IMG/VR virus record: IMGVR_UViG_3300033066_001156 | Direction: 5' to 3' (one strand) | Length of the DNA stretch: 64,000 bases | Origin: a virus | Shown: piece after piece, positions 1-64,000 of the stretch | Layout: each line of letters begins with the position of its first letter | Numbering within the stretch: the stretch's first letter is position 1 | Notes under the pieces: generated by a model | Told to the model about the DNA's origin: nothing | The model's input: the letters and a program-made list of their open reading frames with translations, nothing else | Databases searched by the model: none | Program-made: the position numbers and the translations under genes

Positions 1-2955
1 GGTACTCCTGGCAACCAACCCCTTCCCTGGGCTAACGCCACCCCACCTCTTTGGGATGATGGAACGAGACTCGTTCCCATAGCATCCAAAGCTGTGGTCA
101 CGGCTGATGTGATGTGGTACCCAAATCGTGGGTCCTCGCAACGAGTGCCTAACAACATCTACCAGTTCGCTTGCCTTTCCAGTGACGCTACGCTGATTCG
201 CACTGTAGTAAGTGCTGTTGACCCGAATTTCGTTACTGAGGCAGGTTTCCCCTCGGGTGAGAGACACTATGACGCAACACAGGTGCAGTTGTGGAACCGT
301 CTTCCATCCAAGGGCCTCTATCCTGTTGGTGCAGTAGCGAATCCTATTCCGGGTCAGTGGGGTGGGAACCTAGTAGGGTCTTCAGAACAGGACCGTGAAA
401 CTGAGTTGTTTGTTGATTCCGGATCTAAGACAGCTTTTTTCCGGCCTTTCACGCTTCGAAACATGACACTAAAAGGAATCACAATCACTGGAGCCGACTC
501 CATGTGGGGTGATGCCGTATATACTTCGGGTATTCCAGTTGGTGCCCCAATTGACGGTGCCGGGATTTTCACGACTGGTAGACAGATGGGCTATCAGATT
601 CCATTTGAATATCTCCCTCGATTTGGCCGCCAGGATATCCCGTACCACGTCAGCACCGGGAGTGGTGATCCTATCCTTCCCGGTATCAATCATTTGTTTG
701 GCGACCAATTGCCAGCTAACAACACTTCCAGTGTGTTCTGGGCCATAGGTGGGGAGAACAATTCGACTTCAGGAAGTCTCGTTTCCCCAATGTTATTTGC
801 AACCGAGGGTTCCACAATTGGGTATTGCCTTCGTGGAACCTTAGGTGGAGCTCTACACCCGGCTTATGGGGCTCGGAGGGTTACCCTTACCGACGTTGTT
901 TCCAGTGATCTGGGTCCAGGTATGAATGGCATTGAGTTGCCACCATATCACGGTATCGCTCGTCTTTATGGGGTTTATGAGCTCAATGACTTCATGTCTC
1001 ATTTGAGTTCAACTTATCCCGGTGGGTTCCAGGGGGACCGGGTGACTACAATTGTAGACCCACCTAGGAATCTGCTTAAGGTAGGGGCGGATAAGCAGAC
1101 CCTATTCATCCGTCAAGGGGGTGGAGAAGATGTGACTGGTTCCGATCAGTCTCACACTTACATTGTTCCTGAATCCGCTTTGGATATCACGAATATCCCC
1201 GGATATACCGTTGGTCAAGAGTTTAATGACTTTAACTATGTTGTCGAATGTGTTGTTTTCGGATTCGCTCGTGGGTTCATCAGCGAGAACAATTTTGTCG
1301 TGGCTAGGAGAAAAACGGGTGGGGGGACGGCTGTTGTGGATGGGTCTAACCCTGAGTTAACTCAGGTTGCGATGATACTCCCGTCAGCGGCGGCTAAGGG
1401 GTCCGGTCTTTATCAGCTTCATGACAGAACTGTTTACCAGGGGGACCCATACATGACTCGTGATGGGTCCACCCTTCAAATGGCTGATTACTCAGGTAGA
1501 TATGGGCAAATTGCTCAATCTTCGGCATTTCAGTTGGGAACACCAATCCAGCAGTTCAATCCTTCCACGGGTGCTATGACCGTCACGCGCCCCAATCCCC
1601 GGGCCTTCCAGGTTCTAGCAACGATGGACTTCTATACAACCCTGGGAACTGGGAAGATAGGAGGTCAGATGTGGCCCGGTACGGCTTTAGATTGTGGGTA
1701 CACGGATCCGGGTGCTAGTACGCGGATTCCATCTACCGCACTCTCGCCCCCATGGTCTGTTCTACCAAGAACATTCACTGCAGGCCAGAATAGTAGTTCT
1801 TCTTATGCTTCGATCGAACTGGCGATCCGAAACTACTCGGCTGCCATTACATATCACCTCACCGTGACAATTGAGGTACCTGGAGAACTTCCTGTGACTT
1901 TCACCGCTCCGGGAACCTTCACAGGTATCTCCAATGTCACGATGGCTGAGAACTTAGCCGCTGCGATCAACCTTTTGCCTTCCGTCTCTGCCACCACTAC
2001 AAACGGGGTGATCCTGATTCGTAGTCGAGCTCCAGGATCTATTGGAAATAATATCCGTGTTCTTACGGGTCTTCGACCCGGTATTAGTCCTCCGGCTCCC
2101 GGAGCTTATGCCGGGTCTATTACGGAAATAGCCCAAATCCTACTTGAAGGGGAGATGGGTATCCCAGTTCCCGCTAGTAGTCCAAGAGGCGGGCCATCTA
2201 CTGGTGCTTACCTTCAGGGTGGTGTTGACGTTCCGGTTAACGCCGGGGATGGGGATAGCATGGTTTCCCTCACGGGTATGACCGAGCGACTCCCTCTTGG
2301 TATTCTCGTAAACGACTCGGACTTCCTTTCTGAGAATGTGCTTGGGGATGGTGCTACTAGTTTGCGCTCCTTCTCGGGAGGTGTTCGGGCTGTGTATCAG
2401 GATCTTCCCCTCACGGGTAGGGGCCAGGAATACACAAGATTTGTCAATGACCCCGGGTCTCTGTTGGCGGCATCTGATGGGTCCATTCTTCGATACACCC
2501 CCTACGGAGTATCTACACCCAGTGGTGCCACCTCTTTCCGCCTTTATAGGGGTGGTGGATCTGTCTTTGTTTTGTCAGGCGCTGCTCCCGGTGGGCCCGT
2601 ATCCTGGGTAAGCGACAGCTTTGCTTCTGCTCTTAGGCCGGTATTGAAAGGTGCGGCGCTAGCTTGCAAGGCAATCCTGGTTCGGAACCATCCAGAGCAA
2701 GCATTTGCAATAGCAAACGTTCGGAGTCAAGGTGATGAGATTCAGATGGTCATTCTGACCTATGCTGTTTATGGGACCCCGCGTACCACCATGGATGGGA
2801 TTAACTTTACGGGTGCAATTTCCCCTACAGGGTATGGCGAGGGTTATGCCGCAGCAGATCGTTATTTGATTCATGGACGACCCATGTATATGGGACGCGC
2901 CCGTAGGATCCCTAACCCTGCGATGGACCCCGCGCCCTATGTCACAGGTGGCTGA
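1..2955 (+). CDS. Large hypothetical protein (>950 aa), possibly a virion structural protein; 5' end probably outside the window
   Basis: Frame 1 is open from position 1 with no ATG upstream of the GTG at 94 chosen by the ORF track; continuous 2.9-kb ORF rich in G/T/S; no recognisable enzymatic motifs; followed by a small membrane protein gene. Confidence 0.5.
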   Translation, partial: GTPGNQPLPWANATPPLWDDGTRLVPIASKAVVTADVMWYPNRGSSQRVPNNIYQFACLSSDATLIRTVVSAVDPNFVTEAGFPSGERHYDATQVQLWNRLPSKGLYPVGAVANPIPGQWGGNLVGSSEQDRETELFVDSGSKTAFFRPFTLRNMTLKGITITGADSMWGDAVYTSGIPVGAPIDGAGIFTTGRQMGYQIPFEYLPRFGRQDIPYHVSTGSGDPILPGINHLFGDQLPANNTSSVFWAIGGENNSTSGSLVSPMLFATEGSTIGYCLRGTLGGALHPAYGARRVTLTDVVSSDLGPGMNGIELPPYHGIARLYGVYELNDFMSHLSSTYPGGFQGDRVTTIVDPPRNLLKVGADKQTLFIRQGGGEDVTGSDQSHTYIVPESALDITNIPGYTVGQEFNDFNYVVECVVFGFARGFISENNFVVARRKTGGGTAVVDGSNPELTQVAMILPSAAAKGSGLYQLHDRTVYQGDPYMTRDGSTLQMADYSGRYGQIAQSSAFQLGTPIQQFNPSTGAMTVTRPNPRAFQVLATMDFYTTLGTGKIGGQMWPGTALDCGYTDPGASTRIPSTALSPPWSVLPRTFTAGQNSSSSYASIELAIRNYSAAITYHLTVTIEVPGELPVTFTAPGTFTGISNVTMAENLAAAINLLPSVSATTTNGVILIRSRAPGSIGNNIRVLTGLRPGISPPAPGAYAGSITEIAQILLEGEMGIPVPASSPRGGPSTGAYLQGGVDVPVNAGDGDSMVSLTGMTERLPLGILVNDSDFLSENVLGDGATSLRSFSGGVRAVYQDLPLTGRGQEYTRFVNDPGSLLAASDGSILRYTPYGVSTPSGATSFRLYRGGGSVFVLSGAAPGGPVSWVSDSFASALRPVLKGAALACKAILVRNHPEQAFAIANVRSQGDEIQMVILTYAVYGTPRTTMDGINFTGAISPTGYGEGYAAADRYLIHGRPMYMGRARRIPNPAMDPAPYVTGG

Positions 2956-2958
2956 ACC

Positions 2959-3354
2959 ATGGACCCCGATCTAACACCAATCATCAATCAACTTCTGCAG
3001 GGCGGACTCCACCGGAACTGGGTAACCGTCACCGGGTTTATCATTCTTTTTATCGTCCATATTGCAAAAAAAGGCGGTTTGAAAGATCTGGTTGCTCCTA
3101 AATATGTCCCGGTAGTGTCCGTTTCTCTTGGTATTTTGCTGTCCATTGGTGACAGTTTTATTGCCGCTACAACGGCTCCCTGGTATGATACTCTCCTTAA
3201 GGGGTTCATTGCCGGGGCTTCCGCAACGGGTTTGTGGGAATTGGGATTCAAGCATTACTTGCGACGAACTGAACCTGATGCGGCCTCCTTGGACCCTACG
3301 AAGTCGGCACCTTCCTTGCCAACATCTTCTGACCCAACCCCTCCCAAAGTCTAA
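2959..3354 (+). CDS. Small membrane protein (about 3 predicted TM helices), holin-like or membrane anchor
   Basis: 131-aa ORF with hydrophobic segments VTVTGFIILFIVHIA, VPVVSVSLGILLSIG and IAGASATGLW and a Pro/Ser-rich tail; ATG 4 nt after the upstream stop. Confidence 0.45.
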   Translation: MDPDLTPIINQLLQGGLHRNWVTVTGFIILFIVHIAKKGGLKDLVAPKYVPVVSVSLGILLSIGDSFIAATTAPWYDTLLKGFIAGASATGLWELGFKHYLRRTEPDAASLDPTKSAPSLPTSSDPTPPKV

Positions 3355-3415
3355 TCCCTCTTCTTTCGCGTAAGTCTCTCGCGGGTTTCTGAAACACCCA
3401 CGAAAGGTATTCTCT

Positions 3416-4333
3416 ATGCGAAAATTTCTGCTCTTTTTCATTCTAGCGATGGGATGTACGACTGTTGACCCTGGGGAAGTTGGGGTTGAGGTGAGCCTTG
3501 GGACCATCACCTCGAATGTCCTCAACCCTGGGATCTATGCAAGTGTCGTTGCAACCATTCATAAATTTTCCGTCCGCACTCAAACTTACACGATGGCCGG
3601 AACAGGAGCCGAAGGAGACGCCAATGGGAGCGTCAATGTTTTGGCTAAAGATCAGTTGCCCGTTAAGTTGGACGTGACCGTGATGTTTCATCTTAACGGA
3701 CCAAGAGCCGTGGATGTTTATCGTTCGCTCGGGGTGGATTATGCAGATAGCATAATCCACCCTCTTGTTAGAACTGCAGTTCGGGATGCGGCATCGGAGT
3801 TTACGGCCGTGGATTTGGTGGATAAGCGGGCTGAACTTCAACTCCGAATGAATGTCCTAGTTCGGGAGGCTTTGGCAAGTGTTCTTCGGGGTAGGGGCCT
3901 CAACACTAATTCCATTGCGATTGACAACATTCTGATCCGAAATATCGATCTACCTCAATCAATTGATGACGCAATTGCTTCTGTCCAACGTCAGCGTCAA
4001 GCCACTGCCGCTGCGGAGCAGGCTAACTTGACCGCACGTCAAGAGGCCAACCGCGCTCTTACCGTCGCAAATGGTGAGGTTGCCCAGCGTAGGGCTCGGG
4101 CTGAGGGGGATGCCCAGATGGTTCGAATTGCGGCAGAGGCAGAGGCGAATAGGATTCGTGCGATAGCCACGGCCCAAGCCGAAGCAAATCGGGTTTTGGC
4201 TCAATCCCTAACCCCTGCCGTTCTCCGATACGAGCAAATTCAGGCGGCCCGTTCTGTATTGGGATCCAATGGGACACGAACGGTATTTGTCCCCGGTACG
4301 ATGAATCCTACCGTGATGATGCCGAACCACTAA
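3416..4333 (+). CDS. SPFH/band-7 (prohibitin/HflK-C/flotillin-like) domain lipoprotein
   Basis: N-terminal signal peptide with lipobox LAMGC; central SPFH-like region (NVLAKDQLPVKLDVTVMFHL...DLVDKRAELQLRMNVLVREAL) followed by an Ala/Arg/Glu-rich coiled-coil tail typical of band-7 proteins. Confidence 0.75.
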   Translation: MRKFLLFFILAMGCTTVDPGEVGVEVSLGTITSNVLNPGIYASVVATIHKFSVRTQTYTMAGTGAEGDANGSVNVLAKDQLPVKLDVTVMFHLNGPRAVDVYRSLGVDYADSIIHPLVRTAVRDAASEFTAVDLVDKRAELQLRMNVLVREALASVLRGRGLNTNSIAIDNILIRNIDLPQSIDDAIASVQRQRQATAAAEQANLTARQEANRALTVANGEVAQRRARAEGDAQMVRIAAEAEANRIRAIATAQAEANRVLAQSLTPAVLRYEQIQAARSVLGSNGTRTVFVPGTMNPTVMMPNH

Positions 4334-4357
4334 ACTTTCTATTCTCCCGCATCGGAT

Positions 4358-5530
4358 ATGGATATGCTACATACTGCCGGTGCTGGATTGCCCCTTCTTC
4401 AAGTTTACGACGCCATCTTTGGTACATCTAAAGCGGCCAAAGCTTTTAGATCCGTCGTCAAAAAGATCAACAAAGACGGCACTCCCAAAGAGGCTTTTGG
4501 GGATCAATTTCCTTTAGCCGCTCAGGTTGTTCGAATAATGGCCGACAGTCAGGAGTTCAAAACCTTCCTGAATCAAACCGATATCGGAACAGCAGGGATC
4601 TTCAAGCACGCCACCGACCCCTATCGATTCATGGTAAGTATTGGGCGGTACTTGCCTGATTTGAAAAAATCCATGGAAGTGGAATTAAATAGGGCCGCAC
4701 CTAAGCTGATGGCTGCTACGAAGAAGTTTCTTCTCGAATGGGCGAATACAAATGTCCGAAGAGTTCCAACACCAACTAAAGAAATGGTGTTGGACCTTGC
4801 TCCATTCCGACCTATCTCTCGAACCGTTATTTTTCGTGGGATTCAATTCGCCAATGTCGGAGAGCTTGTGGCTTTCACCCAAAAATATGGATCCGGGAAA
4901 TCTTTTCCTTTCAAATCTAACCGTTATTCCTCCTGGACCAAGTCCGTTAACATTGCCGAGAGGTTTGCTAAGTATCACGCTAACACAAGTCAATTTGGGG
5001 GCATGATGTCTTGGCTTTCCCGATCTCAAGTGAAAAAAGATTATGACGGGACAGGAGGTTATGTTGTTGGTGCCTGGGTTCAACCAAAAGATTGTCTCGT
5101 TGATCTGACACATCCGGCTTTGCCCTTTGAGGGGGGGCAGCACGGAGATGAGCAGGAGGTAATCGTTCTCCCCAACACCGAACTTGTCTGTAAGGTGTAC
5201 AAAGTGTTTGGTGATGTTCTTCGTGAAGTAGAGGAGTTTCAGAAAGACAAATACAATGGGTACGGGGGGACTCCTTCGAGTAAATCATTTTACATTTTTG
5301 GGTACAAATCGAAAATTGAAGGGGATTCCGAATCCGGAACAATAGAGTTCATCTCGGAAAACCCAGTGAAATACACCAATGCCAGGAAAGATTCCCAAAC
5401 TGGTTACTCGGGTATCTCTCATGCACTCACTCGTAACCTTTATGATTTTGAGTGGCTCAACGACAATATGATTGCGTATAAGCGCATGAAGCTCCCCTCC
5501 CGCGTCGCAACCCGGTACCTCTATCAATAA
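4358..5530 (+). CDS. Hypothetical protein; candidate R-S-E class mono-ADP-ribosyltransferase
   Basis: 390-aa ORF; ordered motifs VIFRG (Arg), YSSWTKS (S-x-S/T) and HGDEQEVIVLP (Q/E-x-E followed by hydrophobics), reminiscent of C3/Alt-type ARTs; assignment tentative. Confidence 0.55.
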   Translation: MDMLHTAGAGLPLLQVYDAIFGTSKAAKAFRSVVKKINKDGTPKEAFGDQFPLAAQVVRIMADSQEFKTFLNQTDIGTAGIFKHATDPYRFMVSIGRYLPDLKKSMEVELNRAAPKLMAATKKFLLEWANTNVRRVPTPTKEMVLDLAPFRPISRTVIFRGIQFANVGELVAFTQKYGSGKSFPFKSNRYSSWTKSVNIAERFAKYHANTSQFGGMMSWLSRSQVKKDYDGTGGYVVGAWVQPKDCLVDLTHPALPFEGGQHGDEQEVIVLPNTELVCKVYKVFGDVLREVEEFQKDKYNGYGGTPSSKSFYIFGYKSKIEGDSESGTIEFISENPVKYTNARKDSQTGYSGISHALTRNLYDFEWLNDNMIAYKRMKLPSRVATRYLYQ

Positions 5531-5546
5531 GGGGTAACCTCTTTCT

Positions 5547-8500
5547 ATGGAAGAGGATAAGAGCCCCAAATCTGGACCTTACGCTGATATTGATACGGAT
5601 GATACCCCTTCGGGTCCCCCCACCCCACCAGTTTATGAGAAGCTGAAAACTCTTAGGGCCAGAAAAGACCTTGAGATTAGACCAACTCAACATCTGAAGG
5701 ACACTTTCACCGGCTATGATGGTAAAGAGCACCCCCTTAGACTCAGGTACTACCAGATTCAGGGGATGATGCATCTCTTAGCAATGGGGAGGTTTCTTTT
5801 AGGTGATGACGTTGGCTTGGGTAAGTGTCGGACTCTTGATACTAGAGTCTTGACAAACCGTGGGATGTTGACACTGGGGTCTTTCAGTCCTGAGACTACA
5901 GAGCCTGACACTTTCTACCCACTATCCCAACCAACTATGGTGTGGACTGGTTGGGAGTGGGCACCTGTCAGGCAATTCTACGCAGGGGGGATAAAACCAA
6001 CACGAAAGATAACCACTCGCCGAGGGTACCAAGTAGAGGGGACTCTAGTTCACCCCCTATGGGTACGGGATTCGGGCGAACAGGAGAAATTTGTTCCTAT
6101 GGGGAACATCTCTGAAGGCAACTACCTATGTCTCTATCGTGGATCCGTGGAATTTCCACCCGTTGAGCCAAACCTCCCCGTTCCAAATCACGAAAAGTTT
6201 GCCTCTAATGCTAGGGTGTATTCAGTTCCTGGGATTCTGAATTCGAACCTCGCTGCATTACTTGGTTACATCATCTCTGAAGCTTGGACCAACTCCTCGA
6301 ACCGTGTGTACATCACTCAGGACCGCGTTCGGAATGAGGAAGTGCACGATCACATTCGATATTTGTGCGAGTCAGAGTTTGGCTGGGTTGGGAATGTGGA
6401 CAGTCAAAACAGGGATTTTTCCATTCACATCACCAGCGTATACATCCGATCTTACCTTGACGGACTTGGTGTTAGTTTGGGTCTGTCTGCAACAAAATCA
6501 GTTCCGTGGCCTATCTTCCAAGCTACTAGGGAATCCGTGGCAGCTTTCCTTCGGTCATATTTTGATAGTGAGGGTTCGGTGTGTGGGGGCGTTGTAGAAG
6601 TTTCGAGTGCGTCGGAGAAACTTCTACAAGAGATTCAGAACCTGCTTCTTAGGTTCGGCATCGTTTGTACCAGAAAGCCTAAGAAAATCAAAGGTAGGGA
6701 TCCCATCTACTGGCGATTGTCTATTTGCGGGGATGATGCGAGGAGATTTGGGTCCCAGATTGGATTTACAACACATCGCAAAGCCGAGGCTCTTAGATCC
6801 TTGCTGGAGAAAAAGTCTAACCCTAACCTTGATACCATTCCTCATGCACGTCAACTGGTGCGGGATCTTCGCACCGAGATTGTGAAATCAACCAGACGTG
6901 TTGGTTGCAATGAGAATCGAAAGGGAAGTGGTCTCAAGCAGTTTGGTGTCCCCTTGGAGAAGGGCCTCAACTGTATCGAGACAAGGGGGTATAATTTGAC
7001 TTATGGGTTCCTCCAGAGGATTTTGGCCGTTGCCAAACAGGTGGGTGTAGACAACACGGATGCCTATCATTCTCTCGAAGGGTTGATGTCCAATGGTTTT
7101 TTCTATGATCCTATCGTCTCAATCGAAGAGGGAGAGGCGGAAGTAGCAGACCTTGAGGTGGGCCATCCCCGGCACTCGTTCGTGGCGGATGGGACTATCA
7201 ATCACAACACGATCCAATCCATCTCTGCTCTTTGCTACCTGTGGGAGAAGGATCCTAACCTCAAGGTTATCATCCTTACAACCAAAAGCTCGATTGAACA
7301 GTGGGCTGGGGAGTTTCGCCGATTCACCAAAGGTACTCAGGTGGTTGTATGCCGTGGTACTCCAAAGCAAAGAGAGAAAATCCGTGATCAGTTCATAAAC
7401 ACCAATGGACCATCGGTGATGGTTATGGGCTACGGGACCGCCAAACAGGATTTCTCCGAGATGCAAGAGTGGGAGGGTTTTATTCTCATTACCGATGAGG
7501 CCACGGCATACAAAAACTCTAAGACCCAAACCCACAAAGTTGTCAAATATCTTGGTACGAGGGCCACAAAAATGTGGGCCCTTACGGCAACACTTATCAA
7601 AAACAATCTCATGGAAGGGTGGGGGATATATTCGGCTTTAGTTCCCGGATTGTTTGGCAGTGAGACTGCTTTCATGAATGAGTATTGCGTCATTCGAATG
7701 ATGCAAGTGCCAAAGTCCAGGCGCCAGATCCCGATGATTGTTGGGTATAGGCCAAAGGATGTGGCTGCATTTCGAGAGAAGATCGATCCTTACTTTTTGG
7801 GTCGCCCGAAATTTGAAGTCGCAAGTGAACTTCCACCCCTGACAATCCGTTCCGTAAAGGTGGATCTCACACCCTATCAGGAAGAGAAATATGCCGAAGC
7901 TCTTTCTGGCCTTCTTACTGTTGGCACGGCTAAACCGGGCGAAGAAGAGGATAAGGAAGTCACAAAACTCACTGCTGTTAATTACTGTCAGCAAATTGTC
8001 AACCATCCAGAATTGATTGGTTGTGAGGGTGATAGTTCCAAACTAGATGCTCTCATAGATTTAGTGACGGATGGGGAGTTTGAGGATGAGAAACTGATTA
8101 TCTTCAGCCGATTCCGTAAAATGATCGATATCATTGGACCGGCTCTTAAAAAGGCTGGTGTGGCCAGTGTTAGGATCACTGGAGAAGAAGACCCCAAGGC
8201 CCGGAAAGCTTCTCAGGATGCTTTCCAGGATCCAAACGGTAAAATAAGAGTGGTACTGATTACAATGGCTGCGGCCGAAGCTATCAACCTTCAAGCGGCT
8301 AAGGCCATTATTTTCTATGATTCCCCTTGGTCCGCTGGCGATTTCATTCAGATCCTTGGTCGGATGATCCGCATTGGTAGTGTTCATGACCGCGTTCATG
8401 CCATCCACCTTGAAGCGAGGAAAACTATTGACGAACGGGTAAATCAGGTGCTTATGAAGAAGATGGGTCTGGTTGAGGCCGTTCTTGGGAAAAAACTGAA

Positions 8501-8594
8501 AGGTGATGATTCCAACGTCATTGTTCAGGCTGAGAACGATCTGAGCGACCTGTTTGCATCGCTTGTCAATGATGCTAAATCCCTTCAGAAATAA
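5547..8594 (+). CDS. SNF2/RAD54-family DNA-dependent ATPase/helicase, interrupted by an intein in the P-loop
   Basis: Motif I LLGDDVGLGK|C...HN|TIQSISALCY; motif II DEATAYKN; motif III LTATLIKNNLMEGW; C-terminal helicase motifs V-VI (ITMAAAEAINLQ, DSPWSAGDFIQILGRMIRIGS). Confidence 0.9.
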   Translation: MEEDKSPKSGPYADIDTDDTPSGPPTPPVYEKLKTLRARKDLEIRPTQHLKDTFTGYDGKEHPLRLRYYQIQGMMHLLAMGRFLLGDDVGLGKCRTLDTRVLTNRGMLTLGSFSPETTEPDTFYPLSQPTMVWTGWEWAPVRQFYAGGIKPTRKITTRRGYQVEGTLVHPLWVRDSGEQEKFVPMGNISEGNYLCLYRGSVEFPPVEPNLPVPNHEKFASNARVYSVPGILNSNLAALLGYIISEAWTNSSNRVYITQDRVRNEEVHDHIRYLCESEFGWVGNVDSQNRDFSIHITSVYIRSYLDGLGVSLGLSATKSVPWPIFQATRESVAAFLRSYFDSEGSVCGGVVEVSSASEKLLQEIQNLLLRFGIVCTRKPKKIKGRDPIYWRLSICGDDARRFGSQIGFTTHRKAEALRSLLEKKSNPNLDTIPHARQLVRDLRTEIVKSTRRVGCNENRKGSGLKQFGVPLEKGLNCIETRGYNLTYGFLQRILAVAKQVGVDNTDAYHSLEGLMSNGFFYDPIVSIEEGEAEVADLEVGHPRHSFVADGTINHNTIQSISALCYLWEKDPNLKVIILTTKSSIEQWAGEFRRFTKGTQVVVCRGTPKQREKIRDQFINTNGPSVMVMGYGTAKQDFSEMQEWEGFILITDEATAYKNSKTQTHKVVKYLGTRATKMWALTATLIKNNLMEGWGIYSALVPGLFGSETAFMNEYCVIRMMQVPKSRRQIPMIVGYRPKDVAAFREKIDPYFLGRPKFEVASELPPLTIRSVKVDLTPYQEEKYAEALSGLLTVGTAKPGEEEDKEVTKLTAVNYCQQIVNHPELIGCEGDSSKLDALIDLVTDGEFEDEKLIIFSRFRKMIDIIGPALKKAGVASVRITGEEDPKARKASQDAFQDPNGKIRVVLITMAAAEAINLQAAKAIIFYDSPWSAGDFIQILGRMIRIGSVHDRVHAIHLEARKTIDERVNQVLMKKMGLVEAVLGKKLKGDDSNVIVQAENDLSDLFASLVNDAKSLQK
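5826..7208 (+). mobile_element. Intein (461 aa) with a LAGLIDADG-type homing endonuclease region, inserted in Walker A (GLGK^T) of the SNF2 ATPase
   Basis: Begins with Cys immediately after GLGK, ends ...VADGTINHN followed by Thr; internal LAGLIDADG-like blocks LLGYIISEAW and FLRSYFDSEGSV; splicing the flanks restores GLGKTIQSI. Confidence 0.8.
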
Positions 8595-8603
8595 TAGGTA
8601 GCC

Positions 8604-9374
8604 GTGAACCCTAACTGCCCTAAATGTTATGGGACAGGATCTATTGAAGAGGAACGGACCCATTGCGGTATTCCCGTCACTAGGCCGTGCTCCTGTTTAA
8701 TGGCCAGAGCATTTATCCACACGCTAAACAAGGCATGGCCCGGGATGACCCTGGCTCCCAGAATAGACCACTCCCCCTTGTTTGAGTATGTTGAAAGCAA
8801 CCTATACTTAACGGCTTCCGATGAGGACTTGAGGGCCCACCTCAAACACGTTGCTTTACGGATGGGGTTACAATGGGGGTTGCAGGTTATTTCGGACTCG
8901 GATCTTATGACTGCTTGGTTGTCCCCGGTTTCCCTTTTGGGGAAAGAAATTATTGACCCGGAGGCGGCGGCTATCTCCACGGAGAAGGCAACCCTGGTTG
9001 ATCTCATCGAACCACCGACCCTTATGGTGTTGCGGTTAGGGGTCAAAGCTGCTCGTAATAGTGCTATGTCCGAGGTGTTTCTGGAGACTCTCTACCACCG
9101 GATCCACATCGGTAAACCTTTGTGGGTTGTAGATCAGCCCGCAAAAAAGTTAGACCATTCCCATATGTGCTTCTCTGAAGAGGCTCTTCGGTTAATGGGA
9201 TCCTGGGATAGACTTGAGCTGTCGGGTACCGTGTCCGAACCTGGGATAGAGGTCCCTCTGGCATCTCCCGGGTTACCTTCTTTTTCTTCTCTAAACAAGG
9301 GTGAGACTAGAATTGTAACGCTTCCGACACCCAAAGAGAAAAAGAAGAAATACTACAATAACGGTGACCGATGA
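8604..9374 (+). CDS. Hypothetical protein with N-terminal CxxC...C zinc-ribbon (possible helicase-loader/accessory replication protein)
   Basis: 256-aa ORF; N-terminal CPKCYGTGS...CGIPVTRPCSC; positioned between the SNF2 and DnaB-like genes with a 4-nt overlap to the next gene. Confidence 0.5.
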   Translation: MNPNCPKCYGTGSIEEERTHCGIPVTRPCSCLMARAFIHTLNKAWPGMTLAPRIDHSPLFEYVESNLYLTASDEDLRAHLKHVALRMGLQWGLQVISDSDLMTAWLSPVSLLGKEIIDPEAAAISTEKATLVDLIEPPTLMVLRLGVKAARNSAMSEVFLETLYHRIHIGKPLWVVDQPAKKLDHSHMCFSEEALRLMGSWDRLELSGTVSEPGIEVPLASPGLPSFSSLNKGETRIVTLPTPKEKKKKYYNNGDR

Positions 9375-10912
9375 AGACTCTCCTGCGATCAACGTTTTTA
9401 TCCCTTCCGACAGACGATCCGGATTTATCATTTCGGAATTACCTCCTCCTGTCGGAATCAGGGTTGGGGTTTGATCTAACGGAAGATAATGCTTTGTGGG
9501 AGTTCATTCGTGACTTTTCTAGGACCCACAACCATTCCCCCAACATTCGATCCGTTCGGTCCCATTTTGAATCCTTACGGAAACCAGAGCCTATTGACAG
9601 GCTTGAAGTCCTTAGTACACTCAAACCTCTCTATAAAGGCGACTTTGTAAAACACTTAGAAGAGAGAGCCGAGGAAAGGCGCATACGACTCGTTATCGAC
9701 CTTCTTCGAGAAGCCGGAAATATTGTTCAAACCGGGATCGAAATTCAGGAGGGCAAGGAAAAGCGTCTGATTCGAGGTCCCATTGATGCCCTTCGTCATA
9801 TCATCACAAAGAGCCACGACATTGTCATGCCTACTACGGGGGGTAGGCTTTCCGGTGAGATTACGACGGATGGGAAGGATTTCCTAGAGGAATGTGAGAG
9901 GATCAAAAATGATCCACTTGCTGGCGTAGGTCAATTTACTGGAATTGAACAGATGGACCACGCCCTGAAAGGGGCAAAAAAATACGAGCTCTGGACTCAT
10001 GCCGCATTCACTGGGGGGTTGAAGTCGACTCTAGCCCTTAATTGGGCTTACAACCAAGCGGTGTATATGAAGTATGATTCGTGCTTCTTTAGCTTGGAGA
10101 TGCCATACATACAATGCCGTCGCATCCTCTATGCAATGCATAGCTATCATGGGAAGTTCAAGGATGTAAGGGTTCGTATGGGTATCCAGAAGAACCCTGG
10201 CCCAAACGTTGGGCTTGATTATGGGAAGATTCGAGATGGTGAATTGTCTTCTGTCGAGTATGACTTCCTTGAGCAGTATGTTGTGCCAGACTTCAATAGT
10301 GGAAACTATGGTCGGATCAACCTTGAGGTAGCAGACCCTGACAAAACGGACTTCACAGTAGCAGACCTTCGGTCAAGAGCCGAATTGATTTACAGCAAGA
10401 ATCCATTCACTCTGCTTTTCGTTGACCACGCTTTGCTCCTCGGTGCTCGCAAGTGGGTACCGTCCCAGACGGATCGGTTGAATGAGGTTCTGAGGGATCT
10501 CAAGCGACTAGCTATGAATTTCAATCGGGGATCCGGTATGGCCGTTGTTGTTCTATTTCAGATTAGCCGTGAGGGGTTCAAAGCGGCGGAAAAGGCCGCC
10601 GAAAAATCTAATGGGACTTATTCTCAAGGCCCCTATAACCTCACCCACCTTAGCTACGCCAACGAGGCGGAACGATCTTCCGACATTGTAACTGCTAGTT
10701 ACGTTGACAATGAGTTGAGGTCTCAAAGTAGAGTTCTTTTTCAATGTTTGAAGGCTCGTGACCATGCTCCTTTCCAGAACTTTTTTGCCAGGGTGGAGTG
10801 GCCTTGCCGTCGCATTCTTACCTCTCATGAAGTTCCGATGATTCAACCTACAACACCATCCAAGAAGGATGGCAACAAAGCAACACTGGACGAGATTTCC
10901 GATCTACTATGA
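9371..10912 (+). CDS. DnaB-like replicative DNA helicase
   Basis: RecA-fold Walker A FTGGLKSTLALNWAYNQA; FSLEM (H1a-like); LLFVDHALLL (Walker B-like); VVVLFQISRE. Confidence 0.75.
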   Translation: MKTLLRSTFLSLPTDDPDLSFRNYLLLSESGLGFDLTEDNALWEFIRDFSRTHNHSPNIRSVRSHFESLRKPEPIDRLEVLSTLKPLYKGDFVKHLEERAEERRIRLVIDLLREAGNIVQTGIEIQEGKEKRLIRGPIDALRHIITKSHDIVMPTTGGRLSGEITTDGKDFLEECERIKNDPLAGVGQFTGIEQMDHALKGAKKYELWTHAAFTGGLKSTLALNWAYNQAVYMKYDSCFFSLEMPYIQCRRILYAMHSYHGKFKDVRVRMGIQKNPGPNVGLDYGKIRDGELSSVEYDFLEQYVVPDFNSGNYGRINLEVADPDKTDFTVADLRSRAELIYSKNPFTLLFVDHALLLGARKWVPSQTDRLNEVLRDLKRLAMNFNRGSGMAVVVLFQISREGFKAAEKAAEKSNGTYSQGPYNLTHLSYANEAERSSDIVTASYVDNELRSQSRVLFQCLKARDHAPFQNFFARVEWPCRRILTSHEVPMIQPTTPSKKDGNKATLDEISDLL

Positions 10913-11310
10913 CAACCCATTCTATTCCAAGACTTGTTCCCTCCGTTGAAGAGTTTGTCTCGATGTTGGATCCAAAAAGTCCTTTGGGGATTCTTTTGGC
11001 CCAAGATGACTACATCCGTGAAGCTACAGGAGGGAGGGTGTCTGTCCTTGTTTGCCTCGATACGGTCGACTCAGGGTTTCGAAGCTATACTTTTGTCTTC
11101 CATTCCAATGTTACTTCTTTTAGGGTGGCAATGTTCACCCTTCACGTTGGAGTGGCTATGAATTATCCCGTTCGGATTTCCTTCCTTAAAGGGGAAGGTA
11201 ACAGGAACATGACCCTGGATTTGAATTCGGAAGAGGAATTTGTGACTTCTGTTCGACAATTTCTATGCTCTTCCGATTCGTTGGCGACAATTCGAAACCT
11301 TAGCACATGA
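10909..11310 (+). CDS. Hypothetical protein
   Basis: 133-aa ORF, ATGA overlap with the upstream helicase gene, same strand. Confidence 0.4.
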   Translation: MTTHSIPRLVPSVEEFVSMLDPKSPLGILLAQDDYIREATGGRVSVLVCLDTVDSGFRSYTFVFHSNVTSFRVAMFTLHVGVAMNYPVRISFLKGEGNRNMTLDLNSEEEFVTSVRQFLCSSDSLATIRNLST

Positions 11311-11760
11311 TAAAAAAATCAACTCAAGAAGACACGTTATGGGTAGATGACATGCAGTGGCGTTGTACCCGGCATATTCCCAAGTCCATAGTCTACCCGT
11401 GGTTTATGGAAATATGTAAAACCTGTAAGTCTAACAGACCTACTCTGGAGTCAAGACCACCACCGCCAGAGACGTAATTCATTAGGTGAGCCAATATAGA
11501 ACTATCCACTTCCTCATCAACCCTTTCACCGAATCTAAATTCGCGATTGGTTGTCTGGTTGGGACCTGGGGTCGGGTTACTTTCGTAGAGGCATCGGTTC
11601 TTCCTTGCAGCTCGTGTTTGGGGGGTGGGAATGTGCCTCTGCTACAGTTTGCCCTACGATCCCTTCGAGCAACAAATGACCTGTATCGGGCTACACCATC
11701 CCCATCCGTATCTTTTGGTCCCGTGAGATACTCCGGTCTTGAGGGGGAAGATATGTTAAA

Positions 11761-12363
11761 TTGGGTCAAGTCCTATCTGGATGGTGTGCAATGAGCAGGG
11801 GAGAAAGACGGGCCGCTAGGATTCGGGATGAAGTGTCTATCGAGATGCTTCTCTCACATTATGGGTATCCGGTAGTTCCGGGTGCGAATAGGGAACAGCA
11901 GTTTCCGTGTGACCTTCACGGGGATGGGAGCGACGGTAAGCCGTCCGCCCGGTGTTATCCAGAAAACAATTCCTGGTATTGCTTTGCTTGTGGTAGATCC
12001 AGAGATGCAATTCAAACGGTGAGGGAGAAGGAAGGTTTATCCTTCCGAGATGCTCTTCAAACCCTGGAGAGACTTTTTAGACTTCCTGATCTTCCTTGGG
12101 AGGATGGTGACAGGGAAGTTCCCCCCGTGGATCTGGTAGAAGAATCTTTGAGCCTAAAACCCCCTGGGTTCACTGAAGCCTCGAAGAGGGCAGAGAGGAT
12201 TCTCCGTTCCATTACTTTGTCCAGAGAATTGCCCCTCGGCCTTGTTCTTTCCCTGTATGGCGATTACGATAAACTTGTTTCTTTTTCTGAGACGGATCCG
12301 GATTGTGCACTGGACGATATGGTAAGACTAGTGGATCGGTTGAAATCCATTGCAGGGGCATGA
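11761..12363 (+). CDS. DnaG-type primase CHC2 zinc-finger domain protein (no TOPRIM domain seen)
   Basis: FPCDLHGDGSDGKPSARCYPENNSWYCFACGRSRDAIQTVREKEGLSFRDAL matches the CHC2 zinc-binding domain of bacterial and phage primases. Confidence 0.65.
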   Translation: MGQVLSGWCAMSRGERRAARIRDEVSIEMLLSHYGYPVVPGANREQQFPCDLHGDGSDGKPSARCYPENNSWYCFACGRSRDAIQTVREKEGLSFRDALQTLERLFRLPDLPWEDGDREVPPVDLVEESLSLKPPGFTEASKRAERILRSITLSRELPLGLVLSLYGDYDKLVSFSETDPDCALDDMVRLVDRLKSIAGA

Positions 12364-12797
12364 AAGGAATCGTAACCACAAAACTACCCGATGCTGCTTG
12401 GGGGTTCCCAACCATAGCTAGGGTCATACCACGGGATGGTGACCCGTGGGGTTGCTTGAGTTCTCTACGCGACACTCCTTGGGAGCCGCTAATATCGATT
12501 ATTCCCGATTCTATTTTTGATCCGGCTATGAGGGGTTTTGCTACTCCCCTCATGCGAATCATTGGGCCCCCACCCAAGGCTCTAGTGAAGCGACTCCCCC
12601 TTGCGGAAACAACCTGTGCTATGAAGGGGTCGTGTGTAAGTTTTGGGCCTAATTGTGTACCCGGATCCAAGGTTCCGGATTGCTGGGAGCCCTCATCATT
12701 TTTCGGTCCTGATGCCGAAGCCGTGAACTACTTGGTTCGATTATGGCGTGAGGGTACACTAGTCATAGTTGTTGTACCCGGCGTAATAGAGGGGTGA
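12360..12797 (+). CDS. Hypothetical protein
   Basis: ATG at 12360 overlaps the upstream stop (ATGA); 146-aa ORF MKGIVTTKLP... Confidence 0.4.
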   Translation: MKGIVTTKLPDAAWGFPTIARVIPRDGDPWGCLSSLRDTPWEPLISIIPDSIFDPAMRGFATPLMRIIGPPPKALVKRLPLAETTCAMKGSCVSFGPNCVPGSKVPDCWEPSSFFGPDAEAVNYLVRLWREGTLVIVVVPGVIEG

Positions 12798-13153
12798 ACA
12801 GTTATTACCATGCCAAAAACTCAGCCAATCGCCATGGTGGAGTTCCTGAGGACTACCTCCCCGTACATAATTTCATTGACTCCACCAAAGCTGCAGTTGG
12901 GGACGTAAGGCACAGGGCTGTACTGCACAACGCTTTTGGTTGTTTTTTGGCCGAGAAAGTGATTGGCACTACCATCACGAACAGCGAAGGCCGCAAGGTA
13001 CCCGTTCGAATTATTGCTGAAGAGCATATTGTCGAAGACCTTGGTAAGCTTCCTACGCTAGAGGAATGCTTGGAGGGTCTCCCCGTAACTGATTTGCTTG
13101 CTGCTCGCATGAGAGTGGTAAAAAAGATTCCCATGAAAGAAGGAAATGTATGA
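12794..13153 (+). CDS. Hypothetical protein
   Basis: 119-aa ORF with ATGA overlap with the upstream gene. Confidence 0.4.
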   Translation: MNSYYHAKNSANRHGGVPEDYLPVHNFIDSTKAAVGDVRHRAVLHNAFGCFLAEKVIGTTITNSEGRKVPVRIIAEEHIVEDLGKLPTLEECLEGLPVTDLLAARMRVVKKIPMKEGNV

Positions 13154-13590
13154 CAACACTACAAGATTTTCGTAGACTGAAAGAAGAGTATGATTCCAAA
13201 TTGAAAGAGGATGGATTATCCGCTTTCAGAGAGGAGTTCTCTAAGTTTTTTGCCGAGCATCCGGATATTAAAGCCATTCGGTGGCACCAATATACCCCCT
13301 ACTTTAATGATGGGGAAGAATGTGTTTTTGACGTTTACCCACCGGATGTTTTCCCGTATCCATCTCCCCAAAAGGAGAAACCTTTGGATGAGTTCGAGGA
13401 CGAAGGGGATAATATTGAGGATCCGGATGGAGATCCCGATGATGACGGGTGGGAATATTTCCCTGGGGAGGTCAGGTCTTTTTGGGGATCTTTAGATGAC
13501 ACCACCCTGTTCCAAGCTGTATTCGGGGATCATGTGAGGGTTACGGCCACTAGGGAAGGGTTCACCGTTGAGGAGTATGACCATGACTGA
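13150..13590 (+). CDS. Hypothetical protein, tandem paralogue A (YTPYFNDG family)
   Basis: Shares with the next ORF the blocks FF(A/D)(E/A)HPDI.A.RW.QYTPYFNDG..C.F.VY ... FW..L.D...F...FGDHV....TREGFTV..Y(D/E)H. Confidence 0.6.
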   Translation: MTTLQDFRRLKEEYDSKLKEDGLSAFREEFSKFFAEHPDIKAIRWHQYTPYFNDGEECVFDVYPPDVFPYPSPQKEKPLDEFEDEGDNIEDPDGDPDDDGWEYFPGEVRSFWGSLDDTTLFQAVFGDHVRVTATREGFTVEEYDHD

Positions 13591-14011
13591 GACAATCCAT
13601 GAATTCAAACGAGCACGTGAAGCTCTTGATGAAAGGGTTAAAGCCAACGGTATTGCGGCCATGAAAGCTTCCTTCAGTGCTTTTTTTGACGCTCATCCCG
13701 ATATCTATGCCTTCAGGTGGACACAATACACCCCCTATTTCAACGACGGGGGTACGTGTGAATTTGGCGTGTATGACCTTGAGTACAAGTTGGGGGGAAA
13801 GCCAGACGGGTGGGCAAAGGATACCGATTTTGCAAAAGACTGGAACTTCTGCAGTTATGACGGCAATATCCAAGGTCCTTACGATTCGGAGGTTGAGGAT
13901 TTCTGGGAGGGTCTTAAAGACGAACCCATTTTCAAGACAATTTTCGGGGACCACGTAATTATCCTGGTAACTAGGGAGGGGTTCACTGTAGCCAAGTACG
14001 AACATGGCTGA
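13568..14011 (+). CDS. Hypothetical protein, tandem paralogue B (YTPYFNDG family)
   Basis: 147 aa; collinear similarity to 13150..13590 over the whole length; overlapping start/stop. Confidence 0.6.
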   Translation: MRSMTMTETIHEFKRAREALDERVKANGIAAMKASFSAFFDAHPDIYAFRWTQYTPYFNDGGTCEFGVYDLEYKLGGKPDGWAKDTDFAKDWNFCSYDGNIQGPYDSEVEDFWEGLKDEPIFKTIFGDHVIILVTREGFTVAKYEHG

Positions 14012-14321
14012 TGACTTCAAACAGAAGATGGTGGCGGCCTTGATCAAAAACCAGGAGGAAGGGGGGGAACCTTGGACTCTATGGCTACGGTGGGTACCCG
14101 CTCCTGAATCGTTCAAGTGCCCTCGGTGCAACGGAGCATTGGAGAGAACGGCCGGGGCAATCATCCGTGGCCCATACGCAGGTTCGGTGCGATGTGTGGC
14201 TTGTGACTACCGGAGCTCTGTGATGCGTTATCTGGCGGAACAAGCATTCAAGGTAGAACCACTTCCCCCGGGCGCCCTGCCCATCTACGACATGCAGCCT
14301 GACGACCCGGACACTAAATAG
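14004..14321 (+). CDS. Small zinc-ribbon protein
   Basis: CPRCNG...CVACDY double CxxC pair in a 105-aa ORF. Confidence 0.45.
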   Translation: MADDFKQKMVAALIKNQEEGGEPWTLWLRWVPAPESFKCPRCNGALERTAGAIIRGPYAGSVRCVACDYRSSVMRYLAEQAFKVEPLPPGALPIYDMQPDDPDTK

Positions 14322-14324
14322 GCG

Positions 14325-14356
14325 CCATAGCCCAGAGGCGTAATTCTGGGCTATGG
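14325..14356 (+). promoter_or_regulatory. Stem-loop (11-bp perfect stem, 10-nt loop) whose 3' arm contains the DNA polymerase start codon; candidate translational operator
   Basis: ccatagcccag (14325-14335) pairs with ctgggctATGg (14346-14356); no U-tract follows, so not a canonical intrinsic terminator. Confidence 0.4.
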
Positions 14357-17300
14357 ATCTGTTTGACTTCCTTGAAGATACACAAAAAATCAAAATCGAT
14401 CTGAAGCCCTGGATGTCAGACGGGGTGCACAAGGCAATCTTGTGCACCGCTGAGATGCTCCCAAAGGTCATTGACGATTGTGTTGCAAGTGGTCTTTATG
14501 GCATTGACACGGAGGGGACGGGGTTGGATACCCGTGTCTTCGATGGGGAGACCGTAGCCAAACTTGTGGGTTGCTGCCTTAGCCCGGACGGGAAAACAGG
14601 ATACTATATCCCTCTTCGTCACAAAGTTGGTGCACAACACAATGTCCCCTTTTCTCTTTGGAAGAGGGAGATGGCTCGGCTTATCAATTCTGATGCTAGA
14701 GCCATTTTCCACAACGCAAAGTACGATCAGGAAATGCTGCAGTTCTGTGGGGGTGAGCCCGTAGGGGAGTGGGATGACCCGAAGAAGTGGGAGGATACTC
14801 TTATTCTTGCCTATCTCCGGGATACAAGGGCTAAACAGAAGGGGTTGAAATTCTTAGCTAAGACCGAACTCGACATGGAAATGATTGAGTTGGAAGACTT
14901 GTTTCCTAAAGATAAAGTCAAATCGGGTCAGCTAGACTTTAGTGAACTAGACCCATCATGGGAGGTTGTCCCATGGTATGCCGGTAGTGACGCACTCATC
15001 ACTCGAAAGTTATACGATAAGCTCGCACCAAAAGTACTGGACCCGGGTGACGGTCTTCCCGGTCAGGGTCTTATCTATGGTATTGAGAAGCTTTGTGTGA
15101 CGGCTACCCGCTGGATGGAACGGGCTCGAATTATGACCGATCAGGAGAAGGCTAAAGAGCTTATCCGAATTGGTCAGAAAGAGTGGCTGGAATCCATCTC
15201 AGAGGTATATACGTCGGCCTCTGAGATTGTCGGTCGAGATATTTCTCCTGGATATTATCGCATTCTTATGGGTCGCCAGCCGGGGTATGAGGATCAGAAA
15301 TTCGACGTATCCGTGGTTCAACCGGGATACATGGTTCGGGTGGATGAAGCTAGACTTACCGCTGATAAAAACGGTCTCGACCCTACATTCAAGGACGCTA
15401 AGAAAAAAGTCAGGGTTCAAACAATCCAGAAGCGGGTACCCTCGATTGCAACAAAGGGGGTGATGGAAGAGGTTGACTTCCCTCTAGTCTACGACATTTT
15501 AGTCCCGGAAGAATTGGGGGCACTCTTACGTGAATGTAAGGTTCCCGGTTTGACCGTTACGGAAAAGTCGGGTCAAGTTGCTACGAACCAGGAAGAACTT
15601 GAGCGTGTGCTTGAGGAAGCCGGAGACAAGTATCCTTTTGCAGCGAAGATCAAGAGGTTTCGCGAGGTTTCCAAGGCACTTGGCACATATCTCTTGCCCT
15701 TGATTGAGGACAGTGCCCCGGATGGGAGCATTCGTATTCATTACAATGCCCACAAAATTGATACCGGCCGTTTTGCAGTATCCTCTTCCAGAAACCCGGC
15801 GTTGGATGGGGGGACGAGGTTTCCTATCCACGGAACTCCAGCTACATACGATCCTAAACGCCCAGAGTGTATGGGTCGTATTCGAGAATGTATCATTTCT
15901 CGTCCTGGGAAAATTATAGCTGCCTGTGTGGCCAAAGGGGAACTGGTCCATACAGGACGTGGGTTCCTGCCCATTGAAGATGTGGTGTCTGGTGACCGAG
16001 TAGTCACGGATGATGGTTTGAGAGGCGTGACCTGGGCCGGTTACACAGGTTCCAAGCCAGTCGTGAAACTGACCACGTCTAAGGGTATCACCCTTAGATT
16101 GACCGAAGATCATCGTGTCTACACCACTGGAGATAACGGTTTGGAGTGGAAGACCGTTGGGGAGATGAAACCTGGGGATTGGGTCGTTCACGCCTGGGGT
16201 CACATTGTGGGAGGGTCTGTTGAACTACCCCCCACTCCTGTTCTCACCCCACATGAGAAAACCATCAGGACACCCTCTGTGATGACCGGAGACCTTGCTG
16301 AGTTTCTCGGTCGGTTCATGGGGGACGGTTCTATCAGCCACCTTAACGGGGTAGAGAGAAGCATCAATTTCTCTCTTGGGTTGGACGTTGACGAGCTTCT
16401 CCCTCATCTCAATGGTCAGGCCGACACCCTGTTTGGAATTTCATTTAAACACCGGGGGCGAGGGGATGTGACCTGTTCTTCTAACCCTTTGTGCCGATGG
16501 GTGGATGACGTGACGGGTAAGGGTCAAAGTGATGTTCGTGGCCTATCCGTCCCACCATCGATCATGAGGGGGGGGTCCAACATTCACGCGATGTTCCTTC
16601 GTGGACTGTTTGATGCGGATGGATCGGTAGGTTCCCGATCGGGGGATGGTCTCTCCCTTTGGGTCACCAGTCCAAAGATGGCCCTAGAAGTCCAGGTGCT
16701 CTTGCATGGACTTGGGATCCACACCAAACGGGTGTGCTCTGAGCGCACCACAAATTTCGGTCACATCGTTGGGTATGCCATCACGGTATCTGGCATTCGT
16801 CCCCTTCAGCGATTCAGGGGGTTGGTTGGGTTCACCACGCAACGGAAGAAAGACTCTCTAGACAGGTTGGTCGGTCAGTCAAGGAACCGTGACTATTCCA
16901 GCACCGTTCCCCTTGACATCGCCCGCAAAGCAGTGAGGTATCAGCGAAGGAATGGACCCATGTGTATCACCCGCGGTAGGAGAGCAGGGCGGGTTACTTT
17001 CGAGGCTCTTGAAGCTTGTTTGAAGTTCCCAACTGACACAGACGCTCTTTCATTGAATCAGATTCTAACCAAGGACTGGTTTTTCGACACTGTAGTCAGT
17101 GTCAAACCCGATGGGGAGTCCGATGTCTACGACCTACACGTACCGGAAGGGTCACGTTTCACGGTCAATTCCGTCGTAGTGCACAATTGCGATTTCTCTG
17201 GTGTAGAGCTCCGTATTGCAACCAATATGAGTCGGGAGCCAAAGTGGCTTCGGGAGTTTTTTCACTGCTCTTCTTGTGACCGTATGTTTCCGGCTGGGGA

Positions 17301-19413
17301 TGGGACTTCCACTCCTCCCCCTCCCCCTCCCTTCTGCCCCGATTGTGGGTCAGATAAAATTGGTGACCTTCATACCCTCACTGGGATCAGTATCTATGGG
17401 GATGATTCCCCTAAGAGACCGGATTGGAAGAAGCTTCGCGGTAATGCAAAATGTGTCCACCCCGACACATTGATTTTCCTTGATGGGGATAAGTCTGGAC
17501 TGGCACCCATTCGAAGTTTGCCGGTAGGGGACTTGGGTGAGTTCCATTACTCCCGGGGGTATTCGGTTCTCGGTCCTAATGGGCAATTTGTCCACGTGAA
17601 CAGTGTGTTCAATGGTGAACCGAAAGAGCTTTTCCACGTAGTCACTAGGCGGGGTATTCTCACATGCTCGGCAGAACATAGGTTCAAGCTCTCCGATGGG
17701 ACTCTGCGAAGTATTCAAGATGGTTTGAGTAAGGGGGATCAACTCGCCGAATCCCCCATTCCGACTTTGAAAATGGATGCCCCGAGCCCCATTCCTCATG
17801 GGGCCTCGGAAGACACCCCTCCTGTTTGGATCCACCCCAACTTGGACCACGCTTATTTTGCGGGCCTATTCCTCGGTGATGGGTGCAAATGTGGTACAAC
17901 TACGGTATCTCTGGCTCATGGTCAGGTAGATAAGACTGATCAGCTTGGTGTTTCTTATTCTTCGTGGCAGGATATTCTCGTTGATGCATGTGAACGAGTT
18001 GGTTTCCGTCCGGTGCGCCGCAAGATGAGTGTCTACCTCGGAAGTCGTTCCGTCATGCGGTACCTCAGCAGTCTATCGTTGGTTGATGGGGTGGGGGGCG
18101 GAAGAACCCTGAGAATTCCGCAGTGGATCCTTGATGGGGGGAGAGAGTTCATCCTGACTTTCTTGGGGGGTCTGTTTGATACCGACGGCTATATCGGAAA
18201 ACGAGACGCCTCCATGCGCTGGTGTACGAAGGATGCGGTTTTCGCCGGGCAAATTGCCGCGGTACTATCCGCCTTGGGGTTCCAACCCTCGGTGTCTCCT
18301 TCCTGGAACAAGACGTATCAACGGGACTATTTCATTGTTGGAGTGAGAGCTTCGGACATTCTATCCCTCAAACCTTATCTTCGGCATCCGGGGAAAATGG
18401 CCAGAGTTCGGGTGGTGCCGCCACACAATCTCACTCACCACAACAAAGTGCTCAAAGTCATTCCTGCAGGGGTGGGTCCATGCCGGGATGTGTCCCTCGA
18501 CTCTGAGGATCACCTCTATTGGACCAATGGTCTCGTAACCCATAATAGCACAAATTTCGCCCTGGTTTATGGTGGTGGAGGGAACGCGGTTGTTCTAGCC
18601 CTTGAGGGTGAGATTGATAAGGCTGAGGGTTGGAGAATCAAAGAAGTCTTTGACAAAACCTATAAGGGGTTGAGTGCTTGGTGGAAGGAGCAGCACAAAT
18701 TCGCTAGGCAGCATAAATTTGTTACTACTGCCTTTGGTCGCAGGTATCCTCTACCTGATATTGATCATGAGATGGGTGGGTTTCGAGCAAAGGCAGAGAG
18801 AAATGCCGTTAACGGACCCATTCAGGGCCTATCAGCCGACATAACGAAACTTGCTATGGGTCTGATTTACAAGGAGTGCAAGAAGAGGGGGTGGTTGGAG
18901 AAGGTGCATATGCTTATCACCATGCACGATGAATTGGTATTTGAGATAGATATGGATATCTTGGAGGAGGCCCTTGACACTTTCGTTAACATTATGTGTC
19001 GCAATCCTGCTCTCCTTAAATTCAAGTGGCCTATCCCGCTTACTTCAGACGTGGAGATGGGGTATTCATGGATGGTTCCTTGGGACCTAAAAAAGATTCG
19101 ACATACTGGGCAATGTCCACCAGAATTGGCTGGTTGCTTCAAGGGTATCAAGGTTAAGGATGGATCCTCAAAAGAGAGTGAAAAGCCGAAACAAAAGAGC
19201 CTTCCTATAAAGGTGTACAAAATCTCGTCTTTGAGTGTCGGGTCAGTTGAAGACCTAGCCCATATGCTTTGGTCTTCCAAGAAAGTTAAACCGGCTAATC
19301 CGGCTAGCCTCAAAATTGAGGGGCCGGATGGCGATGATCTGACCGCCTTGATGCTTGTCCTATGGGGTGGTCCCTTACCAGAAGTTGAAGCCGATGCCAC
19401 CGTCACTAATTGA
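14353..19413 (+). CDS. Family-A (Pol I-like) DNA polymerase with 3'-5' exonuclease domain, two inteins and a zinc-ribbon insertion
   Basis: Exo motifs YGIDTEGTGLD and HNAKYDQEML; motif A IIAA|C...HN|CDFSGVELRIA; motif B RGNAK|C...HN|STNFALVYGG; motif C ITMHDELVFE; Cys4 insert HCSSCDRMF...FCPDCGSD between motifs A and B. Confidence 0.92.
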   Translation: MDLFDFLEDTQKIKIDLKPWMSDGVHKAILCTAEMLPKVIDDCVASGLYGIDTEGTGLDTRVFDGETVAKLVGCCLSPDGKTGYYIPLRHKVGAQHNVPFSLWKREMARLINSDARAIFHNAKYDQEMLQFCGGEPVGEWDDPKKWEDTLILAYLRDTRAKQKGLKFLAKTELDMEMIELEDLFPKDKVKSGQLDFSELDPSWEVVPWYAGSDALITRKLYDKLAPKVLDPGDGLPGQGLIYGIEKLCVTATRWMERARIMTDQEKAKELIRIGQKEWLESISEVYTSASEIVGRDISPGYYRILMGRQPGYEDQKFDVSVVQPGYMVRVDEARLTADKNGLDPTFKDAKKKVRVQTIQKRVPSIATKGVMEEVDFPLVYDILVPEELGALLRECKVPGLTVTEKSGQVATNQEELERVLEEAGDKYPFAAKIKRFREVSKALGTYLLPLIEDSAPDGSIRIHYNAHKIDTGRFAVSSSRNPALDGGTRFPIHGTPATYDPKRPECMGRIRECIISRPGKIIAACVAKGELVHTGRGFLPIEDVVSGDRVVTDDGLRGVTWAGYTGSKPVVKLTTSKGITLRLTEDHRVYTTGDNGLEWKTVGEMKPGDWVVHAWGHIVGGSVELPPTPVLTPHEKTIRTPSVMTGDLAEFLGRFMGDGSISHLNGVERSINFSLGLDVDELLPHLNGQADTLFGISFKHRGRGDVTCSSNPLCRWVDDVTGKGQSDVRGLSVPPSIMRGGSNIHAMFLRGLFDADGSVGSRSGDGLSLWVTSPKMALEVQVLLHGLGIHTKRVCSERTTNFGHIVGYAITVSGIRPLQRFRGLVGFTTQRKKDSLDRLVGQSRNRDYSSTVPLDIARKAVRYQRRNGPMCITRGRRAGRVTFEALEACLKFPTDTDALSLNQILTKDWFFDTVVSVKPDGESDVYDLHVPEGSRFTVNSVVVHNCDFSGVELRIATNMSREPKWLREFFHCSSCDRMFPAGDGTSTPPPPPPFCPDCGSDKIGDLHTLTGISIYGDDSPKRPDWKKLRGNAKCVHPDTLIFLDGDKSGLAPIRSLPVGDLGEFHYSRGYSVLGPNGQFVHVNSVFNGEPKELFHVVTRRGILTCSAEHRFKLSDGTLRSIQDGLSKGDQLAESPIPTLKMDAPSPIPHGASEDTPPVWIHPNLDHAYFAGLFLGDGCKCGTTTVSLAHGQVDKTDQLGVSYSSWQDILVDACERVGFRPVRRKMSVYLGSRSVMRYLSSLSLVDGVGGGRTLRIPQWILDGGREFILTFLGGLFDTDGYIGKRDASMRWCTKDAVFAGQIAAVLSALGFQPSVSPSWNKTYQRDYFIVGVRASDILSLKPYLRHPGKMARVRVVPPHNLTHHNKVLKVIPAGVGPCRDVSLDSEDHLYWTNGLVTHNSTNFALVYGGGGNAVVLALEGEIDKAEGWRIKEVFDKTYKGLSAWWKEQHKFARQHKFVTTAFGRRYPLPDIDHEMGGFRAKAERNAVNGPIQGLSADITKLAMGLIYKECKKRGWLEKVHMLITMHDELVFEIDMDILEEALDTFVNIMCRNPALLKFKWPIPLTSDVEMGYSWMVPWDLKKIRHTGQCPPELAGCFKGIKVKDGSSKESEKPKQKSLPIKVYKISSLSVGSVEDLAHMLWSSKKVKPANPASLKIEGPDGDDLTALMLVLWGGPLPEVEADATVTN
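15925..17187 (+). mobile_element. Intein 1 (421 aa, LAGLIDADG homing endonuclease type) inserted in polymerase motif A
   Basis: Cys at +1 of the intein, terminal HN followed by Cys; LAGLIDADG blocks FLGRFMGDGS and FLRGLFDADGSV; excision restores KIIAACDFSGVELR. Confidence 0.85.
17452..18546 (+). mobile_element. Intein 2 (365 aa, LAGLIDADG homing endonuclease type) inserted in polymerase motif B
   Basis: RGNAK|CVHPDTL ... LVTHN|STNFALVYGG; LAGLIDADG blocks YFAGLFLGDGC and FLGGLFDTDGYI; excision restores RGNAKSTNFALVYG. Confidence 0.85.
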
Positions 19414-19723
19414 ATTAGAACAACGCATAGCTCTGTTGGAGAAGGACCAGGACACCCGACTCTCTCTCATGGAGGATAGGTTGGAAGCTATGGGCCAAGT
19501 GGTGCAAAGTGTGGCTAATGATACACTTAGAGTGTGCTCTGCCCTACAAGAGATGGTGGAGATTGGAAGGATCCCGGAGGTTCCTTGGGATCTTGCTTCT
19601 TTATTGGTGGAGTTTCACCATGCTTACCTGGAGCATCAGAATAACCCAGAGTATCCGATGGACACTTTGACCGAGATCAAAGACAAGATTCGTCTATTGA
19701 GACAACAATATAGAATCAAATGA
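19394..19723 (+). CDS. Hypothetical protein
   Basis: ORF MPPSLIELEQRIALLEKDQ... overlapping the polymerase stop by 20 nt; predicted helical. Confidence 0.4.
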   Translation: MPPSLIELEQRIALLEKDQDTRLSLMEDRLEAMGQVVQSVANDTLRVCSALQEMVEIGRIPEVPWDLASLLVEFHHAYLEHQNNPEYPMDTLTEIKDKIRLLRQQYRIK

Positions 19724-20340
19724 CCAGAAAATTAGACCTTCTTCAAGAGTGCAACGATCAGAAAGTCCCGGTGGCGGATTTCAAGGCCGCGTTCTGCTCC
19801 AGATGCAGGAATACACAATGTGTGAACGCACGTGGATCAGAGTCCCGTTGGATTCAACGCATCGGCACGCAGGAGGAGAGGCTCCTGATTCACCCCAATT
19901 TTGCGGACGATCGGGACCCTAGATTTGATTCTATTCGGGGCCTTCATTTCCGTTCCTTGGGGCAGGAGGAGATTGTTTTGAACTCCAGAGATCCTTGGGC
20001 TGGTCCCGGGGTTCATATGGCTTCTCCGGACACAAAAACTCACCGATCTGATGCTGTAGATCAGGCCGTGGCAGCTTTAGTTGGAAAACCTGTTCTACCC
20101 ACTAGAGTAGAGTCCCAACCACCCCCCGTGTTGACACCCACCCCCAAGCCCCAACCATCTACTCCGGTCACGTCTGGGTTAGCGATGAATGTCCCGTTTG
20201 AGGAGAGTGGGGTTATGTTGGATGGGACACCACCCAAATCAACGGAAAAATCTGTTTCCGTTGTGGATGATCCCTGGGCGCCACCACCACCAAAACCCAT
20301 GGTGGTTCCAGTAGGGGCCAAAATTAGATTGGGGGGTTAG
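19720..20340 (+). CDS. Hypothetical protein with N-terminal Cys cluster and Pro-rich C-terminus
   Basis: 206-aa ORF; CSRCRNTQC...; ATGA overlap with the upstream gene. Confidence 0.45.
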   Translation: MTRKLDLLQECNDQKVPVADFKAAFCSRCRNTQCVNARGSESRWIQRIGTQEERLLIHPNFADDRDPRFDSIRGLHFRSLGQEEIVLNSRDPWAGPGVHMASPDTKTHRSDAVDQAVAALVGKPVLPTRVESQPPPVLTPTPKPQPSTPVTSGLAMNVPFEESGVMLDGTPPKSTEKSVSVVDDPWAPPPPKPMVVPVGAKIRLGG

Positions 20341-20585
20341 TTCATGGAAGATCGGTTTTTCTCCGACCCCATGTAATTCTCAAAGAGGGACCTACAACCC
20401 TCATCATTCAGAGCAAATAAGAGGAAGGACGCGAGCTGTCTTGTCTCTTCGGCCTCTTCGTTTGACTCATCCACTCCAAAGTATGTCTCTACATCCCCAC
20501 TCCCTTTGACTACGAGCACAAGGTCTCCTGGCTCAAGCTCAAAACTATTTGCCTCGTCTAGGTTATCGTATTCGGTGTCGTCCAT
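20337..20585 (-). CDS. Small acidic hypothetical protein
   Basis: MDDTEYDNLDEANSFELEPGDLVLVVKGSGDVETYFGVDESNEEAEE...; converges on the 19720..20340 gene; low confidence because a plus-strand ORF overlaps the region. Confidence 0.3.
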   Translation of the reverse strand: MDDTEYDNLDEANSFELEPGDLVLVVKGSGDVETYFGVDESNEEAEETRQLASFLLFALNDEGCRSLFENYMGSEKNRSSMN

Positions 20586-20622
20586 ACCATCACGGTACAA
20601 TAGTGATGCGACCGAGGTTGAT

Positions 20623-20928
20623 ATGAATTGGTGGTTTGACGACATGGGCAGAAATAATCTGAGTGGGGTCCCGGGTACGGATAACCCTCCCATTTTGACC
20701 GATGACCGCATCATCGAGTTTTTAATCATGAACCCTTTGGCTAGATTGGATTTTCAGGCCATTCTTCCAACCATGCTTCCGCAAGAGCAGGAAAGGTTGA
20801 ATGGGATCGTAGCGGCCAATCCCAGGACACTAATCGGGTATCCTATTGATGATCAGGTCATTGATGACAGATTCATGCGTTCTCTCAATAATTCGGGTTT
20901 TAGAGACCCTAATCGACGAAAGCGATAA
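20623..20928 (+). CDS. Hypothetical protein
   Basis: ORF from MNWWFDDMGRNN...; the alternative start at 20506 would overlap the minus-strand gene. Confidence 0.3.
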   Translation: MNWWFDDMGRNNLSGVPGTDNPPILTDDRIIEFLIMNPLARLDFQAILPTMLPQEQERLNGIVAANPRTLIGYPIDDQVIDDRFMRSLNNSGFRDPNRRKR

Positions 20929-20933
20929 TTCCA

Positions 20934-21290
20934 ATGAGACGGATCTACGTTCTTCTACTGTCTTTGTTAGTGGCTTGTTCCAATATTCGGAACAAGAATA
21001 CGTATCGGGCCGAGGTAGACTTCACAAATGTGGTTGTAACTCGTGGCCTTCCTTCAGTGACCCGTTATCTGGAAACTCAATGCCGTTGTGTTGATGGTGT
21101 TTGGTCTTCCTCGGTTACGGGGGTTGATAATGAATCTTGTATTGCTGCTGCCGATTGGGTTTTTACGGTTTCCGCTAGGTGGCCCTGGCATCACTCAATG
21201 ATGCGATATAACGGATCTCTGACGGACACAAATCCAGGTCCGGCACCGACAATCCCACCCCTTTCTTGTACCCTTCCTGGGAGGCCATAA
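20934..21290 (+). CDS. Putative small lipoprotein
   Basis: Signal peptide MRRIYVLLLSLLVACS with lipobox L-V-A-C; several Cys. Confidence 0.45.
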   Translation: MRRIYVLLLSLLVACSNIRNKNTYRAEVDFTNVVVTRGLPSVTRYLETQCRCVDGVWSSSVTGVDNESCIAAADWVFTVSARWPWHHSMMRYNGSLTDTNPGPAPTIPPLSCTLPGRP

Positions 21291-21667
21291 TGGGCAACCC
21301 CGTAGACGTTCTAGCTGGTGTTCTTCTTCAGGATGCTTTACCTGCCCTTACTGGAGAGTTGAGCTCGTTGGGGGAGAAAGCGGACACACCTTGGAAGCAA
21401 TCTTTGCTCGGGGTAGCTACTTCACTGGTTACTCAACACGGACCCCATGGGGTGGAGGCTCTTAAAAACCTCACTCAATCCATTGTTGACGGTACCCCTC
21501 CTGATATGTCGAAGTTGACCCTTCGAGAAGCCAGTGAATCACTGGCAATCCTTCAGCAATTAGAAGCGGATGACAAAAAAGCAGCGGCTGCTTTTTTGTC
21601 GTCCGTGCTGGAGTCACTGTCGAAAGTTGCTGCGATTCTTCTAACCTCTCTTTTGAAAGCCATCTGA
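21290..21667 (+). CDS. Hypothetical helical protein
   Basis: ATG overlapping the upstream stop (TAATG); Ala/Leu-rich 125-aa ORF. Confidence 0.4.
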   Translation: MGNPVDVLAGVLLQDALPALTGELSSLGEKADTPWKQSLLGVATSLVTQHGPHGVEALKNLTQSIVDGTPPDMSKLTLREASESLAILQQLEADDKKAAAAFLSSVLESLSKVAAILLTSLLKAI

Positions 21668-21668
21668 C

Positions 21669-22181
21669 ATGCCACTTCTTCCAAGACCAAGATTTCTCAT
21701 TAGCCCAAGCACTTTTGACGCTGTTTCAAGGATTCTCCGTTCGCAGTACGTTGGGTTGCCACAGCCATCCCCCGACCTACCAGTAACGGTCAAGCCCCTC
21801 CCTAAAGTGGAACCCGAGTCAATCGGAGTGTCATCTTCTTCGGAAGTACCCACAGTGTTGGAGACTCCTACACCCGAGCCAGCAAAAGAGGTTGTGGTTT
21901 CGGAACCAAATACACCTGTTAAAACCGAACCTTTTGCCGAACCTCCTGTTGGTGGAGATGCAAACGTGGCGAATGTTGAACCTGTTAATCCGATAGGTTC
22001 TGAGGAGCCACCACCCTCCACTGATGTTGTTTCCCCTGTAGACTCTAAGCCCGAGGTTTTGTGGGATCCGGATATGAAAAAGGCCGATCTTTTGTCCTTT
22101 GCTATGTCCCATGGAATTGACGTTGCGGTTACCGCGACCAAGGCCGAAATTGTAGCCGCAATTCGGACAGCAGGGTTCTAA
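21669..22181 (+). CDS. Pro-rich protein with C-terminal Rho-N/SAP-like helix-hairpin motif
   Basis: C-terminal KADLLSFAMSHGIDVAVTATKAEIVAAI resembles the Rho termination factor N-terminal (SAP-like) motif; upstream region low-complexity P/E/V/S-rich. Confidence 0.45.
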   Translation: MPLLPRPRFLISPSTFDAVSRILRSQYVGLPQPSPDLPVTVKPLPKVEPESIGVSSSSEVPTVLETPTPEPAKEVVVSEPNTPVKTEPFAEPPVGGDANVANVEPVNPIGSEEPPPSTDVVSPVDSKPEVLWDPDMKKADLLSFAMSHGIDVAVTATKAEIVAAIRTAGF

Positions 22182-22184
22182 TCC

Positions 22185-22598
22185 GTGGTTGGACACGTCA
22201 GAAAATATGTCCCTACGGGCAATTACGGGTTTGTGACAACTGGTGATGGTGATATTTTTTTCCATCTTTGGGTTTTCAAAACTCTTGGTGGTCCCCCTCC
22301 CATTATAGGAGAGGTTGTAGACGTGTCCCTTATCCCAACGACCAATACCAGAGGTTTGCCACGCGCTGAGTCTGTTGAACGTGTGTCCCTCCCGGAATCC
22401 CAAATGGGGATGTTAGAGAAATTTGATCCCACAAGAGGTTATGGCTTCATTTCCTCCACCCGCGGTGTTTACTATGCCCACAAAAGTGACATGGATCCTT
22501 CTGCCACCCCCAAAGCTGGGGACCGGGTAAGGTTCTATGCCATGCCTGTTGGAGCTGGTGGTCAGCGTCCCAGAGCTTGTCATATCACACTTGTCTAG
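22185..22598 (+). CDS. Tandem cold-shock-domain (CSD/OB-fold) protein
   Basis: Two CSD-like units: GHVRKYVPTGNYGFVTTGDGDIFFH... and GMLEKFDPTRGYGFISSTRGVYYAHKSD...GDRVRF (KWFN.xKGFGFI-type motif). Confidence 0.55.
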   Translation: MVGHVRKYVPTGNYGFVTTGDGDIFFHLWVFKTLGGPPPIIGEVVDVSLIPTTNTRGLPRAESVERVSLPESQMGMLEKFDPTRGYGFISSTRGVYYAHKSDMDPSATPKAGDRVRFYAMPVGAGGQRPRACHITLV

Positions 22599-23155
22599 AG
22601 GATTTCATGTCAAATAAAAACCCGTTTGGTGGTAAAAACCCATTGTCTTTGTATGTTCCTATGTCTGAAACGGAGCAGGAATTCATCCATAGACTGGTCT
22701 CCTCTGGGGATCTACTGATCAAAATTCATGGGTGGGGTTTTGTGCCGTGTCCCAAATTACAAATCGGGGATCTTCAGGTAGTGGTACCTATTGACATCAC
22801 TTTTAGCGCCCCTGATGTACCCGTCCCTGTTCACGCTTTTGATTTGGAGCTGTGCACTCACTCCGGGTTAACTCTGTTTCGAGAAAATGCTGGGGCCGTC
22901 TATGACGGTCAACCTCTTATGGTGGGTGCTGGTACAAGGGTAGCGATGATGTGGCATATTGCTATTCGAAGCATTGATCCGAAAGTCATTAAAGCTTACA
23001 TGCCTTCAACTGTAGGTTTGACTTCCCGAACGGTGGACCGTGATACAGGGGATGTCACGGTGCTAGGGAATATGCGTTTGAGCTCCGAGGACCAAAAACT
23101 ACTTCACGAGGTTCGACGTGGTGAGGATAAAGTTAGAAGGAAGATATTCTCGTGA
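22577..23155 (+). CDS. Hypothetical protein
   Basis: 192-aa ORF in the same-strand gene series. Confidence 0.45.
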   Translation: MSYHTCLEDFMSNKNPFGGKNPLSLYVPMSETEQEFIHRLVSSGDLLIKIHGWGFVPCPKLQIGDLQVVVPIDITFSAPDVPVPVHAFDLELCTHSGLTLFRENAGAVYDGQPLMVGAGTRVAMMWHIAIRSIDPKVIKAYMPSTVGLTSRTVDRDTGDVTVLGNMRLSSEDQKLLHEVRRGEDKVRRKIFS

Positions 23156-23318
23156 CACCTAAAGATCCTGATGACCCCGATAACGAAAACCTATTTCCAC
23201 CGGCTCCTGACTTTGAGGCGGATCCTGAAGCCGAGCGACTATTGACCCGCTACGTGGATCAGGTATCAACCGAGGAGATCCTACGACGACTTGTAATGGG
23301 TACGGGGGATCTGTTTTA

Positions 23319-23936
23319 ATGGAATTGGACACCAGGCTCCCACTAAGTGAAACATCCAGGGAAGGCAAGGACCTTTTTTTGGAGGTTACTTTCCTTCAGG
23401 ATGACCCTAGGGGTTGGGTTGTTTATGAGTCTCGTATTTTCGATACCGATTTACCAAATACCCGTGATAATTCTCTTGGGTGGATTAAGTTCGCATACAT
23501 CCCTAAAGATAATTTTGATCGGGTTTTTCCTACACTTATGGACTATGCCATGAAAGTGGAAGGGAGGGGCTATCTTCAAGAATTGGTGGATAGTCTAGGG
23601 TTAGCGAAAGCGATCAAACAGTACGCAAAAACTGACCCTAAAATTAAGGATAGATATGCCAAGTTCCGTGATTTTTGGGTCGACAAGCCCATGCCGGAAT
23701 ATGCCTCAACCAAAACCCCACGTATGGGCGTAGGGACTATTCTCTATACCGCAACGAACAATTGGATCAAAAAGAATTTAGGTCTCCATTTGTGGGCCTC
23801 TTCGAATCAAACGGATGATGCGAAGGGGATATGGGCCAAGTTCAAAAGCAAAGGACTTAGTACAATGGAACCCCGCCCCAGACTTCTCAATGCTGCTTCC
23901 CGTAGGGTTGCACTCCGGTATTGGGTGGGAACATGA
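23319..23936 (+). CDS. Hypothetical protein
   Basis: 205-aa ORF in the same-strand gene series. Confidence 0.45.
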   Translation: MELDTRLPLSETSREGKDLFLEVTFLQDDPRGWVVYESRIFDTDLPNTRDNSLGWIKFAYIPKDNFDRVFPTLMDYAMKVEGRGYLQELVDSLGLAKAIKQYAKTDPKIKDRYAKFRDFWVDKPMPEYASTKTPRMGVGTILYTATNNWIKKNLGLHLWASSNQTDDAKGIWAKFKSKGLSTMEPRPRLLNAASRRVALRYWVGT

Positions 23937-24574
23937 CAACCTACGGAATCATCTATGTCGTCACCAACACGATCAACGGAAAACAGTACGTGGGGCAGAC
24001 GACTAAAAGTTTAGAGAAAAGATGGTCCGGTCACACTTCGGGATCTGTGGGTCATTGTAGGGCTTTGTGGGGCGCCATTCGCAAATATGGTAAGGAATCC
24101 TTCACCCTCACATCCGTGGACGTTGGTTCCAGCAAAATCGAATTGGACCATGCCGAAATGAGGTGGGTTGAAAGGCTCAATACCGTGGCACCCAATGGCT
24201 ACAATCTTACCATTGGTGGAGGGAGTGTGGGGAAACATTCCCTCGAAACTATTGAAAAACGAAGGCAAACCCTTATGGGACACCCAACTGCCCAAAAAAC
24301 GAGAGACAAAATCAGAGATGCTCAGAAGGGAAGATCCCTTTCTCCGGCTCACAAAGAAGCCCTAAGGGTGCCCAAGAAAAACAGAACGGAAGAGGGCATA
24401 GAGTCCCGGAAAGAAGCAATACGTAATGCATACGCTCGTATGACCCAAGAGAAAAAGTCGCAATTTGGACAGCATCGCGTTGGAACGAAACACAGTGAAG
24501 AAACGCTGGCAAAAATGAGAATGAAAGCTCAAGCTCGGGCTTCAAGGAGAAAAAACGATGTCCCTCTCGCATGA
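23933..24574 (+). CDS. GIY-YIG homing endonuclease with NUMOD3-like DNA-binding repeats (free-standing HEG)
   Basis: YGIIYVVTNTINGKQYVGQT (GIY-YIG), R...E and NGYNLTIGG core; C-terminal repeats GHPTAQKTRDKIRDAQKG / SPAHKEALRV / GTKHSEETLAKMRMKA. Confidence 0.8.
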   Translation: MTTYGIIYVVTNTINGKQYVGQTTKSLEKRWSGHTSGSVGHCRALWGAIRKYGKESFTLTSVDVGSSKIELDHAEMRWVERLNTVAPNGYNLTIGGGSVGKHSLETIEKRRQTLMGHPTAQKTRDKIRDAQKGRSLSPAHKEALRVPKKNRTEEGIESRKEAIRNAYARMTQEKKSQFGQHRVGTKHSEETLAKMRMKAQARASRRKNDVPLA

Positions 24575-25766
24575 CCGTCAGATCGCCTTGATGAAGTTCC
24601 TATCTCGTTTTGCCCGCAATCTTGGGGTGGGCAGGGAGACCTATGTGGTGGGTGGGGCCGTTCGCTCTTTCGCAATGGGTATGCCGATAAAGGATCTGGA
24701 CATTGTAATTGATTCAATCGCTCTGGGGGGAAAAGACTCCGATTGGTTTGCCAAGCAGCTTGCCTCTGCCATCCCTGCGAAAACCAATATCGTCACGAAC
24801 CAATACGGAGTGAGCATTTTATCCGTAAAAGGTACGTGGGTGTTAGATGGTATTGATCTAGATGGAGAAGTGATCGAGATCGCGAACGCTCGCAAAGAGA
24901 GTTACGGCACTGGCTCTAAGGGGTACAAGCCAACCGAAGTGGAGCCCTCGACTATCCAAGATGACATCTCGCGCCGGGATTTTTCGTTCAACACTCTTCT
25001 TTGGCGACTCCAGGATCTTGTTCACGGCCCTGAATACGCGGAAATTGTTGATCTTACGGGTGTGGGAAAAGCACATCTGGAGCAGCGATTATTGAACACT
25101 CCATTAGACCCAGACAAGACTTTTCAGGACGATGCTACGAGAATTCTCCGGGTGGTGAAGTTTTATCTTCGGTTCCATTTGAAAATCGCACCCGAAGTTG
25201 AATCTTCGATTCGCCGTAACGCTGGAGCACTTCGTAAGGTGCCTTGGGAAGCCGTAGCAAAGATCCTTGTGGGGGATATTCTGAATTCCCCACAAGCAAT
25301 GAAGGGGATGAGGGTCATGCGTGACCTTGGCATTCTCGATGTTCTGGTAGAGATGATCCGGGATACACCCCCTTTCGCCGCCTATTTGACTCGGCAATTA
25401 GCCTCCGGAAATCACTCCGTTGAGTTACTGCTAGAATTGGCGGATTTGGGTATTGCGGGTAGGGTTATATCTTTCTTGAGTGGTGCCCAAAGAGCTACTT
25501 TCAAGTCCCTCACGCAAGGAATGGGACACGAAGAGGCCCGTCAATTCCTTGAAGCTCTAAGTAACCCTAAATTGGAGAGCACCCCTCTTATTGAGGAGTT
25601 CAATCTTCAAGGTAGGGACCGTGGCATTATTGTTCCGTATGCCCGGGAAGAGATGCTTATTGATCCCTCTCTGGCATTAGATCCGGCGGGGCTTACGGAT
25701 GCCGTCCGCCGCAAACTTCAAGTTACTCGCCGGGTAGCAACTCGATTCATGTCGTTTTCGACTTGA
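24558..25766 (+). CDS. cca: tRNA nucleotidyltransferase (CCA-adding enzyme)/poly(A) polymerase-family protein
   Basis: Head-domain signature VVGGAVRSFAMGMPIKDLDIVI (GGxVRD..LG...D.D) and RRDFSFNTLLW (RRDFTxNA). Confidence 0.75.
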   Translation: MSLSHDRQIALMKFLSRFARNLGVGRETYVVGGAVRSFAMGMPIKDLDIVIDSIALGGKDSDWFAKQLASAIPAKTNIVTNQYGVSILSVKGTWVLDGIDLDGEVIEIANARKESYGTGSKGYKPTEVEPSTIQDDISRRDFSFNTLLWRLQDLVHGPEYAEIVDLTGVGKAHLEQRLLNTPLDPDKTFQDDATRILRVVKFYLRFHLKIAPEVESSIRRNAGALRKVPWEAVAKILVGDILNSPQAMKGMRVMRDLGILDVLVEMIRDTPPFAAYLTRQLASGNHSVELLLELADLGIAGRVISFLSGAQRATFKSLTQGMGHEEARQFLEALSNPKLESTPLIEEFNLQGRDRGIIVPYAREEMLIDPSLALDPAGLTDAVRRKLQVTRRVATRFMSFST

Positions 25767-25781
25767 TACCAACTATCGAGT

Positions 25782-28415
25782 GTGACTCTTCAACGAACGG
25801 CTCACATTTTTGAAGACCAACGGCCCCTAACCGGCCCATGGTTTCTTTGGGACAAGGGTCAAGGGAGATTGACCGGGTCTTTTTCTCCGGTTGCTGGTGC
25901 CTCTATTCTGGCCTTTGTGGACCCTTCTCGTGGGATAGTCGACCTGGATCCCGATTACCTGAAAACGCAAACCAGATACCCTGGTCTTTCTAACTTCAAT
26001 GGCAATAATCGACCTAAGGATTCCTGGACTATTCCTTACGGGTCGAGTAAACTCTCTGGCTCACCCCGTCTTGTCAGAAACATTTTCAAAACCCTCCTTA
26101 AATCCAACGCTCTAAGTGAGGATTGGAAAATCGAGAACTCCCCAGAGTATAGGGGTCAGAGTGTTGGGGACGTTCTCAGGGAGAACCGCCCAGATCCAGT
26201 GGATGAAATATCCTCTAAGTCTGTTGGATCCGTCATTCTTTATCACGGGACGAGTGCCAAACGTTGGGACACAATTAAGGTAAAAGGTCTAAAGCCTGGG
26301 TCCCCTACTGGATTCGGAGAGGACCCCTACATTGATCAGGTGAAAGGGTACTCCGACCGCAATATCTATTTGTCTTCATCTATCCCGGAAGCTGAAAAAT
26401 ATGCCACAAGAGCTGCAATCGTCGATCGGTCGAAAGCGGTAGTCCTGGCCGTAACTGTGAATGATTTCACTAGATTCCTTCTGGATGAAGACACCGCGGG
26501 TGTCCTAGAGTTGGATGGGTGGCGGTATCAATTCTCGGGTGATGCCTACCAAATACAGGAAGATGGGAGGGTCTCAATTAAGAAATGGCGTTTGGGCCCT
26601 AACGCTTCATACATTCAGGATTTGTTCCAACGGAACACTTTGCTCGGACTCCGGAAGGGCAAAACAATCGCCTATCGTGGGGCTATTCGACCTTCCAATC
26701 TTAAGGTAGTTGAAATCTATAAGCCGGTGAAGATTAAAAACGACCCGAAGTACCATCACACTACTGCTGATTCGGAGTCCTTTGCAGAAGGGATGAGAAA
26801 AGTGCGGGAAAATATGACATACCCGAAAAAAGCCTCCGTTACGGGGTTCCCGGAATTTGAGATTGGGAGAGTGAAGTTTATTCTGATGGTGGATAGGCCG
26901 GATCTTGTTCCATCTTACATGACTTACTTCACGCGAGCTTACAGAGTCATCAAGAATGGTGGGTTTGACAAGTTCTGGTATGGGTTGGTTTTCCTTAGCC
27001 CGGATTTGGAAACCTTATCCGAAGTGAAGATTCGCTCCTACGAGGCTTCCGGGTATAAACGCCATTTTGTCGAGCATCGTGCGGGTTACTATATATCTGA
27101 TCAGGACATTATGGCTTTTACTCAACCTCTCAGCTCATGGTTGGTTAATTCCATGGTCCACGAAATAGGCCATAGGTATTGGTTCAAGGGGATGGGGTCG
27201 GAACAACGTCTTCGGTTTCAACACCTCATCAAATTGCCAAAAGTTGTAAAGCCCCCGGTCATCATTCCGTTCAGTAAGGCTACGGATGTGATGGATAAGA
27301 TTGACGGATTTGCAAACGTAGTCAAGGCCGTGCTAAAGAAGTTTCTCTCCACCCGCATAACCTTCTATCCGAAAATCCTGAAAGCATTCGATACCCCACT
27401 GTTTGAAGCTGGTCGTATTTTCCATCGCAATCTTACGGATGTACTTCAAGAGCTTGGTGTTAGATATAACTCAAAATTAGATGCTTCAAGGGAGATGGTT
27501 TTTACTGCCGGGTCAGGATTTTTTCGGCGCATGTCCGAAGCCCCTGAGTTTCTCAATCGGCAGATGTCTACCTACATGGCTTCGGATACCGGAGATACTC
27601 TCACACAAGAGGCGTTAGCTGCTGAATTCAAGCGACAACAGAAAATCTGGGTGGCCGACACTTTGAGACAGCTTGATGATGTCGTGGATGTAGCCTACGG
27701 CTACGCGGGCTTTGCTGTTCGCACACATAATGAAGAGGAAGAGGCGGAGTACACCAATCGCCTGAACGCCATTCCTGGGGGGGAAATAGAGCCCGTATCG
27801 GACTATGGTCAAAGCAACATCGTGGAGGCTTTCGCCGAAGCTTTTGTCTATTACCTGATGGGTGATAGTATGAGCTACGATCAGAAGGAAAGTTTCAAGT
27901 CTGTTCTGACACGGACGGCTGACCTGAGCCCACCTTTAGGGGGTGGTCCTTGTCGTGTTGTGGATAGAATTCTCAAAACGGTTAGAGACCCAAGGTTAAG
28001 AAACACCATGGTGGAGGAGGTAGAGGGTGGTCACTCTCTACCCAATTTTGAGGCACGTAAAGTATATCAGTTTGAGACTGAAAAAGGTAGTGCCTTCAAA
28101 AGTTTCTCCATCACCCCACATGCTCAGTATCGGATGGATTTGAGGGGTATCACTGTCAAAGATGTTGCTCAGGCATTGGATTCATTTGCCGCCCGTCTGG
28201 TTTCCGTCAAAGGTACCCCGGCGTTTGAGTGGTACATGAAACAGGAAACCATAACCTGGATGGATCCAAGGACAAGACTTGAGGTGGCTTTTGGTATGGG
28301 GGACGGCAATCTCAATATTATCACCACATATTGGAAGGGGAAGAAAGATCCTCCTCCTACCAACTGTAGAGTGGAACGAGTTGCTGGAAGATATCTTACT
28401 GCTTCTTCTTGCTAG
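25782..28415 (+). CDS. Two-domain protein: N-terminal ART-fold domain (Tpt1/KptA-like HGT motif) plus C-terminal anthrax-lethal-factor/MtfA-like zinc metallopeptidase domain
   Basis: GTG start; SVILYHGTSAKRWDTIKVKGL...NIYLSSSIPEAEKYATRAA resembles KptA LYHGTASRFLDEIKKQGL...YVHLSADEATARK; HEIGH at about aa 470 and downstream EAFAEAFVYY as in LF HEFGH...EFFAEAF. Confidence 0.65.
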   Translation: MTLQRTAHIFEDQRPLTGPWFLWDKGQGRLTGSFSPVAGASILAFVDPSRGIVDLDPDYLKTQTRYPGLSNFNGNNRPKDSWTIPYGSSKLSGSPRLVRNIFKTLLKSNALSEDWKIENSPEYRGQSVGDVLRENRPDPVDEISSKSVGSVILYHGTSAKRWDTIKVKGLKPGSPTGFGEDPYIDQVKGYSDRNIYLSSSIPEAEKYATRAAIVDRSKAVVLAVTVNDFTRFLLDEDTAGVLELDGWRYQFSGDAYQIQEDGRVSIKKWRLGPNASYIQDLFQRNTLLGLRKGKTIAYRGAIRPSNLKVVEIYKPVKIKNDPKYHHTTADSESFAEGMRKVRENMTYPKKASVTGFPEFEIGRVKFILMVDRPDLVPSYMTYFTRAYRVIKNGGFDKFWYGLVFLSPDLETLSEVKIRSYEASGYKRHFVEHRAGYYISDQDIMAFTQPLSSWLVNSMVHEIGHRYWFKGMGSEQRLRFQHLIKLPKVVKPPVIIPFSKATDVMDKIDGFANVVKAVLKKFLSTRITFYPKILKAFDTPLFEAGRIFHRNLTDVLQELGVRYNSKLDASREMVFTAGSGFFRRMSEAPEFLNRQMSTYMASDTGDTLTQEALAAEFKRQQKIWVADTLRQLDDVVDVAYGYAGFAVRTHNEEEEAEYTNRLNAIPGGEIEPVSDYGQSNIVEAFAEAFVYYLMGDSMSYDQKESFKSVLTRTADLSPPLGGGPCRVVDRILKTVRDPRLRNTMVEEVEGGHSLPNFEARKVYQFETEKGSAFKSFSITPHAQYRMDLRGITVKDVAQALDSFAARLVSVKGTPAFEWYMKQETITWMDPRTRLEVAFGMGDGNLNIITTYWKGKKDPPPTNCRVERVAGRYLTASSC

Positions 28416-28870
28416 TCTTCCACTGGTTTCCGCCAGTAGCTATCAATCATCTCTTCCATTGTTTTCTTCCCCTCGGGATTCATGCTGTGCACTTTCGGTT
28501 TTTGAACCGGCCATATCCCCGTTTCCTTCATCCAGGATACTAAAGATCGTCCGTCCGGTACATGCGGACAATGGATGAGAGACCCATCAGTAGCTAGGCA
28601 GTTCTTACATGCCCCCATATCGTGATCGAGGGAAGCCTCCTCTATTTTGTACTTGGACATGATGGAAATGGCCTCCTCAACTGTTCTGGCCAGATGCCAT
28701 CCTACTGGACATTTCCTTACATCGTCCATGTAGAGCCGAACCTTGAATCCCTGGTTCAAGTTGATTGGTGGGGGGATGGTGCCTCTCACGAGATATGTCC
28801 GAACCTCTTCTCCCATTCCGCTATCACTTGCTCGGTTGGTCGGGGCAATTTGATGGTTTTCACAAACCAT
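28412..28870 (-). CDS. Receiver (CheY-like)-fold domain protein, paralogue 1 (possibly cyclic-phosphate-processing-receiver-like)
   Basis: KVRLYMDDVR...GWHLARTVEEAISIM...ASLDHDMG...HSMNPEGKKTM; collinear with ORF 40591..41037. Confidence 0.55.
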   Translation of the reverse strand: MVCENHQIAPTNRASDSGMGEEVRTYLVRGTIPPPINLNQGFKVRLYMDDVRKCPVGWHLARTVEEAISIMSKYKIEEASLDHDMGACKNCLATDGSLIHCPHVPDGRSLVSWMKETGIWPVQKPKVHSMNPEGKKTMEEMIDSYWRKPVED

Positions 28871-29160
28871 TTGTGATTTCTGTAGGTGATTTCTGCTAGG
28901 CAGGTTCTACCCGGCTCAATGTTTCCTGACACATCATGTGCTACAGGGTAGGTCACCCTAATCCCTTCATCCTCAACCCCGGCGACACCATTCTGAATCA
29001 CGATTTTTCCGTGGAACCACTGATTGTTGGGTATCTCGTCCCCTTCTGGTAGCACACCTTCCTTAACCCACCGCTGCAAGAGTTTGGTTTTCTCTTCACG
29101 CTCGGCATCATCAAGCTCACGGTCCAAAGCTCGAATCAGATATTTTTCACGTTCATTCAT
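28786..29160 (-). CDS. Hypothetical protein
   Basis: ORF from MNEREKYLIRALD...; ATGA overlap with the upstream minus-strand ORF. Confidence 0.4.
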   Translation of the reverse strand: MNEREKYLIRALDRELDDAEREEKTKLLQRWVKEGVLPEGDEIPNNQWFHGKIVIQNGVAGVEDEGIRVTYPVAHDVSGNIEPGRTCLAEITYRNHKWFVKTIKLPRPTEQVIAEWEKRFGHIS

Positions 29161-29375
29161 GAGATCACCAGAACCTCTACGGCCACTTCCCCATCGCCCG
29201 CGTTCTCTTCCCCATACCACATCCAGTATTCCACAGCATACCTACCCTTTGTCTTGCCCGCTGTAGCCCTGGATGCTTCACACTCCCTGTAAGAATGATC
29301 GTGCCCGGGGCTTAGGACCGGAGTGTTGTCAGGTAGGTCTTGGATGATAGCCCGCAATTTTCCAACAGTTAGCAT
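29157..29375 (-). CDS. Hypothetical small protein
   Basis: 72-aa ORF in the minus-strand gene block. Confidence 0.35.
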   Translation of the reverse strand: MLTVGKLRAIIQDLPDNTPVLSPGHDHSYRECEASRATAGKTKGRYAVEYWMWYGEENAGDGEVAVEVLVIS

Positions 29376-29406
29376 GATTTCTTTACACTAGCAATTAGAA
29401 ACTTGG

Positions 29407-29760
29407 TTACTGCACACCCTCAATAATCACACCCTCCACTGACACGTATTCCTTGCCAGCTTTGACCGCGTCATATCCCAGTTCCATTATGGCACTGATT
29501 AGGGAATCACGAACCTCGCGGAGTTTGTCGTCGTCATCAAGCGGGTCGAGTGTGTCTACTCTAAGTGTCAGTCGTTTGCCCCCAATGGGTGAGGGCACAA
29601 GCCACTCAGGGCGATACCACACCACGCCAATGGGTGGTTTTTTTCCGCCTCGGGCATATCTCTCTGCAATATGTGGGGTTGATGGTTGGTACGCACGGTG
29701 GTGAAAGGAGAATCCCTTAGACCGAAGATATTTGGCAATGCGGTTAATGGTGGGTGTCAC
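29407..29760 (-). CDS. Hypothetical protein
   Basis: 117-aa ORF in the minus-strand block, 4-nt overlap with the Dam-like gene. Confidence 0.45.
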   Translation of the reverse strand: MTPTINRIAKYLRSKGFSFHHRAYQPSTPHIAERYARGGKKPPIGVVWYRPEWLVPSPIGGKRLTLRVDTLDPLDDDDKLREVRDSLISAIMELGYDAVKAGKEYVSVEGVIIEGVQ

Positions 29761-30497
29761 AAAAGGTTTACACTTTTACCCTTGGTTGTGGTCTTATTCT
29801 TTAGTGGGGATGCACACTGACCTAAGGTCCCGTGAACCGATCCATCGGTGCCTAGTAGGTCTACTTCAAACAGGCACCAATTAGTGGTGGAGGTGATTTC
29901 AGAGGGGGAGAGAGATTTTCCTCGTACCAGATACTTCTCGGAGGGGTTCTCTTCGTCCGTCTCTTCTTCTACCCTAGCGTAGACCCTTACAATGCTTTGA
30001 ACTGTGTGGATTTCCCCATCACAACCTTCGTACTTGTCGCCAGGGATTCTTGTCGCAGCCCACAGGAGAAGGTTGCGGGTCTCCTCCGGTCTTCTGGACC
30101 AGAATTGAAGAGCAAGGGGTCCCAAGTAAAGTGGTGCAGATGCTATTTCTCTGAAGCATGTTTTATTCAGATAGATGAAGGCGGCAGCAGCTTCTACTCC
30201 GCGAAGGCGACCAAAACCATCCCTGATCCTGTAGTAGTCCTCTTTGGTATTGGGCATGGTGTCCAGACAACTGGCAACCGACTCCCACCGATCTCTGATG
30301 GCTCTCCAAGTCTCTATAAGGCTTTCGTTATGATCAGCCAGAATTGGGTTTGGAGCACAGTGGGACAGATACATCCCACCGGCTCCAAGAAATGGCTCAA
30401 AATAAGTGTTGAATTTCTTGGGGAAATGTTTGAGGATAATCGGGGCTAGATCACTTTTCCCACCCACCCATTTTAGAAAGGGTTTAGGTTCAGTCAC
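29757..30497 (-). CDS. Dam-like D12-class N6-adenine methyltransferase homologue (catalytic DPPY motif not found)
   Basis: GTG start in GTGA overlap with the tdk stop; KPFLKWVGGKSDL and YFEPFLGAGGMYL (motifs X and I) and FIYLNKTCF; no [DNS]PP[YF] anywhere in the ORF. Confidence 0.65.
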   Translation of the reverse strand: MTEPKPFLKWVGGKSDLAPIILKHFPKKFNTYFEPFLGAGGMYLSHCAPNPILADHNESLIETWRAIRDRWESVASCLDTMPNTKEDYYRIRDGFGRLRGVEAAAAFIYLNKTCFREIASAPLYLGPLALQFWSRRPEETRNLLLWAATRIPGDKYEGCDGEIHTVQSIVRVYARVEEETDEENPSEKYLVRGKSLSPSEITSTTNWCLFEVDLLGTDGSVHGTLGQCASPLKNKTTTKGKSVNLL

Positions 30498-31039
30498 TTT
30501 CTCTTCTCCAACCAGCAGCCAAAACAAGCCGCCTCATAGAGCTCATCACCACCTACGACTATGGCTTCCGTCTTTTTCCCTTTGAAGAGGGTTTGGGTAG
30601 CATCCCTACCGCAAGAACATATCGCTGTGATTTTCTCGATTCTGTCAGCTCTTGCGAGTAGGTCCCCCATGGGACCAAAGGTATCACCCTCACTGGTTGT
30701 GTCCAATCCAGCGACAACCACTTCAAGACCTCTGGTTTTCAGCTCCATGGCGACATCTACCAGGAGAGGGTCGAAGAGTTGCGCTTCATCAATGATAACG
30801 GACGTGATGTCTTTGGGGACCTCACGAAGAATATCGTATGATGCGTCAACGGCTTTGGGTGTGATGCCTAATGAGGCCAACGATTGACCCCCATGGGTTA
30901 CAACTTGACCAGAACTTCTGGTGTCGGTCTTAGGTACGACAACCAGGATTTTCTTATGGGCCCGAAGAGCCCTGGCTACATATCGATAGATTGCGGATGA
31001 TTTGCCGGAAAACATCGGGCCACAAATAACAATCAGCAT
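30494..31039 (-). CDS. tdk: Thymidine kinase
   Basis: P-loop GPMFSGKS, IDEAQLF, VAGLDTTSEGDTFGP, zinc ligands CSCG...CFGC. Confidence 0.85.
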   Translation of the reverse strand: MLIVICGPMFSGKSSAIYRYVARALRAHKKILVVVPKTDTRSSGQVVTHGGQSLASLGITPKAVDASYDILREVPKDITSVIIDEAQLFDPLLVDVAMELKTRGLEVVVAGLDTTSEGDTFGPMGDLLARADRIEKITAICSCGRDATQTLFKGKKTEAIVVGGDELYEAACFGCWLEKRK

Positions 31040-31115
31040 ACGGTCTCCGAAGTAAGGGGTTCCATAAGGAACCTTACGACGAAGAACGGATCAACCGCGA
31101 TAGGTACCTAACCCC

Positions 31116-31397
31116 TCAGCAATGAGTGAGAGCATCCAATTCATTTTCTGCATTTCGGATGATGGATGTCAACTCGCGGATTTTTGCTTTCACTGCTTCA
31201 TCCGGGACGGCATTGTGTGGCACGATACTCTCCGTGCAGGTCCACCCACCGGGTCCGCAGATAAGATCAGCTTTCTCTCGTGCTATCTCGGAGGCATTGT
31301 CCCCCGAAGGTTTCTGCTGACCCCAGTAGACCCATTCTGTATGACCGCCTCCTGCACCATGAAATCGATAATCGAGTTTAATCCACCACAGATTCAT
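31116..31397 (-). CDS. Hypothetical small protein
   Basis: 93-aa ORF in the minus-strand block. Confidence 0.35.
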   Translation of the reverse strand: MNLWWIKLDYRFHGAGGGHTEWVYWGQQKPSGDNASEIAREKADLICGPGGWTCTESIVPHNAVPDEAVKAKIRELTSIIRNAENELDALTHC

Positions 31398-31614
31398 ACA
31401 AACCTTTCCTTACCCGCAAAGGAACAAGACAACACTCGAAAAAGCTCTCCATTTTCCCGCCCACTCTTGCGGCATACAAACGAGCTTTATCAAATTCTTT
31501 TCTCTCACATTTCATAGCCCATCGTATCAACCTAGCTTCTACCTCTTCCGAGTGTAGAGAGTATCGTTTTTCTTTCCATTCCCAGAGGGTTTTCCAGACT
31601 CTGGATGTTTTCAT
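31378..31614 (-). CDS. Hypothetical small protein
   Basis: 78-aa ORF, 4-nt overlap with the upstream gene. Confidence 0.3.
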   Translation of the reverse strand: MKTSRVWKTLWEWKEKRYSLHSEEVEARLIRWAMKCERKEFDKARLYAARVGGKMESFFECCLVPLRVRKGLYESVVD

Positions 31615-32561
31615 TTTACCCTCTTCAATTTGATGAATTCCCGCCCAAAATATTGGGTCTTTGTTTTGGTTCGTCGCATGGTGGCTAGTGGCTGGTTGTA
31701 GAAAGCAGAAATTCTTTCCTCAGTCTCTGCGGTCATTCCACACGGAGTGTTTCCGTAGGATTGACGGATTGCTTTTACCGTGGATTTCCCTTCAACAAGC
31801 CACAGTTTGACGCCCTTGAAAGCCTCAGCGATGATCCCTACCGCCCATTCCAGGTAGGGTCGTTTGATGTGGTACAGCCATCTGTTACCTTTCTTTTCCC
31901 GAAGTTGAACCTGAGAGATAAGAACACCACATCGGGCCAGGGCAATACCGATAGTCAGAACGTGTTGCCCCTTGTAGTAGACGAGAACGCCAAATGTTCC
32001 GTCAAGGTATAGGGGTTTCTCCCCACGAAGGTGGACTGCAGGGCCGAACTCATTGAAATACGAGGACCAAGTCAAACGAACTTCGAACCCGGGATCCTCC
32101 ACTTTGAGGGACCCCAAATGGTTAAGGTATCGGGTAACGAGTCTGTAGCTATTCAAGCACCCATATCGCCAGATGGATGATTTGATCTTTGCTTGAACGG
32201 GGTTCTCTTTCTCCCATTCGTCACACCATGAAGCCATCCATCGCATGTCATTGTGAATACGCGACAGTTCATTGGAGGTGAATGTAGCTTTCAATACCTC
32301 TAGGGGTACATTTGTGATTACGTACGTGGGGTCACTGGGGTAATCTTCTAGTTCCCGTACCCACTGGTACTCACTACCAGTAAGAGGGTGGTTTCGCAGT
32401 CTCTCTACAATGTTCTGAACGGGACCCTGGTTGGGGTCTACCTCATTCGAAATCTCCGAGATTTTAGGGGGCAGTGTAGAGAAGGGATCCTTTTTCATAG
32501 CTTTCAGCCTCGGACCTGTAATTAGCAAGAATCCACCAGGAATGGTCGGATTTATGTTCAA
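31611..32561 (-). CDS. Hypothetical protein
   Basis: 316-aa ORF in the minus-strand block. Confidence 0.45.
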   Translation of the reverse strand: MNINPTIPGGFLLITGPRLKAMKKDPFSTLPPKISEISNEVDPNQGPVQNIVERLRNHPLTGSEYQWVRELEDYPSDPTYVITNVPLEVLKATFTSNELSRIHNDMRWMASWCDEWEKENPVQAKIKSSIWRYGCLNSYRLVTRYLNHLGSLKVEDPGFEVRLTWSSYFNEFGPAVHLRGEKPLYLDGTFGVLVYYKGQHVLTIGIALARCGVLISQVQLREKKGNRWLYHIKRPYLEWAVGIIAEAFKGVKLWLVEGKSTVKAIRQSYGNTPCGMTAETEERISAFYNQPLATMRRTKTKTQYFGREFIKLKRVK

Positions 32562-32958
32562 TGACTCCCCATTTTTTTTGAAGAGCCAAGCTCACATTGA
32601 GGGAAGTTATCCCAGAAACCCTTACTCTGGGCATACCATCCATTTCTGGAGACTTCTGAACCCCATCCTCTTCCTGGTAAGCCAAACATTCTGCAGGAGA
32701 TAGGTAGATTGCAGGCCCGTGCACTACTAGGCCAAGATCCATGCCCTTTTCCGCTCTGTGGTTTCTTTTCCCGGAGTTTTTGCCCATCCTCGAATTGTAG
32801 ACCCAGGTTGCTCCGTCTCTAACCTTTTTTATGACCCAGACGGGTCTCCGAAGATTGTGGGTCCTGGCTATCGAAGATAAGATCGTAAGGAAATTATGAC
32901 GATCTGTGGGTGGGTCGACGTTCACGATTTCACCCACTGGCAGAACTATCGTAGACAT
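32464..32958 (-). CDS. Hypothetical protein, tandem paralogue (GAxWW family) copy 1
   Basis: Shares GA.W..G...R...IxGPxxYxSPEE and C-terminal G.P.V...G......L.K..G.......WW with 32959..33396. Confidence 0.45.
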   Translation of the reverse strand: MSTIVLPVGEIVNVDPPTDRHNFLTILSSIARTHNLRRPVWVIKKVRDGATWVYNSRMGKNSGKRNHRAEKGMDLGLVVHGPAIYLSPAECLAYQEEDGVQKSPEMDGMPRVRVSGITSLNVSLALQKKWGVIEHKSDHSWWILANYRSEAESYEKGSLLYTAP

Positions 32959-33396
32959 TTATCCTTTTTTAACGATTTCTGCGGCCAACTGGAGTGCCGC
33001 TTTTGGGACCCACCATGTGTTAGATGTAGCATGACGGATTCCACCCAGCTTCCGAATTTTGTCTCTTACGGTAAACACCATTCCTTGAAGCTGAACCATG
33101 GGCTCCCCGTCAAATTGCCAAGTGTTTTGATTCAAGCTTCTGGCTTCTTCCGGGGACATATAGGCGACGGGTCCCTGGATGGGCTCAGAAATATCCATCA
33201 AAACCTTAGCCCGGTTGTTGGTTGGGCCGCTGGAACCAACCCACCAGATGGCCCCCGACTTGACTTTCACTGGTTTGTATGAATCAGGTTTGCATCCTGA
33301 TTTTTCTTCTAGATCACGGAAAAGAGTCTCTTGGCACTCCAGTTTCGCGAGTGAAAATTCCAGAATTTCCCCTTCGGGGGGGACGAAGGATCCCAT
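32959..33396 (-). CDS. Hypothetical protein, tandem paralogue (GAxWW family) copy 2
   Basis: Start taken at MGSFVPPEGE to avoid overlap with the upstream gene; collinear with the neighbouring paralogue. Confidence 0.45.
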   Translation of the reverse strand: MGSFVPPEGEILEFSLAKLECQETLFRDLEEKSGCKPDSYKPVKVKSGAIWWVGSSGPTNNRAKVLMDISEPIQGPVAYMSPEEARSLNQNTWQFDGEPMVQLQGMVFTVRDKIRKLGGIRHATSNTWWVPKAALQLAAEIVKKG

Positions 33397-33410
33397 ATTG
33401 ACCTCCGCGG

Positions 33411-33989
33411 TTAGGATGAAAGGACAGACATTTCTACCCACTCTAGATCAATTTCGGTCTTCAGTTGATTGAGAAAATCAACATCTCCCGGCAGAAGGAA
33501 GATCACCCGCTGACCCTCATTTCTACCCAATCGAACCATTTCCTGGGCTATCACTTTGGTGACGAAAGGAAGAGAGGCTGTTTCGGTATCTTCAGGAATC
33601 CCAACCATTCCTCCTACGATTGCTTTCGTGGACAGGCCACCAAAATTGACTACCCGAAGTTTACTTTTGTTCTCCCGGAGAATTGTTTTCAGGTCCCCGT
33701 ACCAATCTTTATTTTCGGGGGTGGGGTGGATCCATGTGGTGTTTAGTGTTACCTCACGAATCAAATCCGGGATGCTTGACTCTCGTCGACCTTTAGGGAT
33801 GAGTGATTTGCGCCACGTTGGTACGGAACGAAAAATGGTCCTACCCTTGCTCAGTTGTTCCCGCACGTATTGGTATTCCCGGTGCAAGTTTATGATGTTC
33901 GCAGGGTCACCACTGTGTAGGATAATCCGAGAAGCGCGCCGAACCCACACCCCTCCAATTACCTTTTGGAAAGCTTCAACGAGATTCAT
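33411..33989 (-). CDS. Hypothetical protein
   Basis: 192-aa ORF in the minus-strand block. Confidence 0.45.
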   Translation of the reverse strand: MNLVEAFQKVIGGVWVRRASRIILHSGDPANIINLHREYQYVREQLSKGRTIFRSVPTWRKSLIPKGRRESSIPDLIREVTLNTTWIHPTPENKDWYGDLKTILRENKSKLRVVNFGGLSTKAIVGGMVGIPEDTETASLPFVTKVIAQEMVRLGRNEGQRVIFLLPGDVDFLNQLKTEIDLEWVEMSVLSS

Positions 33990-34161
33990 ACACTACGGGT
34001 CCCTCGAAACACTTAGAGCAGATGAATACTGTTGTTTCGATATCCAACTCTACGACTGCCCATCCATCTGGAAGCCTGTAGGCATCTCCACGACGTTCGA
34101 TTTTGTGGGTTGTGGGACACTCAGAGCAAACGATTTTGTCTTTGCAGTTTTCAACGGTCAT
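33976..34161 (-). CDS. Small zinc-ribbon protein
   Basis: CSEC...CSKC in a 61-aa ORF. Confidence 0.4.
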   Translation of the reverse strand: MTVENCKDKIVCSECPTTHKIERRGDAYRLPDGWAVVELDIETTVFICSKCFEGPVVYESR

Positions 34162-34276
34162 GGGGTCTCCACACTGTATCGTTCGGAATGTGGTTGAACC
34201 AACGGGAGGGGTCTATTTAATTTCAGGCCCTCAAACCTAAATATGAGATCCAAGAACGTACCCTTATTCAAGCTGC

Positions 34277-34311
34277 CTTAAGTATGGGTCCCAAAAGTCC
34301 ACCCATACTTA
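34277..34311. repeat. Perfect 12-bp inverted repeat (hairpin, 11-nt loop)
   Basis: ttaagtatgggt ... acccatacttaa; lies at the 3' end of the minus-strand ORF 34268..34558. Confidence 0.5.
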
Positions 34312-34581
34312 AACTTCGGGCCCCAAACTTAACTACTCTGTGTCCGTCATTTCTGACTTGAAACACATGAAGAGAACCATCACGGCAAAAATAACCCCCA
34401 AGAGGGCAATGGGTACCGAATAGACCCAGGATCCAATGCTCCCTCACAAGACGCATGTATCCTTCTTGTCCCATGAAGTCCTGAAATAGGGACCCAATTG
34501 AACTTGTAAGAAGAATTCCGGCCCAAGCTGAAGACTTAACAATTTCTCTTCTAGTCATTTTTTTCCTCGACTAGGTTACAC

Positions 34582-34983
34582 TTAGGGGTACTCAGATGAA
34601 CTTCCAGAAGGTGGGTCTTCATCTTCCTCCGGATCTTCCTCCCCGTCCGGTTCCCATGCGTGGATGTAGTCCGCAAAAGTTGACGCCGAAAGCAAGAAGT
34701 ATCCCATTGGTGCCCCAAAAATGGACTCCCCCATCATGTAAAACCATACTCCCACACTTACGCACAGAGATGCCGCCATTTGCTCGTCCCGGGAAGGACA
34801 TACCGGACCTTCACTTTCCTCCCTTCGGAGTCTCACCCCTTTTGTGTGTAGGTGAATAGTCAAAGCTATAACCCCACAGATAATGTGGGGAGGGGGTATG
34901 ACATGATATAGGAGACATAGGATCCCATAGACGGTAGGTGGGATCCACATCCAATAATGTTGAGGGGTGAATTTGATGGTCAC
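34582..34983 (-). CDS. Membrane protein (2-3 TM) with acidic C-terminal tail
   Basis: Hydrophobic segments VYGILCLLYHVI and IICGVIALTIHL; C-terminal EEDPEEDEDPP. Confidence 0.4.
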   Translation of the reverse strand: MTIKFTPQHYWMWIPPTVYGILCLLYHVIPPPHIICGVIALTIHLHTKGVRLRREESEGPVCPSRDEQMAASLCVSVGVWFYMMGESIFGAPMGYFLLSASTFADYIHAWEPDGEEDPEEDEDPPSGSSSEYP

Positions 34984-35786
34984 ATCGTTACTTTACCATC
35001 TAATAGAGAAATGAGAAATTCTCTGTTGTCGGCCAACCTTTTAGCTCTAACTAGCTCATGGTCTTTGCCTTCGTACTCTCGTTTTTCTTTCCATCTGATG
35101 TCTGATTGTTCGACCATTCGGAGAACTTTAGTTGGGTCTACCTCTTGAGGGTTGGTGTAGAAGGCCCCCCAGGTTAAGAACTGAATTTCGTGGTCAGGAT
35201 GTAAATGCTTTGTAACTGCCTCGAAATACCCAGGGTCCAATCCTATCCCATGCAACTCTTCCGTTTCCAGAATCTCTCTAGCTTCGGATGGTCGGTTGAC
35301 ATACGGAGAATCTACCTTAGGGCTATGGGTGTGGTAGGCTTCCCGATTTCTCCAATAAAAGTCACACCAAGACTCCCCCTCAACGATTACCCCCTGAATA
35401 CATTCCCCACACCAGGGGGTCCATTTCGCCAGATCTTTGCACCTGGGACACGTACCTAGACCTTTTGGGCGTGGGTCATTTGATCTTAAGCAGTAGCCTA
35501 CCCAGTTTTTGAAATCATCCAGATAGATGGATCCCCATAGTTCCGCGTACCCATTTTGAAACCACAGTGGCGGGGCTACCAATTCGGCGCGGATATATTC
35601 TGCAACGGCAACCCAAGGCCGATGATCCAGGATCTCCGCCAGTGTTGCTTCTACAGCCTTTGTTGATCGGGCACAAATAACCCCTTTGGGGACGGTGGGG
35701 CCGGACCAGGATAGAATATAGACTGTTCCCCCGTGGGGGTACACTACGTGGAGGGGATAATAGGAGATCAGAGATTTAGGTTGCAC
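34980..35786 (-). CDS. Hypothetical protein with Cys cluster
   Basis: 268-aa ORF; CPRCKDLAKWTPWCGEC. Confidence 0.45.
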   Translation of the reverse strand: MQPKSLISYYPLHVVYPHGGTVYILSWSGPTVPKGVICARSTKAVEATLAEILDHRPWVAVAEYIRAELVAPPLWFQNGYAELWGSIYLDDFKNWVGYCLRSNDPRPKGLGTCPRCKDLAKWTPWCGECIQGVIVEGESWCDFYWRNREAYHTHSPKVDSPYVNRPSEAREILETEELHGIGLDPGYFEAVTKHLHPDHEIQFLTWGAFYTNPQEVDPTKVLRMVEQSDIRWKEKREYEGKDHELVRAKRLADNREFLISLLDGKVTM

Positions 35787-35820
35787 GGTTGGTGGTTACA
35801 CCACCAACCTGAGGGTGGTT

Positions 35821-36129
35821 TTACTTTCGAATCTTATAGAGGCGTTCAACCTCCACCTGAAATTCTCGCCATAAGCTCGCTGGCCAACCAGAAATGTCTT
35901 CTTTGAGGTCGGGTTGGGATCTGAGCCAGCTTTCGGCTTTTTGTAGGATCTCCGACACTGATGGGGGTTTGCCCTTTTTCCCCTGGACTTCCCCAATTGA
36001 TTTTACGGCTTCCTGTGCTAACTGCTTCACCGTTTTTCTCGCCACTTTCAGAAGTGGGAGCAAATCAGGCCGAAGTTGGGGTTTTTCATAAGCCAGTCGA
36101 ATAATTTTGGATCGAAGGGTCATACCCAT
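35821..36129 (-). CDS. Hypothetical protein
   Basis: 102-aa basic ORF. Confidence 0.4.
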   Translation of the reverse strand: MGMTLRSKIIRLAYEKPQLRPDLLPLLKVARKTVKQLAQEAVKSIGEVQGKKGKPPSVSEILQKAESWLRSQPDLKEDISGWPASLWREFQVEVERLYKIRK

Positions 36130-36148
36130 ATTTGAGATTAGTGGATTA

Positions 36149-36580
36149 TCACAGGTCCAGGAATTGAAGCTCCTCGTAGCTGAGGGTGCAGTCCCCTTTG
36201 ATATAGGCTAGGTTGCGCTCAACCCTCTCAAGCCTGCTGATTGACTTTTTTTCTTTATCCATAGCGTCATTCTCAGCCTGTAAACTTGCTAGTACCCCGG
36301 CCCCGACAACTAGTTCCGATGAGTTCTTTCCCTCGAACTGGGGTTGGGATACGCTGTAATAGGTGGCGTTGTTGGAACGGGAGTCCTTAGCCTGCCTTAG
36401 CAAGTCCACCAGAATAGCATCCGTAATTTTGTTCTCTTGCCGAATTTTATCAATCCTGACCGCTCTCTCCGCCACTTTGGCTCGGAGCTTATCAATTTTC
36501 GCAAGAATGGCGTTTCCTAGCGCGTCACGCGGGATTATGTAGGTGAAGTCGCCAAAAAGATTGCTGGGAATGTGGTCCAT
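36149..36580 (-). CDS. Hypothetical protein
   Basis: 143-aa ORF, last gene of the minus-strand block; divergent from trpS. Confidence 0.4.
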   Translation of the reverse strand: MDHIPSNLFGDFTYIIPRDALGNAILAKIDKLRAKVAERAVRIDKIRQENKITDAILVDLLRQAKDSRSNNATYYSVSQPQFEGKNSSELVVGAGVLASLQAENDAMDKEKKSISRLERVERNLAYIKGDCTLSYEELQFLDL

Positions 36581-36641
36581 AAAATACCTCTGTGTGTGTT
36601 ACCACAGAATCACCCCACACTCTAAATCAGTAATCCCCACC

Positions 36642-37616
36642 ATGAAAATTTCTCTTTCAGGCATCAAACCTACGGGATCCCCGCACCTGGGAAATCTCTA
36701 TGGGATGATTCTTCCCGCAATTGCTCTGCAGGAAACGCATCGGTCGCTCTATTTCTTAGCAGATTACCACGCTCTCACCACGGCTAGGAACCCGACTGAG
36801 GTTCAACGGCATAGTTTGGAAATAGCTGCTACTTTTCTTGCTTTTGGTTTAGACCCTGATGGTAATTCTATTCTCTTTCGCCAGAGTTCCGTCCCTGAGG
36901 TTCATGAGCTCTCTTGGATGCTTTCGTGTGTCACCGGAGTGGGGACAATGAATCGTTGCCACGCTGTAAAAGCAGCCGAAGCAACGGGTGCCAGTATGAA
37001 TCTTGGTACCTACACCTACCCGGCGTTGATGGCCGCCGACATTCTTCTTTATGGAGCCGATGTGGTTCCCGTGGGTAGGGATCAGCATCAACACGTTCAA
37101 GTGGCCCAGGAGATGGCAACTCATTTCAACGTGTTTTATGGGCCAACGTTGAAAGTCCCGGAGGTTTTGATCTCACCCACGGCTACCGTCATTGGGTCCG
37201 ATGGACAGAAGATGGCAAAATCGAGGGGGAATCATTTACCTATTTTTGCGAGCGATGGGGATATAGCTCGATATGTGCAAAAGATGAAAACGGATTCCAC
37301 TCCTTTGGAGTCTCCAAAAGACCCTGGAGAATGCCCCGTCGCTCAATTGTTTCGTGTTGTTGCCCCACCCTCCGAAGTTGCTGATTTGGAGCGTCGTTAT
37401 TGGGAAGGTGGCTACGGTTATGGCCATGCAAAATCTCGACTGCTCGAAGCCCTGATTGATTTCATTGGTCCCCGACGCTCTGAATATCGCCGGTTGATGG
37501 ACGATCCCGTCACAATTGAGATGTATCTCCAACGGGGAGCAATAGAAGCTAGATCAGAAGCGTCTAAAATCATCCCGAAAGTACGTCAGGCTGTTGGTCT
37601 TCCTCGTAATCCTTAA
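36642..37616 (+). CDS. trpS: Tryptophanyl-tRNA synthetase (class I aaRS)
   Basis: HIGH-type PTGSPHLGNLYG, GRDQHQHVQVAQEMA, KMSKS-type KMAKSRGN; start taken at MKISLSGIKPTG. Confidence 0.85.
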   Translation: MKISLSGIKPTGSPHLGNLYGMILPAIALQETHRSLYFLADYHALTTARNPTEVQRHSLEIAATFLAFGLDPDGNSILFRQSSVPEVHELSWMLSCVTGVGTMNRCHAVKAAEATGASMNLGTYTYPALMAADILLYGADVVPVGRDQHQHVQVAQEMATHFNVFYGPTLKVPEVLISPTATVIGSDGQKMAKSRGNHLPIFASDGDIARYVQKMKTDSTPLESPKDPGECPVAQLFRVVAPPSEVADLERRYWEGGYGYGHAKSRLLEALIDFIGPRRSEYRRLMDDPVTIEMYLQRGAIEARSEASKIIPKVRQAVGLPRNP

Positions 37617-37619
37617 AGT

Positions 37620-38330
37620 ATGAGACCCGATCCCTCTACTTTGTCCCCTGAGACTCTAGCCTACATCGAAACACTTGAATCAAATCTCCAGACGGTTCAA
37701 GAGGTTTTGGATCATCTCCCACGTTGTTCCGGCTGGTCAAAAGATCAGATATGCCCTAACTATGGGACTATTAGAGATGGTGGCGGTAGGTGGGTGTGCG
37801 ACAGTTGTAGCTCAAAATGCGTTGGGTTGTGTGGGGAACTTGGCGCACACACGACTACGGCCCGGGTGTGGAATGAGCTTCGGAAGGATGCTAGGATGTG
37901 GATTCCGCCGGACCCCATCACGTCACAGGGTCTGGTCATCAAACTTCGGTCGGCTAGTCTCCACGCCGCCTCTCTCCTACTCCTCTCAAGCAGTGGAATT
38001 GCTGCGAAAGCAAGGATCCTTCTCTCTAAAGCATATAAAGACTGGGAAGATCCAATCTCCGAAGAGTTGGTGAAAGTTCGAGAGGAAAACAACCTCTTGT
38101 GGGGACTTGTTCATCAGTTGCCACGATGTTTTTGTGGCAAACCAGCTACCCACGTAAAAGTCTCTCGGATGGAGCCTTTTGCCGATGTTTTCTTGTGTGG
38201 TGAGCATCACTCCCTAATCCCGGAATCTAGCCTTTTGAGCTACTCTCCCGCTCTTGAGGCTATAATGCAAATTTTGGAAGTTGGAAAAGAACATGGAAAA
38301 AGCGAAAACAAGAGCGCCGAGACCCCCTAA
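37620..38330 (+). CDS. Cys-rich hypothetical protein
   Basis: 236-aa ORF with multiple CxxC pairs (CDSCSSKC, CFCG...C). Confidence 0.45.
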   Translation: MRPDPSTLSPETLAYIETLESNLQTVQEVLDHLPRCSGWSKDQICPNYGTIRDGGGRWVCDSCSSKCVGLCGELGAHTTTARVWNELRKDARMWIPPDPITSQGLVIKLRSASLHAASLLLLSSSGIAAKARILLSKAYKDWEDPISEELVKVREENNLLWGLVHQLPRCFCGKPATHVKVSRMEPFADVFLCGEHHSLIPESSLLSYSPALEAIMQILEVGKEHGKSENKSAETP

Positions 38331-38595
38331 GTCTTCCAGGAAGATGGTAGTTAGGGGTGGTACATGGTGGTGGGTGTTGTCCGGGTTGGACAACATTGTT
38401 CTGTGGTCCCCCACGGGGAAAAAAATGGTTGTCCCCCACTACCCCGTCACCTTTCGGACTGGGGATGACATTGAGCGGGCTCAACGCAAGCAGTGCGGAC
38501 CCGAGGTTGGGGCTATTACCCCTAAAAATGTTCGGGATGTAATTGATTCCCTTGTTTTGGGCGTATCCCAATCGATACCGAGGTGAGGTGAATGT

Positions 38596-39216
38596 ATGGC
38601 AACCGATACTGAGAACTACCAGAGTTTCGTCGAACGGTGTGAGGTCTTCTTCCCCCACTCCGACGTGGTTATGATCTCCGTGGCCTACGATATGGCCAAG
38701 GGGCACCATGCCCACCAGTTTCGGAAGTCCGAGCGGAACCCCGATGGTACCCCTGTTCGGTATTTCGAGCACGTTCGGCGCGTTGCTCTCGTTCTGATGG
38801 ATGAGGCTGGGATTGTGAACCGCCCGCGGATCGTCATCAAGGGTCTTCTCCACGACAGCTATGAGGACACTCGCCTGGGACATGAAGCCATCCGCATGGT
38901 GTTCGGCGAGGATGTAAGCCGGGACGTGCTCATGATGAGCAAGCGGCCCAAGGCAGGGTTTGCCGATCGGCTGATTCGACATGGGTCCTGGGAAGCTCTT
39001 GCGGTGAAGGTGGCCGACAGGGTTGACAACCTTCGGCATCTCCCCGCTGACAACCGTGAATTCGTTCAGAAGCAGTACGATGAGAGTCGGGCGATGTATC
39101 CCAAGGTTCTCGCTCGCCTTCGCACTCTCTCCGAGACGACGGAGGATGCTGAGGCTGTGACCAGTCTTAGCAATCTCTTCAACGATGCGCTTGCTTGTTC
39201 GGCTTCGCTTCTATGA
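38596..39216 (+). CDS. HD-domain small alarmone hydrolase ((p)ppGpp hydrolase, SpoT/Mesh1-like)
   Basis: YFEHVRRVALVL...IKGLLHDSYEDT...FGEDVSRDVLMMSK...LAVKVADRVDNLRHL matches the RelA/SpoT HD hydrolase signature; locally GC-rich. Confidence 0.7.
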   Translation: MATDTENYQSFVERCEVFFPHSDVVMISVAYDMAKGHHAHQFRKSERNPDGTPVRYFEHVRRVALVLMDEAGIVNRPRIVIKGLLHDSYEDTRLGHEAIRMVFGEDVSRDVLMMSKRPKAGFADRLIRHGSWEALAVKVADRVDNLRHLPADNREFVQKQYDESRAMYPKVLARLRTLSETTEDAEAVTSLSNLFNDALACSASLL

Positions 39217-39911
39217 AGGGGACTCCACTTAAGAAGTTCGGCTTTTACCGTGTCACTCAACCTCATCGGAGGTATACGGTAGGGGGGATGCCAGGATACG
39301 ACGCTTGGGATCTGTGGGACACACGCACGGATACCCTCGTCGGATTCGGACTTATTAAGGAGTCGGTTGATAAGGCCGGGGAGCTCCTCCAATACGGGAA
39401 TCCGGCTTTCTCCCCCCTTCGGCATCGGCGAATGGTTGTGGAGTCCCATCCCCGGGATGTCACCAGCCTTTTCGACTACTATCAGTTCGTTTTTTCGGGG
39501 TCCTTTTCGCGGTGGGTAAACGGTGGTCTCCTCCCATGGATTCTAGACCCAGTTTCGAAATCGGGGAGAGTTAAGACAAGGCTAGAGGCCGAGGGTAGGG
39601 GTCTCTATGACGTGGTTCTGGGGGGGAAACGGTTATTTCCCCCCATCGAAGAACTCCTTCATCGCTATAATCATGGATCCTGGCCCATTCCCCCCTCCAA
39701 TCCTTTTGAGGGCAGACTGCCAAATCAACCTCCTCCTACGATGCTGCGTCCAGTTGATTCCCAGTCGCCGTTTCGCACATTTCTAGACAACCCAACACTT
39801 CCAATTTCCCCGGATTGGAAGTGTGAAATGAAAAATGCTTGCACCATTCTTCTTGCTTTGGGCGTAGGAAACAAAGAACCTATCTCCCGAATTCATGACC
39901 TTCTCCCATAG
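39195..39911 (+). CDS. Hypothetical protein, tandem paralogue copy 1
   Basis: Shares F.YY..VF.G.F.+W.NGG..P and C-terminal W..E.+NAC.ILL..G with the next ORF. Confidence 0.45.
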   Translation: MFGFASMKGTPLKKFGFYRVTQPHRRYTVGGMPGYDAWDLWDTRTDTLVGFGLIKESVDKAGELLQYGNPAFSPLRHRRMVVESHPRDVTSLFDYYQFVFSGSFSRWVNGGLLPWILDPVSKSGRVKTRLEAEGRGLYDVVLGGKRLFPPIEELLHRYNHGSWPIPPSNPFEGRLPNQPPPTMLRPVDSQSPFRTFLDNPTLPISPDWKCEMKNACTILLALGVGNKEPISRIHDLLP

Positions 39912-39919
39912 GGTGTTCC

Positions 39920-40588
39920 ATGCATAAGCGTCTTCGGTCTTTCGGCCCCTACATTATTCGGCCCCATGGTGGGGAAAAGCCTTGGTGGAGTCTCCACGAA
40001 CATGGGATGCCGGAGATTACCCGATCCTACTACAAGCCGAGCATTTTTGTCGTAGCAGAGCGGGTTTTCAAGAATCTCCCTTTGCTGAACCCCGAGGAAT
40101 TTCGCAAATGTAAAGTTAATAGGTTCCCTACAAGAAGCCTGTTTCACTACTACTCCGAGGTATACCTCGGTGGTGGGTACAAGTGGCTGAATGGAGGGGT
40201 TTTTCCGGAAGCACCCAGATGTGTGACGGCTCTTCTTCCAGGGGGTGTTGGCAAAGTCCCCTACTACGTTGGGGAACCACCACTGGAGGTTCTCCCGGAG
40301 ATTTCACCCGAGGATAACAGAACCATTTACCGAGAGGAATTCGGCCCCCTCAATTTCCTCGCTAAACCCAATAAATGGCCGAAGAAATCGTTTACCCCTT
40401 CGGGCGATTTCGACCCCGAGTGGGTTGCGGATGCCCGGAATGCCTGTCGGATCCTTCTCAAGTATGGGAAGGATTTTGACCCTCAAATCTCATACCTAAA
40501 AGATGGGGTTTCTTACCTTCGGGACTTGTCTTCGGTTCTCTCTGACCGATATGGTGGTGATTGGGGTACAAACCTCACCCGGAGTTAG
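39920..40588 (+). CDS. Hypothetical protein, tandem paralogue copy 2
   Basis: Collinear with 39195..39911. Confidence 0.45.
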   Translation: MHKRLRSFGPYIIRPHGGEKPWWSLHEHGMPEITRSYYKPSIFVVAERVFKNLPLLNPEEFRKCKVNRFPTRSLFHYYSEVYLGGGYKWLNGGVFPEAPRCVTALLPGGVGKVPYYVGEPPLEVLPEISPEDNRTIYREEFGPLNFLAKPNKWPKKSFTPSGDFDPEWVADARNACRILLKYGKDFDPQISYLKDGVSYLRDLSSVLSDRYGGDWGTNLTRS

Positions 40589-40590
40589 CC

Positions 40591-41037
40591 ATGAATGATC
40601 TCCTCATCACAACGCTCGATCCGATCCTCCCCGGTAGCCCCGTGGTTTACATCCCTGAGCTGGGGCACTACATCAGGGCCGCCCTTCCTGTCCGGGTGTT
40701 CCTGGATGACCAGTGGGATCTTCCGGATCGGTACCCGGGGTCCGGGTGGACGTGTGTCCGTACTGTTCAGGAGGCTCAGGCTATCCTTCGCTTTTATCGT
40801 GGAAGGGTGACTCACCTTTCTCTCGACAGTGATCTGGGTGCCCCCGATGGGCTGGAGGGTCCCGATCTGACCGCTTGGCTTTCGGCCGAGTACTTCGTAG
40901 ATGGTAATGATTTCTGGCCTACCGGAGTCATTACCGTCCACAGCCGCAACAGTCAGGGTCGGGCGAAGATGGAGGGGGATATCAAAAACCCCCGGTGCAA
41001 CCCTCGGCCGTATACCTTCAAGCCCGCCCTCATCTAA
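40591..41037 (+). CDS. Receiver (CheY-like)-fold domain protein, paralogue 2
   Basis: VRVFLDDQWD...GWTCVRTVQEAQAIL...LSLDSDLG...VHSRNSQGRAKM; homologous to 28412..28870. Confidence 0.5.
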   Translation: MNDLLITTLDPILPGSPVVYIPELGHYIRAALPVRVFLDDQWDLPDRYPGSGWTCVRTVQEAQAILRFYRGRVTHLSLDSDLGAPDGLEGPDLTAWLSAEYFVDGNDFWPTGVITVHSRNSQGRAKMEGDIKNPRCNPRPYTFKPALI

Positions 41038-41246
41038 ATTCCAGGAAATAAAATGCATCGTTATCCTGTAGCCAAATATTTAGCCATCGAAGGGGCCCTC
41101 GCTCTGCTAGCAGAGGGGGATGACCCGAAGGATGATCGGATTGTCCACGCGATGTATGACCGAATGGGGGATCTCATGACCGAGATGACCCAAGAAGAAC
41201 TGGGTTGGTTGGCATCGCGCCCTGAACCTTTACTTGAGGTGGTGTC

Positions 41247-42065
41247 ATGAAATACAGCAGAGAACATGATGAAGTGGTCCCGGAAAGTCCTATCGAGGAT
41301 TCTTGTCTGAGACTTGGTCTACCGAAGTGGCCTGCAATGCTGGTCCAGGGGGATTCAGTAACCCCGGATCAAGCCCGCGAGATTATCCGAAGAACCGATG
41401 TGTCGTTTCTTCGGGGTATTTGGGGCAATCAGCGAGATGTGGTTACGGCTATTGCCAATATTCTTCGGATGCCCATCTCCCCGGAACCGGGCTCCGGGAA
41501 TTTGGAGGTGTCAAAGCACTGGGAAGCTCGTGATGCATGGGTGGCATCTTGGGGTCCGTTAGACCTTTCCTATATTGGGAATGACTGGGTGTGTTCTACG
41601 TACGTGTACGGGCCTAATGGATGGTGCCACCCTGACGGTACCATTTCCTATCTGAAAAATGTTGGTAAGTGGCCATCCGTCTCGGATCTGGCTCGGGACT
41701 GGATTATGGTCGCCGAGGCGTTTCCTTTCCTGTCTTTGACGGCAACGTTTTTTGACAGGGAATCTTGCGAAGATGACCTTGAGCCAGTTTTTACCTTGAG
41801 TGTGATGGGGGGAAGTGTGACGGCCTACCCAGGGGGCCCAACAGCTATGGCTTTCCCCACGGTCAAAGAAGTTTTCAACTATGGATCTGAATGTGGCCTC
41901 CCTCGATCATGGTTCGAGGACTGGGCAAAAGATCGTTTCCCACCAGCGAGGGTGGCATTCCGGTTCCTGACATTGCGTGCAATTGAACCCCACGATATAA
42001 GACTCCTTCAAAAGTGGTCAGAGATGCTTGGGAAAGCGTTTGGTGGTACTTTTACCTCCCCCTGA
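41247..42065 (+). CDS. Hypothetical protein
   Basis: 272-aa ORF. Confidence 0.45.
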   Translation: MKYSREHDEVVPESPIEDSCLRLGLPKWPAMLVQGDSVTPDQAREIIRRTDVSFLRGIWGNQRDVVTAIANILRMPISPEPGSGNLEVSKHWEARDAWVASWGPLDLSYIGNDWVCSTYVYGPNGWCHPDGTISYLKNVGKWPSVSDLARDWIMVAEAFPFLSLTATFFDRESCEDDLEPVFTLSVMGGSVTAYPGGPTAMAFPTVKEVFNYGSECGLPRSWFEDWAKDRFPPARVAFRFLTLRAIEPHDIRLLQKWSEMLGKAFGGTFTSP

Positions 42066-42098
42066 GTATCAAACTTTGACCCACCCTCTGGTGTAATA

Positions 42099-42644
42099 TT
42101 GTGCATGACTCTCATAGCCGTAGATATGGACAATGTGGTTGCTGATTGGGATCAGGGACTGGTTGATCGGTGGGTAGCTGCCAGACCCAATCGCCCTTAT
42201 GTTCGTTTGGAAAACCGAAAGAATTTTTACGCGGACGAAGATTACCCAGAGGAGGACAGACATTTTGTCAAATCTCTTCACCGATCCCCCGGGTTCTATC
42301 GTGAACTGAAACCCATGCCGGGAGCTCTATACGCTCTCAATACCATGAAGGACTTGAACTTTGACGTGATACTTCTGACTTCCCCGGAGGTACATGATTC
42401 ATGCGCTCAGGAGAAAGTCGGATGGGTTCGCGAGCATTTGGGAGATGATTGGGTTCATCATTTGGTTCTTTCTAGGGATAAAACACTTGTTCGGGCGGAT
42501 AAACTGATTGATGACCGGCCTACCATCAAAGGGCGATTTGAACCTACGTGGGAACACCTTGTGTTCACACGTCCCTACAACAAACACATTACGGATAGAA
42601 AACACATCACATGGCTGACTTGGAGAAGCGTTCTAGGAATTTAG
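42099..42644 (+). CDS. HAD-superfamily 5'(3')-deoxyribonucleotidase (NT5C-like)
   Basis: IAVDMDNVVADWD (DxD motif I), LKPMPGALYALNTM, VILLTSP, VLSRDKTLVRADKLIDDRP. Confidence 0.7.
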   Translation: MCMTLIAVDMDNVVADWDQGLVDRWVAARPNRPYVRLENRKNFYADEDYPEEDRHFVKSLHRSPGFYRELKPMPGALYALNTMKDLNFDVILLTSPEVHDSCAQEKVGWVREHLGDDWVHHLVLSRDKTLVRADKLIDDRPTIKGRFEPTWEHLVFTRPYNKHITDRKHITWLTWRSVLGI

Positions 42645-42802
42645 GTAAAATCAACCCATCTGGATTTGTAGTGTTCCGCGGCGGCTGTTGGAGCGACTCC
42701 CACCCGATCCTCGTGCGCGCGGCGGACCGCTACTGGCGCGATCCGACGTACCGGAACGGCTTCGTCGGTTTTCGGGTCGCGCAGCGGGGTTGGGTTTTAT
42801 GA
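42611..42802 (+). CDS. FGE-C-terminal-like mini-protein 1 (63 aa)
   Basis: VFRGGCWSDSHPILVRAADRYWRDPTYRNGFVGFRVAQRGWVL; very GC-rich segment. Confidence 0.4.
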   Translation: MADLEKRSRNLGKINPSGFVVFRGGCWSDSHPILVRAADRYWRDPTYRNGFVGFRVAQRGWVL

Positions 42803-42987
42803 CTGTATTTTCCCATAACAATAGGCGCATACGGGGCGGGCCCTATGACTCTTGGTCCGTGGGTCTTTTTCGATCCTCACATTGCGGGTTCTGTTATTCA
42901 ACGGATGAAAACAGTGACCAGGGTTTTAGACCTAGCCAGAAAGGATGGCACCGATCCCGTGGGCGATTTAAGAAAGCTCAAAAGTAG
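42799..42987 (+). CDS. FGE-C-terminal-like mini-protein 2 (62 aa)
   Basis: ATGA overlap with copy 1; IRGGPYDSWSVGLFRSSHCGFCYSTDENSDQGFRPSQKGW. Confidence 0.35.
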   Translation: MTVFSHNNRRIRGGPYDSWSVGLFRSSHCGFCYSTDENSDQGFRPSQKGWHRSRGRFKKAQK

Positions 42988-43126
42988 TGGCTATCCAATT
43001 CGTCAATCCGCCCAATGTGTCTGTGCATATGTTGATGGGACATCCGACAAGACATCCTCTATTCACCTTGGCTATCGTTCGACGCAACCAGGGTGGGTAG
43101 TGCCGCGTTCTTTTCGTAACTCATAG
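42845..43126 (+). CDS. FGE-C-terminal-like mini-protein 3 (start uncertain; GTG at 42959 possible)
   Basis: C-terminus IRQSAQCVCAYVDGTSDKTSSIHLGYRSTQPGWVV; the N-terminal part overlaps copy 2 in another frame. Confidence 0.3.
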   Translation: MTLGPWVFFDPHIAGSVIQRMKTVTRVLDLARKDGTDPVGDLRKLKSSGYPIRQSAQCVCAYVDGTSDKTSSIHLGYRSTQPGWVVPRSFRNS

Positions 43127-43128
43127 GG

Positions 43129-43362
43129 ATGGCACGCATACAAATAAGCCTAAAGGATCCAGAAACCAGAGCGATCTGGGAGTCCGCATTAGAAGCTAGA
43201 GATGAGGTAGCCAGTTGGCCCCCTTGGAAAAGAGGAGAGGTGTTGTGCTATTCAATTCGAGGGGGCAGTGCGAATGTGGATATTAGAGTGTCAACAACAC
43301 CTACCGGAAGCATGGATATTTCCGCGCGGCTCTCTCAATCCGGTTGGTTATGTCGACTTTAA
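43129..43362 (+). CDS. FGE-C-terminal-like mini-protein 4 (77 aa)
   Basis: IRGGSANVDIRVSTTPTGSMDISARLSQSGWLCRL. Confidence 0.35.
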   Translation: MARIQISLKDPETRAIWESALEARDEVASWPPWKRGEVLCYSIRGGSANVDIRVSTTPTGSMDISARLSQSGWLCRL

Positions 43363-43550
43363 ATGATCGCACCATTACCATTCGGGGTGGTGCCTACTTC
43401 AATTACTCAAATTACTGGGGTGAATTTGAGTGGTTTAACATATCCGTACCTATGGGTTCTGACTTGGATTTAGATTCCGGGCTAAGGGTTTCCCAACGTG
43501 GGTGGCTTGTACGTGGATATATACCAAAACAAAATTCGTCGCTCCGGTAG
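43344..43550 (+). CDS. FGE-C-terminal-like mini-protein 5 (68 aa)
   Basis: IRGGAYFNYSNYWGEFEWFNISVPMGSDLDLDSGLRVSQRGWLVRGY. Confidence 0.35.
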   Translation: MVMSTLNDRTITIRGGAYFNYSNYWGEFEWFNISVPMGSDLDLDSGLRVSQRGWLVRGYIPKQNSSLR

Positions 43551-43722
43551 TTGGCGTTATGTGGGGGCGCACCACGTTCGTCCTTGCTACGGTATTTTAT
43601 CTCGCGCTAATGCCCGTGGCTTTCCTGGTGCCCCATCGTTTGGCTTTCGTACTGTTCAGGTAGGTTGGTATTTTTCTTATGGGGAAAATACCAGCGATGC
43701 ACCCAAAACAGGGACAGAGTAG
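43498..43722 (+). CDS. FGE-C-terminal-like mini-protein 6 (74 aa)
   Basis: IRRSGSWRYVGAHHVRPCYGILSRANARGFPGAPSFGFRTVQVGWYF. Confidence 0.35.
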   Translation: MGGLYVDIYQNKIRRSGSWRYVGAHHVRPCYGILSRANARGFPGAPSFGFRTVQVGWYFSYGENTSDAPKTGTE

Positions 43723-44926
43723 CTTATTCGGTCTAGAAAGTGTGCGTAAACTACGCGCCGATTTCCTTCTTCTCATGAAGAATGCAGATCGTGTCTCTAA
43801 CTGGACTGAAGCCAAGAAATTCTATAACGCCACCAGAGTTTTTCAAGACCATCTGGAACATATTGTTTACAAAGGACTGCTCCCACCCCTTCGCAAACAA
43901 TATGGAGAACGGCTGGCTATAGACGACGTGGCCAAAAGTGTGTGGGTTCTAGTTGTTGAACTGAAGGCCCCTTTGGAAGATCCACAATGGCAAAGTCACA
44001 GATTGCCATGGATGACTTATGATTGGGCCTTTGAAAAATATCTAAAAGACAAGGATAAATGGCTTGCTAGGGTGAGGTCAAAAGCTAGGGCAGCGTGGAA
44101 ATCTCTGGATGAGTTATTCCAATATCTCACAAACAATGAACCTGTCACCATGGACCTTCCTATGTCTGAACAGGTGGACATGGATGGTTTCAAGGTCACG
44201 ATCCATGGGGCGGATGAAACGAAAGCAAAGTACATTCAGAGAATTGAGGATTCTCTGCGCCTTTTCCGGAAGAGGGCCTCGCAAGTTTTCCCCTGGATCC
44301 TCCATCATGCCCCCCGCATTACCATAGAATTCAAGGACGACCTTGGAGGAAATGCAGGCTTATATGGGGCGAGTCACGTTCGCCTGAACGGCTATTGGGC
44401 GGCAAATCCCAAACCAGAGAAGGGCACCCAAATCATCGCTCATGAGATGGGTCACCATGTTTACGAATCTTACCTATCCGAACACGACAAGGATTTCTGG
44501 TCCGCCGCGGTTAGCGATGACTATGGGGACCTTGATCTCCAGTCTGTGTTGGATATGTGGCCGGAGAACGGCAACAAGTACTGGATTGTCAACCATCCTC
44601 TTTTAGATGAGGATCCGGTCCTATATCTGCAAATTTATATGTCCATGCACCCGCCGGATCACTCCCCGTGGTTTACATCAAAGGAGGAGGTTGAGGCCCT
44701 GTTGGCTAAGGGGACGAAAACTGTTCCAGTTCCAAAAAACCCCATTACTGTGTATGCCACCAAGAATCGTGAGGAGGCGTTTTGCGAAGCTTTTGGGAAT
44801 TATGTGGCTTATGGCCCTAGAGCTGTTCCGGCGTTGGTTCGTTGGTGGTTGTCCCAAATTCTCAACACAAGCCGCACGGCTCGTGTTGTAAATCGGGTTA
44901 TACGGTGCCAAGTGTCTGGAGCCTAG
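43679..44926 (+). CDS. Anthrax-lethal-factor/MtfA-like zinc metallopeptidase domain protein (paralogue of the C-terminal domain of 25782..28415)
   Basis: HEMGHHVYESY (HExxH) and downstream REEAFCEAFGNYVAYG (EAFxEAF third-ligand motif). Confidence 0.6.
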   Translation: MGKIPAMHPKQGQSSLFGLESVRKLRADFLLLMKNADRVSNWTEAKKFYNATRVFQDHLEHIVYKGLLPPLRKQYGERLAIDDVAKSVWVLVVELKAPLEDPQWQSHRLPWMTYDWAFEKYLKDKDKWLARVRSKARAAWKSLDELFQYLTNNEPVTMDLPMSEQVDMDGFKVTIHGADETKAKYIQRIEDSLRLFRKRASQVFPWILHHAPRITIEFKDDLGGNAGLYGASHVRLNGYWAANPKPEKGTQIIAHEMGHHVYESYLSEHDKDFWSAAVSDDYGDLDLQSVLDMWPENGNKYWIVNHPLLDEDPVLYLQIYMSMHPPDHSPWFTSKEEVEALLAKGTKTVPVPKNPITVYATKNREEAFCEAFGNYVAYGPRAVPALVRWWLSQILNTSRTARVVNRVIRCQVSGA

Positions 44927-47351
44927 GAACCATTCCCAGAGTGGCAAACGGTATTCCCGTAAGTGGATCCAGATCGGATCCACACATGATAGCTCCTGAT
45001 ACCGTTCCTGGTGATTTTAGATCCACCCCCAACGTCCCTTGAACCACTACTTTTCCAGCAACTGACCTGAATGTCACATCTGTCTGCCCAGTCATGGTGA
45101 TTCCCCCCGTTGTAACCGTGGTGGAGTGACTTCCGGATAGGATTGTTTCAGTGTAACCGGCGGAGGTGTCAACCTCTAATGTGTTGGTTCCGGCTTTGGC
45201 CGTCCAGCGGCCAAGGTGGGTCTCATAGGTTAGGTTTCCAACGGCTAGTGTGGTGGAATGGTTACCCGCAAGCTCCCACGTTTCTTCCCTATCACCAAAT
45301 ACCATCTTGTATCGGTCGACAACCCCCCCAGCCCGACCAGTAGCTGGTGTTGAGCTGAATGTAACCGACCGACTTGGGCCATTCGCAGGATTACCCTCAT
45401 GAGGCCCCCCATAATTGGTGCTCTCCCTCCCGGAGATGATCTGGTCTAGGGATTGGGTTGTCAAACTGATGCGCCCGCCTGAAGAAAGTGTGAGATTATT
45501 TTGTGCTCCCACACTAACCGTTCCTGCATTGGCGACGTTGATGGTTGGTCCCTGAAGTGATACAACCCCCTCGGATCGAACAGTAACGTTTTGCGTTCCA
45601 TCAATCAGAACACTGGGGGCACTAGAGGCTGACATCCCTCCAGGAACGGCATCCCTAGCGGCACTCCCCGTATCAAGGGAACCACCCCCTCGAATTACTA
45701 CCGCCCCAGCGGAGCTACCCAGGCTCAACCCCACATTTCCAGGGCCGGGGGTCCCATGCATCTGAATTCCACCTTGGAGATGGAGGTGTAGAGTCCCACC
45801 CACGGAGAGGGACAAGTCCCCGGCTGTTGCCACTTCGGCCGAGGATGGCCCCCCGGCGATATAAGCTCGAAATCTACCATCCTTTGTAAAAGAGGTGAAA
45901 GTCTGACTTAGCCCTTCGCCTACGGGGGGTGTTAATCGGAAAAGGGTAGCTGCTTGGTCTCCTATTGGAAATCCAATTGACCCAACGATGGAGGGGTCAA
46001 TTTCTCCTGTGGGTGTCATCACTACTGGTCGGAGTGGTACCCCGTAGGTTGGCCTTCCTAGGTAACTGAAGGGATCGTTTCCTACAACACTGCCTAGCAC
46101 CCATTCGATGAAGGGCTGGGTCCCGCTACCCAGAGGATTCCCATCTGATGGGTTGGATGTGGGCAGCTTATCCGCATCAAAACCATCGGTCTGTTCCGTG
46201 ACGGGAAGAGTGCCATTGGATGTATGGGTGACCTCAATCCTATACTCTGTCAGACTTTCCGGTGGGACTCCATCCGCTCCGTTGATAGCACTGCTAATAG
46301 CATTGTCGATTTGCCCGGATGTGGTTAGACCAATTCGATAGAGGGGTTTCCCTCCGTATGTGGTATTGGATATTCCACCGGGGAATGTAGTGTCTACCCT
46401 GTATCCGTTACTATCGACTAGGGATCCCCATTGAAGGAAGTCAAATGGGTCAAGGATTGCGGGTATAGAGGCGTTCCTTGCTGCTTCGAATGCGGATTCA
46501 GTATCTCCTGCACCACGACGGAAAATCAATCCGGGTAGAAGTTGCCCCTCGGGGTAAACAGGTGTTCCGAGACGTGATTGATGGAGTGGGGCCCTCCCAA
46601 CTCCAGTTTGTCTAGGCGCATCCCAGTAGATGCCATCAGACCATACTGTAGAGGGTAAGAGCCTAGCTTCGCGGTGAACAGCACCACCATAAGTTCGGAC
46701 ACCGGATAGGGCGTGGTACTCTTGGAGGGATCGGACAACCAGTGCTTGATCCTCATCCCGAATCCGTATCTCGTTTCCCCTACGGTTAGTAAGAAGCACC
46801 CCCTCATCCAACACAAGGTCACTCCCCTGGCTGGAAGAGGCCATGACATTCCCCTCAGTCAAATGTCGTAATTTGAACCGGGTGCGCTCCATTGACCCGC
46901 TGGCAACTGATCTGTCCCGGACGGTATCCATTCCTTCTCCGGGTTCCATGGGTTGGTATGGGATCCACTCGTGACCCATCCATGCCGCTGGGGGGCACCA
47001 GCTTAGAATCACGGGGGTTTTGGCAGACGCTGCCCCTGTAGACTCACGAACGGCCCATCCAACAAAGCAGATATCCCCCCGCTCTGGGATGGCCCCCATG
47101 AAGTGCCTCCTACCACCATGTGCTAAAGAAATGTCTACTCCGTTGTATTCCTGAATATCATTCTCCCCGGTTAGGAGAACAAGGGTGCATTTGAGTTCTT
47201 CGGGCATCACCTCCTTGACTCTGGCCAAACTGATAGCAAGGCTTGCCCAGTTTATAGATGGGTTTCCAGTTTTTGATAGTGGGGCTAGATCCCGACGTAT
47301 CTCATTCCCACTGATTGCTCTCATGTTCATTTGTGGATTCCGTAATGACAA
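44898..47351 (-). CDS. Tail-fibre/baseplate-like structural protein with Gly/Ser/Thr-rich beta-helical C-terminal region
   Basis: 817-aa ORF on the opposite strand to its neighbours; C-terminal half is repetitive G/S/T/V-rich (GGIQMHGTPGPGNVGLSLGSSAGAVVIRGGGSL...), typical of phage fibre or spike proteins. Confidence 0.55.
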   Translation of the reverse strand: MSLRNPQMNMRAISGNEIRRDLAPLSKTGNPSINWASLAISLARVKEVMPEELKCTLVLLTGENDIQEYNGVDISLAHGGRRHFMGAIPERGDICFVGWAVRESTGAASAKTPVILSWCPPAAWMGHEWIPYQPMEPGEGMDTVRDRSVASGSMERTRFKLRHLTEGNVMASSSQGSDLVLDEGVLLTNRRGNEIRIRDEDQALVVRSLQEYHALSGVRTYGGAVHREARLLPSTVWSDGIYWDAPRQTGVGRAPLHQSRLGTPVYPEGQLLPGLIFRRGAGDTESAFEAARNASIPAILDPFDFLQWGSLVDSNGYRVDTTFPGGISNTTYGGKPLYRIGLTTSGQIDNAISSAINGADGVPPESLTEYRIEVTHTSNGTLPVTEQTDGFDADKLPTSNPSDGNPLGSGTQPFIEWVLGSVVGNDPFSYLGRPTYGVPLRPVVMTPTGEIDPSIVGSIGFPIGDQAATLFRLTPPVGEGLSQTFTSFTKDGRFRAYIAGGPSSAEVATAGDLSLSVGGTLHLHLQGGIQMHGTPGPGNVGLSLGSSAGAVVIRGGGSLDTGSAARDAVPGGMSASSAPSVLIDGTQNVTVRSEGVVSLQGPTINVANAGTVSVGAQNNLTLSSGGRISLTTQSLDQIISGRESTNYGGPHEGNPANGPSRSVTFSSTPATGRAGGVVDRYKMVFGDREETWELAGNHSTTLAVGNLTYETHLGRWTAKAGTNTLEVDTSAGYTETILSGSHSTTVTTGGITMTGQTDVTFRSVAGKVVVQGTLGVDLKSPGTVSGAIMCGSDLDPLTGIPFATLGMVPRLQTLGTV

Positions 47352-47775
47352 CTCTACATGAGTTCAAACGACAGCGCGGAGTTCAAGGTTCGACCACACC
47401 CTAAAATTAGCGGGAGTTCCTGGTACCTTTCAATCCTTCTTGAATCTAGTGAGTTGGGCTGCTGTTCCCCTAGGCCCAAGGTCCCCTACGATTTTAGCAA
47501 TGACGATGTAGGTATGCGCCCGACTCGATCCGGGTGGTGTAAGTTGAGCCATGAACCCTAAGTCTCTGGCCCCACGTCCACCCTCTAAGGAAGATATCAT
47601 TGCGGCTGTTCACCGGGAAGTAGACGAACAATTGAAAAACCCCAACCTGACACCCACTCAAAGAGAATCTTTGTTGTTTTTGCGTAAGCAGTTCCCAGGA
47701 ATTCAAAACTAGGTCCAATAATTTGATTTTGAGGATCAGTGATGGCGCGAGGGCGTAATAACCCCACGTCAGTTT

Positions 47776-47849
47776 TGCAGGATGGAGCAGTTTGGTAGCT
47801 CGTCAGGTTCATACCCTGAAGGTCGAGGGTTCAAATCCCTCTCCTGCGA
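47776..47849 (+). tRNA. tRNA-Met (anticodon CAU; could alternatively be read as Ile via lysidine)
   Basis: Cloverleaf folded by hand: acceptor tgcagga/tcctgcg (U1:G72), D-stem gagc/gctc, anticodon stem tcagg/cctga with loop ttCATac, variable aggtc, T-arm gaggg-TTCAAAT-ccctc, discriminator A; CCA not encoded. Confidence 0.7.
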
Positions 47850-47874
47850 CCGGGTTGATGGTAGTTTGACCTAA

Positions 47875-48576
47875 GTGTTGGTGGGTATCCAGAAACAAGG
47901 GATGGGGCCCCACAACAGCTTCGGGATGAGGGCTACACATCAACCCAAAAGCATTTCTTCCCCGACCGTTACCAACGTCAGATTGGTAACGGTCGTGATG
48001 GGTCGTTACGTTACATTGGAAATCATTGTGGATCCTCCGTTGGGTGAAGAGGACACAGCTCTTCTTTTCACCGCATTCCGTTGGGGGGATTATGATTTTC
48101 CCGCTGGTTGCCTGCCAAAAGCCCTAGGTGGTTTGTGGCGGAAGCCTAGCCTTTCCCTTTTTGAAGTTCTCGATTTCATCGATCTCTACACTAACGATGG
48201 TCGAAAAATTCGGGGTATTACTCGGGATGTGGAGGACGAGCGGTACTCAAGAGATCAACAGGGCGACCGATCCGGTCCCTATGCTTATGATAGCATTTGG
48301 TATCCGTCCCTCCCTTGGGATCAAGGGTCCCATTATCTTCGGGATGCTCAGGCAATGCTTCGAGGGATGATCCTGGATACGGTACAGGAGCGGGCTGGTG
48401 TTTTGACTCGTGAGATGGGAGATAGGTTCAGCCGAATGGTTGGCGTTATCTTTGGTCCGGAAATACACCAGAAGTATCTTTCTTTAACTATAAATCACGG
48501 GGAATGGTGGGAGATTGAATGGTGGGAGATTGAAGGGGGGGATGCACTGACCTCTGTCCTTTCCACACCGACGTAA
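47875..48576 (+). CDS. Hypothetical protein
   Basis: 233-aa ORF downstream of the tRNA. Confidence 0.4.
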   Translation: MLVGIQKQGMGPHNSFGMRATHQPKSISSPTVTNVRLVTVVMGRYVTLEIIVDPPLGEEDTALLFTAFRWGDYDFPAGCLPKALGGLWRKPSLSLFEVLDFIDLYTNDGRKIRGITRDVEDERYSRDQQGDRSGPYAYDSIWYPSLPWDQGSHYLRDAQAMLRGMILDTVQERAGVLTREMGDRFSRMVGVIFGPEIHQKYLSLTINHGEWWEIEWWEIEGGDALTSVLSTPT

Positions 48577-48588
48577 TAGGCTCTGGTT

Positions 48589-51500
48589 ATGACCGTCTCA
48601 AAAGATAAGTTGATCGATATCCTTACCCAGGGCTACTACATTTTTTTCCGGAATTCTTCCGGGTTAGCAAGATGTTTGCTCCCATATAAACATACTCCCG
48701 AAACGGCCGAGGCTCTGGTCACTCGATTCATGGCCGGAGAAAAGCCCGGAAAGGAGGGCATTTTCAGTTGGTTGCCCTTGTTTCTCTCAACCGAATCTGG
48801 CCCCTTACATCCCCAAAGCTCCTCTTTGTTGTCCGGATGGACATCCCGCCTTGGTGCTGTTGGTGGCCTCTATGCAATACCGGCTGTTTCTCACGACCCA
48901 TCTAATGAGAAATTCTCGGGGATCGGTCTGGGTTCTCCTGTATTGGATCTCCTGGCCTCGATTCAAGCTGCTTATGGGACTTTATCCGGTTCCACACTGG
49001 AAACTATATTTGAGGGGTTCGTGAGTCAAACCGATTTGCAACCGGCTTTGGTTGCTCGGTTGTTTGTTTCAATCGGTTTGGCTTCAAATGGCGACGTTTG
49101 TTCGATGGCCAGAGGTTGGGGGGGTCAAAAATCTCTTCCCGGGAAAGAGATCCTTGCCGCTCTTGAGGATCCAAGTTATAGCATCGCCATAAGGGCCGAA
49201 GGCTACCTAGCAGAACGCAGGCTTCGAAAACTCACCCAACCCAGATGGGTTATGAGTCCTCTTGGACTTCGATTTTGTTCTGGTCTACGGGAGGAAAGAG
49301 CAAAGGAAATACTGGTACTGTTGGGGTTGATTGGTGACTCCAATCTTATTACAAAAGACCGGATCCAATCCCTCTTGTCCGTGACAGTGTCTTCGATAGA
49401 TGAGCTTTCTATTCTCTACGCTCTTATCTCTGAGACTCCGGTTGAGGATAGGGCCAAAGCTTTTGGGGACTACAAGATATCCCCGGACACTTTCATCGGT
49501 TTAAGACAACCTATTGGTCAGGATTTGGATTATGCCCGTGACATATCAAAATCCGATACCCTGGTTCATCTGACCGCGTCCATTCATGCTACTCTTACTG
49601 AGGGTGTGATCGGCGCCCGTCATATATTAGAGCATTCGGACTTTGAATCGAAGAAGAGATTTGAAGATGTGTCCGAGGCCCTCTATTATCTGGCGTCCCG
49701 AAGTGGCCCGGAGATCGCTCAAGATTTGATGACCACGTTTGAAGATTATCTATTGTCAAATCTACAGCCGATGTCCCGAAGTGGCCTGGAGATCGCTCAA
49801 GATTTGATGGGGTCGAATAATCCAAAAGTAATCGCGGTAGGAAGAAAAATAATGGACAAGCTCCAAATTTTTGATTGGGATAAGTTTGCTTCAGACCTGA
49901 CATCTCCAAGGTGGTTGGGCCTCACTTCCGGGGAACTGAATTTCTGCGTTGGCCTTCGGCGGGAAGATGTTCTCAGGGCCCTTGAATTCTTGAAGACCCA
50001 AATTGAGGGTGGAAAAATACCCTCTTTGATTGCCAGGAAATGTTGCGATATCTTAGGGTCCTCAGAAGTCATATCCTATCTCCATGAGGAGGGCATGGTT
50101 GAATCCGGATGGCAGTTCTTTGGGAATGTTTCCGTTCGTATGACAGGGAGGGATACTCCCATTCCTAGGGACCAAGCCGATAAAGTGTCCTTTATGCTTC
50201 CGGTGCCTATCGAAGAAGACCGCGCCGTAGCCGTGGGGGATACACCGACTATAAAAAACTTCTCCGCTTCCGTCGCTGCCTTGATTAGACGTTGTCGGGC
50301 TTCTTCCACCATTCCTGATCTTCGCCCCCTTATGCGCAGGGGTAATATGTTTTCCCAGAGGGATGCCGAAACGTGCATCCTAGACACTATTGTGTCGCTT
50401 CACCGCAAAAACAAACTGACCCGCGATGTACTCGAAAGGATTGCAAGCTCTTTGCAAGATATGCCCCGTGTGCATGGGTTTCTGGATAACTACTTGCGGT
50501 CCTCTGCGAAACAGTCTCTCAGTACCAAAACAAAAGAAGTCCTTACTTCTACGAAATGGCTCTTGAAGTTTAAGGCCCATGGGCCTGGGTATCAGGAGAT
50601 TGTATGGGGTGGCCGTCTCTCCCCATTTCAAGCGGATCAGATTTTCATTCGTTTGAATCTATCTAGAGAAAAGATTCCTTCGTCGGAGATTCGTGCTTTC
50701 ATCGATGCCGAGATTGATAACCTCCCACGATCGGTCCTACACTCTATTCTTTTCTCCTTATCTTATCTTGGCAAGCTTGAAGATACCACATTCCTTCATG
50801 TCCCATCCAAAAAAATGGTTGATGCAGGAATTTCCACTATCTTTCAAAGATACGGTGGATTTCTACCCCTACCGGAACGAGGGGATATAACATTAGCTCA
50901 AGAGATCGAGTCCAAATACGGACATAAATGGGCTGGAATGGATGTTGATTTCACGGCCAGTTTTTTGTCCCTTGTTACCAGGGGTGGAATTATTCTTAGG
51001 GGTGAGGCATATAGCCCCCCTTATTTTGGGTTGGAGATCGCGAGTTGGTTTGTAAGAGCCGCTATGCAAATAGAGCATGGTGTGGAGTCATGCCTCCTCG
51101 CGCTTTATGAAATATGCAAAAGAACACCTAAGTTTTCTGAGACCTTGACCTTCTGGTCCGATCAAATAGCCACCCAAAAGGACGAATTCAACACCACACT
51201 CGGTCTTGTTTTCAAGGAAATAGCGAGTGGTTCCTTTAATCCCGATACGGATGTGACACAGGCTCAGAAAGACCTTTGGCTGTCTCTCCAATCTGATTCC
51301 GAGATTGCCTCAAGGGGTAATCAAAAGGGGGACACTTTGGGTACCTCGGAAAATCGAAAAGAACCTGTGTCTATCTTTGAGGGTGAGGAGAAAGTGGATG
51401 AAAAGATTGCGATATCACCCACGTGGGTGAACCTGTCTCAACTGGAGGCTGTGCTATCCGTGCCGGTTACGGCATTGATGAGAGAGGGGTTTGCAACTGC

Positions 51501-54500
51501 AAATCTTGCTCCCGAAACGGCCCTATCTGAAGCAAGGGCACTCCTCCCTCTATTTGCTGGGAAACACGGTCCCGTTTCCAATGCCGATTTGGCTTTGTGG
51601 TTCTCTCCTCCAAATGACGCGAAACTCATTGCTTTGCTTTGCATGGCTAGGGAAGGGTACCTACATCCAGATTGGATTTCGTATCTGATTCGGGAATATC
51701 CTTCCTCCTATGACCTTGCCTGTATTCAAGCAATTCTTCCAACACCTAAAGTTCTAGACCTTCCGGCTCTCCGTTCTCTTTTTCAAGAGAACGGGCTGAG
51801 TTTCAGTCACGAGTCTTTTGGGGTTAACCTCACCGTCTACCTGCGAATGATGCAAGCGGGGGGTAAGGAGCCTAATCTTGTCTCAGCTCTTAGACCTGGG
51901 AATACGGATGAGTGGCAGGTAAAGACATTTACAGTTGTGATGTGTGAGATGATTGAGCAGGGGGGTCTGGATCCGGCTCTTCTAAATAAGCCACTGTTTG
52001 AGTTGGAGTCCTTGGCCTCTACAGAGACCGTTCAGAATGCCGTGAGGAAAATCAAGTCCACAATTGAAAAGTCCGCAAAAACTGCCCAATCCGATCGGCC
52101 ACATCCTCATGTGGAGGCCGCGGAGGCTTTTGCGGAAGCCGGGAGAGTTGCAACGAAAACTAGAAAGGCATTTCTGTCAACCTATGGTCTATTTTCCGTT
52201 CGGGATCCCAACTACGATCATTGTTCTACAGAAGTATCAATTACTTTTGCGGATAAAACTTTGGCTGCTGCGGCTGTACCGGGCGATCTTGGGACGCATG
52301 ATTTCTTTCAGGCCATGGCTGCTTATATCCGGCTTTGTGGTGAGGAAGGTAAAACACCTAATTTCCGGTATCTTCTCGCTAATTCCTCTCTCTCCTTAAG
52401 AGACAAGGTCAAAGGATTTTCGCGTATTCTATCGAAATCCGTTGATGAGAAGAAAATCCATGCAGATGCAGTTTTGCGTGTTCGAGAAGACATCCACAAC
52501 GCTAACCTCTTTCAACAAGAGATGCTTTGGCTTGAGGAAGACCTCCTTACCTCTTCGAAAACCAAAGCGGGCGCCTTTGGGCAAAGACGATCCAAGTTAG
52601 AGCAATCTCTTTTGGGTGGGGTTTCCTACATTTCCAAAGAAGGGTCTAAGGTTACTCGGTTGAGGGCCCTCCATACCCATACTGCGGTATCCATTCTTCG
52701 GAACCTATCCGAGGCGGGCCACTCGACTGCAAGTTCTATTCGAAAAGCCTTATGGCAAGAAGTTCTGAATGGTGCTGGGGCGGATGATATTTTTCGTGCC
52801 TTGCTTGCGTTAGTGAAAACAGGTTCTTTTACCCTGGATGACCTCAGAGATCCCTGGACCGGCAGTCTGGTTCGCGGTCTATCACCGAAATTGGAACAAC
52901 TCTTATGGTGTGAGTCGGATGGTGATTCCACAGAAGCTTATGTGGTTGCTGAGGGTATCCTAGACACCTACGTTGGGGATCGCAGAGTAAGAGTCTTCGA
53001 CCGTTTGGTAGATACACTCAAATTCACCTCCACGTTCCATTCCCCAAGCTATTTTCGTGATCTTCTCGTAGAGTTTGAGCGGGAGGGTCTTTTTCCTGGG
53101 TTGGTGGAGAAAATTCTGGATGCCATAGCTAGAGAGAAATATCTTTCTACGGAGGCCCTCCGTTCTTACGACTTTTTTACCGATTTTTCACACGAAAGGA
53201 GGGAGCACCTTAAGAAATACGTTGCTGAGTTAGCTACACGAGAGGATAAGATCAGATATTCCCCACGTAGACTGGCATCTCTTCGCCACTGGCTCAAAGG
53301 TAGCCATTTTTGGATTAAAAGAGATGGGGCCGCAGAATATGCCCTAGTTCCATCGGAGCTTTCGGATAAGCAAATAGACGCAATCCTAAAGTCGTTGCCG
53401 CTACTTGACGAAAAGTTCTTGCCTCCAAGCAATCACGACGGTTTTAAGAACTTTGTTCTTCAATTACATGAGTTGAATCTTCCCGTGGGACAGGTGCAAA
53501 ATCTTTTTGTCAATCTGTTTGCCGCAGGGGTTTGTTTCCCAAGTGATATCCCGACAGCAGTGTCTTTCACTGTAGACCAAGCTTTAAGCTCAATTGGTGG
53601 GTGGTTCACACCCTATCAAAACCTAAAAGATTTGGCTGTTGTACTGACCGACCCCTATCTTTCCTCAAACGGATTCGTGGCGACTCTAGCCTCTCATTTG
53701 AAAATGGTAGGTTCCGCTCCATCTTCCCTTGCTCACGTCATTCGTGTTGCGTTCAACACTCCTGATTCCGTTTCGGGTATGACCGCTGGAGAAAAGGCCA
53801 AATGTATTAAGACTCTGGTGAATCGGGGCGTGGATGCAAACTGGTACACCAACCAAACTCTTTTGGAAGCCGTTTCTATAGCCGAAACTCAGTCCCCAGA
53901 AATTAATGGTTGGGTGGAAGCCGACTCTTTCATGCGTGGGAAAAAAGATGACATGGTGCCTATGGCGGAATCACTCTCGGATCCACATAAAGAAAAGCAC
54001 GAAGCTAAAAATTATGGTGGGGAGAAAGCAAACAAAGATCTGACGGAAGCACTCACGAAGTCGGATTGGCTTTTGACCGACTCCGGTGTCTTTCATTTGG
54101 ATGGGATGTCCGAGGGTAAAGCTAAGGAAATTGCCGAGGCCCTTATTGATTCCACCAGTATGACATCTGCTGGTGAAGATGCCATACAAGCTTTGACCGA
54201 AGTTAGTGGTGGAAACCAAACGGTTGCTAAGAAGATCATATCGTCGCTGCTGGACTGGGCCGACTCACCATCGGAAAGGGTCACACAAAATGCTTTCCAG
54301 TCCACGACGATAGAGAAGCTTCCAAAACCAGGACCCAAAGAATGGGATCTATGTGGGGTTTTGGGACGATACAATCCGGAGATTCAGGGTCATGTTGCCG
54401 CTTATATACTCAAATGTGGGCGCGAAGGTAGGGCTCCTGATTTTCGTCGGCTTTTAACCTCTGGTACCGGAACTGCTATTTCTCACGGCTGGGTTCTTGT

Positions 54501-56070
54501 TTTGACGGAAAGAGCTCTTGAGCTTGGGTACCTGGATAGGGTTAAACTTCGGGAAGCTTCGGAGCAATTGAAGAATTCTCAGTCAATTCACCTTTTTTCA
54601 TTTGGCTCCGATCTTGAGAACTACCTAAATGAACTGGAGGGTAAGGAGACTTTGAAAGAGAGCCTCAACGTGGCTGAAGAACTAACAAGCCCTGGCATGG
54701 CCGCCCTTCAGATGATGTCTATGGGACCCTCAAAAGTATTACTTCGTCTTGCTGAAGAGGTAACATCTGAACGGAAAACCGAACAGTGGAGGGCTCAGGT
54801 AATAGATCATTTGATTTCAAGAGATGATTTCCAATCCTATCTGGAACTTTATGTTGCTCGTGCCCTAACCTATATGGTGGGGAAAAAGAATAACGAAACT
54901 CTTAAGCAAGAAATGGCTCAAGCTGCGGCAGAGTCGATTACTTTTAGCTTTGGTTGCACCCAAGCGGATTTGGGCTCTCCGGCACCAATTTCCCACATTC
55001 CGGATTCTGCCTTGCTGTACGAGGAAATGTACCGAAGGGTGCATCATGCGTATGAACGAAAGGTACAAAATAGAGCCGTTCTCCCACCTGGAGAGTCCTA
55101 CGCCAGGGTTATTGCTAGTGAGGAAAAGAGAATTTCCGAAGCTTTTGGTGTGGATGATGCCCTAAAACAGGTGGCAGCTATGAAAGAGGCCCTTAACCTC
55201 ACTCAGAAGAGGGTATGGGATAAGAAAGCTGCCATGGAACCTCAGGTTGCTACGAAAGTTGCCGTGCCCATGTTGGATCCAGTTAAAATTGCGGCGGGGA
55301 CTGCGAGTGTTGTCGGATCCATGGCAATCACTGATTCAACTGACGAAGTAAAAGGTACAAAGGAAACTCAGAGGATGAAATCAGATTCAAATGTGGCCGC
55401 GGCAAAGGTCGGCACAAAGGCTTCCCAGAAGCCACTGAAAGGAAAGGCAATGGAAGAGGAAGAAGAAGATCTGTTCGAGGATGACGTAGAAGAGGATAAA
55501 GGTCCCGATTTGGGTCAGATTCTCGTTAAGACACTCAAAGACGACGGGAAGACCATCGCTCTCAGAACGGGGGTTAAGCATACCCGGGAGCAGCTAACCG
55601 CGTTGGTGACAAACTTCATCAACAGCAAATCTATTCGTAGGTTTGAGGGTGAATCGGATGAGGCTTACACGGCACGGGCCGAAGCTCAACGAAGTGGCGT
55701 GTCAGCTTTCCTTCTCTCCGATGTTGGGCAGCAGCTTATCACCTATCTCCTTGGTCTTTCGTGGCCTGTGCTGGAAAGCAACATTGAGGATGGTAAGGTT
55801 AGGAAATACGGCGGGATGGTTGCAAGGGAGATCCGTGCGCAGAGTGGTTCTGACCTTCTCGATGGATTTCTGGAAGAGGTTGTCTTCCCCCTCCTAGCGG
55901 TGATTACCTCTGAAGCCAAAAACTTCGGGAAGATGGTTCTTGCTCCGGCAAAGCGGGTTCGCGTTTCAGGTCTCAATGAATCCCCTGCAGACGAGAAAGC
56001 TCGACTCATGGAGCGACTTGCGGAACTTGAGCGGGACGCTAACGTTGTGCCCATGGCTAAAAGCCGGTAG
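48589..56070 (+). CDS. Giant hypothetical protein (2493 aa), predominantly alpha-helical with internal repeats; possible virion/injected protein
   Basis: Uninterrupted 7.5-kb ORF; repeated blocks (SRSGPEIAQDLM x2; L.FC.GLR.E...+.L x2; CGEEGKTPNFRYLL / CGREGRAPDFRRLL); acidic C-terminal stretch EEEEEDLFEDDVEED. Confidence 0.8.
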   Translation: MTVSKDKLIDILTQGYYIFFRNSSGLARCLLPYKHTPETAEALVTRFMAGEKPGKEGIFSWLPLFLSTESGPLHPQSSSLLSGWTSRLGAVGGLYAIPAVSHDPSNEKFSGIGLGSPVLDLLASIQAAYGTLSGSTLETIFEGFVSQTDLQPALVARLFVSIGLASNGDVCSMARGWGGQKSLPGKEILAALEDPSYSIAIRAEGYLAERRLRKLTQPRWVMSPLGLRFCSGLREERAKEILVLLGLIGDSNLITKDRIQSLLSVTVSSIDELSILYALISETPVEDRAKAFGDYKISPDTFIGLRQPIGQDLDYARDISKSDTLVHLTASIHATLTEGVIGARHILEHSDFESKKRFEDVSEALYYLASRSGPEIAQDLMTTFEDYLLSNLQPMSRSGLEIAQDLMGSNNPKVIAVGRKIMDKLQIFDWDKFASDLTSPRWLGLTSGELNFCVGLRREDVLRALEFLKTQIEGGKIPSLIARKCCDILGSSEVISYLHEEGMVESGWQFFGNVSVRMTGRDTPIPRDQADKVSFMLPVPIEEDRAVAVGDTPTIKNFSASVAALIRRCRASSTIPDLRPLMRRGNMFSQRDAETCILDTIVSLHRKNKLTRDVLERIASSLQDMPRVHGFLDNYLRSSAKQSLSTKTKEVLTSTKWLLKFKAHGPGYQEIVWGGRLSPFQADQIFIRLNLSREKIPSSEIRAFIDAEIDNLPRSVLHSILFSLSYLGKLEDTTFLHVPSKKMVDAGISTIFQRYGGFLPLPERGDITLAQEIESKYGHKWAGMDVDFTASFLSLVTRGGIILRGEAYSPPYFGLEIASWFVRAAMQIEHGVESCLLALYEICKRTPKFSETLTFWSDQIATQKDEFNTTLGLVFKEIASGSFNPDTDVTQAQKDLWLSLQSDSEIASRGNQKGDTLGTSENRKEPVSIFEGEEKVDEKIAISPTWVNLSQLEAVLSVPVTALMREGFATANLAPETALSEARALLPLFAGKHGPVSNADLALWFSPPNDAKLIALLCMAREGYLHPDWISYLIREYPSSYDLACIQAILPTPKVLDLPALRSLFQENGLSFSHESFGVNLTVYLRMMQAGGKEPNLVSALRPGNTDEWQVKTFTVVMCEMIEQGGLDPALLNKPLFELESLASTETVQNAVRKIKSTIEKSAKTAQSDRPHPHVEAAEAFAEAGRVATKTRKAFLSTYGLFSVRDPNYDHCSTEVSITFADKTLAAAAVPGDLGTHDFFQAMAAYIRLCGEEGKTPNFRYLLANSSLSLRDKVKGFSRILSKSVDEKKIHADAVLRVREDIHNANLFQQEMLWLEEDLLTSSKTKAGAFGQRRSKLEQSLLGGVSYISKEGSKVTRLRALHTHTAVSILRNLSEAGHSTASSIRKALWQEVLNGAGADDIFRALLALVKTGSFTLDDLRDPWTGSLVRGLSPKLEQLLWCESDGDSTEAYVVAEGILDTYVGDRRVRVFDRLVDTLKFTSTFHSPSYFRDLLVEFEREGLFPGLVEKILDAIAREKYLSTEALRSYDFFTDFSHERREHLKKYVAELATREDKIRYSPRRLASLRHWLKGSHFWIKRDGAAEYALVPSELSDKQIDAILKSLPLLDEKFLPPSNHDGFKNFVLQLHELNLPVGQVQNLFVNLFAAGVCFPSDIPTAVSFTVDQALSSIGGWFTPYQNLKDLAVVLTDPYLSSNGFVATLASHLKMVGSAPSSLAHVIRVAFNTPDSVSGMTAGEKAKCIKTLVNRGVDANWYTNQTLLEAVSIAETQSPEINGWVEADSFMRGKKDDMVPMAESLSDPHKEKHEAKNYGGEKANKDLTEALTKSDWLLTDSGVFHLDGMSEGKAKEIAEALIDSTSMTSAGEDAIQALTEVSGGNQTVAKKIISSLLDWADSPSERVTQNAFQSTTIEKLPKPGPKEWDLCGVLGRYNPEIQGHVAAYILKCGREGRAPDFRRLLTSGTGTAISHGWVLVLTERALELGYLDRVKLREASEQLKNSQSIHLFSFGSDLENYLNELEGKETLKESLNVAEELTSPGMAALQMMSMGPSKVLLRLAEEVTSERKTEQWRAQVIDHLISRDDFQSYLELYVARALTYMVGKKNNETLKQEMAQAAAESITFSFGCTQADLGSPAPISHIPDSALLYEEMYRRVHHAYERKVQNRAVLPPGESYARVIASEEKRISEAFGVDDALKQVAAMKEALNLTQKRVWDKKAAMEPQVATKVAVPMLDPVKIAAGTASVVGSMAITDSTDEVKGTKETQRMKSDSNVAAAKVGTKASQKPLKGKAMEEEEEDLFEDDVEEDKGPDLGQILVKTLKDDGKTIALRTGVKHTREQLTALVTNFINSKSIRRFEGESDEAYTARAEAQRSGVSAFLLSDVGQQLITYLLGLSWPVLESNIEDGKVRKYGGMVAREIRAQSGSDLLDGFLEEVVFPLLAVITSEAKNFGKMVLAPAKRVRVSGLNESPADEKARLMERLAELERDANVVPMAKSR
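49694..49809 (+). repeat. Near-perfect 38-bp direct repeat (2 copies, 78-bp period) inside the giant ORF
   Basis: gcgtcccgaagtggcccggagatcgctcaagatttgatg at 49694-49731 versus atgtcccgaagtggcctggagatcgctcaagatttgatg at 49772-49809; in-frame duplication of SRSG(P/L)EIAQDLM. Confidence 0.8.
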
Positions 56071-56072
56071 CC

Positions 56073-56342
56073 ATGTACTACGCCGGTATGCTCCTTAATC
56101 AGAAGACGGGGAGATACCACCCGATTATCTTCTACCCTTCCCCAAAGCCATCGGAGGCGGATGATACGGTCGTCCGCCATCGGTCCAAGTGTCACCATAA
56201 TGATGGATTCCTGACGATTGAGGAAGCCCGTCAGTGGCCACCGAATCAATCCGAAGTAACTTGGACCAATGTCCAGTTCTCTTGGGATGGGGAAGTATCT
56301 CCCGCAATGTGTTTCTACTTCCCCCGACAAGACAGATCGTAA
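56073..56342 (+). CDS. Hypothetical small protein
   Basis: 89-aa ORF starting 2 nt after the giant ORF stop. Confidence 0.35.
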   Translation: MYYAGMLLNQKTGRYHPIIFYPSPKPSEADDTVVRHRSKCHHNDGFLTIEEARQWPPNQSEVTWTNVQFSWDGEVSPAMCFYFPRQDRS

Positions 56343-56351
56343 GTAACCCTC

Positions 56352-56861
56352 ATGCAAGACAAACTCATTGAGTCCCTGGAGAGGGTTCTTGTTGACAGAG
56401 ACAGATCCATTCAAGAGCTTAGGGGGGTTGTTGAATCTTTACAAGCCCTGCTGGAAAAATCAAAATCTGCTTGGTGCCTGCCCAGGATTGGACAGGACAA
56501 CCCGAATCTACCACTTCCTCGATTGGAGATGGAGTGGGTAGACGAGACTCAAAAACCATCACCCCCCTGGACCTGTTATATGGTTGAATACAGATTGGTT
56601 CAGGGTTGTTTATCTGGTAAAGTTCTCTTTTCCCCTTTGGGGGTAACCAGAGTCAAGGGTGGGGTGCACGAATGTCCGTGGGCCTTAGACAATGGCAGAG
56701 TGGATTTGCCTTTTGGGGACGGCCCGAGCGCTTGTTTTGACTCTGGCCATTTGAATCTCCCACTCTATCTTATCACCCCATCTAGCCCACCAATAGAAGT
56801 AAATGCTGAGGACTATGGGCCCTATCAGTATCGTAAGGGTCAACAGCAACGCAGAGGCTAA
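56352..56861 (+). CDS. Hypothetical protein
   Basis: 169-aa ORF. Confidence 0.4.
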   Translation: MQDKLIESLERVLVDRDRSIQELRGVVESLQALLEKSKSAWCLPRIGQDNPNLPLPRLEMEWVDETQKPSPPWTCYMVEYRLVQGCLSGKVLFSPLGVTRVKGGVHECPWALDNGRVDLPFGDGPSACFDSGHLNLPLYLITPSSPPIEVNAEDYGPYQYRKGQQQRRG

Positions 56862-56862
56862 A

Positions 56863-57738
56863 ATGGGATATAGGCACATTCCTACCACAAGTCACCGGGA
56901 TTCTCTTCCGATTTTTCATTTTGATAAAGTCTATTGTCTGGAGAAAATTGATGGGACTTCGGCGCACGTCTCGTGGTCAAATGGTTCCTTGACCTTCTCT
57001 CCCGGCGGGGCTTCCGCGGAAGCCCTTGAGAAGCTGTTTGATAAGGACAAGCTCACCGAATACTTCACTTCTTTGGGCCACCCCAAGGTCACCATTTATG
57101 GTGAAGCTTATGGTGGCAAGGTTCAGAAGATGGGATCTCGCTATGGGTCCGCACTCCGATTTGTTGCTTTTGACGTTAAAGTTGGGGAAGAGTGGCTAAA
57201 TGTCTCGGATGCTGCTATTTTCGTGGAGAAAGCGGGTCTTGAGTTTGTACCCTACAAAATCATCCCTATGACGCGAGAAGCCATTGATGCAGAGAGGGAT
57301 GCACCATCCGTTCAGGCTGAGAGGAATGGGATGGGGACCAATCAGGATAGGGAGGGTGTTGTCCTTCGCCCTCTCCTGGAGTTCTATTACCAGGGGGATG
57401 TGATCCGGGTCAAACACCGCCGTCCGGAGAATCGTGAGACATTTTCAGTTCAGCCTTTAGCCACAGAGGCTCAGGAAGTTCTCACGGGCGCTAAGGCTAT
57501 TGCCCAAGAATGGGTCACACCCGCTAGGTTGAATCACGTTATGGATCATCTGATCGCTACCCTGGGTCGTGAATTGGAGATGAGGGATACCCCCCAAGTC
57601 CTTGCCGCTATGCAAGAAGACGTGTACCGGGAAGCGGCCGGTGTCGTAATTGAATCTAAAGAAGCAACCCACGAGATCCGTACGAAAACACGTCTGCTAT
57701 TCCACACACATCTTCAATCAAAGGTACCATGCATCTAG
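56863..57738 (+). CDS. ATP-dependent RNA ligase (Rnl2-like nucleotidyltransferase)
   Basis: Motif I EKIDGTSAH (KxDG), TIYGEAYGGKVQ, EGVVLRPL (motif IV-like), VIRVKHRR (motif V-like K-x-K); start MGYRH with upstream GAGG. Confidence 0.65.
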   Translation: MGYRHIPTTSHRDSLPIFHFDKVYCLEKIDGTSAHVSWSNGSLTFSPGGASAEALEKLFDKDKLTEYFTSLGHPKVTIYGEAYGGKVQKMGSRYGSALRFVAFDVKVGEEWLNVSDAAIFVEKAGLEFVPYKIIPMTREAIDAERDAPSVQAERNGMGTNQDREGVVLRPLLEFYYQGDVIRVKHRRPENRETFSVQPLATEAQEVLTGAKAIAQEWVTPARLNHVMDHLIATLGRELEMRDTPQVLAAMQEDVYREAAGVVIESKEATHEIRTKTRLLFHTHLQSKVPCI

Positions 57739-58160
57739 CTACAAACTCTGGAAAAAAGAATCGGCTTCCTGGTGAAGCCCAGGAGGCTCGGAAAATTCGT
57801 CAGGCCAGAGCCGCTCGCCATAATCGCATTCTTGAAGCCGTCAAGAGGGTCGAGCAAGAAGGGGACCAATGGTTGCTTTTGGATGGTGTGAACATCAAAA
57901 TCACTTTGGATCCAAACGTTTACATCGGTAGCTATTGCTATATGGCAATTGTTCGAACCAAGAAATTCGGTCTTCAGATTGCGCAAGTGACGACTAAAGA
58001 CAGAGGGTATGCAACTTTGGTTCGCATGAAGAGGCACCGCATGATTGGCATTCGCGATGGGTTTGAGGTGTGCTACATCCGGCAAGTCGATACGGCCGGA
58101 GAAGACAGATGGGATCAGTGGTATGCCCTAGCAAAGAGAGATGTGGCTCAATCAGACTAG
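57729..58160 (+). CDS. Hypothetical protein
   Basis: 143-aa basic ORF. Confidence 0.4.
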   Translation: MHLATNSGKKNRLPGEAQEARKIRQARAARHNRILEAVKRVEQEGDQWLLLDGVNIKITLDPNVYIGSYCYMAIVRTKKFGLQIAQVTTKDRGYATLVRMKRHRMIGIRDGFEVCYIRQVDTAGEDRWDQWYALAKRDVAQSD

Positions 58161-59216
58161 GTTCCTACGCATCCATCCGTGAGCCACCCTCCCCACACTA
58201 TCCCCTGAGATCACCAACTCCATGTTTCGGACGGGAGTGCTCCGCACCGCTTGGTAGTGCTTTAACCTACCCTGGTCTAACGTTTTGATGACATCTTTGG
58301 TGTTGACCATCATAGACCATACATCCCTTGACCCATGGCCGGGGAGTTCCTGGGCAAGACCTTCTGCCTCTTCCAGGGTTGTCGCCATGAATATGTTTGC
58401 AGGGATGCTGTGGGCTCCCTGGTAGATGTGCCGATCCTTGATGGGTCTGGCGGTGTAGACTTTGATCCACTTACCTCGTTGCGTGGAACCTGGATTTTGA
58501 ATCTCGTGGATGAGGTTGAAGTAATCCTGTTGGGCTTCGTTGTCCTGAAAGAAGTCTGTATCTCCACCTTGCAATACATCCTCTACCTCGGTAATTTTAC
58601 CGGAGGACTCCACGAAAAGTGTGAATCCGGGACTGTAAGTATCCCTACCTAATTGAACTTGATACACCCCTGGTACGTCTGCTGGATCCTCCGCATCTTT
58701 ATTGAAATGTGGCTCGATAAGACATAGTTTGGTATGGAAGTTGGGGGCTCTGTTGGAAGCATCGCGAACCTGTTTGAGGACGGCGTTTGCTTGCACACGG
58801 ACTTTCTTCATCGATTCCTCGAAAAGATTGTCATATTCTGCCCTAACGTCTATAGGTTCACTCTCTTCCTGAACTTGTAAATAAGTGACGGCGTTCTCCA
58901 CGTCCTCTTCGAGCTTTCGCAGAATAGAGCTCTTATCCTCAGGTTCCTCTATTTTCCATTCTTTTAGGGCCAGCCTCATAGCCGCAAACATGAGGGATCT
59001 GTGCTCTATGATGTCGTCCAGGTTTTCTTTTTTGAGAGCCTGAATCAATGGATCTAGAACATCCCAGCCGGTTGTTTCTAAGTTCCTTGCCAACTCTTTC
59101 AAATTTGGGGCTTTGGAAAGGGCTCTTTCCCTTTTCGACCGAACATATTCGTACAGGTCTTCTACCCAATCCCGAAAATTGGTTTCATATTCTTTAAGCG
59201 ATAGTTCAATTCCCAT
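58152..59216 (-). CDS. Hypothetical protein
   Basis: 354-aa acidic helical ORF on the minus strand. Confidence 0.45.
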   Translation of the reverse strand: MGIELSLKEYETNFRDWVEDLYEYVRSKRERALSKAPNLKELARNLETTGWDVLDPLIQALKKENLDDIIEHRSLMFAAMRLALKEWKIEEPEDKSSILRKLEEDVENAVTYLQVQEESEPIDVRAEYDNLFEESMKKVRVQANAVLKQVRDASNRAPNFHTKLCLIEPHFNKDAEDPADVPGVYQVQLGRDTYSPGFTLFVESSGKITEVEDVLQGGDTDFFQDNEAQQDYFNLIHEIQNPGSTQRGKWIKVYTARPIKDRHIYQGAHSIPANIFMATTLEEAEGLAQELPGHGSRDVWSMMVNTKDVIKTLDQGRLKHYQAVRSTPVRNMELVISGDSVGRVAHGWMRRNLV

Positions 59217-59245
59217 ACTCGGTTTCCACTATCAAAACACTACGG

Positions 59246-59968
59246 ATGGCAGTAATCCCACAGATGAATGTTCTTGACCTTTTCGAGCCATCTACCCTCC
59301 CAGAGAATGACTTTTGGTCCACCCTTGAGTCCTATCGGGCGATAAAGGCTAGGATCCGTAGTCTTGAGTCCGAAGGGGAAGATAAGTTTCAAAAGGGAAA
59401 AATGGGCAAAAGGAAGAAGGATAAATCTCCCGAGGAGGTTGAGGCCCTTCGATCGTCTCTGCTGAATGAATACAATGCGATTTTGGATCCGCTTCGCGAG
59501 CAAGAAAAGTTGCTCAAGGCCAAATTAAACGAGTTAGCACTTACCACCCCTTTCCGAGAGCCTCGTGAAACGTGGTGTTTGTGGAAGGTTCATTCCACCT
59601 ACGATCATTTGACCGTTGGTTTCGGTGCGACTGCCTATGCACAGAGTTCTGCCGAACTTCGGGAGCAGGAAGCAAAAGCTTTGGGGCTAGAGACCAGAAT
59701 TGATCGGGAGTCTCAGAAAGCTCAATTTCGGACCTTCTACTCCGTCGCAGATGAATACGTGACCTTCAAGGTCATGGTTAAGGTTCACGGTGAAGATGAC
59801 ATTGCTCTCCTGGATCGCAAACCCGGAATGTCTCTCCGTGAGTGGATGAAAGCCTGTTGGTCTCGCGGAAAAAACCCTAGGGTCTATAACCCATACCTTC
59901 CTCCTGGTTTGGAAGAGAAACTGGGGATAGATTGTTTTGGTCGGGATCTTGTACCCGGTAACCCATGA
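59246..59968 (+). CDS. Hypothetical protein
   Basis: 240-aa ORF. Confidence 0.45.
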   Translation: MAVIPQMNVLDLFEPSTLPENDFWSTLESYRAIKARIRSLESEGEDKFQKGKMGKRKKDKSPEEVEALRSSLLNEYNAILDPLREQEKLLKAKLNELALTTPFREPRETWCLWKVHSTYDHLTVGFGATAYAQSSAELREQEAKALGLETRIDRESQKAQFRTFYSVADEYVTFKVMVKVHGEDDIALLDRKPGMSLREWMKACWSRGKNPRVYNPYLPPGLEEKLGIDCFGRDLVPGNP

Positions 59969-60148
59969 TATCCTATCGGATCTTACGGCCCATCCGGGGA
60001 GGGTGTGGGTGGGAGGCGGATCCACCCACCTTACCTTCTATTACATCTAGGAATTTTGAACATCCTGGTAGATCCGGGTACCTCCTGGGGGATTACGGAT
60101 TTAGGGCTCAACAACATGGATGGTTTCATTTGAACAAGGAATAACTGC

Positions 60149-60406
60149 ATGTACCAACGAATGAAAGGTGAGAGTTGGATAGCTCTCGATTATGAGCTCT
60201 TGAATACAACTTCTCACTGGAACCCTTCCGTTGACGATGAGGCCGTGGGGTTTAGAGTAACCCAGACGAATTGGTATGGTGTAAGGAAAAGAAATGGGTC
60301 AATCAACATTTCTGGACAGACTGTTGAACACCAGGGTTGTAAATGTTCCAAACCGTGGGTGGGTCATGTTCGCGAGTCTCCCCCAAGGTCAAGCGGCCTT
60401 GATTGA
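60149..60406 (+). CDS. FGE-C-terminal-like mini-protein, dispersed copy
   Basis: MKGESWIALDYELLNTTSHWNPSVDDEAVGFRVTQTNWYG, the same motif as the 42611..43722 array. Confidence 0.35.
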   Translation: MYQRMKGESWIALDYELLNTTSHWNPSVDDEAVGFRVTQTNWYGVRKRNGSINISGQTVEHQGCKCSKPWVGHVRESPPRSSGLD

Positions 60407-60528
60407 GGACGAGTGTGGAGTCCCTCTTCTACTTGTTCGAACGTGGGGACTTGAGGGTGGGGACCCTCAAGCCATTGCTACCGAAGTTGGGTTTGAGGTT
60501 CCAGTATCAGTAGACAAGGGGTCATGGG

Positions 60529-61296
60529 GTGGTTGTGAATACACAGAGTTCCGATTTGGACAGAACCCATCTAGCTAACCCCCTACTTCATTTGGGGCTG
60601 GCTGTAACCATTGCCAAAGAGCAGTGGGAGAAGTATCCCAATAGATACTGTACATACGAAGATTATGTACAGACCGCGTATGTGGGGCTTCTGGACGCCT
60701 GCAAGCGATATGACTCTTCGATTGGTACTTTCTCCTCTTTTGCCTATCCAACCATTCTTGGCCATATTAGGAGAATGAGAGCCTCACGACGTATTGTCCG
60801 GTTTGGTGGGGAGAGGGTGAACCTTGCAATAGCCCGAGGGCTGAAAAGTGGAGGGATGACCTACACTCCTGATTTCGCCGCGGAAAGAATGAGTAATATC
60901 CCCCATGCCCCTGAACTCAAATCCGAAGAAGAAGTGCACAGGGCTGTTGGTTTCGTTCGAGGCAAAGACATCTCTATAGATGATATTCACACTTCTGGCA
61001 ATCTCCTCCCCGAAGACATCCTGCCTGACGACACTTATCCCGAGAACATCCCCTACGATTCTATGGTAGGGAGAAATTGGACTCGTGTTCTGGAGATATA
61101 TCGGGAGAAAGTCGAACAGGAGGGTGGTCGATTGAAGCGGCTGGTCCTTGGGAAGCGCCTATTCGTTCTGGACCCAGAAGATCAATCAACCCTTGCCGAC
61201 ATTGGTCGGGAGGTTGGTGTTTCTCGTGAGCGAGTTCGTCAGGTAGAGGCCGTCATGCTACGTGAGATTCGTCAGCTCGTAAAGGAACTAAGATGA
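60529..61296 (+). CDS. RNA polymerase sigma factor (sigma-70 family)
   Basis: Region 2 YVQTAYVGLLDACKRYDSSIGTFSSFAYPTILGHIRR; region 4 HTH TLADIGREVGVSRERVRQVEAVMLREIR. Confidence 0.75.
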   Translation: MVVNTQSSDLDRTHLANPLLHLGLAVTIAKEQWEKYPNRYCTYEDYVQTAYVGLLDACKRYDSSIGTFSSFAYPTILGHIRRMRASRRIVRFGGERVNLAIARGLKSGGMTYTPDFAAERMSNIPHAPELKSEEEVHRAVGFVRGKDISIDDIHTSGNLLPEDILPDDTYPENIPYDSMVGRNWTRVLEIYREKVEQEGGRLKRLVLGKRLFVLDPEDQSTLADIGREVGVSRERVRQVEAVMLREIRQLVKELR

Positions 61297-61961
61297 AAAT
61301 CCGACCCAACCTGAAACCCCCCACCATCATGTCCAACCCACCTGACCTAGATGCTCCGCCGGAGTTCTATGACCCGGCACACACAAACCCCCCGGGGGTT
61401 CAAGATGGGCCTTTCATCAAACCCACGGAACCAGCCCGACCAAAGAGCTACATTCTCTCCAACCCTCCACCATTGGTGGAAACTTACGAGGCCCCAACAC
61501 CAAACAAAGAGATCGAGCGAAAATTCCTTCTCAAAGAGGGGGTTGTCTTTGCGGACAGGGTCGAACGGTCCTACAAGATCATTCAGGGATACCTGTCAAT
61601 GGGTCCCGTTGTGAGGGTTCGTGTCCAGGATGGTATTGGATACCTCACCATCAAGGGCAGTGGTCTCCTCACTCGCGCGGAGTACGAGTATCGCATCCCG
61701 ACCAACGAAGCCGAGGAACTCCTGGAGTTGTGTGTGGGATCCAGGATCGTCAAGACCCGACACATCGTTCTTGCAAAAGAGGGTAACTTGACAACTCGGT
61801 GGGAGGTGGACGAATTCCATAGCCCCATCAAACTCTGGATGGCCGAGGTTGAGCTACCTTCTGAGGATGCCCCCTTCGTCAAGCCTTCCTGGGTAGGGGA
61901 AGAGGTGACTCACGACATCAGGTACACCAACGCTGCGATATCCACGGTGCCCGCAAAATGA
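61293..61961 (+). CDS. CYTH-domain (triphosphate tunnel metalloenzyme) protein with Pro-rich N-terminal extension
   Basis: EIERKFLLKEG (ExExK signature) followed by beta-strand-rich region with conserved R/E/K positions (YEYRIP, RWEVDEF, EVEL). Confidence 0.6.
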   Translation: MKIRPNLKPPTIMSNPPDLDAPPEFYDPAHTNPPGVQDGPFIKPTEPARPKSYILSNPPPLVETYEAPTPNKEIERKFLLKEGVVFADRVERSYKIIQGYLSMGPVVRVRVQDGIGYLTIKGSGLLTRAEYEYRIPTNEAEELLELCVGSRIVKTRHIVLAKEGNLTTRWEVDEFHSPIKLWMAEVELPSEDAPFVKPSWVGEEVTHDIRYTNAAISTVPAK

Positions 61962-62422
61962 TCCCTATTGAGTATGTTGTGGGCGACGCTACGGATCCCC
62001 AGGGGGACGGAGTCAAGCTCATCATCCACATCGTCAACAATCGCGGTGGGTGGGGACGCGGGTTTGTGAATGCGATCTCCAAACGGTGGGATGGACCCGA
62101 GCGTGTCTACCGTGCGGACCACAAGCATGGACACCTCAACCTGGGTACCCTCACCGAGGTTCTGGTCGCCTACAACACTTTTGTCATCAACATGGTGGCC
62201 CAAGACGGATACTCCACACCTGGGAGCCCTGCCATCCGATACGATGCATTGGCCGATTGCCTGGAGAGGGTTGGGGAGGTCGCTGTGGGGCTGAAAGCTT
62301 CGGTTCATGCCCCCCGTATTGGCACGGGATTAGCTGGTGGTAAGTGGGAAATAATAGAACCTATCTTGATCCATCAACTGTCGGAGAAAAATGTAAAAGT
62401 GACCATCTATGATCTTCCTTAG
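61958..62422 (+). CDS. Macro-domain protein (ADP-ribose binding/hydrolase fold)
   Basis: VVGDATDPQGDGVKLIIHIVNNRGGWGRGFVNAI (GD.T...DAIVNAAN..L..GGGV..AI pattern) and IGTGLAGGKWE. Confidence 0.6.
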   Translation: MIPIEYVVGDATDPQGDGVKLIIHIVNNRGGWGRGFVNAISKRWDGPERVYRADHKHGHLNLGTLTEVLVAYNTFVINMVAQDGYSTPGSPAIRYDALADCLERVGEVAVGLKASVHAPRIGTGLAGGKWEIIEPILIHQLSEKNVKVTIYDLP

Positions 62423-62437
62423 CGCCGTAACATAGTC

Positions 62438-62854
62438 ATGGCAAAAACACTCAAGGTTGAATTGGAGAAGGAACTTTCTATCCTCCGCCAGCGGGTCACC
62501 GAAGATGAGGGTGAGCTTCCACTCCCCCGGTTGGAGGTTGAATTCACCCACCTAAATGCCAATACCATGGAGTCGGTTGTTCGGATTGTCACTGGCCACA
62601 TTCGAGGGGATATCTTCTCCAGCGTAGTGCTTCACCGTACAGCATATGGCACCCCTACCTCTCCTATTTCTGAGGGCATCTTTGTTCCCAGCCACGCACC
62701 ACATTTTTTTAGTTGCGACGTAGCTTTTCTTTCGGCTCATTTGAATCTCCCTGTGTTCGTCCAGGGAGTGAAGGGTACTCGGATTCGATGGGAGCAAACT
62801 GCTTCTCACCCACACCAAATCTCCTTGGGGGCGAAAGCTCGGAGGGGTCTTTGA
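62438..62854 (+). CDS. Hypothetical protein
   Basis: 138-aa ORF. Confidence 0.35.
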   Translation: MAKTLKVELEKELSILRQRVTEDEGELPLPRLEVEFTHLNANTMESVVRIVTGHIRGDIFSSVVLHRTAYGTPTSPISEGIFVPSHAPHFFSCDVAFLSAHLNLPVFVQGVKGTRIRWEQTASHPHQISLGAKARRGL

Positions 62855-62904
62855 AAAGTCCTTATTACCTAGAGCGCATTCTAGCTCACCCCAGGGCTAA
62901 GGAT

Positions 62905-63387
62905 ATGCTCAAACTGTTTCCTAATTCTAAGGAGGTGACTGAGACTTTTGGGGCCTGGGAAGCCGTTCAGAAACATTTGCCACACCTTGACCGTGCCAAT
63001 CCGGATATTGTGGCGATTGTTATTGGTGATGGTCATTCCCCCAGAACGGGAGCCCTGATTGCTATGTCTACCTCCTGGGAAGTCCACTCAATCGATCCTC
63101 TTCTCCGTCCAAAACACGTGGGGAAAATCAAACGTTTGGCCACGCACCGGGAGTGTTTCCCATCACCATCGGTGATGCAGTTTGATGGGAAAAAGGTGGT
63201 GGTTGTGGCGGTACATTCCCATGCTGGGTTCAACCCCATTTTGGACATTGAGTGTACGAGCTTGGACGCCGTAGCTATTCCTTGTTGCGTCCCCCATAAG
63301 CTACCTGGATTGACCCCCCAAGTCTATGCGGACACGGCGATATGGTCCCCTGAGCGTAATGTTCACATCTGGAAAGGGATCAAGTGA
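62905..63387 (+). CDS. Hypothetical protein
   Basis: ORF from MLKLFPNSK...; the upstream portion of the long ORF overlaps the previous gene. Confidence 0.35.
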   Translation: MLKLFPNSKEVTETFGAWEAVQKHLPHLDRANPDIVAIVIGDGHSPRTGALIAMSTSWEVHSIDPLLRPKHVGKIKRLATHRECFPSPSVMQFDGKKVVVVAVHSHAGFNPILDIECTSLDAVAIPCCVPHKLPGLTPQVYADTAIWSPERNVHIWKGIK

Positions 63388-63632
63388 GATCACTTGATTG
63401 CAGTTGCGGTAGGACCATTGTTGAACGTGGTTGGAAACTCCATTATCGGAGGTGTACTCACGCTCTCATTGCTTATAGTGATTTGAACCCATCAATCAAT
63501 TTGGCGGATGACCGCTTAGAAAAGAACCTCCCTCCAGGGTGTATCTGCCGAACGGGCAAAAGTGAGATTCTTCCGTGCATTTCATGCCGTCAATGGGCTA
63601 AAGAAAATGATAGAAAAATCCGACATCCCTAA
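63384..63632 (+). CDS. Small Cys-rich (zinc-binding) protein
   Basis: CSCG...C...H and CICRTG...CISC in an 82-aa ORF. Confidence 0.4.
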   Translation: MRSLDCSCGRTIVERGWKLHYRRCTHALIAYSDLNPSINLADDRLEKNLPPGCICRTGKSEILPCISCRQWAKENDRKIRHP

Positions 63633-64000
63633 GTCACTTGTTCATCACATCAAAGAGCACGGGCGCCCTGTACTCGGAGGTAAGTACGTTTTTGATACGG
63701 AACTTACTATCGTTATTTTGCATAACGACGGTAGGTTGGTCGTGCTCAATGACTCCGATGAAGTGTTAGCCCAAGCTACCCGCGAGGAGTGGGGGAAAGG
63801 GGAGTGGGTGACCCATACAAACTGGTTCCGTGTAAGGGATCACATCAAATGTGTGATCTATGGGGACCCATCCACGGCAAATAACCGAGTATCCAAGAAA
63901 ATCAACGAATTTCTTCGGGTTAAGTGGAGGGAGGCTCGGGGGGATGGCAGTGGTTGGAAAGACAAGTCCTTACTCACTCTTCTTGACCAGATGCATGACG
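63607..64000 (+). CDS. Hypothetical protein, 3'-partial (runs off the window)
   Basis: ATG at 63607; open frame MIEKSDIPKSLVHHIKEHGRPVLGG... to the window end. Confidence 0.4.
   Translation, partial: MIEKSDIPKSLVHHIKEHGRPVLGGKYVFDTELTIVILHNDGRLVVLNDSDEVLAQATREEWGKGEWVTHTNWFRVRDHIKCVIYGDPSTANNRVSKKINEFLRVKWREARGDGSGWKDKSLLTLLDQMHD

Follow-up and report, generated by a model that had tools for sequence, protein, structure and literature searches.

A phage protein joining an ADP-ribosyltransferase fold, a lethal factor/MtfA-type zincin and a probable BECR module, encoded between a CCA-adding enzyme and a cREC gene

The DNA analysed here, called the window, is a stretch of 64,000 nucleotides (IMG/VR record IMGVR_UViG_3300033066_001156) from an uncultivated large phage. 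The source element encodes a helicase that is 71% identical to that of the huge phage LR745208.1, together with inteins, a homing endonuclease and proteins with PHROG and Pfam RNA-ligase matches. The gene under study is a single open reading frame (ORF) for 877 amino acids in the ORF listing of the window, with a GTG start, and it sits among replication, nucleotide and RNA-metabolism genes (Table 1). A CCA-adding enzyme is encoded immediately upstream, while the downstream cREC gene is convergent and overlaps the stop codon of the 877-aa gene by 4 nt. The RNA-related neighbours to which the initial annotation had pointed are real: a CCA-adding enzyme, cREC, an RNA ligase, an aminoacyl-tRNA synthetase and a tRNA-Met were all found in the window. 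No virion genes were recognised within these 64 kb.

Table 1. Features of the locus and its surroundings (positions in the window)
Feature	Position	Strand	Details
CCA-adding enzyme (tRNA nucleotidyltransferase family, 402 aa)	24558..25766	+	PolyA_pol 5.5e-14, PolyA_pol_RNAbd 1.3e-4
877-aa ORF	25782..28415	+	
Module A, N-terminal sub-domain	25782..26222	+	residues 1-147; beta-rich, few helices
Module A, ADP-ribosyltransferase (ART) fold	26223..26822	+	residues ~148-347; key: H155, Y196, Y207, D228, D235-E236-D237
Module B, gluzincin core, N-terminal part	26823..27236	+	residues 348-485; H460-E461-I-G-H464-R465
Helical insertion	27237..27782	+	residues ~486-667, about 180 aa; between HExxH helix and third-ligand helix
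Module B, gluzincin core, C-terminal part	27783..27917	+	residues 668-712; S-D-Y675-G-Q-S-N-I-V-E682-A-F-A-E686-A-F
Module C	27918..28367	+	residues 713-862; probable BECR-fold (RelE/ParE superfamily, DUF4258-like) RNase/RNA-binding domain
C-terminal delimiter tag	28377..28394	+	R866-V-A-G-R-Y871, then LTASSC and stop codon
cREC (cyclic-phosphate processing receiver), 152 aa	28412..28870	-	Pfam cREC_REC 1.4e-23
Trp/Tyr-type aminoacyl-tRNA synthetase	36543..37616		
tRNA-Met	47776..47851		
RNA ligase	56803..57738		

The ORF and the motifs first quoted from it could all be located. The VILYHGTSAKRWDTIKVKGL motif occupies residues 151-170, with YHGTS at residue 154, and NIYLSSSIPEAEKYATRAA occupies residues 194-212; the region given initially, about 160-240, was thus close but slightly off. 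HEIGH lies at 460-464 and EAFAEAF at 682-688. By contrast, the C-terminal module (713-862), the separate N-terminal domain (1-147) and the insertion of ~180 aa within the zincin had been missed. A protein with the same 877-aa architecture and 98% identity (P0001) occurs on 3 contigs, which rules out an assembly chimera as the origin of the fusion, and the GTG start is supported by the identical start position of module A in P0004, P0005 and P0006. The protein probably comprises three modules, all of which retain the active-site residues predicted for them: an ART (module A), an LF/PPEP/MtfA-type zinc metallopeptidase (module B) and a probable BECR module (module C). No Pfam family, PTS_2-RNA, ATLF and DUF4258 included, reaches its gathering cutoff on this protein.

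Module A was modelled with AF2 at a pLDDT of 91. Its N-terminal sub-domain contains strands at residues 9-13, 20-26, 29-33, 41-47 and 52-54, and helices at 95-107, 128-133 and 139-145; within it, R65 is at least 90% conserved in 33 homologs. At its extreme N-terminus, a degenerate copy of the delimiter tag described below is also seen (R5-T-A-H-I-F10).

The remainder of module A, residues ~148-347, has the ADP-ribosyltransferase fold in this model, as had been proposed for the N-terminal half of the protein. All 50 Foldseek matches listed are ARTs, six of them at E<=1e-3 and with probabilities up to 1.0. Pertussis toxin S1 is the top match in the pdb set (E 1.2e-4, probability 1.0), followed by TreTu/TreX, PltA, Tpt1/KptA, cholera toxin, PARP2 and DarT1, and probabilities of 0.99-1.0 are reached with pertussis toxin S1, Rhs TreTu/TreX, Tpt1/KptA and others. 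The TM-scores are modest (0.3-0.5 on target length), and the alignments span about 140-270 columns, mostly 170-215, of the 347-residue model. In the 33 homologs, which share 27-66% identity with the window protein, H155-G-T-S, Y196, R210, D235-E236-D237 and Y298 are invariant, so the ART motif is not a chance occurrence. The same holds for D228, and at least 90% of these homologs share Y207. Module A is predicted to be an NAD+-dependent ART with an H-Y-acidic configuration.

A more specific assignment, to the Tpt1/KptA clade, had been suggested for this region. In effect, the HGT strand-helix does match Tpt1: a profile search against PDB sequences returns almost exclusively Tpt1 structures (6e3a, 6ede, 8tfz, 7kw8 and 9ld3; best E 0.007), the first strand-helix of Tpt1, 'LYHGT...I..kGLxPG', is nearly identical in module A, and L-Y-H155-G-T-S...G169-L-K-P172-G is invariant in the homologs. 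PTS_2-RNA is also the best Pfam match of the window protein (E 0.004). Nevertheless, beyond common membership of the ART superfamily, the similarity ends after this strand-helix, and inclusion in the Tpt1/KptA family (PF01885) was rejected. The family profile gives 15.9-17.6 bits (E 0.004-0.014) over positions 80-123 of 177 only, against a gathering cutoff of 26. Where the second strand of Tpt1 reads R-x-x-V-H-L-S (visible as 'YVHLS' in the 8tfz alignment), that of module A reads x-N-[IV]-Y196-L-[ST], with an invariant Tyr in place of the His and a variable residue (R/H/K/Y/N) before N194. Judged by conservation in the 33 homologs, the Tpt1 R-H-R-R tetrad is absent, as R65 and R210 are the only conserved Arg residues, H155 is the only conserved His, and the upstream region shows neither a conserved Arg-His pair nor the extra Arg residues. 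Module A also lacks the N-terminal RNA-binding lobe of Tpt1, carrying an extra domain of ~147 aa with a different secondary structure, and it has the invariant acidic residues D228 and D235-E236-D237. The Tpt1 clade is not known to have a catalytic acid; such an acid is expected in the protein- or base-modifying H-Y-[ED] ARTs.

The H...Y-x10-Y spacing and the invariant acidic residues are shared with PARP and ART-PolyVal (the Tox-ART-HYD2 clade). One of these acidic residues may be the catalytic acid that H-Y-[EDQ] ARTs (PARP, diphtheria toxin and ART-PolyVal) carry in strand 5. An hhalign comparison pairs H155/Y196/Y207 with H862/Y896/Y907 of the PARP1 core, a pairing that serves as a lead only. 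Foldseek, on the other hand, places pertussis-toxin-type ARTs above PARPs. Relatives of module A match the PARP, Tpt1 and ART-PolyVal families about equally in Pfam scans, with PARP found in 21 of 33 (best 1.9e-5), PTS_2-RNA in 20 and ART-PolyVal in 10 (best 2.5e-4); the window protein itself reaches neither the PARP nor the ART-PolyVal model.

The zincin that was initially recognised in the second half of the protein is well supported. Module B has the LF/MtfA-type fold with its zinc-binding and catalytic residues, and peptidase activity is predicted. H460/E461/H464, Y675 and E682 align to the HExxH, Tyr728 and Glu735 of anthrax lethal factor (LF), which makes Y675 the candidate catalytic Tyr and E682 the candidate third zinc ligand. 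In the PDB profile alignment the distal motif falls on the LF segment 'TSYGRTNEAEFFAEAF', where the counterpart of D-Y675-G-Q-S-N-I-V-E682-A-F-A-E686-A-F is S-Y-G-R-T-N-E-A-E-F-F-A-E-A-F. Twelve homologs with 30-46% identity keep H460, E461, H464, Y675, G676, E682, F684, A685 and E686 invariant, and the motif is thus not due to chance. In the native protein, Pfam ATLF (PF07737) scores 11.9 bits, with a gathering cutoff of 27.4; removal of the insertion raises this to 17.5 bits for the spliced core (E 0.0036), which matches the profile at positions 63-174 of 193, and 8 of the 12 homologs match the family (best E 5.8e-4). The structure of module B resembles solved LF/PPEP-type members (MEROPS M34) as well as MtfA (MEROPS M90). 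With LF and PPEP it shares the HExxH and the distal Y-G-x-[ST]-N-x-x-E-x-F-A-E-x-F helix. However, identity is just 13-18% and sequence scores stay under threshold; unlike in LF, the two halves of the active site are split by the helical insertion, and the 877-aa protein has no PA-binding domain.

LF itself carries an ART-like domain N-terminal to its protease, an inactive domain of the VIP2 type, and an anthrax-LF-like architecture had been proposed for the phage protein. This specific proposal was rejected, since the H-Y-acidic set is complete in the phage ART and the modules move independently of one another. The likeness in domain combination is convergent and arose independently by module shuffling.

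Module C is probably a BECR (RelE-like, DUF4258-related) endoribonuclease or RNA-binding module; the literature treats DUF4258 as RelE/ParE/BECR. DUF4258 gives 14.4 bits (E 0.049; cutoff 25) on the window protein, at residues 777-800 only, and reaches E <=1e-3 in 6 of 54 relatives (best 4.5e-5). Invariant residues are H780, R784, D786, R788 and C862, and a T-T-Y-W-K-G strand lies near the end. The secondary structure in the AF2 model, three helices followed by three strands, agrees in its arrangement with the PBECR active-site description (PMC5512222). A BECR fold is expected to have one or more N-terminal helices, with the catalytic His among them, ahead of a sheet of 3-5 strands. As in DUF4258, RelE-ParE and PBECR proteins, there is a conserved His in an N-terminal helix (I-T-P-H-A-Q-Y-R-M-D-x-R), and the three-stranded sheet after it ends in a conserved T-T/S motif. 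Fold searches and the PDB profile search did not confirm the BECR fold. In contrast to RelE-ParE toxins, module C has a ~65-aa N-terminal extension ('ADLxPPLGGGPC') in which 'PPLGxxGGPC' is invariant and a Cys pair is conserved, lacks an antitoxin partner, and serves as a promiscuous fusion module rather than a stand-alone toxin.

The protein ends in a short peptide, RVAxR[YF], that recurs in this genome and in relatives. A strict form of the motif (RV[AV].[RKE][FYH]) is found 3-6 residues before the stop codon in four window proteins, and the upstream CCA-adding enzyme ends in the same tag, RRVATRFMSFST. The tag is strongly enriched and placed at boundaries: 155 relatives contain 79 copies where 1.5 are expected, at termini and at module junctions, with 46 of the 79 within ~20 residues of a terminus and 33 internal. 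Synonymous codons vary among the copies, and AF2 places a low-confidence terminal helix at the tag. No conserved delimiter peptide was found by a targeted term search of PMC5512222 or by a string search of the literature. A role as an address or processing peptide is proposed in the main reading given below. In the 877-aa protein, no RVAxRY copy is present at the A/B or B/C junctions, and, consequently, tag-directed cleavage would not separate its modules.

Conservation of the neighbourhood favours an RNA- or translation-centred role. A CCA-adding enzyme lies immediately upstream of homologs of the 877-aa protein in four related loci (L001, L002, L004 and L005), it is fused in frame to modules A and C in P0005 and P0011, and in L004, as in the window, a cREC gene lies convergent downstream. 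Module A is missing from the loci with the closest synteny, L002 and L004, which do encode the CCA-adding enzyme, modules B and C, and cREC; neither the CCA-adding enzyme nor cREC thus requires the ART as a partner. Reports of cREC proteins come only from settings of RNA repair and ADPr>P processing and link them to KptA-type ARTs, and the association of cREC, CCA-adding enzyme and RNA ligase matches that described for phage KptA systems (PMC9503650). An involvement in RNA-end processing, originally offered as an alternative, is the reading that the gene context supports most.

The modules themselves are highly mobile. Relatives of the protein (769 metagenomic representatives at E<=1e-3) show them shuffling independently as A+C, B+C, A+GNAT, C alone, tandem C-C and CCA+A+C. 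The fusion partners in 54 multi-domain relatives include SWIM (7), PolyA_pol (6), Topoisom_I (5) and InPase (3), with HAD_SAK_1, tRNA_lig_CPD, SOD and ChaC found once each. LF-like MPTase, H-Y-D ART, PBECR and InPase are hub domains of the polyvalent proteins (Iyer et al. 2017, J Bacteriol; PMC5512222), and here an ART, a zincin and a BECR-like module are joined in one phage ORF. The 877-aa protein is therefore read as a polyvalent protein in the sense of these authors, acting together with the CCA-adding enzyme and cREC in the RNA/translation arm of phage-host conflict; the probability of this reading as a whole is estimated at about 0.6. Like the described polyvalent proteins (PMC5512222), it strings unrelated effector-type catalytic domains in one polypeptide, and its close relatives show extensive domain shuffling and InPase fusions. 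Unlike them, its three modules fall under existing Pfam cutoffs, those of ART-PolyVal and ATLF included, and its association with CCA-adding enzymes and cREC is strong and conserved; moreover, polyvalent proteins usually lie beside virion or conjugation (T4SS) genes, whereas this one lies beside replication and RNA-metabolism genes.

In such a protein, the BECR module might recognise or cut RNA, most plausibly tRNA or ribosome-bound RNA, and the ART might move ADP-ribose from NAD+ onto a target of the same pathway. This target could be a host protein or, if the ART works as Tpt1 does, a terminal phosphate on RNA. Cleavage of a host protein may be the task of the zincin; alternatively, it may trim and activate partner proteins that bear the tag. 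The C-terminal RVAxRY would be an address or processing tag, carried as well by the CCA-adding enzyme and by further proteins encoded in this genome.

Part of the same evidence could be accommodated by a dedicated NAD+-dependent machine for tRNA 3'-end repair or maturation, although this is unlikely. The BECR module would cut or recognise damaged tRNA ends, leaving a 2',3'-cyclic phosphate that cREC would open; the ART would strip the 2'-phosphate as Tpt1 does, yielding an ADP-ribose 1''-2'' cyclic phosphate also processed by cREC; and the CCA-adding enzyme would rebuild the 3' end, with the zincin merely regulatory or processing. By sequence, the HGT strand-helix is closer to Tpt1 than to any other solved protein, and the CCA-A-C fusions, the conserved CCA adjacency and the neighbouring cREC, with its published link to KptA and ADPr>P (PMC9503650), fit such a pathway, as do the fusions of relatives to HAD_SAK_1 and tRNA_lig_CPD and the RNA ligase, aminoacyl-tRNA synthetase and tRNA of the window. 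Against it stand the missing Tpt1 tetrad and N-terminal lobe, the Tyr in place of the second-strand His with its PARP-like spacing, the invariant acidic residues and the loci that have the CCA-adding enzyme, B+C and cREC without an ART; the protease would also be left without a role. Furthermore, many partners of module C (topoisomerase IB, SOD, ChaC and SWIM) are unrelated to RNA repair, which favours the generic multi-effector reading over a dedicated pathway.

Delivery as a virion-packaged, injected anti-host effector, the main idea of the initial annotation, appears similarly improbable. The LF-like protease would cleave a host defence or translation factor, the ART would modify host proteins like T4 Alt, and the RVAxRY tag would be a capsid-targeting or cargo-loading peptide. 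Short tags with such functions are known from the T4 capsid-targeting sequence and encapsulin cargo-loading peptides, which a terminal tag shared by diverse enzymes may resemble. In one related locus (L006), a capsid-like gene is closely followed by a stand-alone module A gene that ends in the tag and by an ORF of 212 aa that also bears it, but the capsid match is weak. For polyvalent proteins that contain MPTase, ART and PBECR domains, delivery along with the DNA has been predicted and sometimes shown (PMC5512222). Nevertheless, no virion gene was recognised near the 877-aa gene, whose neighbours serve replication, nucleotide and RNA metabolism, and MuF or portal fusions are absent among the 54 relatives.

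Least probable is a self-processing polyprotein system, in which the zincin would cut RVAxR/[YF] and so free or activate modules of its own and neighbouring proteins. The tag, being basic and aromatic, would broadly suit the substrate preferences of LF-type proteases. The internal tags stand at module junctions, directly preceding modules, the zincin is encoded in the same loci as the tag, and MPTase domains of polyvalent proteins have been predicted to play just such a part, through autoproteolytic release (PMC5512222). However, the 877-aa protein lacks the tag at its internal junctions, cleavage at the many near-terminal copies would remove few residues, and conservation at the termini is more in keeping with a binding tag than with a site of cleavage.

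The 877-aa protein encoded by the target ORF, which the ORF listing gives as a single frame with a GTG start, is best read as a polyvalent multi-enzyme protein that, together with a CCA-adding enzyme and cREC, belongs to the RNA/translation arm of phage-host conflict. The probability of this reading is estimated at about 0.6, while the naming of any specific substrate is doubtful. The initial annotation had described two modules. Judging from BLAST and phmmer comparisons with homologs, the protein is instead built of three mobile ones: A (residues 1-347), B (348-712) and C (713-877). All the motifs quoted by that annotation were found in the protein (YHGTS at 154, NIYLSSS at 194, HEIGH at 460 and EAFAEAF at 682), and the assignment of A to the ADP-ribosyltransferase (ART) fold and of B to the zincins is, taken jointly, highly probable. 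In effect, a motif-level guess has become a structural assignment, that of a phage chain with an apparently intact ART and a protease of the LF/PPEP/MtfA type. What is new here is three uncatalogued module families, a link to tRNA-end enzymes and a delimiter tag; the polyvalent class itself is known.

The presence of an ART fold in the N-terminal half, as first proposed, is well supported. From 33 sequences, AlphaFold gives a confident model of module A (pLDDT 91, pTM 0.89), and every Foldseek match listed against the PDB is an ADP-ribosyltransferase, including pertussis toxin S1 (E 1.2e-4, probability 1.0), the Rhs toxins TreTu/TreX, PltA, Tpt1 (6e3a, 8.1e-3), TkoKptA (probability 0.99), cholera toxin, PARP2 and DarT1. 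These matches span about 140-270 columns, most of them 170-215, of the 347-residue model, in which residues 1-147 form a separate beta-rich domain. Across 33 homologs with 27-66% identity to the window sequence, H155-G-T-S, Y196, R210, D228, D235-E236-D237 and Y298 are invariant.

By contrast, the proposed membership of module A in the Tpt1/KptA clade had to be abandoned. Tpt1 structures do dominate the PDB matches of the family profile (seven of the top eight in one search, eight of the top nine in another; best E 0.007), but this similarity is confined to the first strand and helix, 'LYHGT..I..kGLxPG', and ends there. The Tpt1 strand R-x-x-V-H-L-S is replaced by x-N-[IV]-Y-L-[ST], and the family also departs from Tpt1 in having an invariant acidic cluster. 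Upstream of the strand-helix, neither an Arg-His pair nor any further conserved Arg or His was found in the 33 homologs. A bona fide Tpt1 is ruled out on the catalytic tetrad, on how the lobe is built and on the His of the second strand. When the homologs are compared individually with Pfam, 21 of 33 match the PARP catalytic domain (best 1.9e-5), 20 match Tpt1/KptA (best 1.3e-3) and 10 match ART-PolyVal (best 2.5e-4). Module A is consequently an ART with a predicted intact H-Y-acidic configuration, standing between the PARP/ART-PolyVal and Tpt1 families. In a profile-sequence alignment, H862, Y896 and Y907 of the PARP1 catalytic core pair with H155, Y196 and Y207, which is a lead only.

For module B, the call of an LF/MtfA-type gluzincin likewise stands. 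Among 12 homologs with 30-46% identity, no variation is seen at H460, E461, H464, R465, Y675, G676, E682, F684, A685 and E686. HEIGH and EAFAEAF are separated by an insertion of approximately 180 residues, since 15 homologs among the matches listed have a short form in which the region equivalent to ~353-485 is joined directly to ~668-711; AlphaFold predicts that the insertion consists of long helices. Once it is removed, the core of the window's own module matches Pfam ATLF (E 0.0036, profile positions 63-174 of 193), and ATLF and Peptidase_Mx are matched by 8 and 10 of the 12 homologs, respectively. In addition, a PDB profile alignment places 'SDYGQSNIVEAFAEAF' on 'TSYGRTNEAEFFAEAF' of LF, so that Y675 corresponds to LF Tyr728 and E682 to Glu735, the third zinc ligand. 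The full module B profile returned only coiled-coil noise from the PDB, and in Foldseek with a B+C model (pLDDT 92.4) the insertion overwhelmed the result.

Module C is probably a BECR RNase-type domain. The window copy matches DUF4258 weakly (residues 777-800, E 0.049), 6 of 54 multi-domain relatives match it at <=1e-3 (best 4.5e-5), and DUF4258 is treated in the literature as part of the RelE/ParE BECR superfamily. The module has a helix with invariant H780, R784, D786 and R788 ('ITPHAQYRMDxR'), followed by three strands, the last of which carries a conserved T-T-Y-W-K-G. This pattern fits the active site described for phage PBECR RNases, namely a His within the N-terminal helix together with a C-terminal Thr/Ser (PMC5512222). 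Structural and PDB-profile searches gave no confirmation of BECR, the match to an alpha-lytic protease pro-region (E 0.21) being judged noise, and the assignment is no more than probable.

The fusion of the three modules is genuine, as the same 877-aa architecture occurs in a metagenomic relative, P0001, with 98% identity and on three contigs, which rules out an assembly chimera. Moreover, the invariance of key residues among divergent homologs indicates that the motifs are under selection. The modules are found in many other arrangements: A+C in P0004 and P0006, B+C in P0002 and P0003, A with GNAT in P0009, an AAT-like N-terminal domain followed by a CCA-adding enzyme and A+C in P0005 (1205 aa), and InPase followed by an unassigned region and A+C in P0007. 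Module C also occurs alone (~180 aa), as a C-C tandem and at either end of proteins of up to 2308 aa, and the A|C junction of P0004 is the exact point at which B is inserted in the target. Polyvalent proteins have as their hub domains a zincin of the LF-like kind, an ART with an H-Y-acidic site and a BECR RNase, and extensive shuffling and InPase fusions are typical of them (Iyer et al. 2017, PMC5512222). The resemblance to LF thus arises as a side effect of a strategy general to phages; contrary to what had been suggested, the architecture is not shared with anthrax LF, and the polyvalent protein is the correct frame.

All three modules are large families known almost entirely from metagenomes. 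A word-index search seeded with the module A alignment gave no new homologs and, for this reason, 1.84 billion cluster representatives were searched exhaustively, yielding 769 relatives at E<=1e-3. Against 50,697 phage genomes deposited in GenBank, tblastn gave no match for the whole target, the ART core or module C, A and C having none even at E<=0.01; the only match was that of the short-form B core to an uncultured 485-kb phage, LR745208.1, which also has the helicase closest to that of the window (71% identity). At this locus (L009), a 560-aa short-form zincin is flanked by the degenerate tags LVDRFL and SVADRFL. None of the present Pfam, NCBIfam or PHROG models covers A, B or C, which leaves annotation gaps. 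A phmmer search with the whole target against the PDB gave only a noise match to a poly(A) polymerase, NCBIfam matched neither the target nor the other tag-bearing proteins, and PHROGs matched the target only with families of unknown function (phrog_13493, E 4e-4, in the ART region).

The tag itself is a short peptide, RVAxR[YF]. Four window proteins carry it 3-6 residues before the stop (the target, the CCA-adding enzyme and ORFs of 205 and 390 aa), where about 0.005 would be expected by a rough estimate from typical amino-acid frequencies and ORF count; in a fifth it is internal. In the 155 relatives P0001-P0155, 79 copies of the strict motif were counted where 1.5 are expected. Of these copies, 23 stand 5-12 residues from the N-terminal end, another 23 are within 20 residues of the C-terminal end, and the remaining 33 are internal, at module boundaries wherever the modules on either side were assignable. 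Extended, the consensus reads [LS]-[AP]-x-R-V-A-x-R-[YF]-[LQA]. Unrelated ORFs in the genomes of the relatives likewise have the motif at their termini. The five copies in the window vary at synonymous codon positions, so selection acts on the peptide, and a DNA-level repeat or regulatory element is ruled out. No paper with the tag strings was found in the searched literature.

The tag may serve for docking or as a cargo tag, or else be the site at which MPTase domains, the LF-like zincins of polyvalent proteins, are predicted to process proteins. If the latter, the target could be a self-processing polyprotein, an alternative for which the copies at module boundaries speak; the mostly terminal placement favors docking or cargo. 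A virion-injected effector, the earlier proposal, would agree with a cargo tag but found no support, and neither did the likeness to LF architecture that accompanied it. Along with the polyvalent reading, it is conceivable, if improbable, that the peptide is a tag as yet undescribed, used across the genome in a clade of huge phages for addressing or processing. It would give a common fate to a CCA-adding enzyme, ART, LF-like zincin, BECR RNase, topoisomerase IB, pyrophosphatase and others, which might be loaded into the capsid, assembled as a multi-enzyme complex or cut by the LF-like protease encoded alongside. In such a system, the target would act with the CCA-adding enzyme as an NAD+-dependent device for tRNA-end surveillance or repair. 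In any case, the tag is a concrete, synthesisable candidate for the question of how polyvalent proteins are processed or targeted. Should the LF-like domain cut it, the two would be a new pair of sequence-specific protease and site; should a capsid or scaffold protein bind it, it would be a cargo-loading tag. Both would have uses in protein engineering.

Two further observations concern the tag. A 788-aa protein downstream of P0005 (locus L001) has two LF-like zincin modules, HEMGH and HELGH, with 'SERVADRYLTAG' between them and 'MRVASRYQVNSGH' at its end, so the protease module has been duplicated within the system. In the window, an SPFH/Band-7 protein (Pfam 7.4e-27) directly precedes the 390-aa protein, which ends in RVATRYLYQ. 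SPFH proteins form large cage-like assemblies and, for this reason, this one might be the tag receptor, which is pure speculation.

Features of the window and of two related loci (coordinates of L001 and L009 proteins are those of the locus)
Feature	Sequence	Coordinates	Strand	Remarks
Target ORF	window	25782-28415	+	877 aa
Tag copies	window	5501-5518, 23904-23921, 25731-25748, 28377-28394, 41949-41966
SPFH/Band-7 protein	window	3416-4333
Tagged ORF	window	4358-5530		390 aa
Tagged ORF	window	23319-23936		205 aa
CCA-adding enzyme gene, split	window	23319-25766
GIY-YIG/NUMOD3 homing endonuclease	window	23921-24574		splits CCA gene
SNF2-type helicase	window	5547-8594		1015 aa; intein with LAGLIDADG homing-endonuclease domain
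Family-A DNA polymerase	window	14353-19413		1686 aa; intein with LAGLIDADG homing-endonuclease domain
Class-I Trp/Tyr-type aminoacyl-tRNA synthetase	window	36543-37616
tRNA-Met	window	47776-47851
RNA ligase (PF09414)	window	56803-57738
Sigma-70-type factor	window	60529-61296
CYTH domain protein	window	61293-61961
Large ORF	window	94-2955		953 aa
Large ORF	window	44898-47351	-	817 aa
Large ORF	window	48589-56070		2493 aa
Two-zincin protein	L001	5411-7777		788 aa
Short-form zincin locus	L009 (LR745208.1 270861-283289)	5266-6948, 7025-7582		ORFs; 560-aa zincin

The gene neighborhood ties the target to RNA. The CCA-adding enzyme gene lies directly upstream and the convergent cREC gene directly downstream, with a 4-nt overlap, and the order PolA ... 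CSD ... [CCA enzyme][B+C]<-[cREC] ... Dam, TK is kept in the related loci L002, L004 and L005; L001 has an in-frame fusion of the CCA enzyme with A+C, and the protein after it contains B. Of the 54 multi-domain relatives, 6 have PolyA_pol, and HAD_SAK_1 and tRNA-ligase CPD domains are also seen among them. A strict Tpt1-like repair pathway, a further alternative, would agree with the report that cREC occurs only where RNA is repaired or ADPr>P is processed, together with ARTs of the KptA type (Iyer et al. 2022, PMC9503650), but module A is not a Tpt1, CCA, B+C and cREC are present in the closest relatives while an ART is not, and further fusion partners in the 54 relatives (topoisomerase IB, SOD, ChaC, SWIM, InPase) are unrelated to RNA repair. 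For the polyvalent reading, the recurrent fusion and synteny with the CCA-adding enzyme and cREC link a PARP/Tpt1-like ART, and likewise a RelE-like module, with the tRNA 3'-end biology of huge phages.

By its genes, the window resembles a segment of a huge phage. Its aminoacyl-tRNA synthetase, tRNA-Met, RNA ligase, sigma-70-type factor and CYTH protein are a set typical of such phages, and it also encodes a DnaB-like helicase, a thymidine kinase, a Dam methylase, a GIY-YIG endonuclease and a CSD protein. The DNA polymerase intein recurs in L002 and L004. A domain noted at the split CCA locus looks GNAT-like by eye only, with no Pfam family match. Finally, three very large ORFs without a Pfam match, of which only that of 953 aa has PHROG matches (marginal, to a family of unknown function), may encode virion or other novel proteins.

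What the first reader, a model, noticed from the sequence alone, without database searches (positions are those of the whole stretch)
42611..43722. Tandem array of mini-genes reduced to the C-terminal motif of the FGE-sulfatase (formylglycine-generating-enzyme) fold
Five or six consecutive short ORFs of 55-95 aa each end a few residues after a G[FYL]R.xQxGW block. Copies 1 and 6 (and, with G/A at the W position, copies 2 and 5) have an upstream RGG(S/x)W ... R...R....P block matching the last ~40 aa of FGE-sulfatase/SUMF1-like proteins (..RGGSW....R.A.R....P......GFRVA..). They are linked by ATGA overlaps or very short spacers. The copies are diverged at the DNA level, so this is an expanded gene family, not a recent duplication. 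Copy 1 sits on a strongly GC-rich patch unlike its surroundings. A further copy (60149..60406) lies immediately upstream of the sigma-factor gene, and the array itself lies immediately upstream of an LF-like metallopeptidase gene. I know of no described phage system built from isolated FGE-fold C-terminal peptides. They could be small regulators, chaperone-like or inhibitor peptides acting with the neighbouring peptidase, or relics of a diversifying C-type-lectin-fold receptor-binding gene.
Basis: partly seen in the sequence, partly recalled or inferred. Interest (0 to 1): 0.78.

Follow-up and report, generated by a model that had tools for sequence, protein, structure and literature searches.

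The report
Phage mini-genes from a hypervariable-protein tip
A large phage carries eight or more tiny, translated genes that each keep only the variable tail end of a known hypermutable binding protein, and the first copy still varies between near-identical phages the way a retroelement-mutated site would.

Summary
Six overlapping or abutting mini-ORFs (42611-43722, + strand) and two more (59965-60406) share RGGxW…P…G(F/Y/L)RxxQxGW. R..Q.GW occurs 7 times in the six-frame translation, only in these copies (0.34 expected).

Copy 1 passes the Pfam FGE-sulfatase threshold, but only on the last 43 of 255 profile positions. The other copies, as a profile without copy 1, match FGE C-termini (hhalign 92%, P 7e-7).

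The ORFs are translated. Against a relative 86-88% identical here, dN/dS is 0.15-0.45 in the proposed frames and 0.5-2.5 in the others.

Main new result: copy 1 has the features of a diversity-generating-retroelement (DGR) variable region.
- In relatives whose flanks are at least 99.6% identical, an 84-nt GC-rich, A-poor segment (42685-42768) occurs as five haplotypes, with 44 of 84 sites variable.
- These sites fall where genuine DGR template repeats with the same scaffold carry adenines (P 1e-6 to 6e-5).

No template repeat or reverse transcriptase was found from about 50 kb upstream to 40 kb downstream, so current activity is unproven. Copy number changes by recombination at the motif. The "LF-like" peptidase label and a peptidase link are unsupported. 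I rate it a new variant of a known kind.

The parts
42611..42802 (+). Copy 1, a 63-aa mini-gene: 22-aa leader, RGGCW, variable loop, GFRVAQRGWVL. It overlaps the end of the NT5C gene by 34 nt.
   Evidence: ORF. Pfam FGE-sulfatase 26.6 bits at positions 212-254 of 255. Weak alignment to the C-termini of PDB chains CalU17 and PvdO. Homologues P0003, P0008 and P0009 have identical flanks and different cores.
42671..42795 (+). GC-rich, A-poor patch inside copy 1. This is the stretch that resembles DGR template/variable repeats at the DNA level, from the RGG codons to the GC-rich CGGGTCGCGCAGCGGGG element.
   Evidence: Composition. 79% nt identity over 112 nt to the 3' end of a bacterial kinase-FGE gene, L095. 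78-89% identity at invariant sites to genuine DGR template repeats in L030, L057 and L084.
42685..42768 (+). Hypervariable 84-nt segment of copy 1, the putative DGR variable region proper. Haplotypes A (this window), A', A'', B and C occur in relatives.
   Evidence: Alignment A3. 44 of 84 sites are variable, against 3 of 108 in the rest of the gene. Codon positions 1/2/3 carry 20/15/9 of the variable sites. Only 1 A among 40 invariant sites. Variable sites coincide with adenines of genuine template repeats.
42799..42987 (+). Copy 2, 62 aa, ATGA overlap with the copy 1 stop codon.
   Evidence: 100% identical in all relatives seen, so no selection test was possible.
42845..43126 (+). Copy 3, 93 aa from the ATG at 42845. 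That start overlaps copy 2 by 143 nt in another frame. The alternative GTG start at 42959 gives 55 aa.
   Evidence: Called as a 93-aa gene in Logan/ENA assemblies (P0006). dN/dS 0.32 in this frame over 42959-43123.
43129..43362 (+). Copy 4, 77 aa, the longest leader.
   Evidence: P0007 is identical. dN/dS 0.15 against 0.72 and 1.14 in the other frames.
43350..43550 (+). Copy 5, 66 aa, overlaps copy 4 by 13 nt.
   Evidence: P0001 is identical. dN/dS 0.45 against 0.75 and 2.04.
43498..43722 (+). Copy 6, 74 aa, GTG start. In this window it is a fusion of copies 6 and 7 of the seven-copy relatives. A 148-nt deletion has its junction right after the QVGW codons. The tail of copy 6 overlaps the start of the peptidase gene.
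   Evidence: dN/dS 0.17 against 2.48 and 1.88.
59965..60144 (+). Remote copy 7, 59 aa (…PIRGGCGW…GFRAQQHGW…).
   Evidence: Conserved in relatives (P0004; L138-L141).
60149..60406 (+). Remote copy 8, 85 aa (…KGESW…GFRVTQTNW…), upstream of the sigma-factor gene at 60529-61296.
   Evidence: P0002 in relatives.
42099..42644 (+). Context: 5'(3')-deoxyribonucleotidase (NT5C) gene immediately upstream. No promoter-like or terminator-like site lies between it and the array on the + strand.
   Evidence: Pfam NT5C, E 7.5e-22. Promoter and terminator scan.
43679..44926 (+). Context: 415-aa HExxH (HEMGH) putative zinc metallopeptidase immediately downstream. The association with the array is not conserved in relative L160.
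   Evidence: Weak SprT-like hit at E 0.0065, below the cut-off. No PHROG match. No PDB match. L160 gene order.

Best explanation
The array is a lineage-specific, fast-turning-over family of small translated genes. There are 8 in this window and 7-10 in relatives.

Each gene encodes only the variable-region module of an FGE-sulfatase-type C-type-lectin protein of the kind that DGRs mutate. The module consists of the strand RGGxW, a 25-35-aa loop with one conserved Pro, the strand GFRxx, and a family-specific QxGW. A short unique leader precedes it.

Copy 1 is still a DGR-type variable region at the DNA level. Its 84-nt core has been rewritten several times, by adenine-directed mutagenic retrohoming from a template repeat that lies outside the sequence available. 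The rest of the genome stayed nearly unchanged.

The other copies are older duplicates. They have drifted away from the template and can no longer be rewritten. Selection keeps them as fixed versions of the same loop-on-scaffold module.

The array grows, shrinks and makes hybrids by unequal recombination at the conserved motif.

Shown: the homology, translation and purifying selection, localised hypervariation at template-adenine-equivalent sites, and copy-number change by recombination.

Inferred: that a DGR made the variation, that it acts or acted on this phage, and that the products are small ligand-binding modules, either free-standing or docking onto a partner.
For: **Family and homology**
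- The motif statistics are 7 observed against 0.34 expected.
- All copies share RGG…P…GFR..Q.GW.
- Copy 1 passes the Pfam FGE-sulfatase threshold on profile positions 212-254.
- Copies 2-8 plus the relatives' copies, as a profile without copy 1, align to DGR-type FGE C-termini at 92% probability, P 6.7e-7.

**Translation**
- The comparison was the window against L156, which is 86-88% identical over copies 3-6.
- dN/dS is 0.32, 0.15, 0.45 and 0.17 in the proposed frames. This is the lowest of the three frames every time.
- Pooled, there were 47 nonsynonymous and 51 synonymous changes against a neutral expectation of 76% nonsynonymous (binomial P 1.7e-9).
- In the displayed translations the motif core (R/K-G/S-G block, the R of the GFR strand, Q, G, W) is unchanged; replacements fall in leaders, loops and tails, except one at the near-invariant Pro position in copy 4 (P to L).

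**DGR signature of copy 1**
- The flanks are at least 99.6% identical, but 23-35 differences fall within 84 nt between haplotypes.
- 44 of 84 sites are variable against 3 of 108 elsewhere in the gene. 35 of the 44 are at codon positions 1 or 2. The invariant sites include 1 A in 40, against 19% A in the flanks.
- L030 and L057 are genuine DGRs, each with an RVT_1 reverse transcriptase, an A-rich template repeat and FGE-sulfatase targets.
- Their template-repeat adenines, and those of L084 (an A-rich/A-poor repeat pair with the same scaffold; its RT was not checked), coincide with the phage's variable sites: 14 of 15, 13 of 15 and 13 of 13 (Fisher P 3e-6, 6e-5, 1e-6).
- The phage's invariant sites are 78-89% identical to those template repeats.
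- The same holds against the bacterial homologue L095: 15 of 17 adenines, P 8e-4.

**Array dynamics**
- The relatives have 7 copies; the window and L148 carry a copy 6/7 fusion.
- L017 has a second tandem VR-type gene.
- L156 has an extra copy elsewhere. L160 has a hybrid copy and a new copy.
Against: - No template repeat and no reverse transcriptase were found in the window.
- None was found in relatives covering window-equivalent -7 kb to +82 kb.
- None was found by pattern scans of the viral and genome collections. Adenine specificity therefore rests on proxy template repeats.
- Only about 5 haplotypes were seen in at least 7 data sets, and haplotypes are stable within studies. One haplotype is mosaic. 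Haplotype B occurs in two gene contexts. This pattern fits recombination among a few old alleles as well as ongoing mutagenesis.
- 9 of the 44 variable sites are third codon positions. A template with A at every variable site would be 54% A, which is unusually high.
- AlphaFold gives no confident autonomous fold for copy 1 (pLDDT 48.7).
- No gene for the N-terminal part of an FGE fold was detected in about 90 kb. How a 60-aa fragment works is open.
Confidence: 0.6

Rival explanations
1. Fossil alleles, with no DGR acting now. An ancestor had several tandem VR-type mini-genes that a DGR, since lost, had diversified. Today's haplotypes A, B and C are leftovers of those paralogues. They are moved between genomes and between tandem copies by ordinary homologous recombination and unequal crossing-over.
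For: - Few haplotypes occur, and each is stable within a study. Haplotype A is shared by four data sets.
- Haplotype B is found both in gene 'a' (L014, L015) and in the tandem paralogue 'b' of L017.
- L016 is a 5'-B / 3'-A' mosaic.
- There is a clear recombination breakpoint at about 42988 between the window and L156.
- No RT or TR lies within -50 kb to +40 kb.
- T. denticola strains keep targets after losing the RT and TR (PMC4891356).
Against: The scaffold is still 100% conserved between haplotypes, including silent positions, while 52% of sites vary. This is easiest to maintain if a template keeps re-imposing the scaffold. The genome is probably at least 200 kb and mostly unseen.
Confidence: 0.3
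2. Diversification in trans, or capture from the host. The GC-rich patch is a piece of a host DGR target (variable region plus homing signal) picked up by the phage. It is rewritten by the host's DGR during infection, or repeatedly re-acquired from host variable regions.
For: - The patch is 65-68% GC in a 50% GC phage.
- It is 79% identical at the DNA level to a bacterial kinase-FGE gene end.
- DGR components work in trans experimentally (stated in PMC5758913).
- An IS66 element inserted in a relative is closest to cyanobacterial copies.
- FGE-type DGR targets are common in multicellular cyanobacteria (PMC7159879, PMC10907252).
Against: No host sequence with this scaffold was found in 185,579 species genomes. 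The host is unknown. No precedent is known to me.
Confidence: 0.1
3. A cassette system of the pilE/pilS kind. Copy 1 is the expression site, and the downstream copies are silent donors that replace its core by gene conversion.
For: The layout is a tandem array of partial copies next to a variable copy. An identical core occurs in two gene contexts, and one haplotype is mosaic.
Against: Copies 2-8 share no DNA homology with copy 1, not even in the flanks. None of haplotypes A, B or C matches any array copy. Copies 2-8 each have their own start and stop codons and are under purifying selection as proteins.
Confidence: 0.04
4. Ribosomal natural-product (RiPP-like) precursor peptides: conserved flanks around a hypervariable core, matured by the neighbouring metallopeptidase.
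For: Tandem short ORFs with conserved ends and variable middles lie next to an HExxH protein.
Against: - The conserved blocks are homologous to structural strands of the FGE fold.
- No modifying enzyme is nearby.
- The peptidase is absent downstream of the array in L160.
- Copies also sit at two or three other loci.
Confidence: 0.03
5. Non-functional debris: decayed 3' ends of a former DGR target, non-coding repeats, or chance ORFs.
For: Copies 2-6 gave no Pfam hit individually and none of the eight copies a significant PHROG hit. AlphaFold confidence is low. Gene callers often skip copy 1.
Against: dN/dS is 0.15-0.45 only in the proposed frames, with P 1.7e-9 pooled. Every copy in every relative keeps an open frame, a start about 10-40 codons before RGG, and the invariant R, Q and W encoded by different codons.
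Confidence: 0.03

Closest known systems
DGR variable proteins with an FGE-sulfatase-type C-type-lectin fold (category 'b' / CLec1 of Wu et al. 2018, PMC5758913; prototype Treponema denticola TvpA; FGS-domain sensors of cyanobacteria and Thiohalocapsa, PMC7159879 and PMC10907252)
   Same: The C-terminal RGGSW…R.A.R….P……GFR module is the same. The variable region lies at the 3' end of the ORF. The nucleotide scaffold matches genuine template and variable repeats, and variation sits at the AAC-codon positions of such templates.
   Different: Known targets carry the whole ~250-aa domain, often with extra domains. Here only the last ~45 aa are encoded, behind a 10-40-aa leader. A QxGW tail is added. 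No RT or TR lies within 40-50 kb. There are 8-10 diverged paralogues.
Truncated or 'suspicious' DGR target genes (58-136 aa) and targets retained after RT/TR loss in T. denticola isolates (PMC4891356); the smallest catalogued targets of 44 aa (PMC5758913)
   Same: These are short ORFs consisting essentially of an FGE-type variable region. They occur with or without the core DGR in the same genome.
   Different: Those were treated as probable defects and occur singly in bacterial chromosomes. Here the short form is the rule, is multiplied in tandem in a phage, and is under purifying selection.
DGRs with multiple or tandem targets (for example eight tandem targets in a Stenotrophomonas DGR; three tandem diversified FGE domains in one protein; PMC5758913, PMC10907252)
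   Same: Tandem multiplication of VR-bearing units occurs. The tandem a/b pair in L017 shares one scaffold.
   Different: In those cases all units match one template repeat and remain diversifiable. Here only copy 1 (and 'b' in L017) keeps the scaffold. The rest have diverged beyond DNA recognition.

Membership tests
Pfam PF03781 FGE-sulfatase / SUMF1-like domain | Significant match to the family profile | tested here: met
   Copy 1 scores 26.6 bits against a gathering cut-off of 23.3, E 5.9e-6. Copies 2-6 individually gave no hit; the two remote copies were not scanned against Pfam. As a family profile without copy 1, the other copies reach hhalign 92%, P 6.7e-7, against FGE C-termini.
Pfam PF03781 FGE-sulfatase / SUMF1-like domain | Presence of the whole ~250-residue fold (N-terminal subdomains and core) | tested here: not met
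   The match covers profile positions 212-254 of 255 only. tblastn with three full FGE domains finds only the last ~40 aa, and no N-terminal part anywhere in about 90 kb. These are fragments of the fold, not members in the domain sense.
DGR target gene / variable region | VR at the 3' end of an ORF on a C-type-lectin/FGE scaffold | tested here: met
   same codon scaffold as genuine VR/TR pairs.
DGR target gene / variable region | Sequence variation confined to the VR and located at template adenines | tested here: inconclusive
   Confinement is shown: 44 of 84 sites against 3 of 108. Adenine specificity is shown only against proxy template repeats from unrelated DGRs (P 1e-6 to 6e-5) and against L095. 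The cognate TR is unknown.
DGR target gene / variable region | Cognate template repeat differing from the VR only at A positions | tested here: not met
   None was found in the window. None was found in 1.13 Mb of fetched non-metagenome sequence (window, close relatives, distant IMG/VR loci and LR745208.1), even allowing 5 mismatches. None was found in the viral contigs or genome-contig scans. The genome is incomplete (at least 200 kb), so absence is not proven.
DGR target gene / variable region | DGR-clade reverse transcriptase in the same genome | tested here: not met
   There is no RVT_1 hit among 49 window ORFs scanned. tblastn with two DGR RTs is negative on the window, on all relatives' loci and on LR745208.1. 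About 90 kb was covered.
DGR target gene / variable region | Homing signal (GC-rich IMH) and downstream hairpin at the 3' end of the VR | tested here: inconclusive
   A GC-rich 17-mer, CGGGTCGCGCAGCGGGG, follows the GFR codons. No convincing inverted repeat lies downstream. The IMH cannot be defined without the TR.
Silent-cassette gene-conversion systems (pilE/pilS type) | Donor cassettes share DNA homology with the expression site flanking the variable part | tested here: not met
   No direct repeats were found between copies. The flank patterns match only copy 1.
RiPP precursor arrays | Leader/core peptides with a co-located modifying enzyme and a conserved protease partner | tested here: not met
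   No modifying enzyme is among the neighbours. The peptidase is not conserved next to the array in L160.

The most novel reading that the evidence does not exclude
The ~60-aa VR-only proteins are functional hypervariable binders in their own right, or they dock onto a virion or host protein. This would make them the smallest DGR-diversified scaffold known. The phage would use one rewritable copy (copy 1) as a generator and keep successful variants by duplicating them into an array, forming a heritable archive of past specificities. A bolder version is that rewriting is done in trans by the host's DGR, whose own FGE-type antigen sensors the phage module mimics.
Probability: 0.2. Interest if true: 0.85.

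Novelty: new variant of a known kind. Interest (0 to 1): 0.66.

Why it matters
DGR-diversified proteins are thought to need the full C-type-lectin/FGE fold to tolerate massive variation. A selected family of proteins that keep only the two scaffold strands and the variable loop challenges that view. It would also define a minimal natural scaffold for loop diversification, which is of interest for binder engineering.

The finding gives a concrete case for asking three things:
- What happens to DGR targets over time: duplication, escape from the template, and retention.
- Whether a DGR variable region can sit 40 kb or more from its retroelement in a large phage.
- Whether it can be served in trans.

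If the host is a cyanobacterium that uses DGR-diversified FGE sensors, the family could bear on phage counter-measures to those sensors.

Tried and rejected
**Looking for the retroelement**
- I ran a YxDD/LTSQ motif scan and Pfam on 49 window ORFs.
- I searched the window with masked-scaffold and 3'-flank patterns.
- I scanned viral contigs and genome contigs twice. All were negative.

**Walking outwards**
- Exact-protein look-ups took me to window-equivalent -7 kb on the left.
- They took me to +72 kb and then +82 kb on the right.
- No RT or TR appeared.
- One homologue search was wasted on a 74-aa gene fragment.

**Related genomes**
- Distant peptidase-bearing IMG/VR loci at 24-43% identity (best segment) have no array.
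- I downloaded the 485-kb phage LR745208.1 (DnaB 71% identical) in full. It has neither the mini-gene family nor a DGR RT.

**Other checks**
- I tested whether haplotype B could be a template for T-directed (opposite-strand) mutagenesis and rejected it. By my reading of the alignment, its differences from haplotype A fall at G, T and A alike.
- AlphaFold on copy 1 with a 15-sequence alignment had low confidence, so I did no fold search.
- No informative promoters, terminators or Shine-Dalgarno motifs were found. This phage's genes generally lack Shine-Dalgarno sequences.
- SRA run numbers were not found in the paper library.
Full report

Yes. Listing ORFs over 41.5-45.5 kb shows six short + strand ORFs:
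- 42611-42802, 63 aa
- 42799-42987, 62 aa from the ATG that forms an ATGA overlap with the previous stop
- 42845-43126, 93 aa, or 55 aa from the GTG at 42959
- 43129-43362, 77 aa
- 43350-43550, 66 aa
- 43498-43722, 74 aa

The reading frames run 1, 0, 1, 0, 2, 0. A six-frame scan for R..Q.GW finds seven matches in the whole 64-kb window. All are on the + strand. Six are in this array and one is at 60103. An eighth unit with Q.NW sits at 60248. Shuffled sequence gives 0.34 on average and at most 3.

Aligning the eight proteins shows a common plan. A leader of about 10-40 aa is followed by an [R/K]-[G/S]-G-x-[W/Y] block. A loop of about 25-35 aa with one nearly invariant Pro comes next. Then follows G(F/Y/L)R-x-x-Q-x-G-W and a short tail. 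No DNA repeat links the copies. The conserved Arg is encoded by CGG, AGA, CGT and AGG, so conservation is at the protein level. The GC-rich patch is real: 65-68% GC at 42650-42800 against about 50%, with negative AT skew.

**2. Relation to the FGE fold**

Copy 1 matches Pfam FGE-sulfatase above the curated threshold (26.6 against 23.3 bits). The match covers only profile positions 212-254 of 255. Copy 1 also aligns weakly to the last ~40 residues of the solved FGE-like proteins CalU17 and PvdO.

The other copies gave no individual Pfam hit where scanned (copies 2-6; the two remote copies were not scanned) and no PHROG hit. I built a profile from copies 2-8 plus the extra copies found in relatives, leaving out copy 1. 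It aligns from RGG to GFR with a profile of DGR-type FGE C-termini at 92% probability, P 6.7e-7. The whole family therefore derives from the C-terminal end of that fold.

Nothing resembling the first ~210 residues of the fold is encoded in the window or in about 25 kb of flanking sequence from relatives.

**3. Close relatives and the coding test**

The window is not in the phage, IMG/VR or exact-protein collections. A profile search did find the mini-proteins in Logan and ENA assemblies. Look-ups then gave about 20 contigs of the same phage lineage.

Most are about 99% identical to the window. In one group (ERR159765xx) and in ERZ650281 a recombination breakpoint lies at about 42988. To its left the sequence is 100% identical. 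To its right, over copies 3-6, it is 86-88% identical.

That divergence allows a coding test. dN/dS is 0.32, 0.15, 0.45 and 0.17 for copies 3-6 in their proposed frames. This is always the lowest of the three frames; the others give 0.5-2.5 and contain stop codons. Pooled, there are 47 nonsynonymous and 51 synonymous changes where neutrality predicts 76% nonsynonymous (P 1.7e-9). Short overlaps between copies are counted twice in that pool.

In the displayed translations the motif core (R/K-G/S-G block, the R of the GFR strand, Q, G, W) is unchanged; replacements lie in leaders, loops and tails, except one at the near-invariant Pro position in copy 4 (P to L). The mini-ORFs are therefore translated and constrained. 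They are not relics or non-coding repeats. Copies 1, 2, 7 and 8 are too similar between relatives to test.

**4. Copy 1 is hypervariable in a DGR-like way**

The homologues of copy 1 have identical ends and very different middles. At the DNA level the gene and its surroundings are at least 99.6% identical. The 84 nt at 42685-42768, however, occur as five haplotypes:
- A: this window, L148, L156-159, L161
- A': L147, L149, one change from A
- A'': L016, B-like at the 5' end and A'-like after that
- B: L014, L015, and a second tandem gene in L017
- C: the first gene of L017

Forty-four of the 84 sites vary, against 3 of 108 in the rest of the gene. Thirty-five of the 44 are at first or second codon positions. 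Of the 40 invariant sites only one is A, against 19% A in the flanks. All haplotypes keep the frame open.

The pattern scan of metagenomes returned unrelated loci with the same codon scaffold. Two of them, L030 and L057, are complete DGRs. Each has an RVT_1 reverse transcriptase, an A-rich template repeat, and A-poor variable repeats at the ends of FGE-sulfatase proteins. L084 has an A-rich/A-poor repeat pair with the same scaffold, but its reverse transcriptase was not checked.

I aligned their template repeats, without gaps, to the phage segment. Their adenines fall on the phage's variable sites in 14 of 15, 13 of 15 and 13 of 13 cases (Fisher P 3e-6, 6e-5, 1e-6). The phage's invariant sites are 78-89% identical to those template repeats. 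The 3' end of a bacterial kinase-FGE gene (L095, 73% GC) is 79% identical to copy 1 over 112 nt, and 15 of its 17 adenines lie on variable sites.

The GC-rich patch (42671-42795) thus corresponds to the stretch a DGR template would overwrite. This is the strongest indication that copy 1 is, or recently was, a DGR variable region.

**5. What is missing**

I found no template repeat or reverse transcriptase:
- in the window
- in relatives' contigs covering window-equivalent -7 kb to +82 kb, which is about 50 kb upstream and 40 kb downstream of copy 1
- in collection scans
- in the 485-kb phage LR745208.1, whose DnaB is 71% identical. That phage also lacks the mini-gene family.

A protein just to the right of the window sits on a 200-kb JGI contig I could not read. 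Much of the genome is therefore unseen.

The haplotypes are few and stable within studies. One is a mosaic, and B occurs in two gene contexts. Recombination clearly moves these alleles around, and diversification may be episodic or historical.

Published surveys say that non-adjacent targets of phage DGRs are usually within 50 kb of the RT. They also say that DGR parts work in trans, that bacterial strains can keep targets after losing the RT and TR, and that truncated FGE-type targets of 58-136 aa (and targets down to 44 aa) exist (PMC5758913, PMC4891356).

**6. Array dynamics**

- Relatives L014-L016, L147 and L149 have seven copies. The window and L148 have lost 148 nt, with the junction right after the QVGW codons, which fuses copies 6 and 7.
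- L017 (ERZ650281) has two tandem VR-type genes with different leaders.
- L156 has another copy between the 810-aa gene and its neighbour.
- L160 has a hybrid of copy 5 with another unit, a further new copy, and different genes in place of the peptidase.

The family therefore expands, contracts and recombines at its conserved motif. It is not tied to the peptidase.

**7. Mechanism proposed**

Shown:
- a translated family of VR-only modules
- one member carrying a DGR-type scaffold with localised rewriting
- the other members diverged and constrained
- copy-number change by recombination

Inferred:
- Mutagenic retrohoming, from an unseen template, creates new loop sequences in copy 1.
- Duplication places variants out of reach of the template, where selection keeps them.
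- The proteins present a variable loop held by the RGGxW and GFRxx strands, which pair in the parent fold.

AlphaFold predicts exactly those two strands but with low confidence (pLDDT 48.7). The proteins may need to oligomerise or dock onto a partner. What they bind is unknown.

On context, the array probably shares a transcript with the upstream NT5C gene, because no promoter-like or terminator-like sites lie between them. It also lies next to a convergent structural block: an 817-aa protein with a weak VgrG-type DUF2345 hit, and a 2493-aa protein.

A cyanobacterial host is weakly suggested by an IS66 element in a relative and by the general lack of Shine-Dalgarno motifs. FGE-type DGR targets are common in such hosts (PMC7159879, PMC10907252). 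This keeps a host-DGR-in-trans model alive, but only as speculation.

**8. Comparison with known systems, and verdict**

The family works like, and descends from, the variable end of FGE-type DGR targets.
- It fails membership of the FGE-sulfatase domain family in the structural sense, because only 43 of 255 profile positions are present.
- Membership of 'DGR target' is unproven, because no cognate TR or RT was found.
- It is not a pilS-type cassette system, because the copies share no DNA homology.
- It is not RiPP-like, because there is no modifying enzyme and the conserved blocks are fold strands.

I rate it a new variant of a known kind: tandemly expanded, selected, VR-only mini-genes in a large phage, one of which shows DGR-type hypervariation without a nearby retroelement. 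My confidence is about 0.85 that copy 1's core is DGR-derived. It is about 0.3-0.4 that a DGR still acts on it. It is 0.6 for the composite explanation.

Noticed in passing
window 5547-8594 and 14353-19413: The SNF2-family helicase and the family-A DNA polymerase each carry a LAGLIDADG intein (Intein_splicing and LAGLIDADG_3 hits).
   Followed up: no
window 28412-28870 (-) and 40561-41037 (+): Two small proteins have the cREC_REC (cyclic-phosphate processing receiver) domain. They sit in a genome that also has RNA ligase(s), a CYTH-Macro pair, a CCA-adding enzyme, a class-I Trp/Tyr tRNA synthetase and a tRNA-Met. This looks like an RNA-repair or translation-protection set.
   Followed up: no
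window 25782-28415 and 43679-44926: The 877-aa ORF and the 415-aa HExxH protein share a C-terminal EEAFxEAF motif, seen as a 30-nt direct repeat (D4, 77% identical). They may be paralogous metallopeptidase-like proteins. Neither has a Pfam match that passes the cut-off.
   Followed up: partly
window 41247-42065 versus L014 8082-9455: The 272-aa ORF in the window (also in L148) corresponds to two genes (234 and 218 aa) in L014, L016 and L147. The window lacks about 553 nt there, giving a fused gene.
   Followed up: partly
L142 (SRR12486993_110262) 1-5700: One relative has an IS66-family transposase, McrBC and two C5 DNA methylases inserted next to a truncated CYTH gene and the Macro gene. The transposase is closest (38-40% aa identity) to copies on cyanobacterial plasmids, which is a weak host hint.
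   Followed up: partly
window 9371-10912; LR745208.1 293821-294699: The DnaB-like helicase is 71% identical to that of a 485-kb 'uncultured phage'. A protein just beyond the window's right end lies on a 200,245-nt JGI contig. This is probably a very large phage genome.
   Followed up: partly
L156 14662-14865; L160 566-799 and 973-1185: Additional family members are absent from the window. One lies between the 810-aa baseplate-like gene and its neighbour in L156. L160 has a copy-5 hybrid plus a new copy.
   Followed up: partly
L030, L057, L084 (metagenome contigs): L030 and L057 are complete bacterial DGRs, each with one A-rich template repeat and two variable repeats at the ends of FGE-sulfatase proteins; L084 shows one such template/variable pair but its RT was not checked. 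I used them here only as reference templates.
   Followed up: partly
window 23921-24574; L150 3168-3635 (-): Free-standing homing-endonuclease genes are present: GIY-YIG in the window and HNH just left of the window in relatives. This fits the mosaic, recombining genomes seen here.
   Followed up: no

Follow-up and report, generated by a model that had tools for sequence, protein, structure and literature searches.

RNA- and tRNA-directed genes in a probable huge-phage genome segment, with an ADP-ribosyltransferase-fold family coupled to a CCA-adding enzyme

A stretch of viral DNA of 64,000 nucleotides (IMG/VR record IMGVR_UViG_3300033066_001156; hereafter the window) carries an RNA ligase gene together with genes for a CCA-adding enzyme, a tRNA, a tryptophanyl-tRNA synthetase (TrpRS), two receiver-like (cREC) proteins and a large protein with an ADP-ribosyltransferase (ART) domain. 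Do these genes constitute one system for the maintenance of tRNA, or do they merely share a genome? An earlier note, made from the sequence alone, had taken them as a toolkit scattered across the window, and all the features that it listed were recovered, in place or a few bases off (Table 1), spread over both strands in three distinct gene groups. In group A (24.5–28.9 kb), the gene of a modular ART/HExxH/DUF4258-like protein of 877 amino acids begins 15 nt past the TGA stop of the CCA enzyme gene, in the same frame, and is followed by a convergent cREC gene. Group B (36.6–42.6 kb) contains the gene for TrpRS, the second cREC gene about 3 kb downstream and then a HAD 5'-nucleotidase. Group C extends from 47.8 kb to past the window end and comprises the tRNA(CAU), a giant ORF, the ligase and a sigma factor, followed by a CYTH protein, a macrodomain protein and a second, HNH-fused RNA ligase, the latter lying just past the window end in adjoining sequence (L001). 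The reading that we favor, with a probability of roughly 0.55, is that the window derives from a huge (jumbo-type) phage with a genuine set of RNA/tRNA-directed enzymes, most likely devoted to tRNA repair and supply during infection.

Table 1. Coordinates of the RNA- and tRNA-related features of the window and of the genes adjoining them.
Feature	Coordinates	Strand	Basis or remark
Class II tRNA nucleotidyltransferase, CCA-adding type	24558..25766	+	402 aa; PF01743, PF12627, phrog_2244, PDB
Modular protein, 877 aa	25782..28415	+	ART domain, HEIGH middle region, DUF4258-like C-terminus
ART-fold domain of the 877-aa protein	25899..26801	+	about aa 40–340; LYHGTS; NAD lobe closest to Tpt1/KptA
DUF4258-like C-terminal module of the 877-aa protein	27942..28412	+	aa 721–877; PHAQYRMDLRG
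cREC protein 1, 152 aa	28412..28870	-	PF20274, 83.8 bits (cut-off 27)
Tryptophanyl-tRNA synthetase, 324 aa	36642..37616	+	TIGR00233, PF00579, motifs
cREC protein 2, 148 aa	40591..41037	+	PF20274, 57.3 bits (cut-off 27)
tRNA(CAU), elongator type	47776..47851	+	ARAGORN; Rfam
ORFan, 169 aa	56352..56861	+	1-nt gap upstream of ligase; kept in close relatives
Rnl2-family RNA ligase	56863..57738	+	291 aa; PF09414, phrog_548, AF2/Foldseek, family profile
ORFan, 143 aa	57729..58160	+	overlaps ligase stop by 10 nt
CYTH (triphosphate tunnel metalloenzyme) protein, 222 aa	61293..61961	+	PF01928, 34.6 bits; PDB NeuTTM 2fbl/3typ, E 2e-17
Macrodomain protein, 154 aa	61958..62422	+	start overlaps CYTH stop; PDB macrodomain matches

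The ligase gene encodes a member of the Rnl2 family, whose predicted activity is the ATP-dependent sealing of 3'-OH/5'-PO4 nicks in duplex RNA. Its start codon is ATG 56863, inside an ORF spanning 56803–57738, and the resulting MGY.H start is common to all 34 aligned homologues. The protein matched Pfam PF09414 (RNA_ligase; 45.4 bits, cut-off 27) and phrog_548 (RNA ligase; 1e-18), and carries motifs I (EKIDGTS, with K28), III (YGEAYG), IIIa (FVAFDV), IV (EGVVLRP) and V (VKHRR). Residues K28, E81, E164 and K184 were unchanged in 35 of 35 sequences of the family alignment. The first lysine of motif V is invariant; the second, retained by most family members, is replaced by Arg in the window protein and its nearest relatives, which was counted against the tRNA-repair reading. 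An AF2 model (pLDDT 87) shows a C-terminal domain of four helices (residues 200–286), and its top Foldseek match was full-length T4 Rnl2 (E 3e-11, about 335 columns aligned). T4 Rnl2 was also the sole PDB match of the family profile (E 1.2e-6), covering the C-domain (T4 residues 203–308), with motifs IV and V in the significant stretch and motifs I, III and IIIa aligned only below threshold. PF09414, the motifs and the helical C-domain thus agree on the Rnl2-like ligase with a KIDG motif I that had been proposed. A DNA ligase or a capping enzyme, either of which would have spoken against that proposal, is contradicted by both fold and profile: fold matches to DNA ligases were much weaker, no OB domain is present and the C-domain is of the Rnl2 type. 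Membership in the Rnl1, Rnl3 or Rnl5 class was rejected as well, the respective Foldseek matches spanning the nucleotidyltransferase domain alone or scoring worse. The NCBIfam Rnl2 equivalog TIGR02307 was far from being passed (21.1 bits versus a cut-off of 197.15), indicating a divergent subfamily and not an orthologue of T4 Rnl2; this subfamily is large and separate, with 3488 database clusters found mainly on large viral contigs. The pN/pS values of the ligase, 0.07–0.15, directly evidence purifying selection, which was counted in favor of tRNA repair together with the Rnl2-like fold and profile.

The remaining tRNA-related genes were assigned to families with comparable directness. On the basis of PF01743 (53 bits, cut-off 23) and of its best PDB relatives, the CCA-adding enzymes 6ibp and 1miv (E 7e-14 to 4e-13), the proposed CCA-adding enzyme is a class II tRNA nucleotidyltransferase of the CCA type, with additional matches to PF12627 (22.1 bits) and to phrog_2244, tRNA nucleotidyltransferase (2e-29). 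Motifs A (GGAVRS..DLD), B (RRDFSFN) and D (DDATRILR) and the RNA-binding body are present in its translation, and a Pfam scan found no HD domain in it. Every NCBIfam equivalog cut-off was missed, the CCA, A-adding and PcnB models all giving weak matches. TrpRS is complete, as had been claimed: it passes the equivalog TIGR00233 (232.8 bits, cut-off 176.75), matches PF00579 with 160 bits and preserves the HIGH/KMSKS-type signatures as PHLGN and KMAKS. The gene proposed as tRNA-Met(CAU) was located at 47776–47851 by ARAGORN and at 47776–47849 by Rfam (62.5 bits), whose scan returned no other known RNA. It is of the elongator type, an initiator tRNA being rejected by the U1-G72 pair and by an anticodon stem with just two G-C pairs at its base; its amino acid is less definite than the name implied, as Met and Ile2 (with lysidine) both fit the CAU anticodon. 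The gene, which is kept in close relatives (L010–L012), ends in A73-C-C followed by G and does not encode the full CCA, an observation counted in favor of tRNA repair. The translational self-sufficiency that the earlier note had read into these genes is modest, amounting to one tRNA and one aminoacyl-tRNA synthetase in 64 kb.

Both receiver-like proteins pass PF20274 (cREC_REC), a domain reported in RNA-repair and NAD+ neighborhoods, and they are paralogues, as suggested earlier, with 29% identity (E 6e-12). Receiver-type acidic DD and D.D motifs occur in both, and are kept in cREC1 as YMDD and LDHD. No HisKA or HATPase domain, which would indicate a histidine-kinase partner, appeared among the Pfam matches of the window. 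These are therefore cREC domain proteins with a predicted cyclic phosphodiesterase activity, which the literature describes as "experimentally uncharacterized" (PMC9503650), a status counted against the tRNA-repair reading. Matches to cREC were obtained in 53 deposited phage records, including Streptomyces phages of about 127–133 kb; the ligase also found matches in Streptomyces phages of like size, cREC and ligase being compared across separate records. The cREC1 gene converges on that of the 877-aa protein, their 3' ends overlapping by 4 nt, and the same arrangement recurs in a relative (L009), the cREC gene being 5.5 kb away in another (L096). The cREC2 gene abuts an upstream ORFan of 222 amino acids.

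Like the receiver-like proteins, the HGT domain of the 877-aa protein, described earlier as Tpt1/KptA-like, could be assigned at the fold or family level, so that the failure of assignment that would have weakened the original proposal did not occur. What stood of the description is an ART fold whose NAD+ lobe is nearest to Tpt1 by sequence and structure, a point counted for tRNA repair; the closest solved relatives of this lobe are Tpt1 enzymes only, with sequence matches over about 40 NAD-lobe residues. The match to PF01885 (Tpt1) was below threshold (15.9–18 bits, cut-off 26) and covered only profile positions 80–123 of 177, and no counterpart of the N-terminal winged-helix RNA lobe of Tpt1 was found, 83–92 residues aligning with Tpt1 chains of 178–180 residues. 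The catalytic tetrad of Tpt1 is Arg-His-Arg-Arg. In the alignment of the ART family no R-H dyad was seen and the residue preceding the (I/V)YL strand is variable; the invariant residues are H116, S152, Y157, R171 and D196. A bona fide Tpt1, lacking neither the RNA lobe nor the tetrad and scoring above the Pfam threshold, was accordingly rejected, and this failure was counted against tRNA repair. Further along the protein, the middle region contains HEIGH, an HExxH motif, and the C-terminal module scored 18.2 bits against PF14076 (DUF4258; cut-off 25), a family matched by 18 of the 19 DUF4258-like family members (best E 4.5e-5), in which H-A-Q-Y-R-M-D-L-R is invariant.

The ART family comprises 177 representative clusters, and none of 50,697 deposited phage genomes yielded a match to it. 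Apparently new here is its coupling to the CCA enzyme, by adjacency in the window and by fusion in relatives; newly noted along with it are a HAD_SAK_1 fusion in the ART family, the macrodomain and CYTH genes downstream of the ligase, and the second, HNH-fused ligase. CCA enzyme and ART form one fused protein in P0124 and P0126 and are neighbors in P0125, and one or the other arrangement was found in every examined member of the window's own clade; the CCA/ART/cREC order is kept in L009 at 65–72% identity; and in a distant member of the family, P0167, the fusion partner is HAD_SAK_1, a phosphatase family of RNA repair. The fusions and adjacency, the conserved order and the HAD_SAK_1 fusion each counted in favor of tRNA repair. 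That the genes for CCA enzyme, ART protein and cREC are physically linked is thus a direct observation. Group A is also the only group whose genes are demonstrably linked, which counted against the tRNA-repair reading; of the single joint toolkit originally proposed, these three genes are the part for which linkage is shown.

Repair of cleaved RNA also calls attention to the enzymes that heal its ends. Polynucleotide kinase (PNK), RtcB, RtcA and 2H enzymes were undetected in the 64-kb window, the Pfam families of PNK, RtcB and RtcA giving no match among about 72 ORFs (9 ORFs, plus 63 at E<=0.01). A Walker-A scan of the window ORFs returned thymidine kinase alone, so that Pfam and Walker-A scans concur with the earlier impression that no PNK is present; a hidden PNK was rejected on the same scan and on Pfam and PHROG searches of the ORFans beside the toolkit genes, which were empty. 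Breaks with 5'-OH ends, such as those made by metal-independent anticodon nucleases, would hence be unligatable by the genes seen, and the absence of healing enzymes from the window was counted against tRNA repair. The T4 route against anticodon nucleases relies on Rnl1 and Pnkp, not on Rnl2. With this paradigm and no 5'-kinase in the window, the idea of a countermeasure to anticodon nucleases was not sustained.

The surroundings of the ligase bear on whether it belongs with the other genes. Its immediate neighbors are ORFans confined to its own clade, a point against tRNA repair: the 169-aa ORFan is a paralogue of the product of 62438–62854, the 143-aa ORFan shows 72% identity in L003, and homologues of the neighbors p169, p143 and p354 were found in none of 80 ligase-family loci from IMG/VR, leading to their rejection as conserved ligase partners. 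In these 80 loci any tRNA was present in 23, and within 10 kb of the ligase cREC and the CCA enzyme occurred in three loci each, frequencies likewise counted against tRNA repair. On the favorable side were counted the distance of only 1.3–3.7 kb between cREC and the ligase homologue in three of the 80 loci, and arrays of 18–23 tRNAs lying 3–7 kb from the ligase homologue in some huge phages. A general linkage of ligase and tRNA arrays was rejected, since at least three tRNAs were present in just 12 of the 80 loci, making such linkage lineage-specific and no rule. In distant relatives the ligase gene lies between those for an ATP-dependent DNA ligase and DUF2201/AAA_5, away from end-healing enzymes. 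Among deposited phages the nearest, LR745208.1 (485 kb), shares with the window just the ligase and a single small ORF within ±20 kb, and megablast of 5 kb of the window against the 50,697 phage genomes gave zero matches. Of the genes downstream of the ligase in the window, 61958–62422 encodes a real macrodomain, judging by full-length homology to solved ones: phmmer against the PDB retrieved 2fg1 and 2afc (E 4e-42) and 5e3b (E 6e-39) over residues 3–153, the Pfam Macro model scoring 17.7 bits only. It is of the ALC1/SCO6735 class and not an Appr1p-phosphatase, which counted against tRNA repair.

How these enzymes would operate together in tRNA repair and supply can be outlined as follows. Host or rival nucleases would damage tRNAs during infection, and the Rnl2-type ligase would reseal breaks with 3'-OH and 5'-phosphate ends within base-paired RNA. 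The cREC proteins may open cyclic phosphates, be it at RNA ends or in ADP-ribose cyclic phosphate; the ART domain may act with NAD+ on the phosphate ends of RNA, much as KptA would, and ADP-ribose products would be removed by the macrodomain. The CCA enzyme would rebuild 3' ends, including that of the phage tRNA, whose gene is without the terminal A, and TrpRS and the tRNA would add to the translation capacity of the host. All the substrates named here, and any cooperation between the gene groups, are our inference. The significance of the family assignments counted in favor of this scheme, as did the description of the same gene categories in jumbo or huge phages (PMC7824862, PMC9503650, PMC7162821).

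A doubtful but serious alternative is that the genes are real and yet functionally unconnected accessories of a huge phage, with no integrated toolkit. The ligase would then have a role like that of T4 Rnl2 apart from defence against anticodon nucleases, for instance on nicks in structured phage RNAs or on RNA-DNA hybrids; the CCA enzyme would just mature the phage tRNA, TrpRS and the tRNA would tune codon or charging capacity, and the cREC proteins would work on nucleotide signals. The spread of the genes over about 38 kb in three groups and both strands agrees with this, as do the clade-specific ORFans flanking the ligase, the different setting of its distant relatives without end-healing neighbors, the minority of the 80 loci with tRNA, cREC or CCA genes near the ligase, and the lack of a kinase in the window. 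It is at odds with the conserved linkage and fusions of CCA, ART and cREC, with the concentration of two RNA ligases, two cREC proteins and one macrodomain within about 42 kb (the window plus adjoining L001 sequence), and with published cREC-RNA ligase linkages (PMC7824862).

Less probable still, and in our view unlikely, is a role for the 877-aa protein in offence or counter-defence, as a "polyvalent" effector and not in repair. Host proteins or nucleic acids would be the targets of ADP-ribosylation by the ART, the DUF4258-like domain would cut host RNA and HExxH would process the polyprotein, while cREC and the macrodomain would serve an NAD+/ADP-ribose conflict, by degrading host immune signals such as cyclic ADP-ribose derivatives or by reversing ADP-ribosylation, and not RNA repair. 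The ART domain shares one modular polypeptide with segments resembling a protease and an RNase toxin, and from this architecture its role could equally be that of offence or of an effector. Modules are shuffled among the relatives, including HExxH, a borderline AAT (Ntn-hydrolase-type) match, topoisomerase IB (in P0167) and InPase, which we take to be a polyvalent-protein Pfam family; ART-PolyVal was weakly matched by 9 and PARP by 24 of 40 ART-family members. DUF4258 is grouped with BECR RNase toxins, stand-alone homologues of the C-terminal domain occur amid early-type small ORFs, one of them beside a SAM lyase, and the SCO6735/ALC1 class of the macrodomain is one that de-ADP-ribosylates proteins. 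Against all this stands the CCA-type enzyme, fused or adjacent to the ART in each member of the window's own clade that was examined; we know of no polyvalent effector with a CCA-type tRNA nucleotidyltransferase as a module. The HAD_SAK_1 fusion of P0167 and the fact that the NAD lobe has only Tpt1 enzymes as its nearest relatives of solved structure also argue against an effector, and the 877-aa gene lies amid genes for nucleotide metabolism and replication, with no head-morphogenesis or MuF genes nearby.

A bolder and decidedly tentative reading can be formulated for group A. The ART proteins may be a previously undescribed family of RNA-end-directed NAD+-dependent enzymes, KptA-like in function but not Tpt1, acting as a unit with the CCA enzyme, the BECR-type RNase-like domain and cREC in a phage machine that would cut, clean and rebuild the 3' ends of tRNAs and would be delivered or made as a self-processing polyprotein. 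This would represent a new pathway of RNA repair or remodelling and a new biochemical use of ADP-ribosyltransferases.

As a list, the genes are ordinary: RNA ligases, cREC, CCA enzymes, tRNAs and aminoacyl-tRNA synthetases all have documented precedents in jumbo and huge phages, where they are interpreted as measures against tRNA-targeting defence. A set with ligases and with no recognizable kinase or 2H/HD/Pnkp healer sharpens the question of the role of phage Rnl2-type enzymes, open even for T4 Rnl2. The ART family is of wider interest through its ties: its genes adjoin or are fused with that of the CCA enzyme, lie beside a cREC gene and, in one distant member, include a fused HAD phosphatase of RNA repair. 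Should the family act on RNA ends, the NAD+-dependent repair of tRNA ends would become open to experiment, and cREC would gain a first functional context for assays.

Comparison with known systems places each component. With T4 Rnl2 (PDB 2hvq/2hvr) the window ligase has in common the five nucleotidyltransferase motifs, the absence of an OB domain, a homologous all-helical C-terminal domain that aligns by sequence profile, and a fold that aligns over the full length; it differs in its low identity (about 15%), in being shorter (291 versus 334 amino acids) and in motif V, where T4 has K225 and K227 and the window clade has Arg as the second residue. From Tpt1/KptA the ART domain is set apart by alignment of only about 92 of some 180 Tpt1 residues, by the absence of any equivalent of the Arg-His-Arg part of the tetrad, by non-conservation of the fourth Arg position, by a different N-terminal subdomain of about 100 amino acids and by being embedded in a multi-domain protein. 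The E. coli-type CCA enzyme, as Yakunin and co-workers reportedly described in 2004, has an HD domain and 2',3'-cyclic phosphodiesterase and phosphatase activities. The phage genes would resemble it in concept, pairing a CCA-adding head with the cleaning of phosphorylated tRNA 3' ends; by contrast, the phage enzyme is without the HD domain, and its candidate cleaners, cREC and ART, have unrelated folds, are either separate from it or fused, and would use NAD+. Polyvalent proteins (ART-PolyVal, MPTase-PolyVal, InPase) are alike in being large and in combining ART, a metallopeptidase-like HExxH and modules in shuffled order, with an InPase module in the relative P0125; unlike them, the window protein passes no Pfam polyvalent family, ART-PolyVal being below threshold, has no adjacent MuF, portal or head genes, and has as constant partners a tRNA nucleotidyltransferase and a DUF4258-like domain.

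The closest parallel is the RNA-repair and NAD+/ADP-ribose network of jumbo phages delineated by Iyer, Aravind and co-workers (PMC7824862, PMC9503650). The window differs from it in being without PNK, 2H, the HAD "Swiss army knife", RlaP and a bona fide KptA, and in having an ART of another family, tied to the CCA enzyme by a link of which neither article makes mention. The two agree in ATP-dependent RNA ligases, including HNH-fused ones of the Rnl2 type, and in cREC, CCA-adding enzyme, ART, macrodomain and tRNAs; the kind of toolkit is thus already known for jumbo phages, and in the window its parts may be joined in an integrated pathway.

The window is densely coding at ca. 49–51% G+C. In its first half lie phage-type replication genes, for family A DNA polymerase, DnaB-type helicase, primase zinc finger, SNF2 helicase, thymidine kinase and a Dam-type methylase, and in its second half a sigma-70-like factor. 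Intein splicing domains with LAGLIDADG endonucleases were observed in two proteins. Megablast of 5 kb against 50,697 phage genomes gave no match, and the best tblastn match of the first RNA ligase among deposited phages, at 47% identity, was in a 485-kb uncultured phage, syntenic with the window only at the ligase and one small ORF within ±20 kb. Metagenomic and viral contigs as long as 511 kb carry homologues of this ligase, indicating that the source of the window is a member of the huge-phage world with no close deposited phage. Features are collected in the table.

Coordinates of features in the window and on related contigs (L numbers, metagenomic or viral contigs with homologues of window genes)
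Feature	Coordinates	Strand	Remark
Intein-containing proteins (two)	within 1-24000
GIY-YIG homing endonuclease	23921-24574		PHROG 314, E 5e-36; 17-nt overlap with CCA gene start
CCA enzyme	24558-25766
877-aa protein	25782-28415
cREC1	28412-28870	-
TrpRS	36642-37616
cREC2	40591-41037	+
tRNA(CAU)	47776-47851		3' end 47846-47852
2493-aa ORF	48589-56070		between tRNA and ligase
ORFan, 169 aa	56352-56861		adjoins ligase upstream
First RNA ligase	56863-57738	+
Sigma-70-like factor	60529-61296
CYTH protein	61293-61961	+	3' of ligase, past sigma factor; related to NeuTTM triphosphatase, E 2e-17
Macrodomain, 154 aa	61958-62422	+	overlaps CYTH stop; solved macrodomains, E 4e-42
ORFan, 138 aa	62438-62854		adjoins macrodomain downstream
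Second RNA ligase, 357 aa	L001 15688-16761		~65475-66548 in window numbering; ~8 kb downstream of first ligase
DUF4258-like homologue	L098 5426-6540		267-kb contig
tRNA array near ligase	L005 17195-20365
tRNA array near ligase	L006 14321-20206
tRNA arrays near ligase	L016, L019, L021, L030, L049, L051

The mechanical ORF of the first ligase opens at 56803, and the start chosen in the earlier note, one base past the stop of the upstream gene, is right, since all 34 aligned homologues open with MGY.H. The product scores 45.4 bits with the Pfam model RNA_ligase PF09414 (cut-off 27), matches PHROG 548 'RNA ligase' and belongs to a family of 3488 clusters at E≤1e-3; it keeps motifs I EK(I/V)(H/D)GTS, III YGEAYG, IIIa FVAFDV, IV EGVVLRP and V K-H-(K/R). 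The second motif V lysine is replaced by arginine in the window ligase's clade. In the AlphaFold model (pLDDT 87) four helices come after a nucleotidyltransferase domain, and Foldseek against the PDB ranked full-length T4 Rnl2 first (E 3e-11, ca. 335 aligned columns). Naegleria Rnl5, archaeal Rnl3, REL1 and T4 Rnl1 came next, with alignments mostly confined to the catalytic domain, and DNA ligases matched far more weakly. The sole PDB match of the family profile was T4 Rnl2 (E 1.2e-6), spanning motifs IV and V into the C-terminal domain. This evidence from fold and profile, reaching through the Rnl2 C-terminal domain, places the enzyme in the Rnl2 family, the class anticipated in the earlier note. 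It is no orthologue of T4 Rnl2, since TIGR02307 gives it 21 bits, far short of the cut-off of 197. Values of pN/pS of 0.07 and 0.15, computed with relatives sharing 96% and 83% identity, show purifying selection on the gene. The two ORFans listed in the table are paralogues (27% identity, E 4e-10) with no family match. The giant 2493-aa ORF has no Pfam match, and its length shifts in close relatives: L010 has 1508 aa, L011 has 2462 aa, and L003 has two ORFs in its place, one of 1053 aa and one larger.

The putative CCA-adding enzyme proved to be a tRNA nucleotidyltransferase of class II, in which head and RNA-binding domains occur and an HD domain does not. It keeps motifs A, B and D, and among solved structures CCA-adding enzymes match it best; it falls below every equivalog cut-off, and CCA, CC and A specificities are not separable by these models. 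The predicted TrpRS was likewise confirmed, passing its equivalog model and containing both class I signatures. The tRNA(CAU) is real and elongator-like, not an initiator; besides Met, the reading of the earlier note, Ile (lysidine) is also compatible. The 3' end of its gene reads discriminator A73-C-C-G, not CCA, so that at least the terminal A has to be added after transcription. Its acceptor stem opens with a U1-G72 pair.

Both receiver-like proteins pass Pfam cREC_REC, are paralogous and keep the acidic residues, in agreement with their proposed tie to RNA repair: cREC, the 'cyclic-phosphate processing receiver', takes its definition from RNA-repair and NAD+ settings in jumbo phages (PMC7824862). 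A Cys/His-rich insert of cREC1, CKNC...HCPH, is missing from cREC2 and may be a zinc-binding loop. None of the ca. 72 window ORFs matched PNK, RtcB, RtcA or 2H families, and thymidine kinase was the sole match in a Walker-A scan of these ORFs, corroborating the earlier failure to recognise a polynucleotide kinase in the window. PHROG scans of the ORFans beside the toolkit genes were empty.

The macrodomain downstream of the ligase is weak in Pfam and unmistakable against solved macrodomains (class ALC1/SCO6735). The gene caller of one Logan assembly passed over its ORF in favour of a 97-aa antisense one. The second RNA ligase was found on L001, a Logan contig with an identical first ligase that reaches 3 kb past the window end. 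It combines an N-terminal HNH domain (E 4e-4) with PF09414 (E 4e-24), an architecture already described for jumbo phages (PMC7824862), is kept in close relatives L010 and L011, is not detectably similar to the first ligase and lacks an Rnl2-type C-domain.

Three regions were distinguished in the 877-aa protein (residues ~40–340, 351–720 and 721–877). The first defines a family that counts 177 representative clusters among 1.84 billion proteins and went unmatched in tblastn against 50,697 deposited phage genomes. Its invariant residues are H, G, T and S of an LYHGTS segment, plus S, Y, R and D, and its members gave weak, sub-threshold matches to Tpt1 (25/40), PARP (24/40) and ART-PolyVal (9/40). 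In the PDB the family profile matched Tpt1 chains alone (E 0.003–0.5), over only ca. 40 residues around LYHGT...GL.P; the AlphaFold model was confident (pLDDT 91.8), and its best matches among predicted viral structures were uncharacterised jumbo-phage proteins, e.g. of Bacillus phage G. Combined, profile, invariants, model and structural matches indicate that this region is an ADP-ribosyltransferase (ART) with an NAD+ lobe closest to that of Tpt1. It lacks the RNA lobe and the catalytic tetrad of Tpt1, which places it outside the Tpt1 family; of the Tpt1/KptA-like HGT domain proposed previously, the likeness of the NAD+ lobe stands and family membership does not. Residues 351–720 contain an HEIGH motif and have no family assignment. 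Residues 721–877 contain an invariant PHAQYRMDLRG and matched DUF4258 below threshold in 18 of 19 family members; DUF4258 has recently been grouped with BECR-fold, colicin-like RNase toxins. On L098, a stand-alone homologue of this C-terminal module overlaps the stop of a SAM-lyase/DUF3293 gene, a neighbour that suggests a possible anti-defence context.

The 877-aa gene is in frame with the CCA gene and opens 15 nt past the TGA of the latter, with the TGA and five codons between (25764–25784), and the 3' end of the 877-aa gene overlaps convergent cREC1 by 4 nt. On contig L009 (65–72% identity) CCA is followed by ART plus C-terminal domain and a convergent cREC; a separate CCA gene abuts that of P0125, an InPase + ART + C-terminal domain protein; and in ART-family proteins P0124 and P0126, CCA enzyme, ART and C-terminal domain are cleanly joined in a single chain, behind peptidase-like segments. 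L096 is arranged as P0126, with cREC 5.5 kb downstream. That this group is linked, with CCA enzyme and ART fused in relatives, argues against the toolkit genes being functionally unconnected, a reading that we regard as unlikely and that draws on the ligase: its flanking, translationally coupled ORFans are kept only in its own clade, and cREC and the CCA enzyme each occur near it in only 3 of 80 IMG/VR loci. Among these ligase-family loci, at least one tRNA lies within 10 kb in 23 and at least three in 12. Several huge-phage contigs, as long as 395 kb, have the ligase homologue 0.2–7 kb from arrays of 18–23 tRNAs, a lineage-specific arrangement; in two 320–340 kb contigs the homologue lies between ATP-dependent DNA ligase and DUF2201/AAA_5 genes. 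Evidence for integration is thus uneven: given the clade-only ligase neighbours and minority co-occurrence across the 80 loci, the toolkit reads best as functions that share a genome, on a theme known from jumbo phages, rather than a demonstrated operon or pathway. As an observation, the toolkit of the earlier note stands; its interpretation is supported in part, linkage being shown for the CCA/ART/cREC group.

P0167, a distant metagenomic ART member of 1569 aa, joins ART to a eukaryotic-type topoisomerase IB catalytic core and to HAD_SAK_1 (53.7 bits, cut-off 25.6), the RNA-repair phosphatase known as the 'Swiss army knife'. The fusions argue that ART may act on or near RNA ends, reviving the functional idea behind the failed Tpt1 assignment. 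The CCA-ART fusions all come from one syntenic phage lineage, and the architectures resemble 'polyvalent' polyproteins, able to join unrelated activities, as P0167 does; this resemblance would also suit an effector rather than a repair enzyme, which is less probable still, the CCA-ART and HAD_SAK_1 fusions arguing for ART at RNA ends. Distant stand-alone ART members (L007) had no RNA-repair neighbours. Within the two Iyer/Aravind surveys (PMC7824862, PMC9503650) and a full-text search, no mention of the CCA-ART link was found.

Most likely, the gene set serves tRNA maintenance under attack. Breaks would be sealed by the Rnl2-type ligase, end chemistry via NAD+ would fall to cREC, ART and macrodomain, tRNA 3' ends would be rebuilt by the CCA enzyme, and one synthetase plus one tRNA would supplement supply. 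What this scheme chiefly lacks is a 5'-kinase, since without it breaks by metal-independent anticodon nucleases are not sealable by an ATP-dependent ligase. Possible answers are a kinase elsewhere in the genome, a ligase that acts on 5'-phosphate breaks, such as metal-dependent nucleases leave, or a different role for the ligase. T4 repairs tRNAs with Rnl1 and Pnkp as a pair; we know of no established natural role for T4 Rnl2. Toolkits of this kind are known from jumbo and huge phages (PMC7824862, PMC9503650, PMC7162821), and the present one varies the theme by the absence of classical healing enzymes, two cREC copies, a DUF4258-like module and a non-Tpt1 ART coupled to a CCA enzyme.
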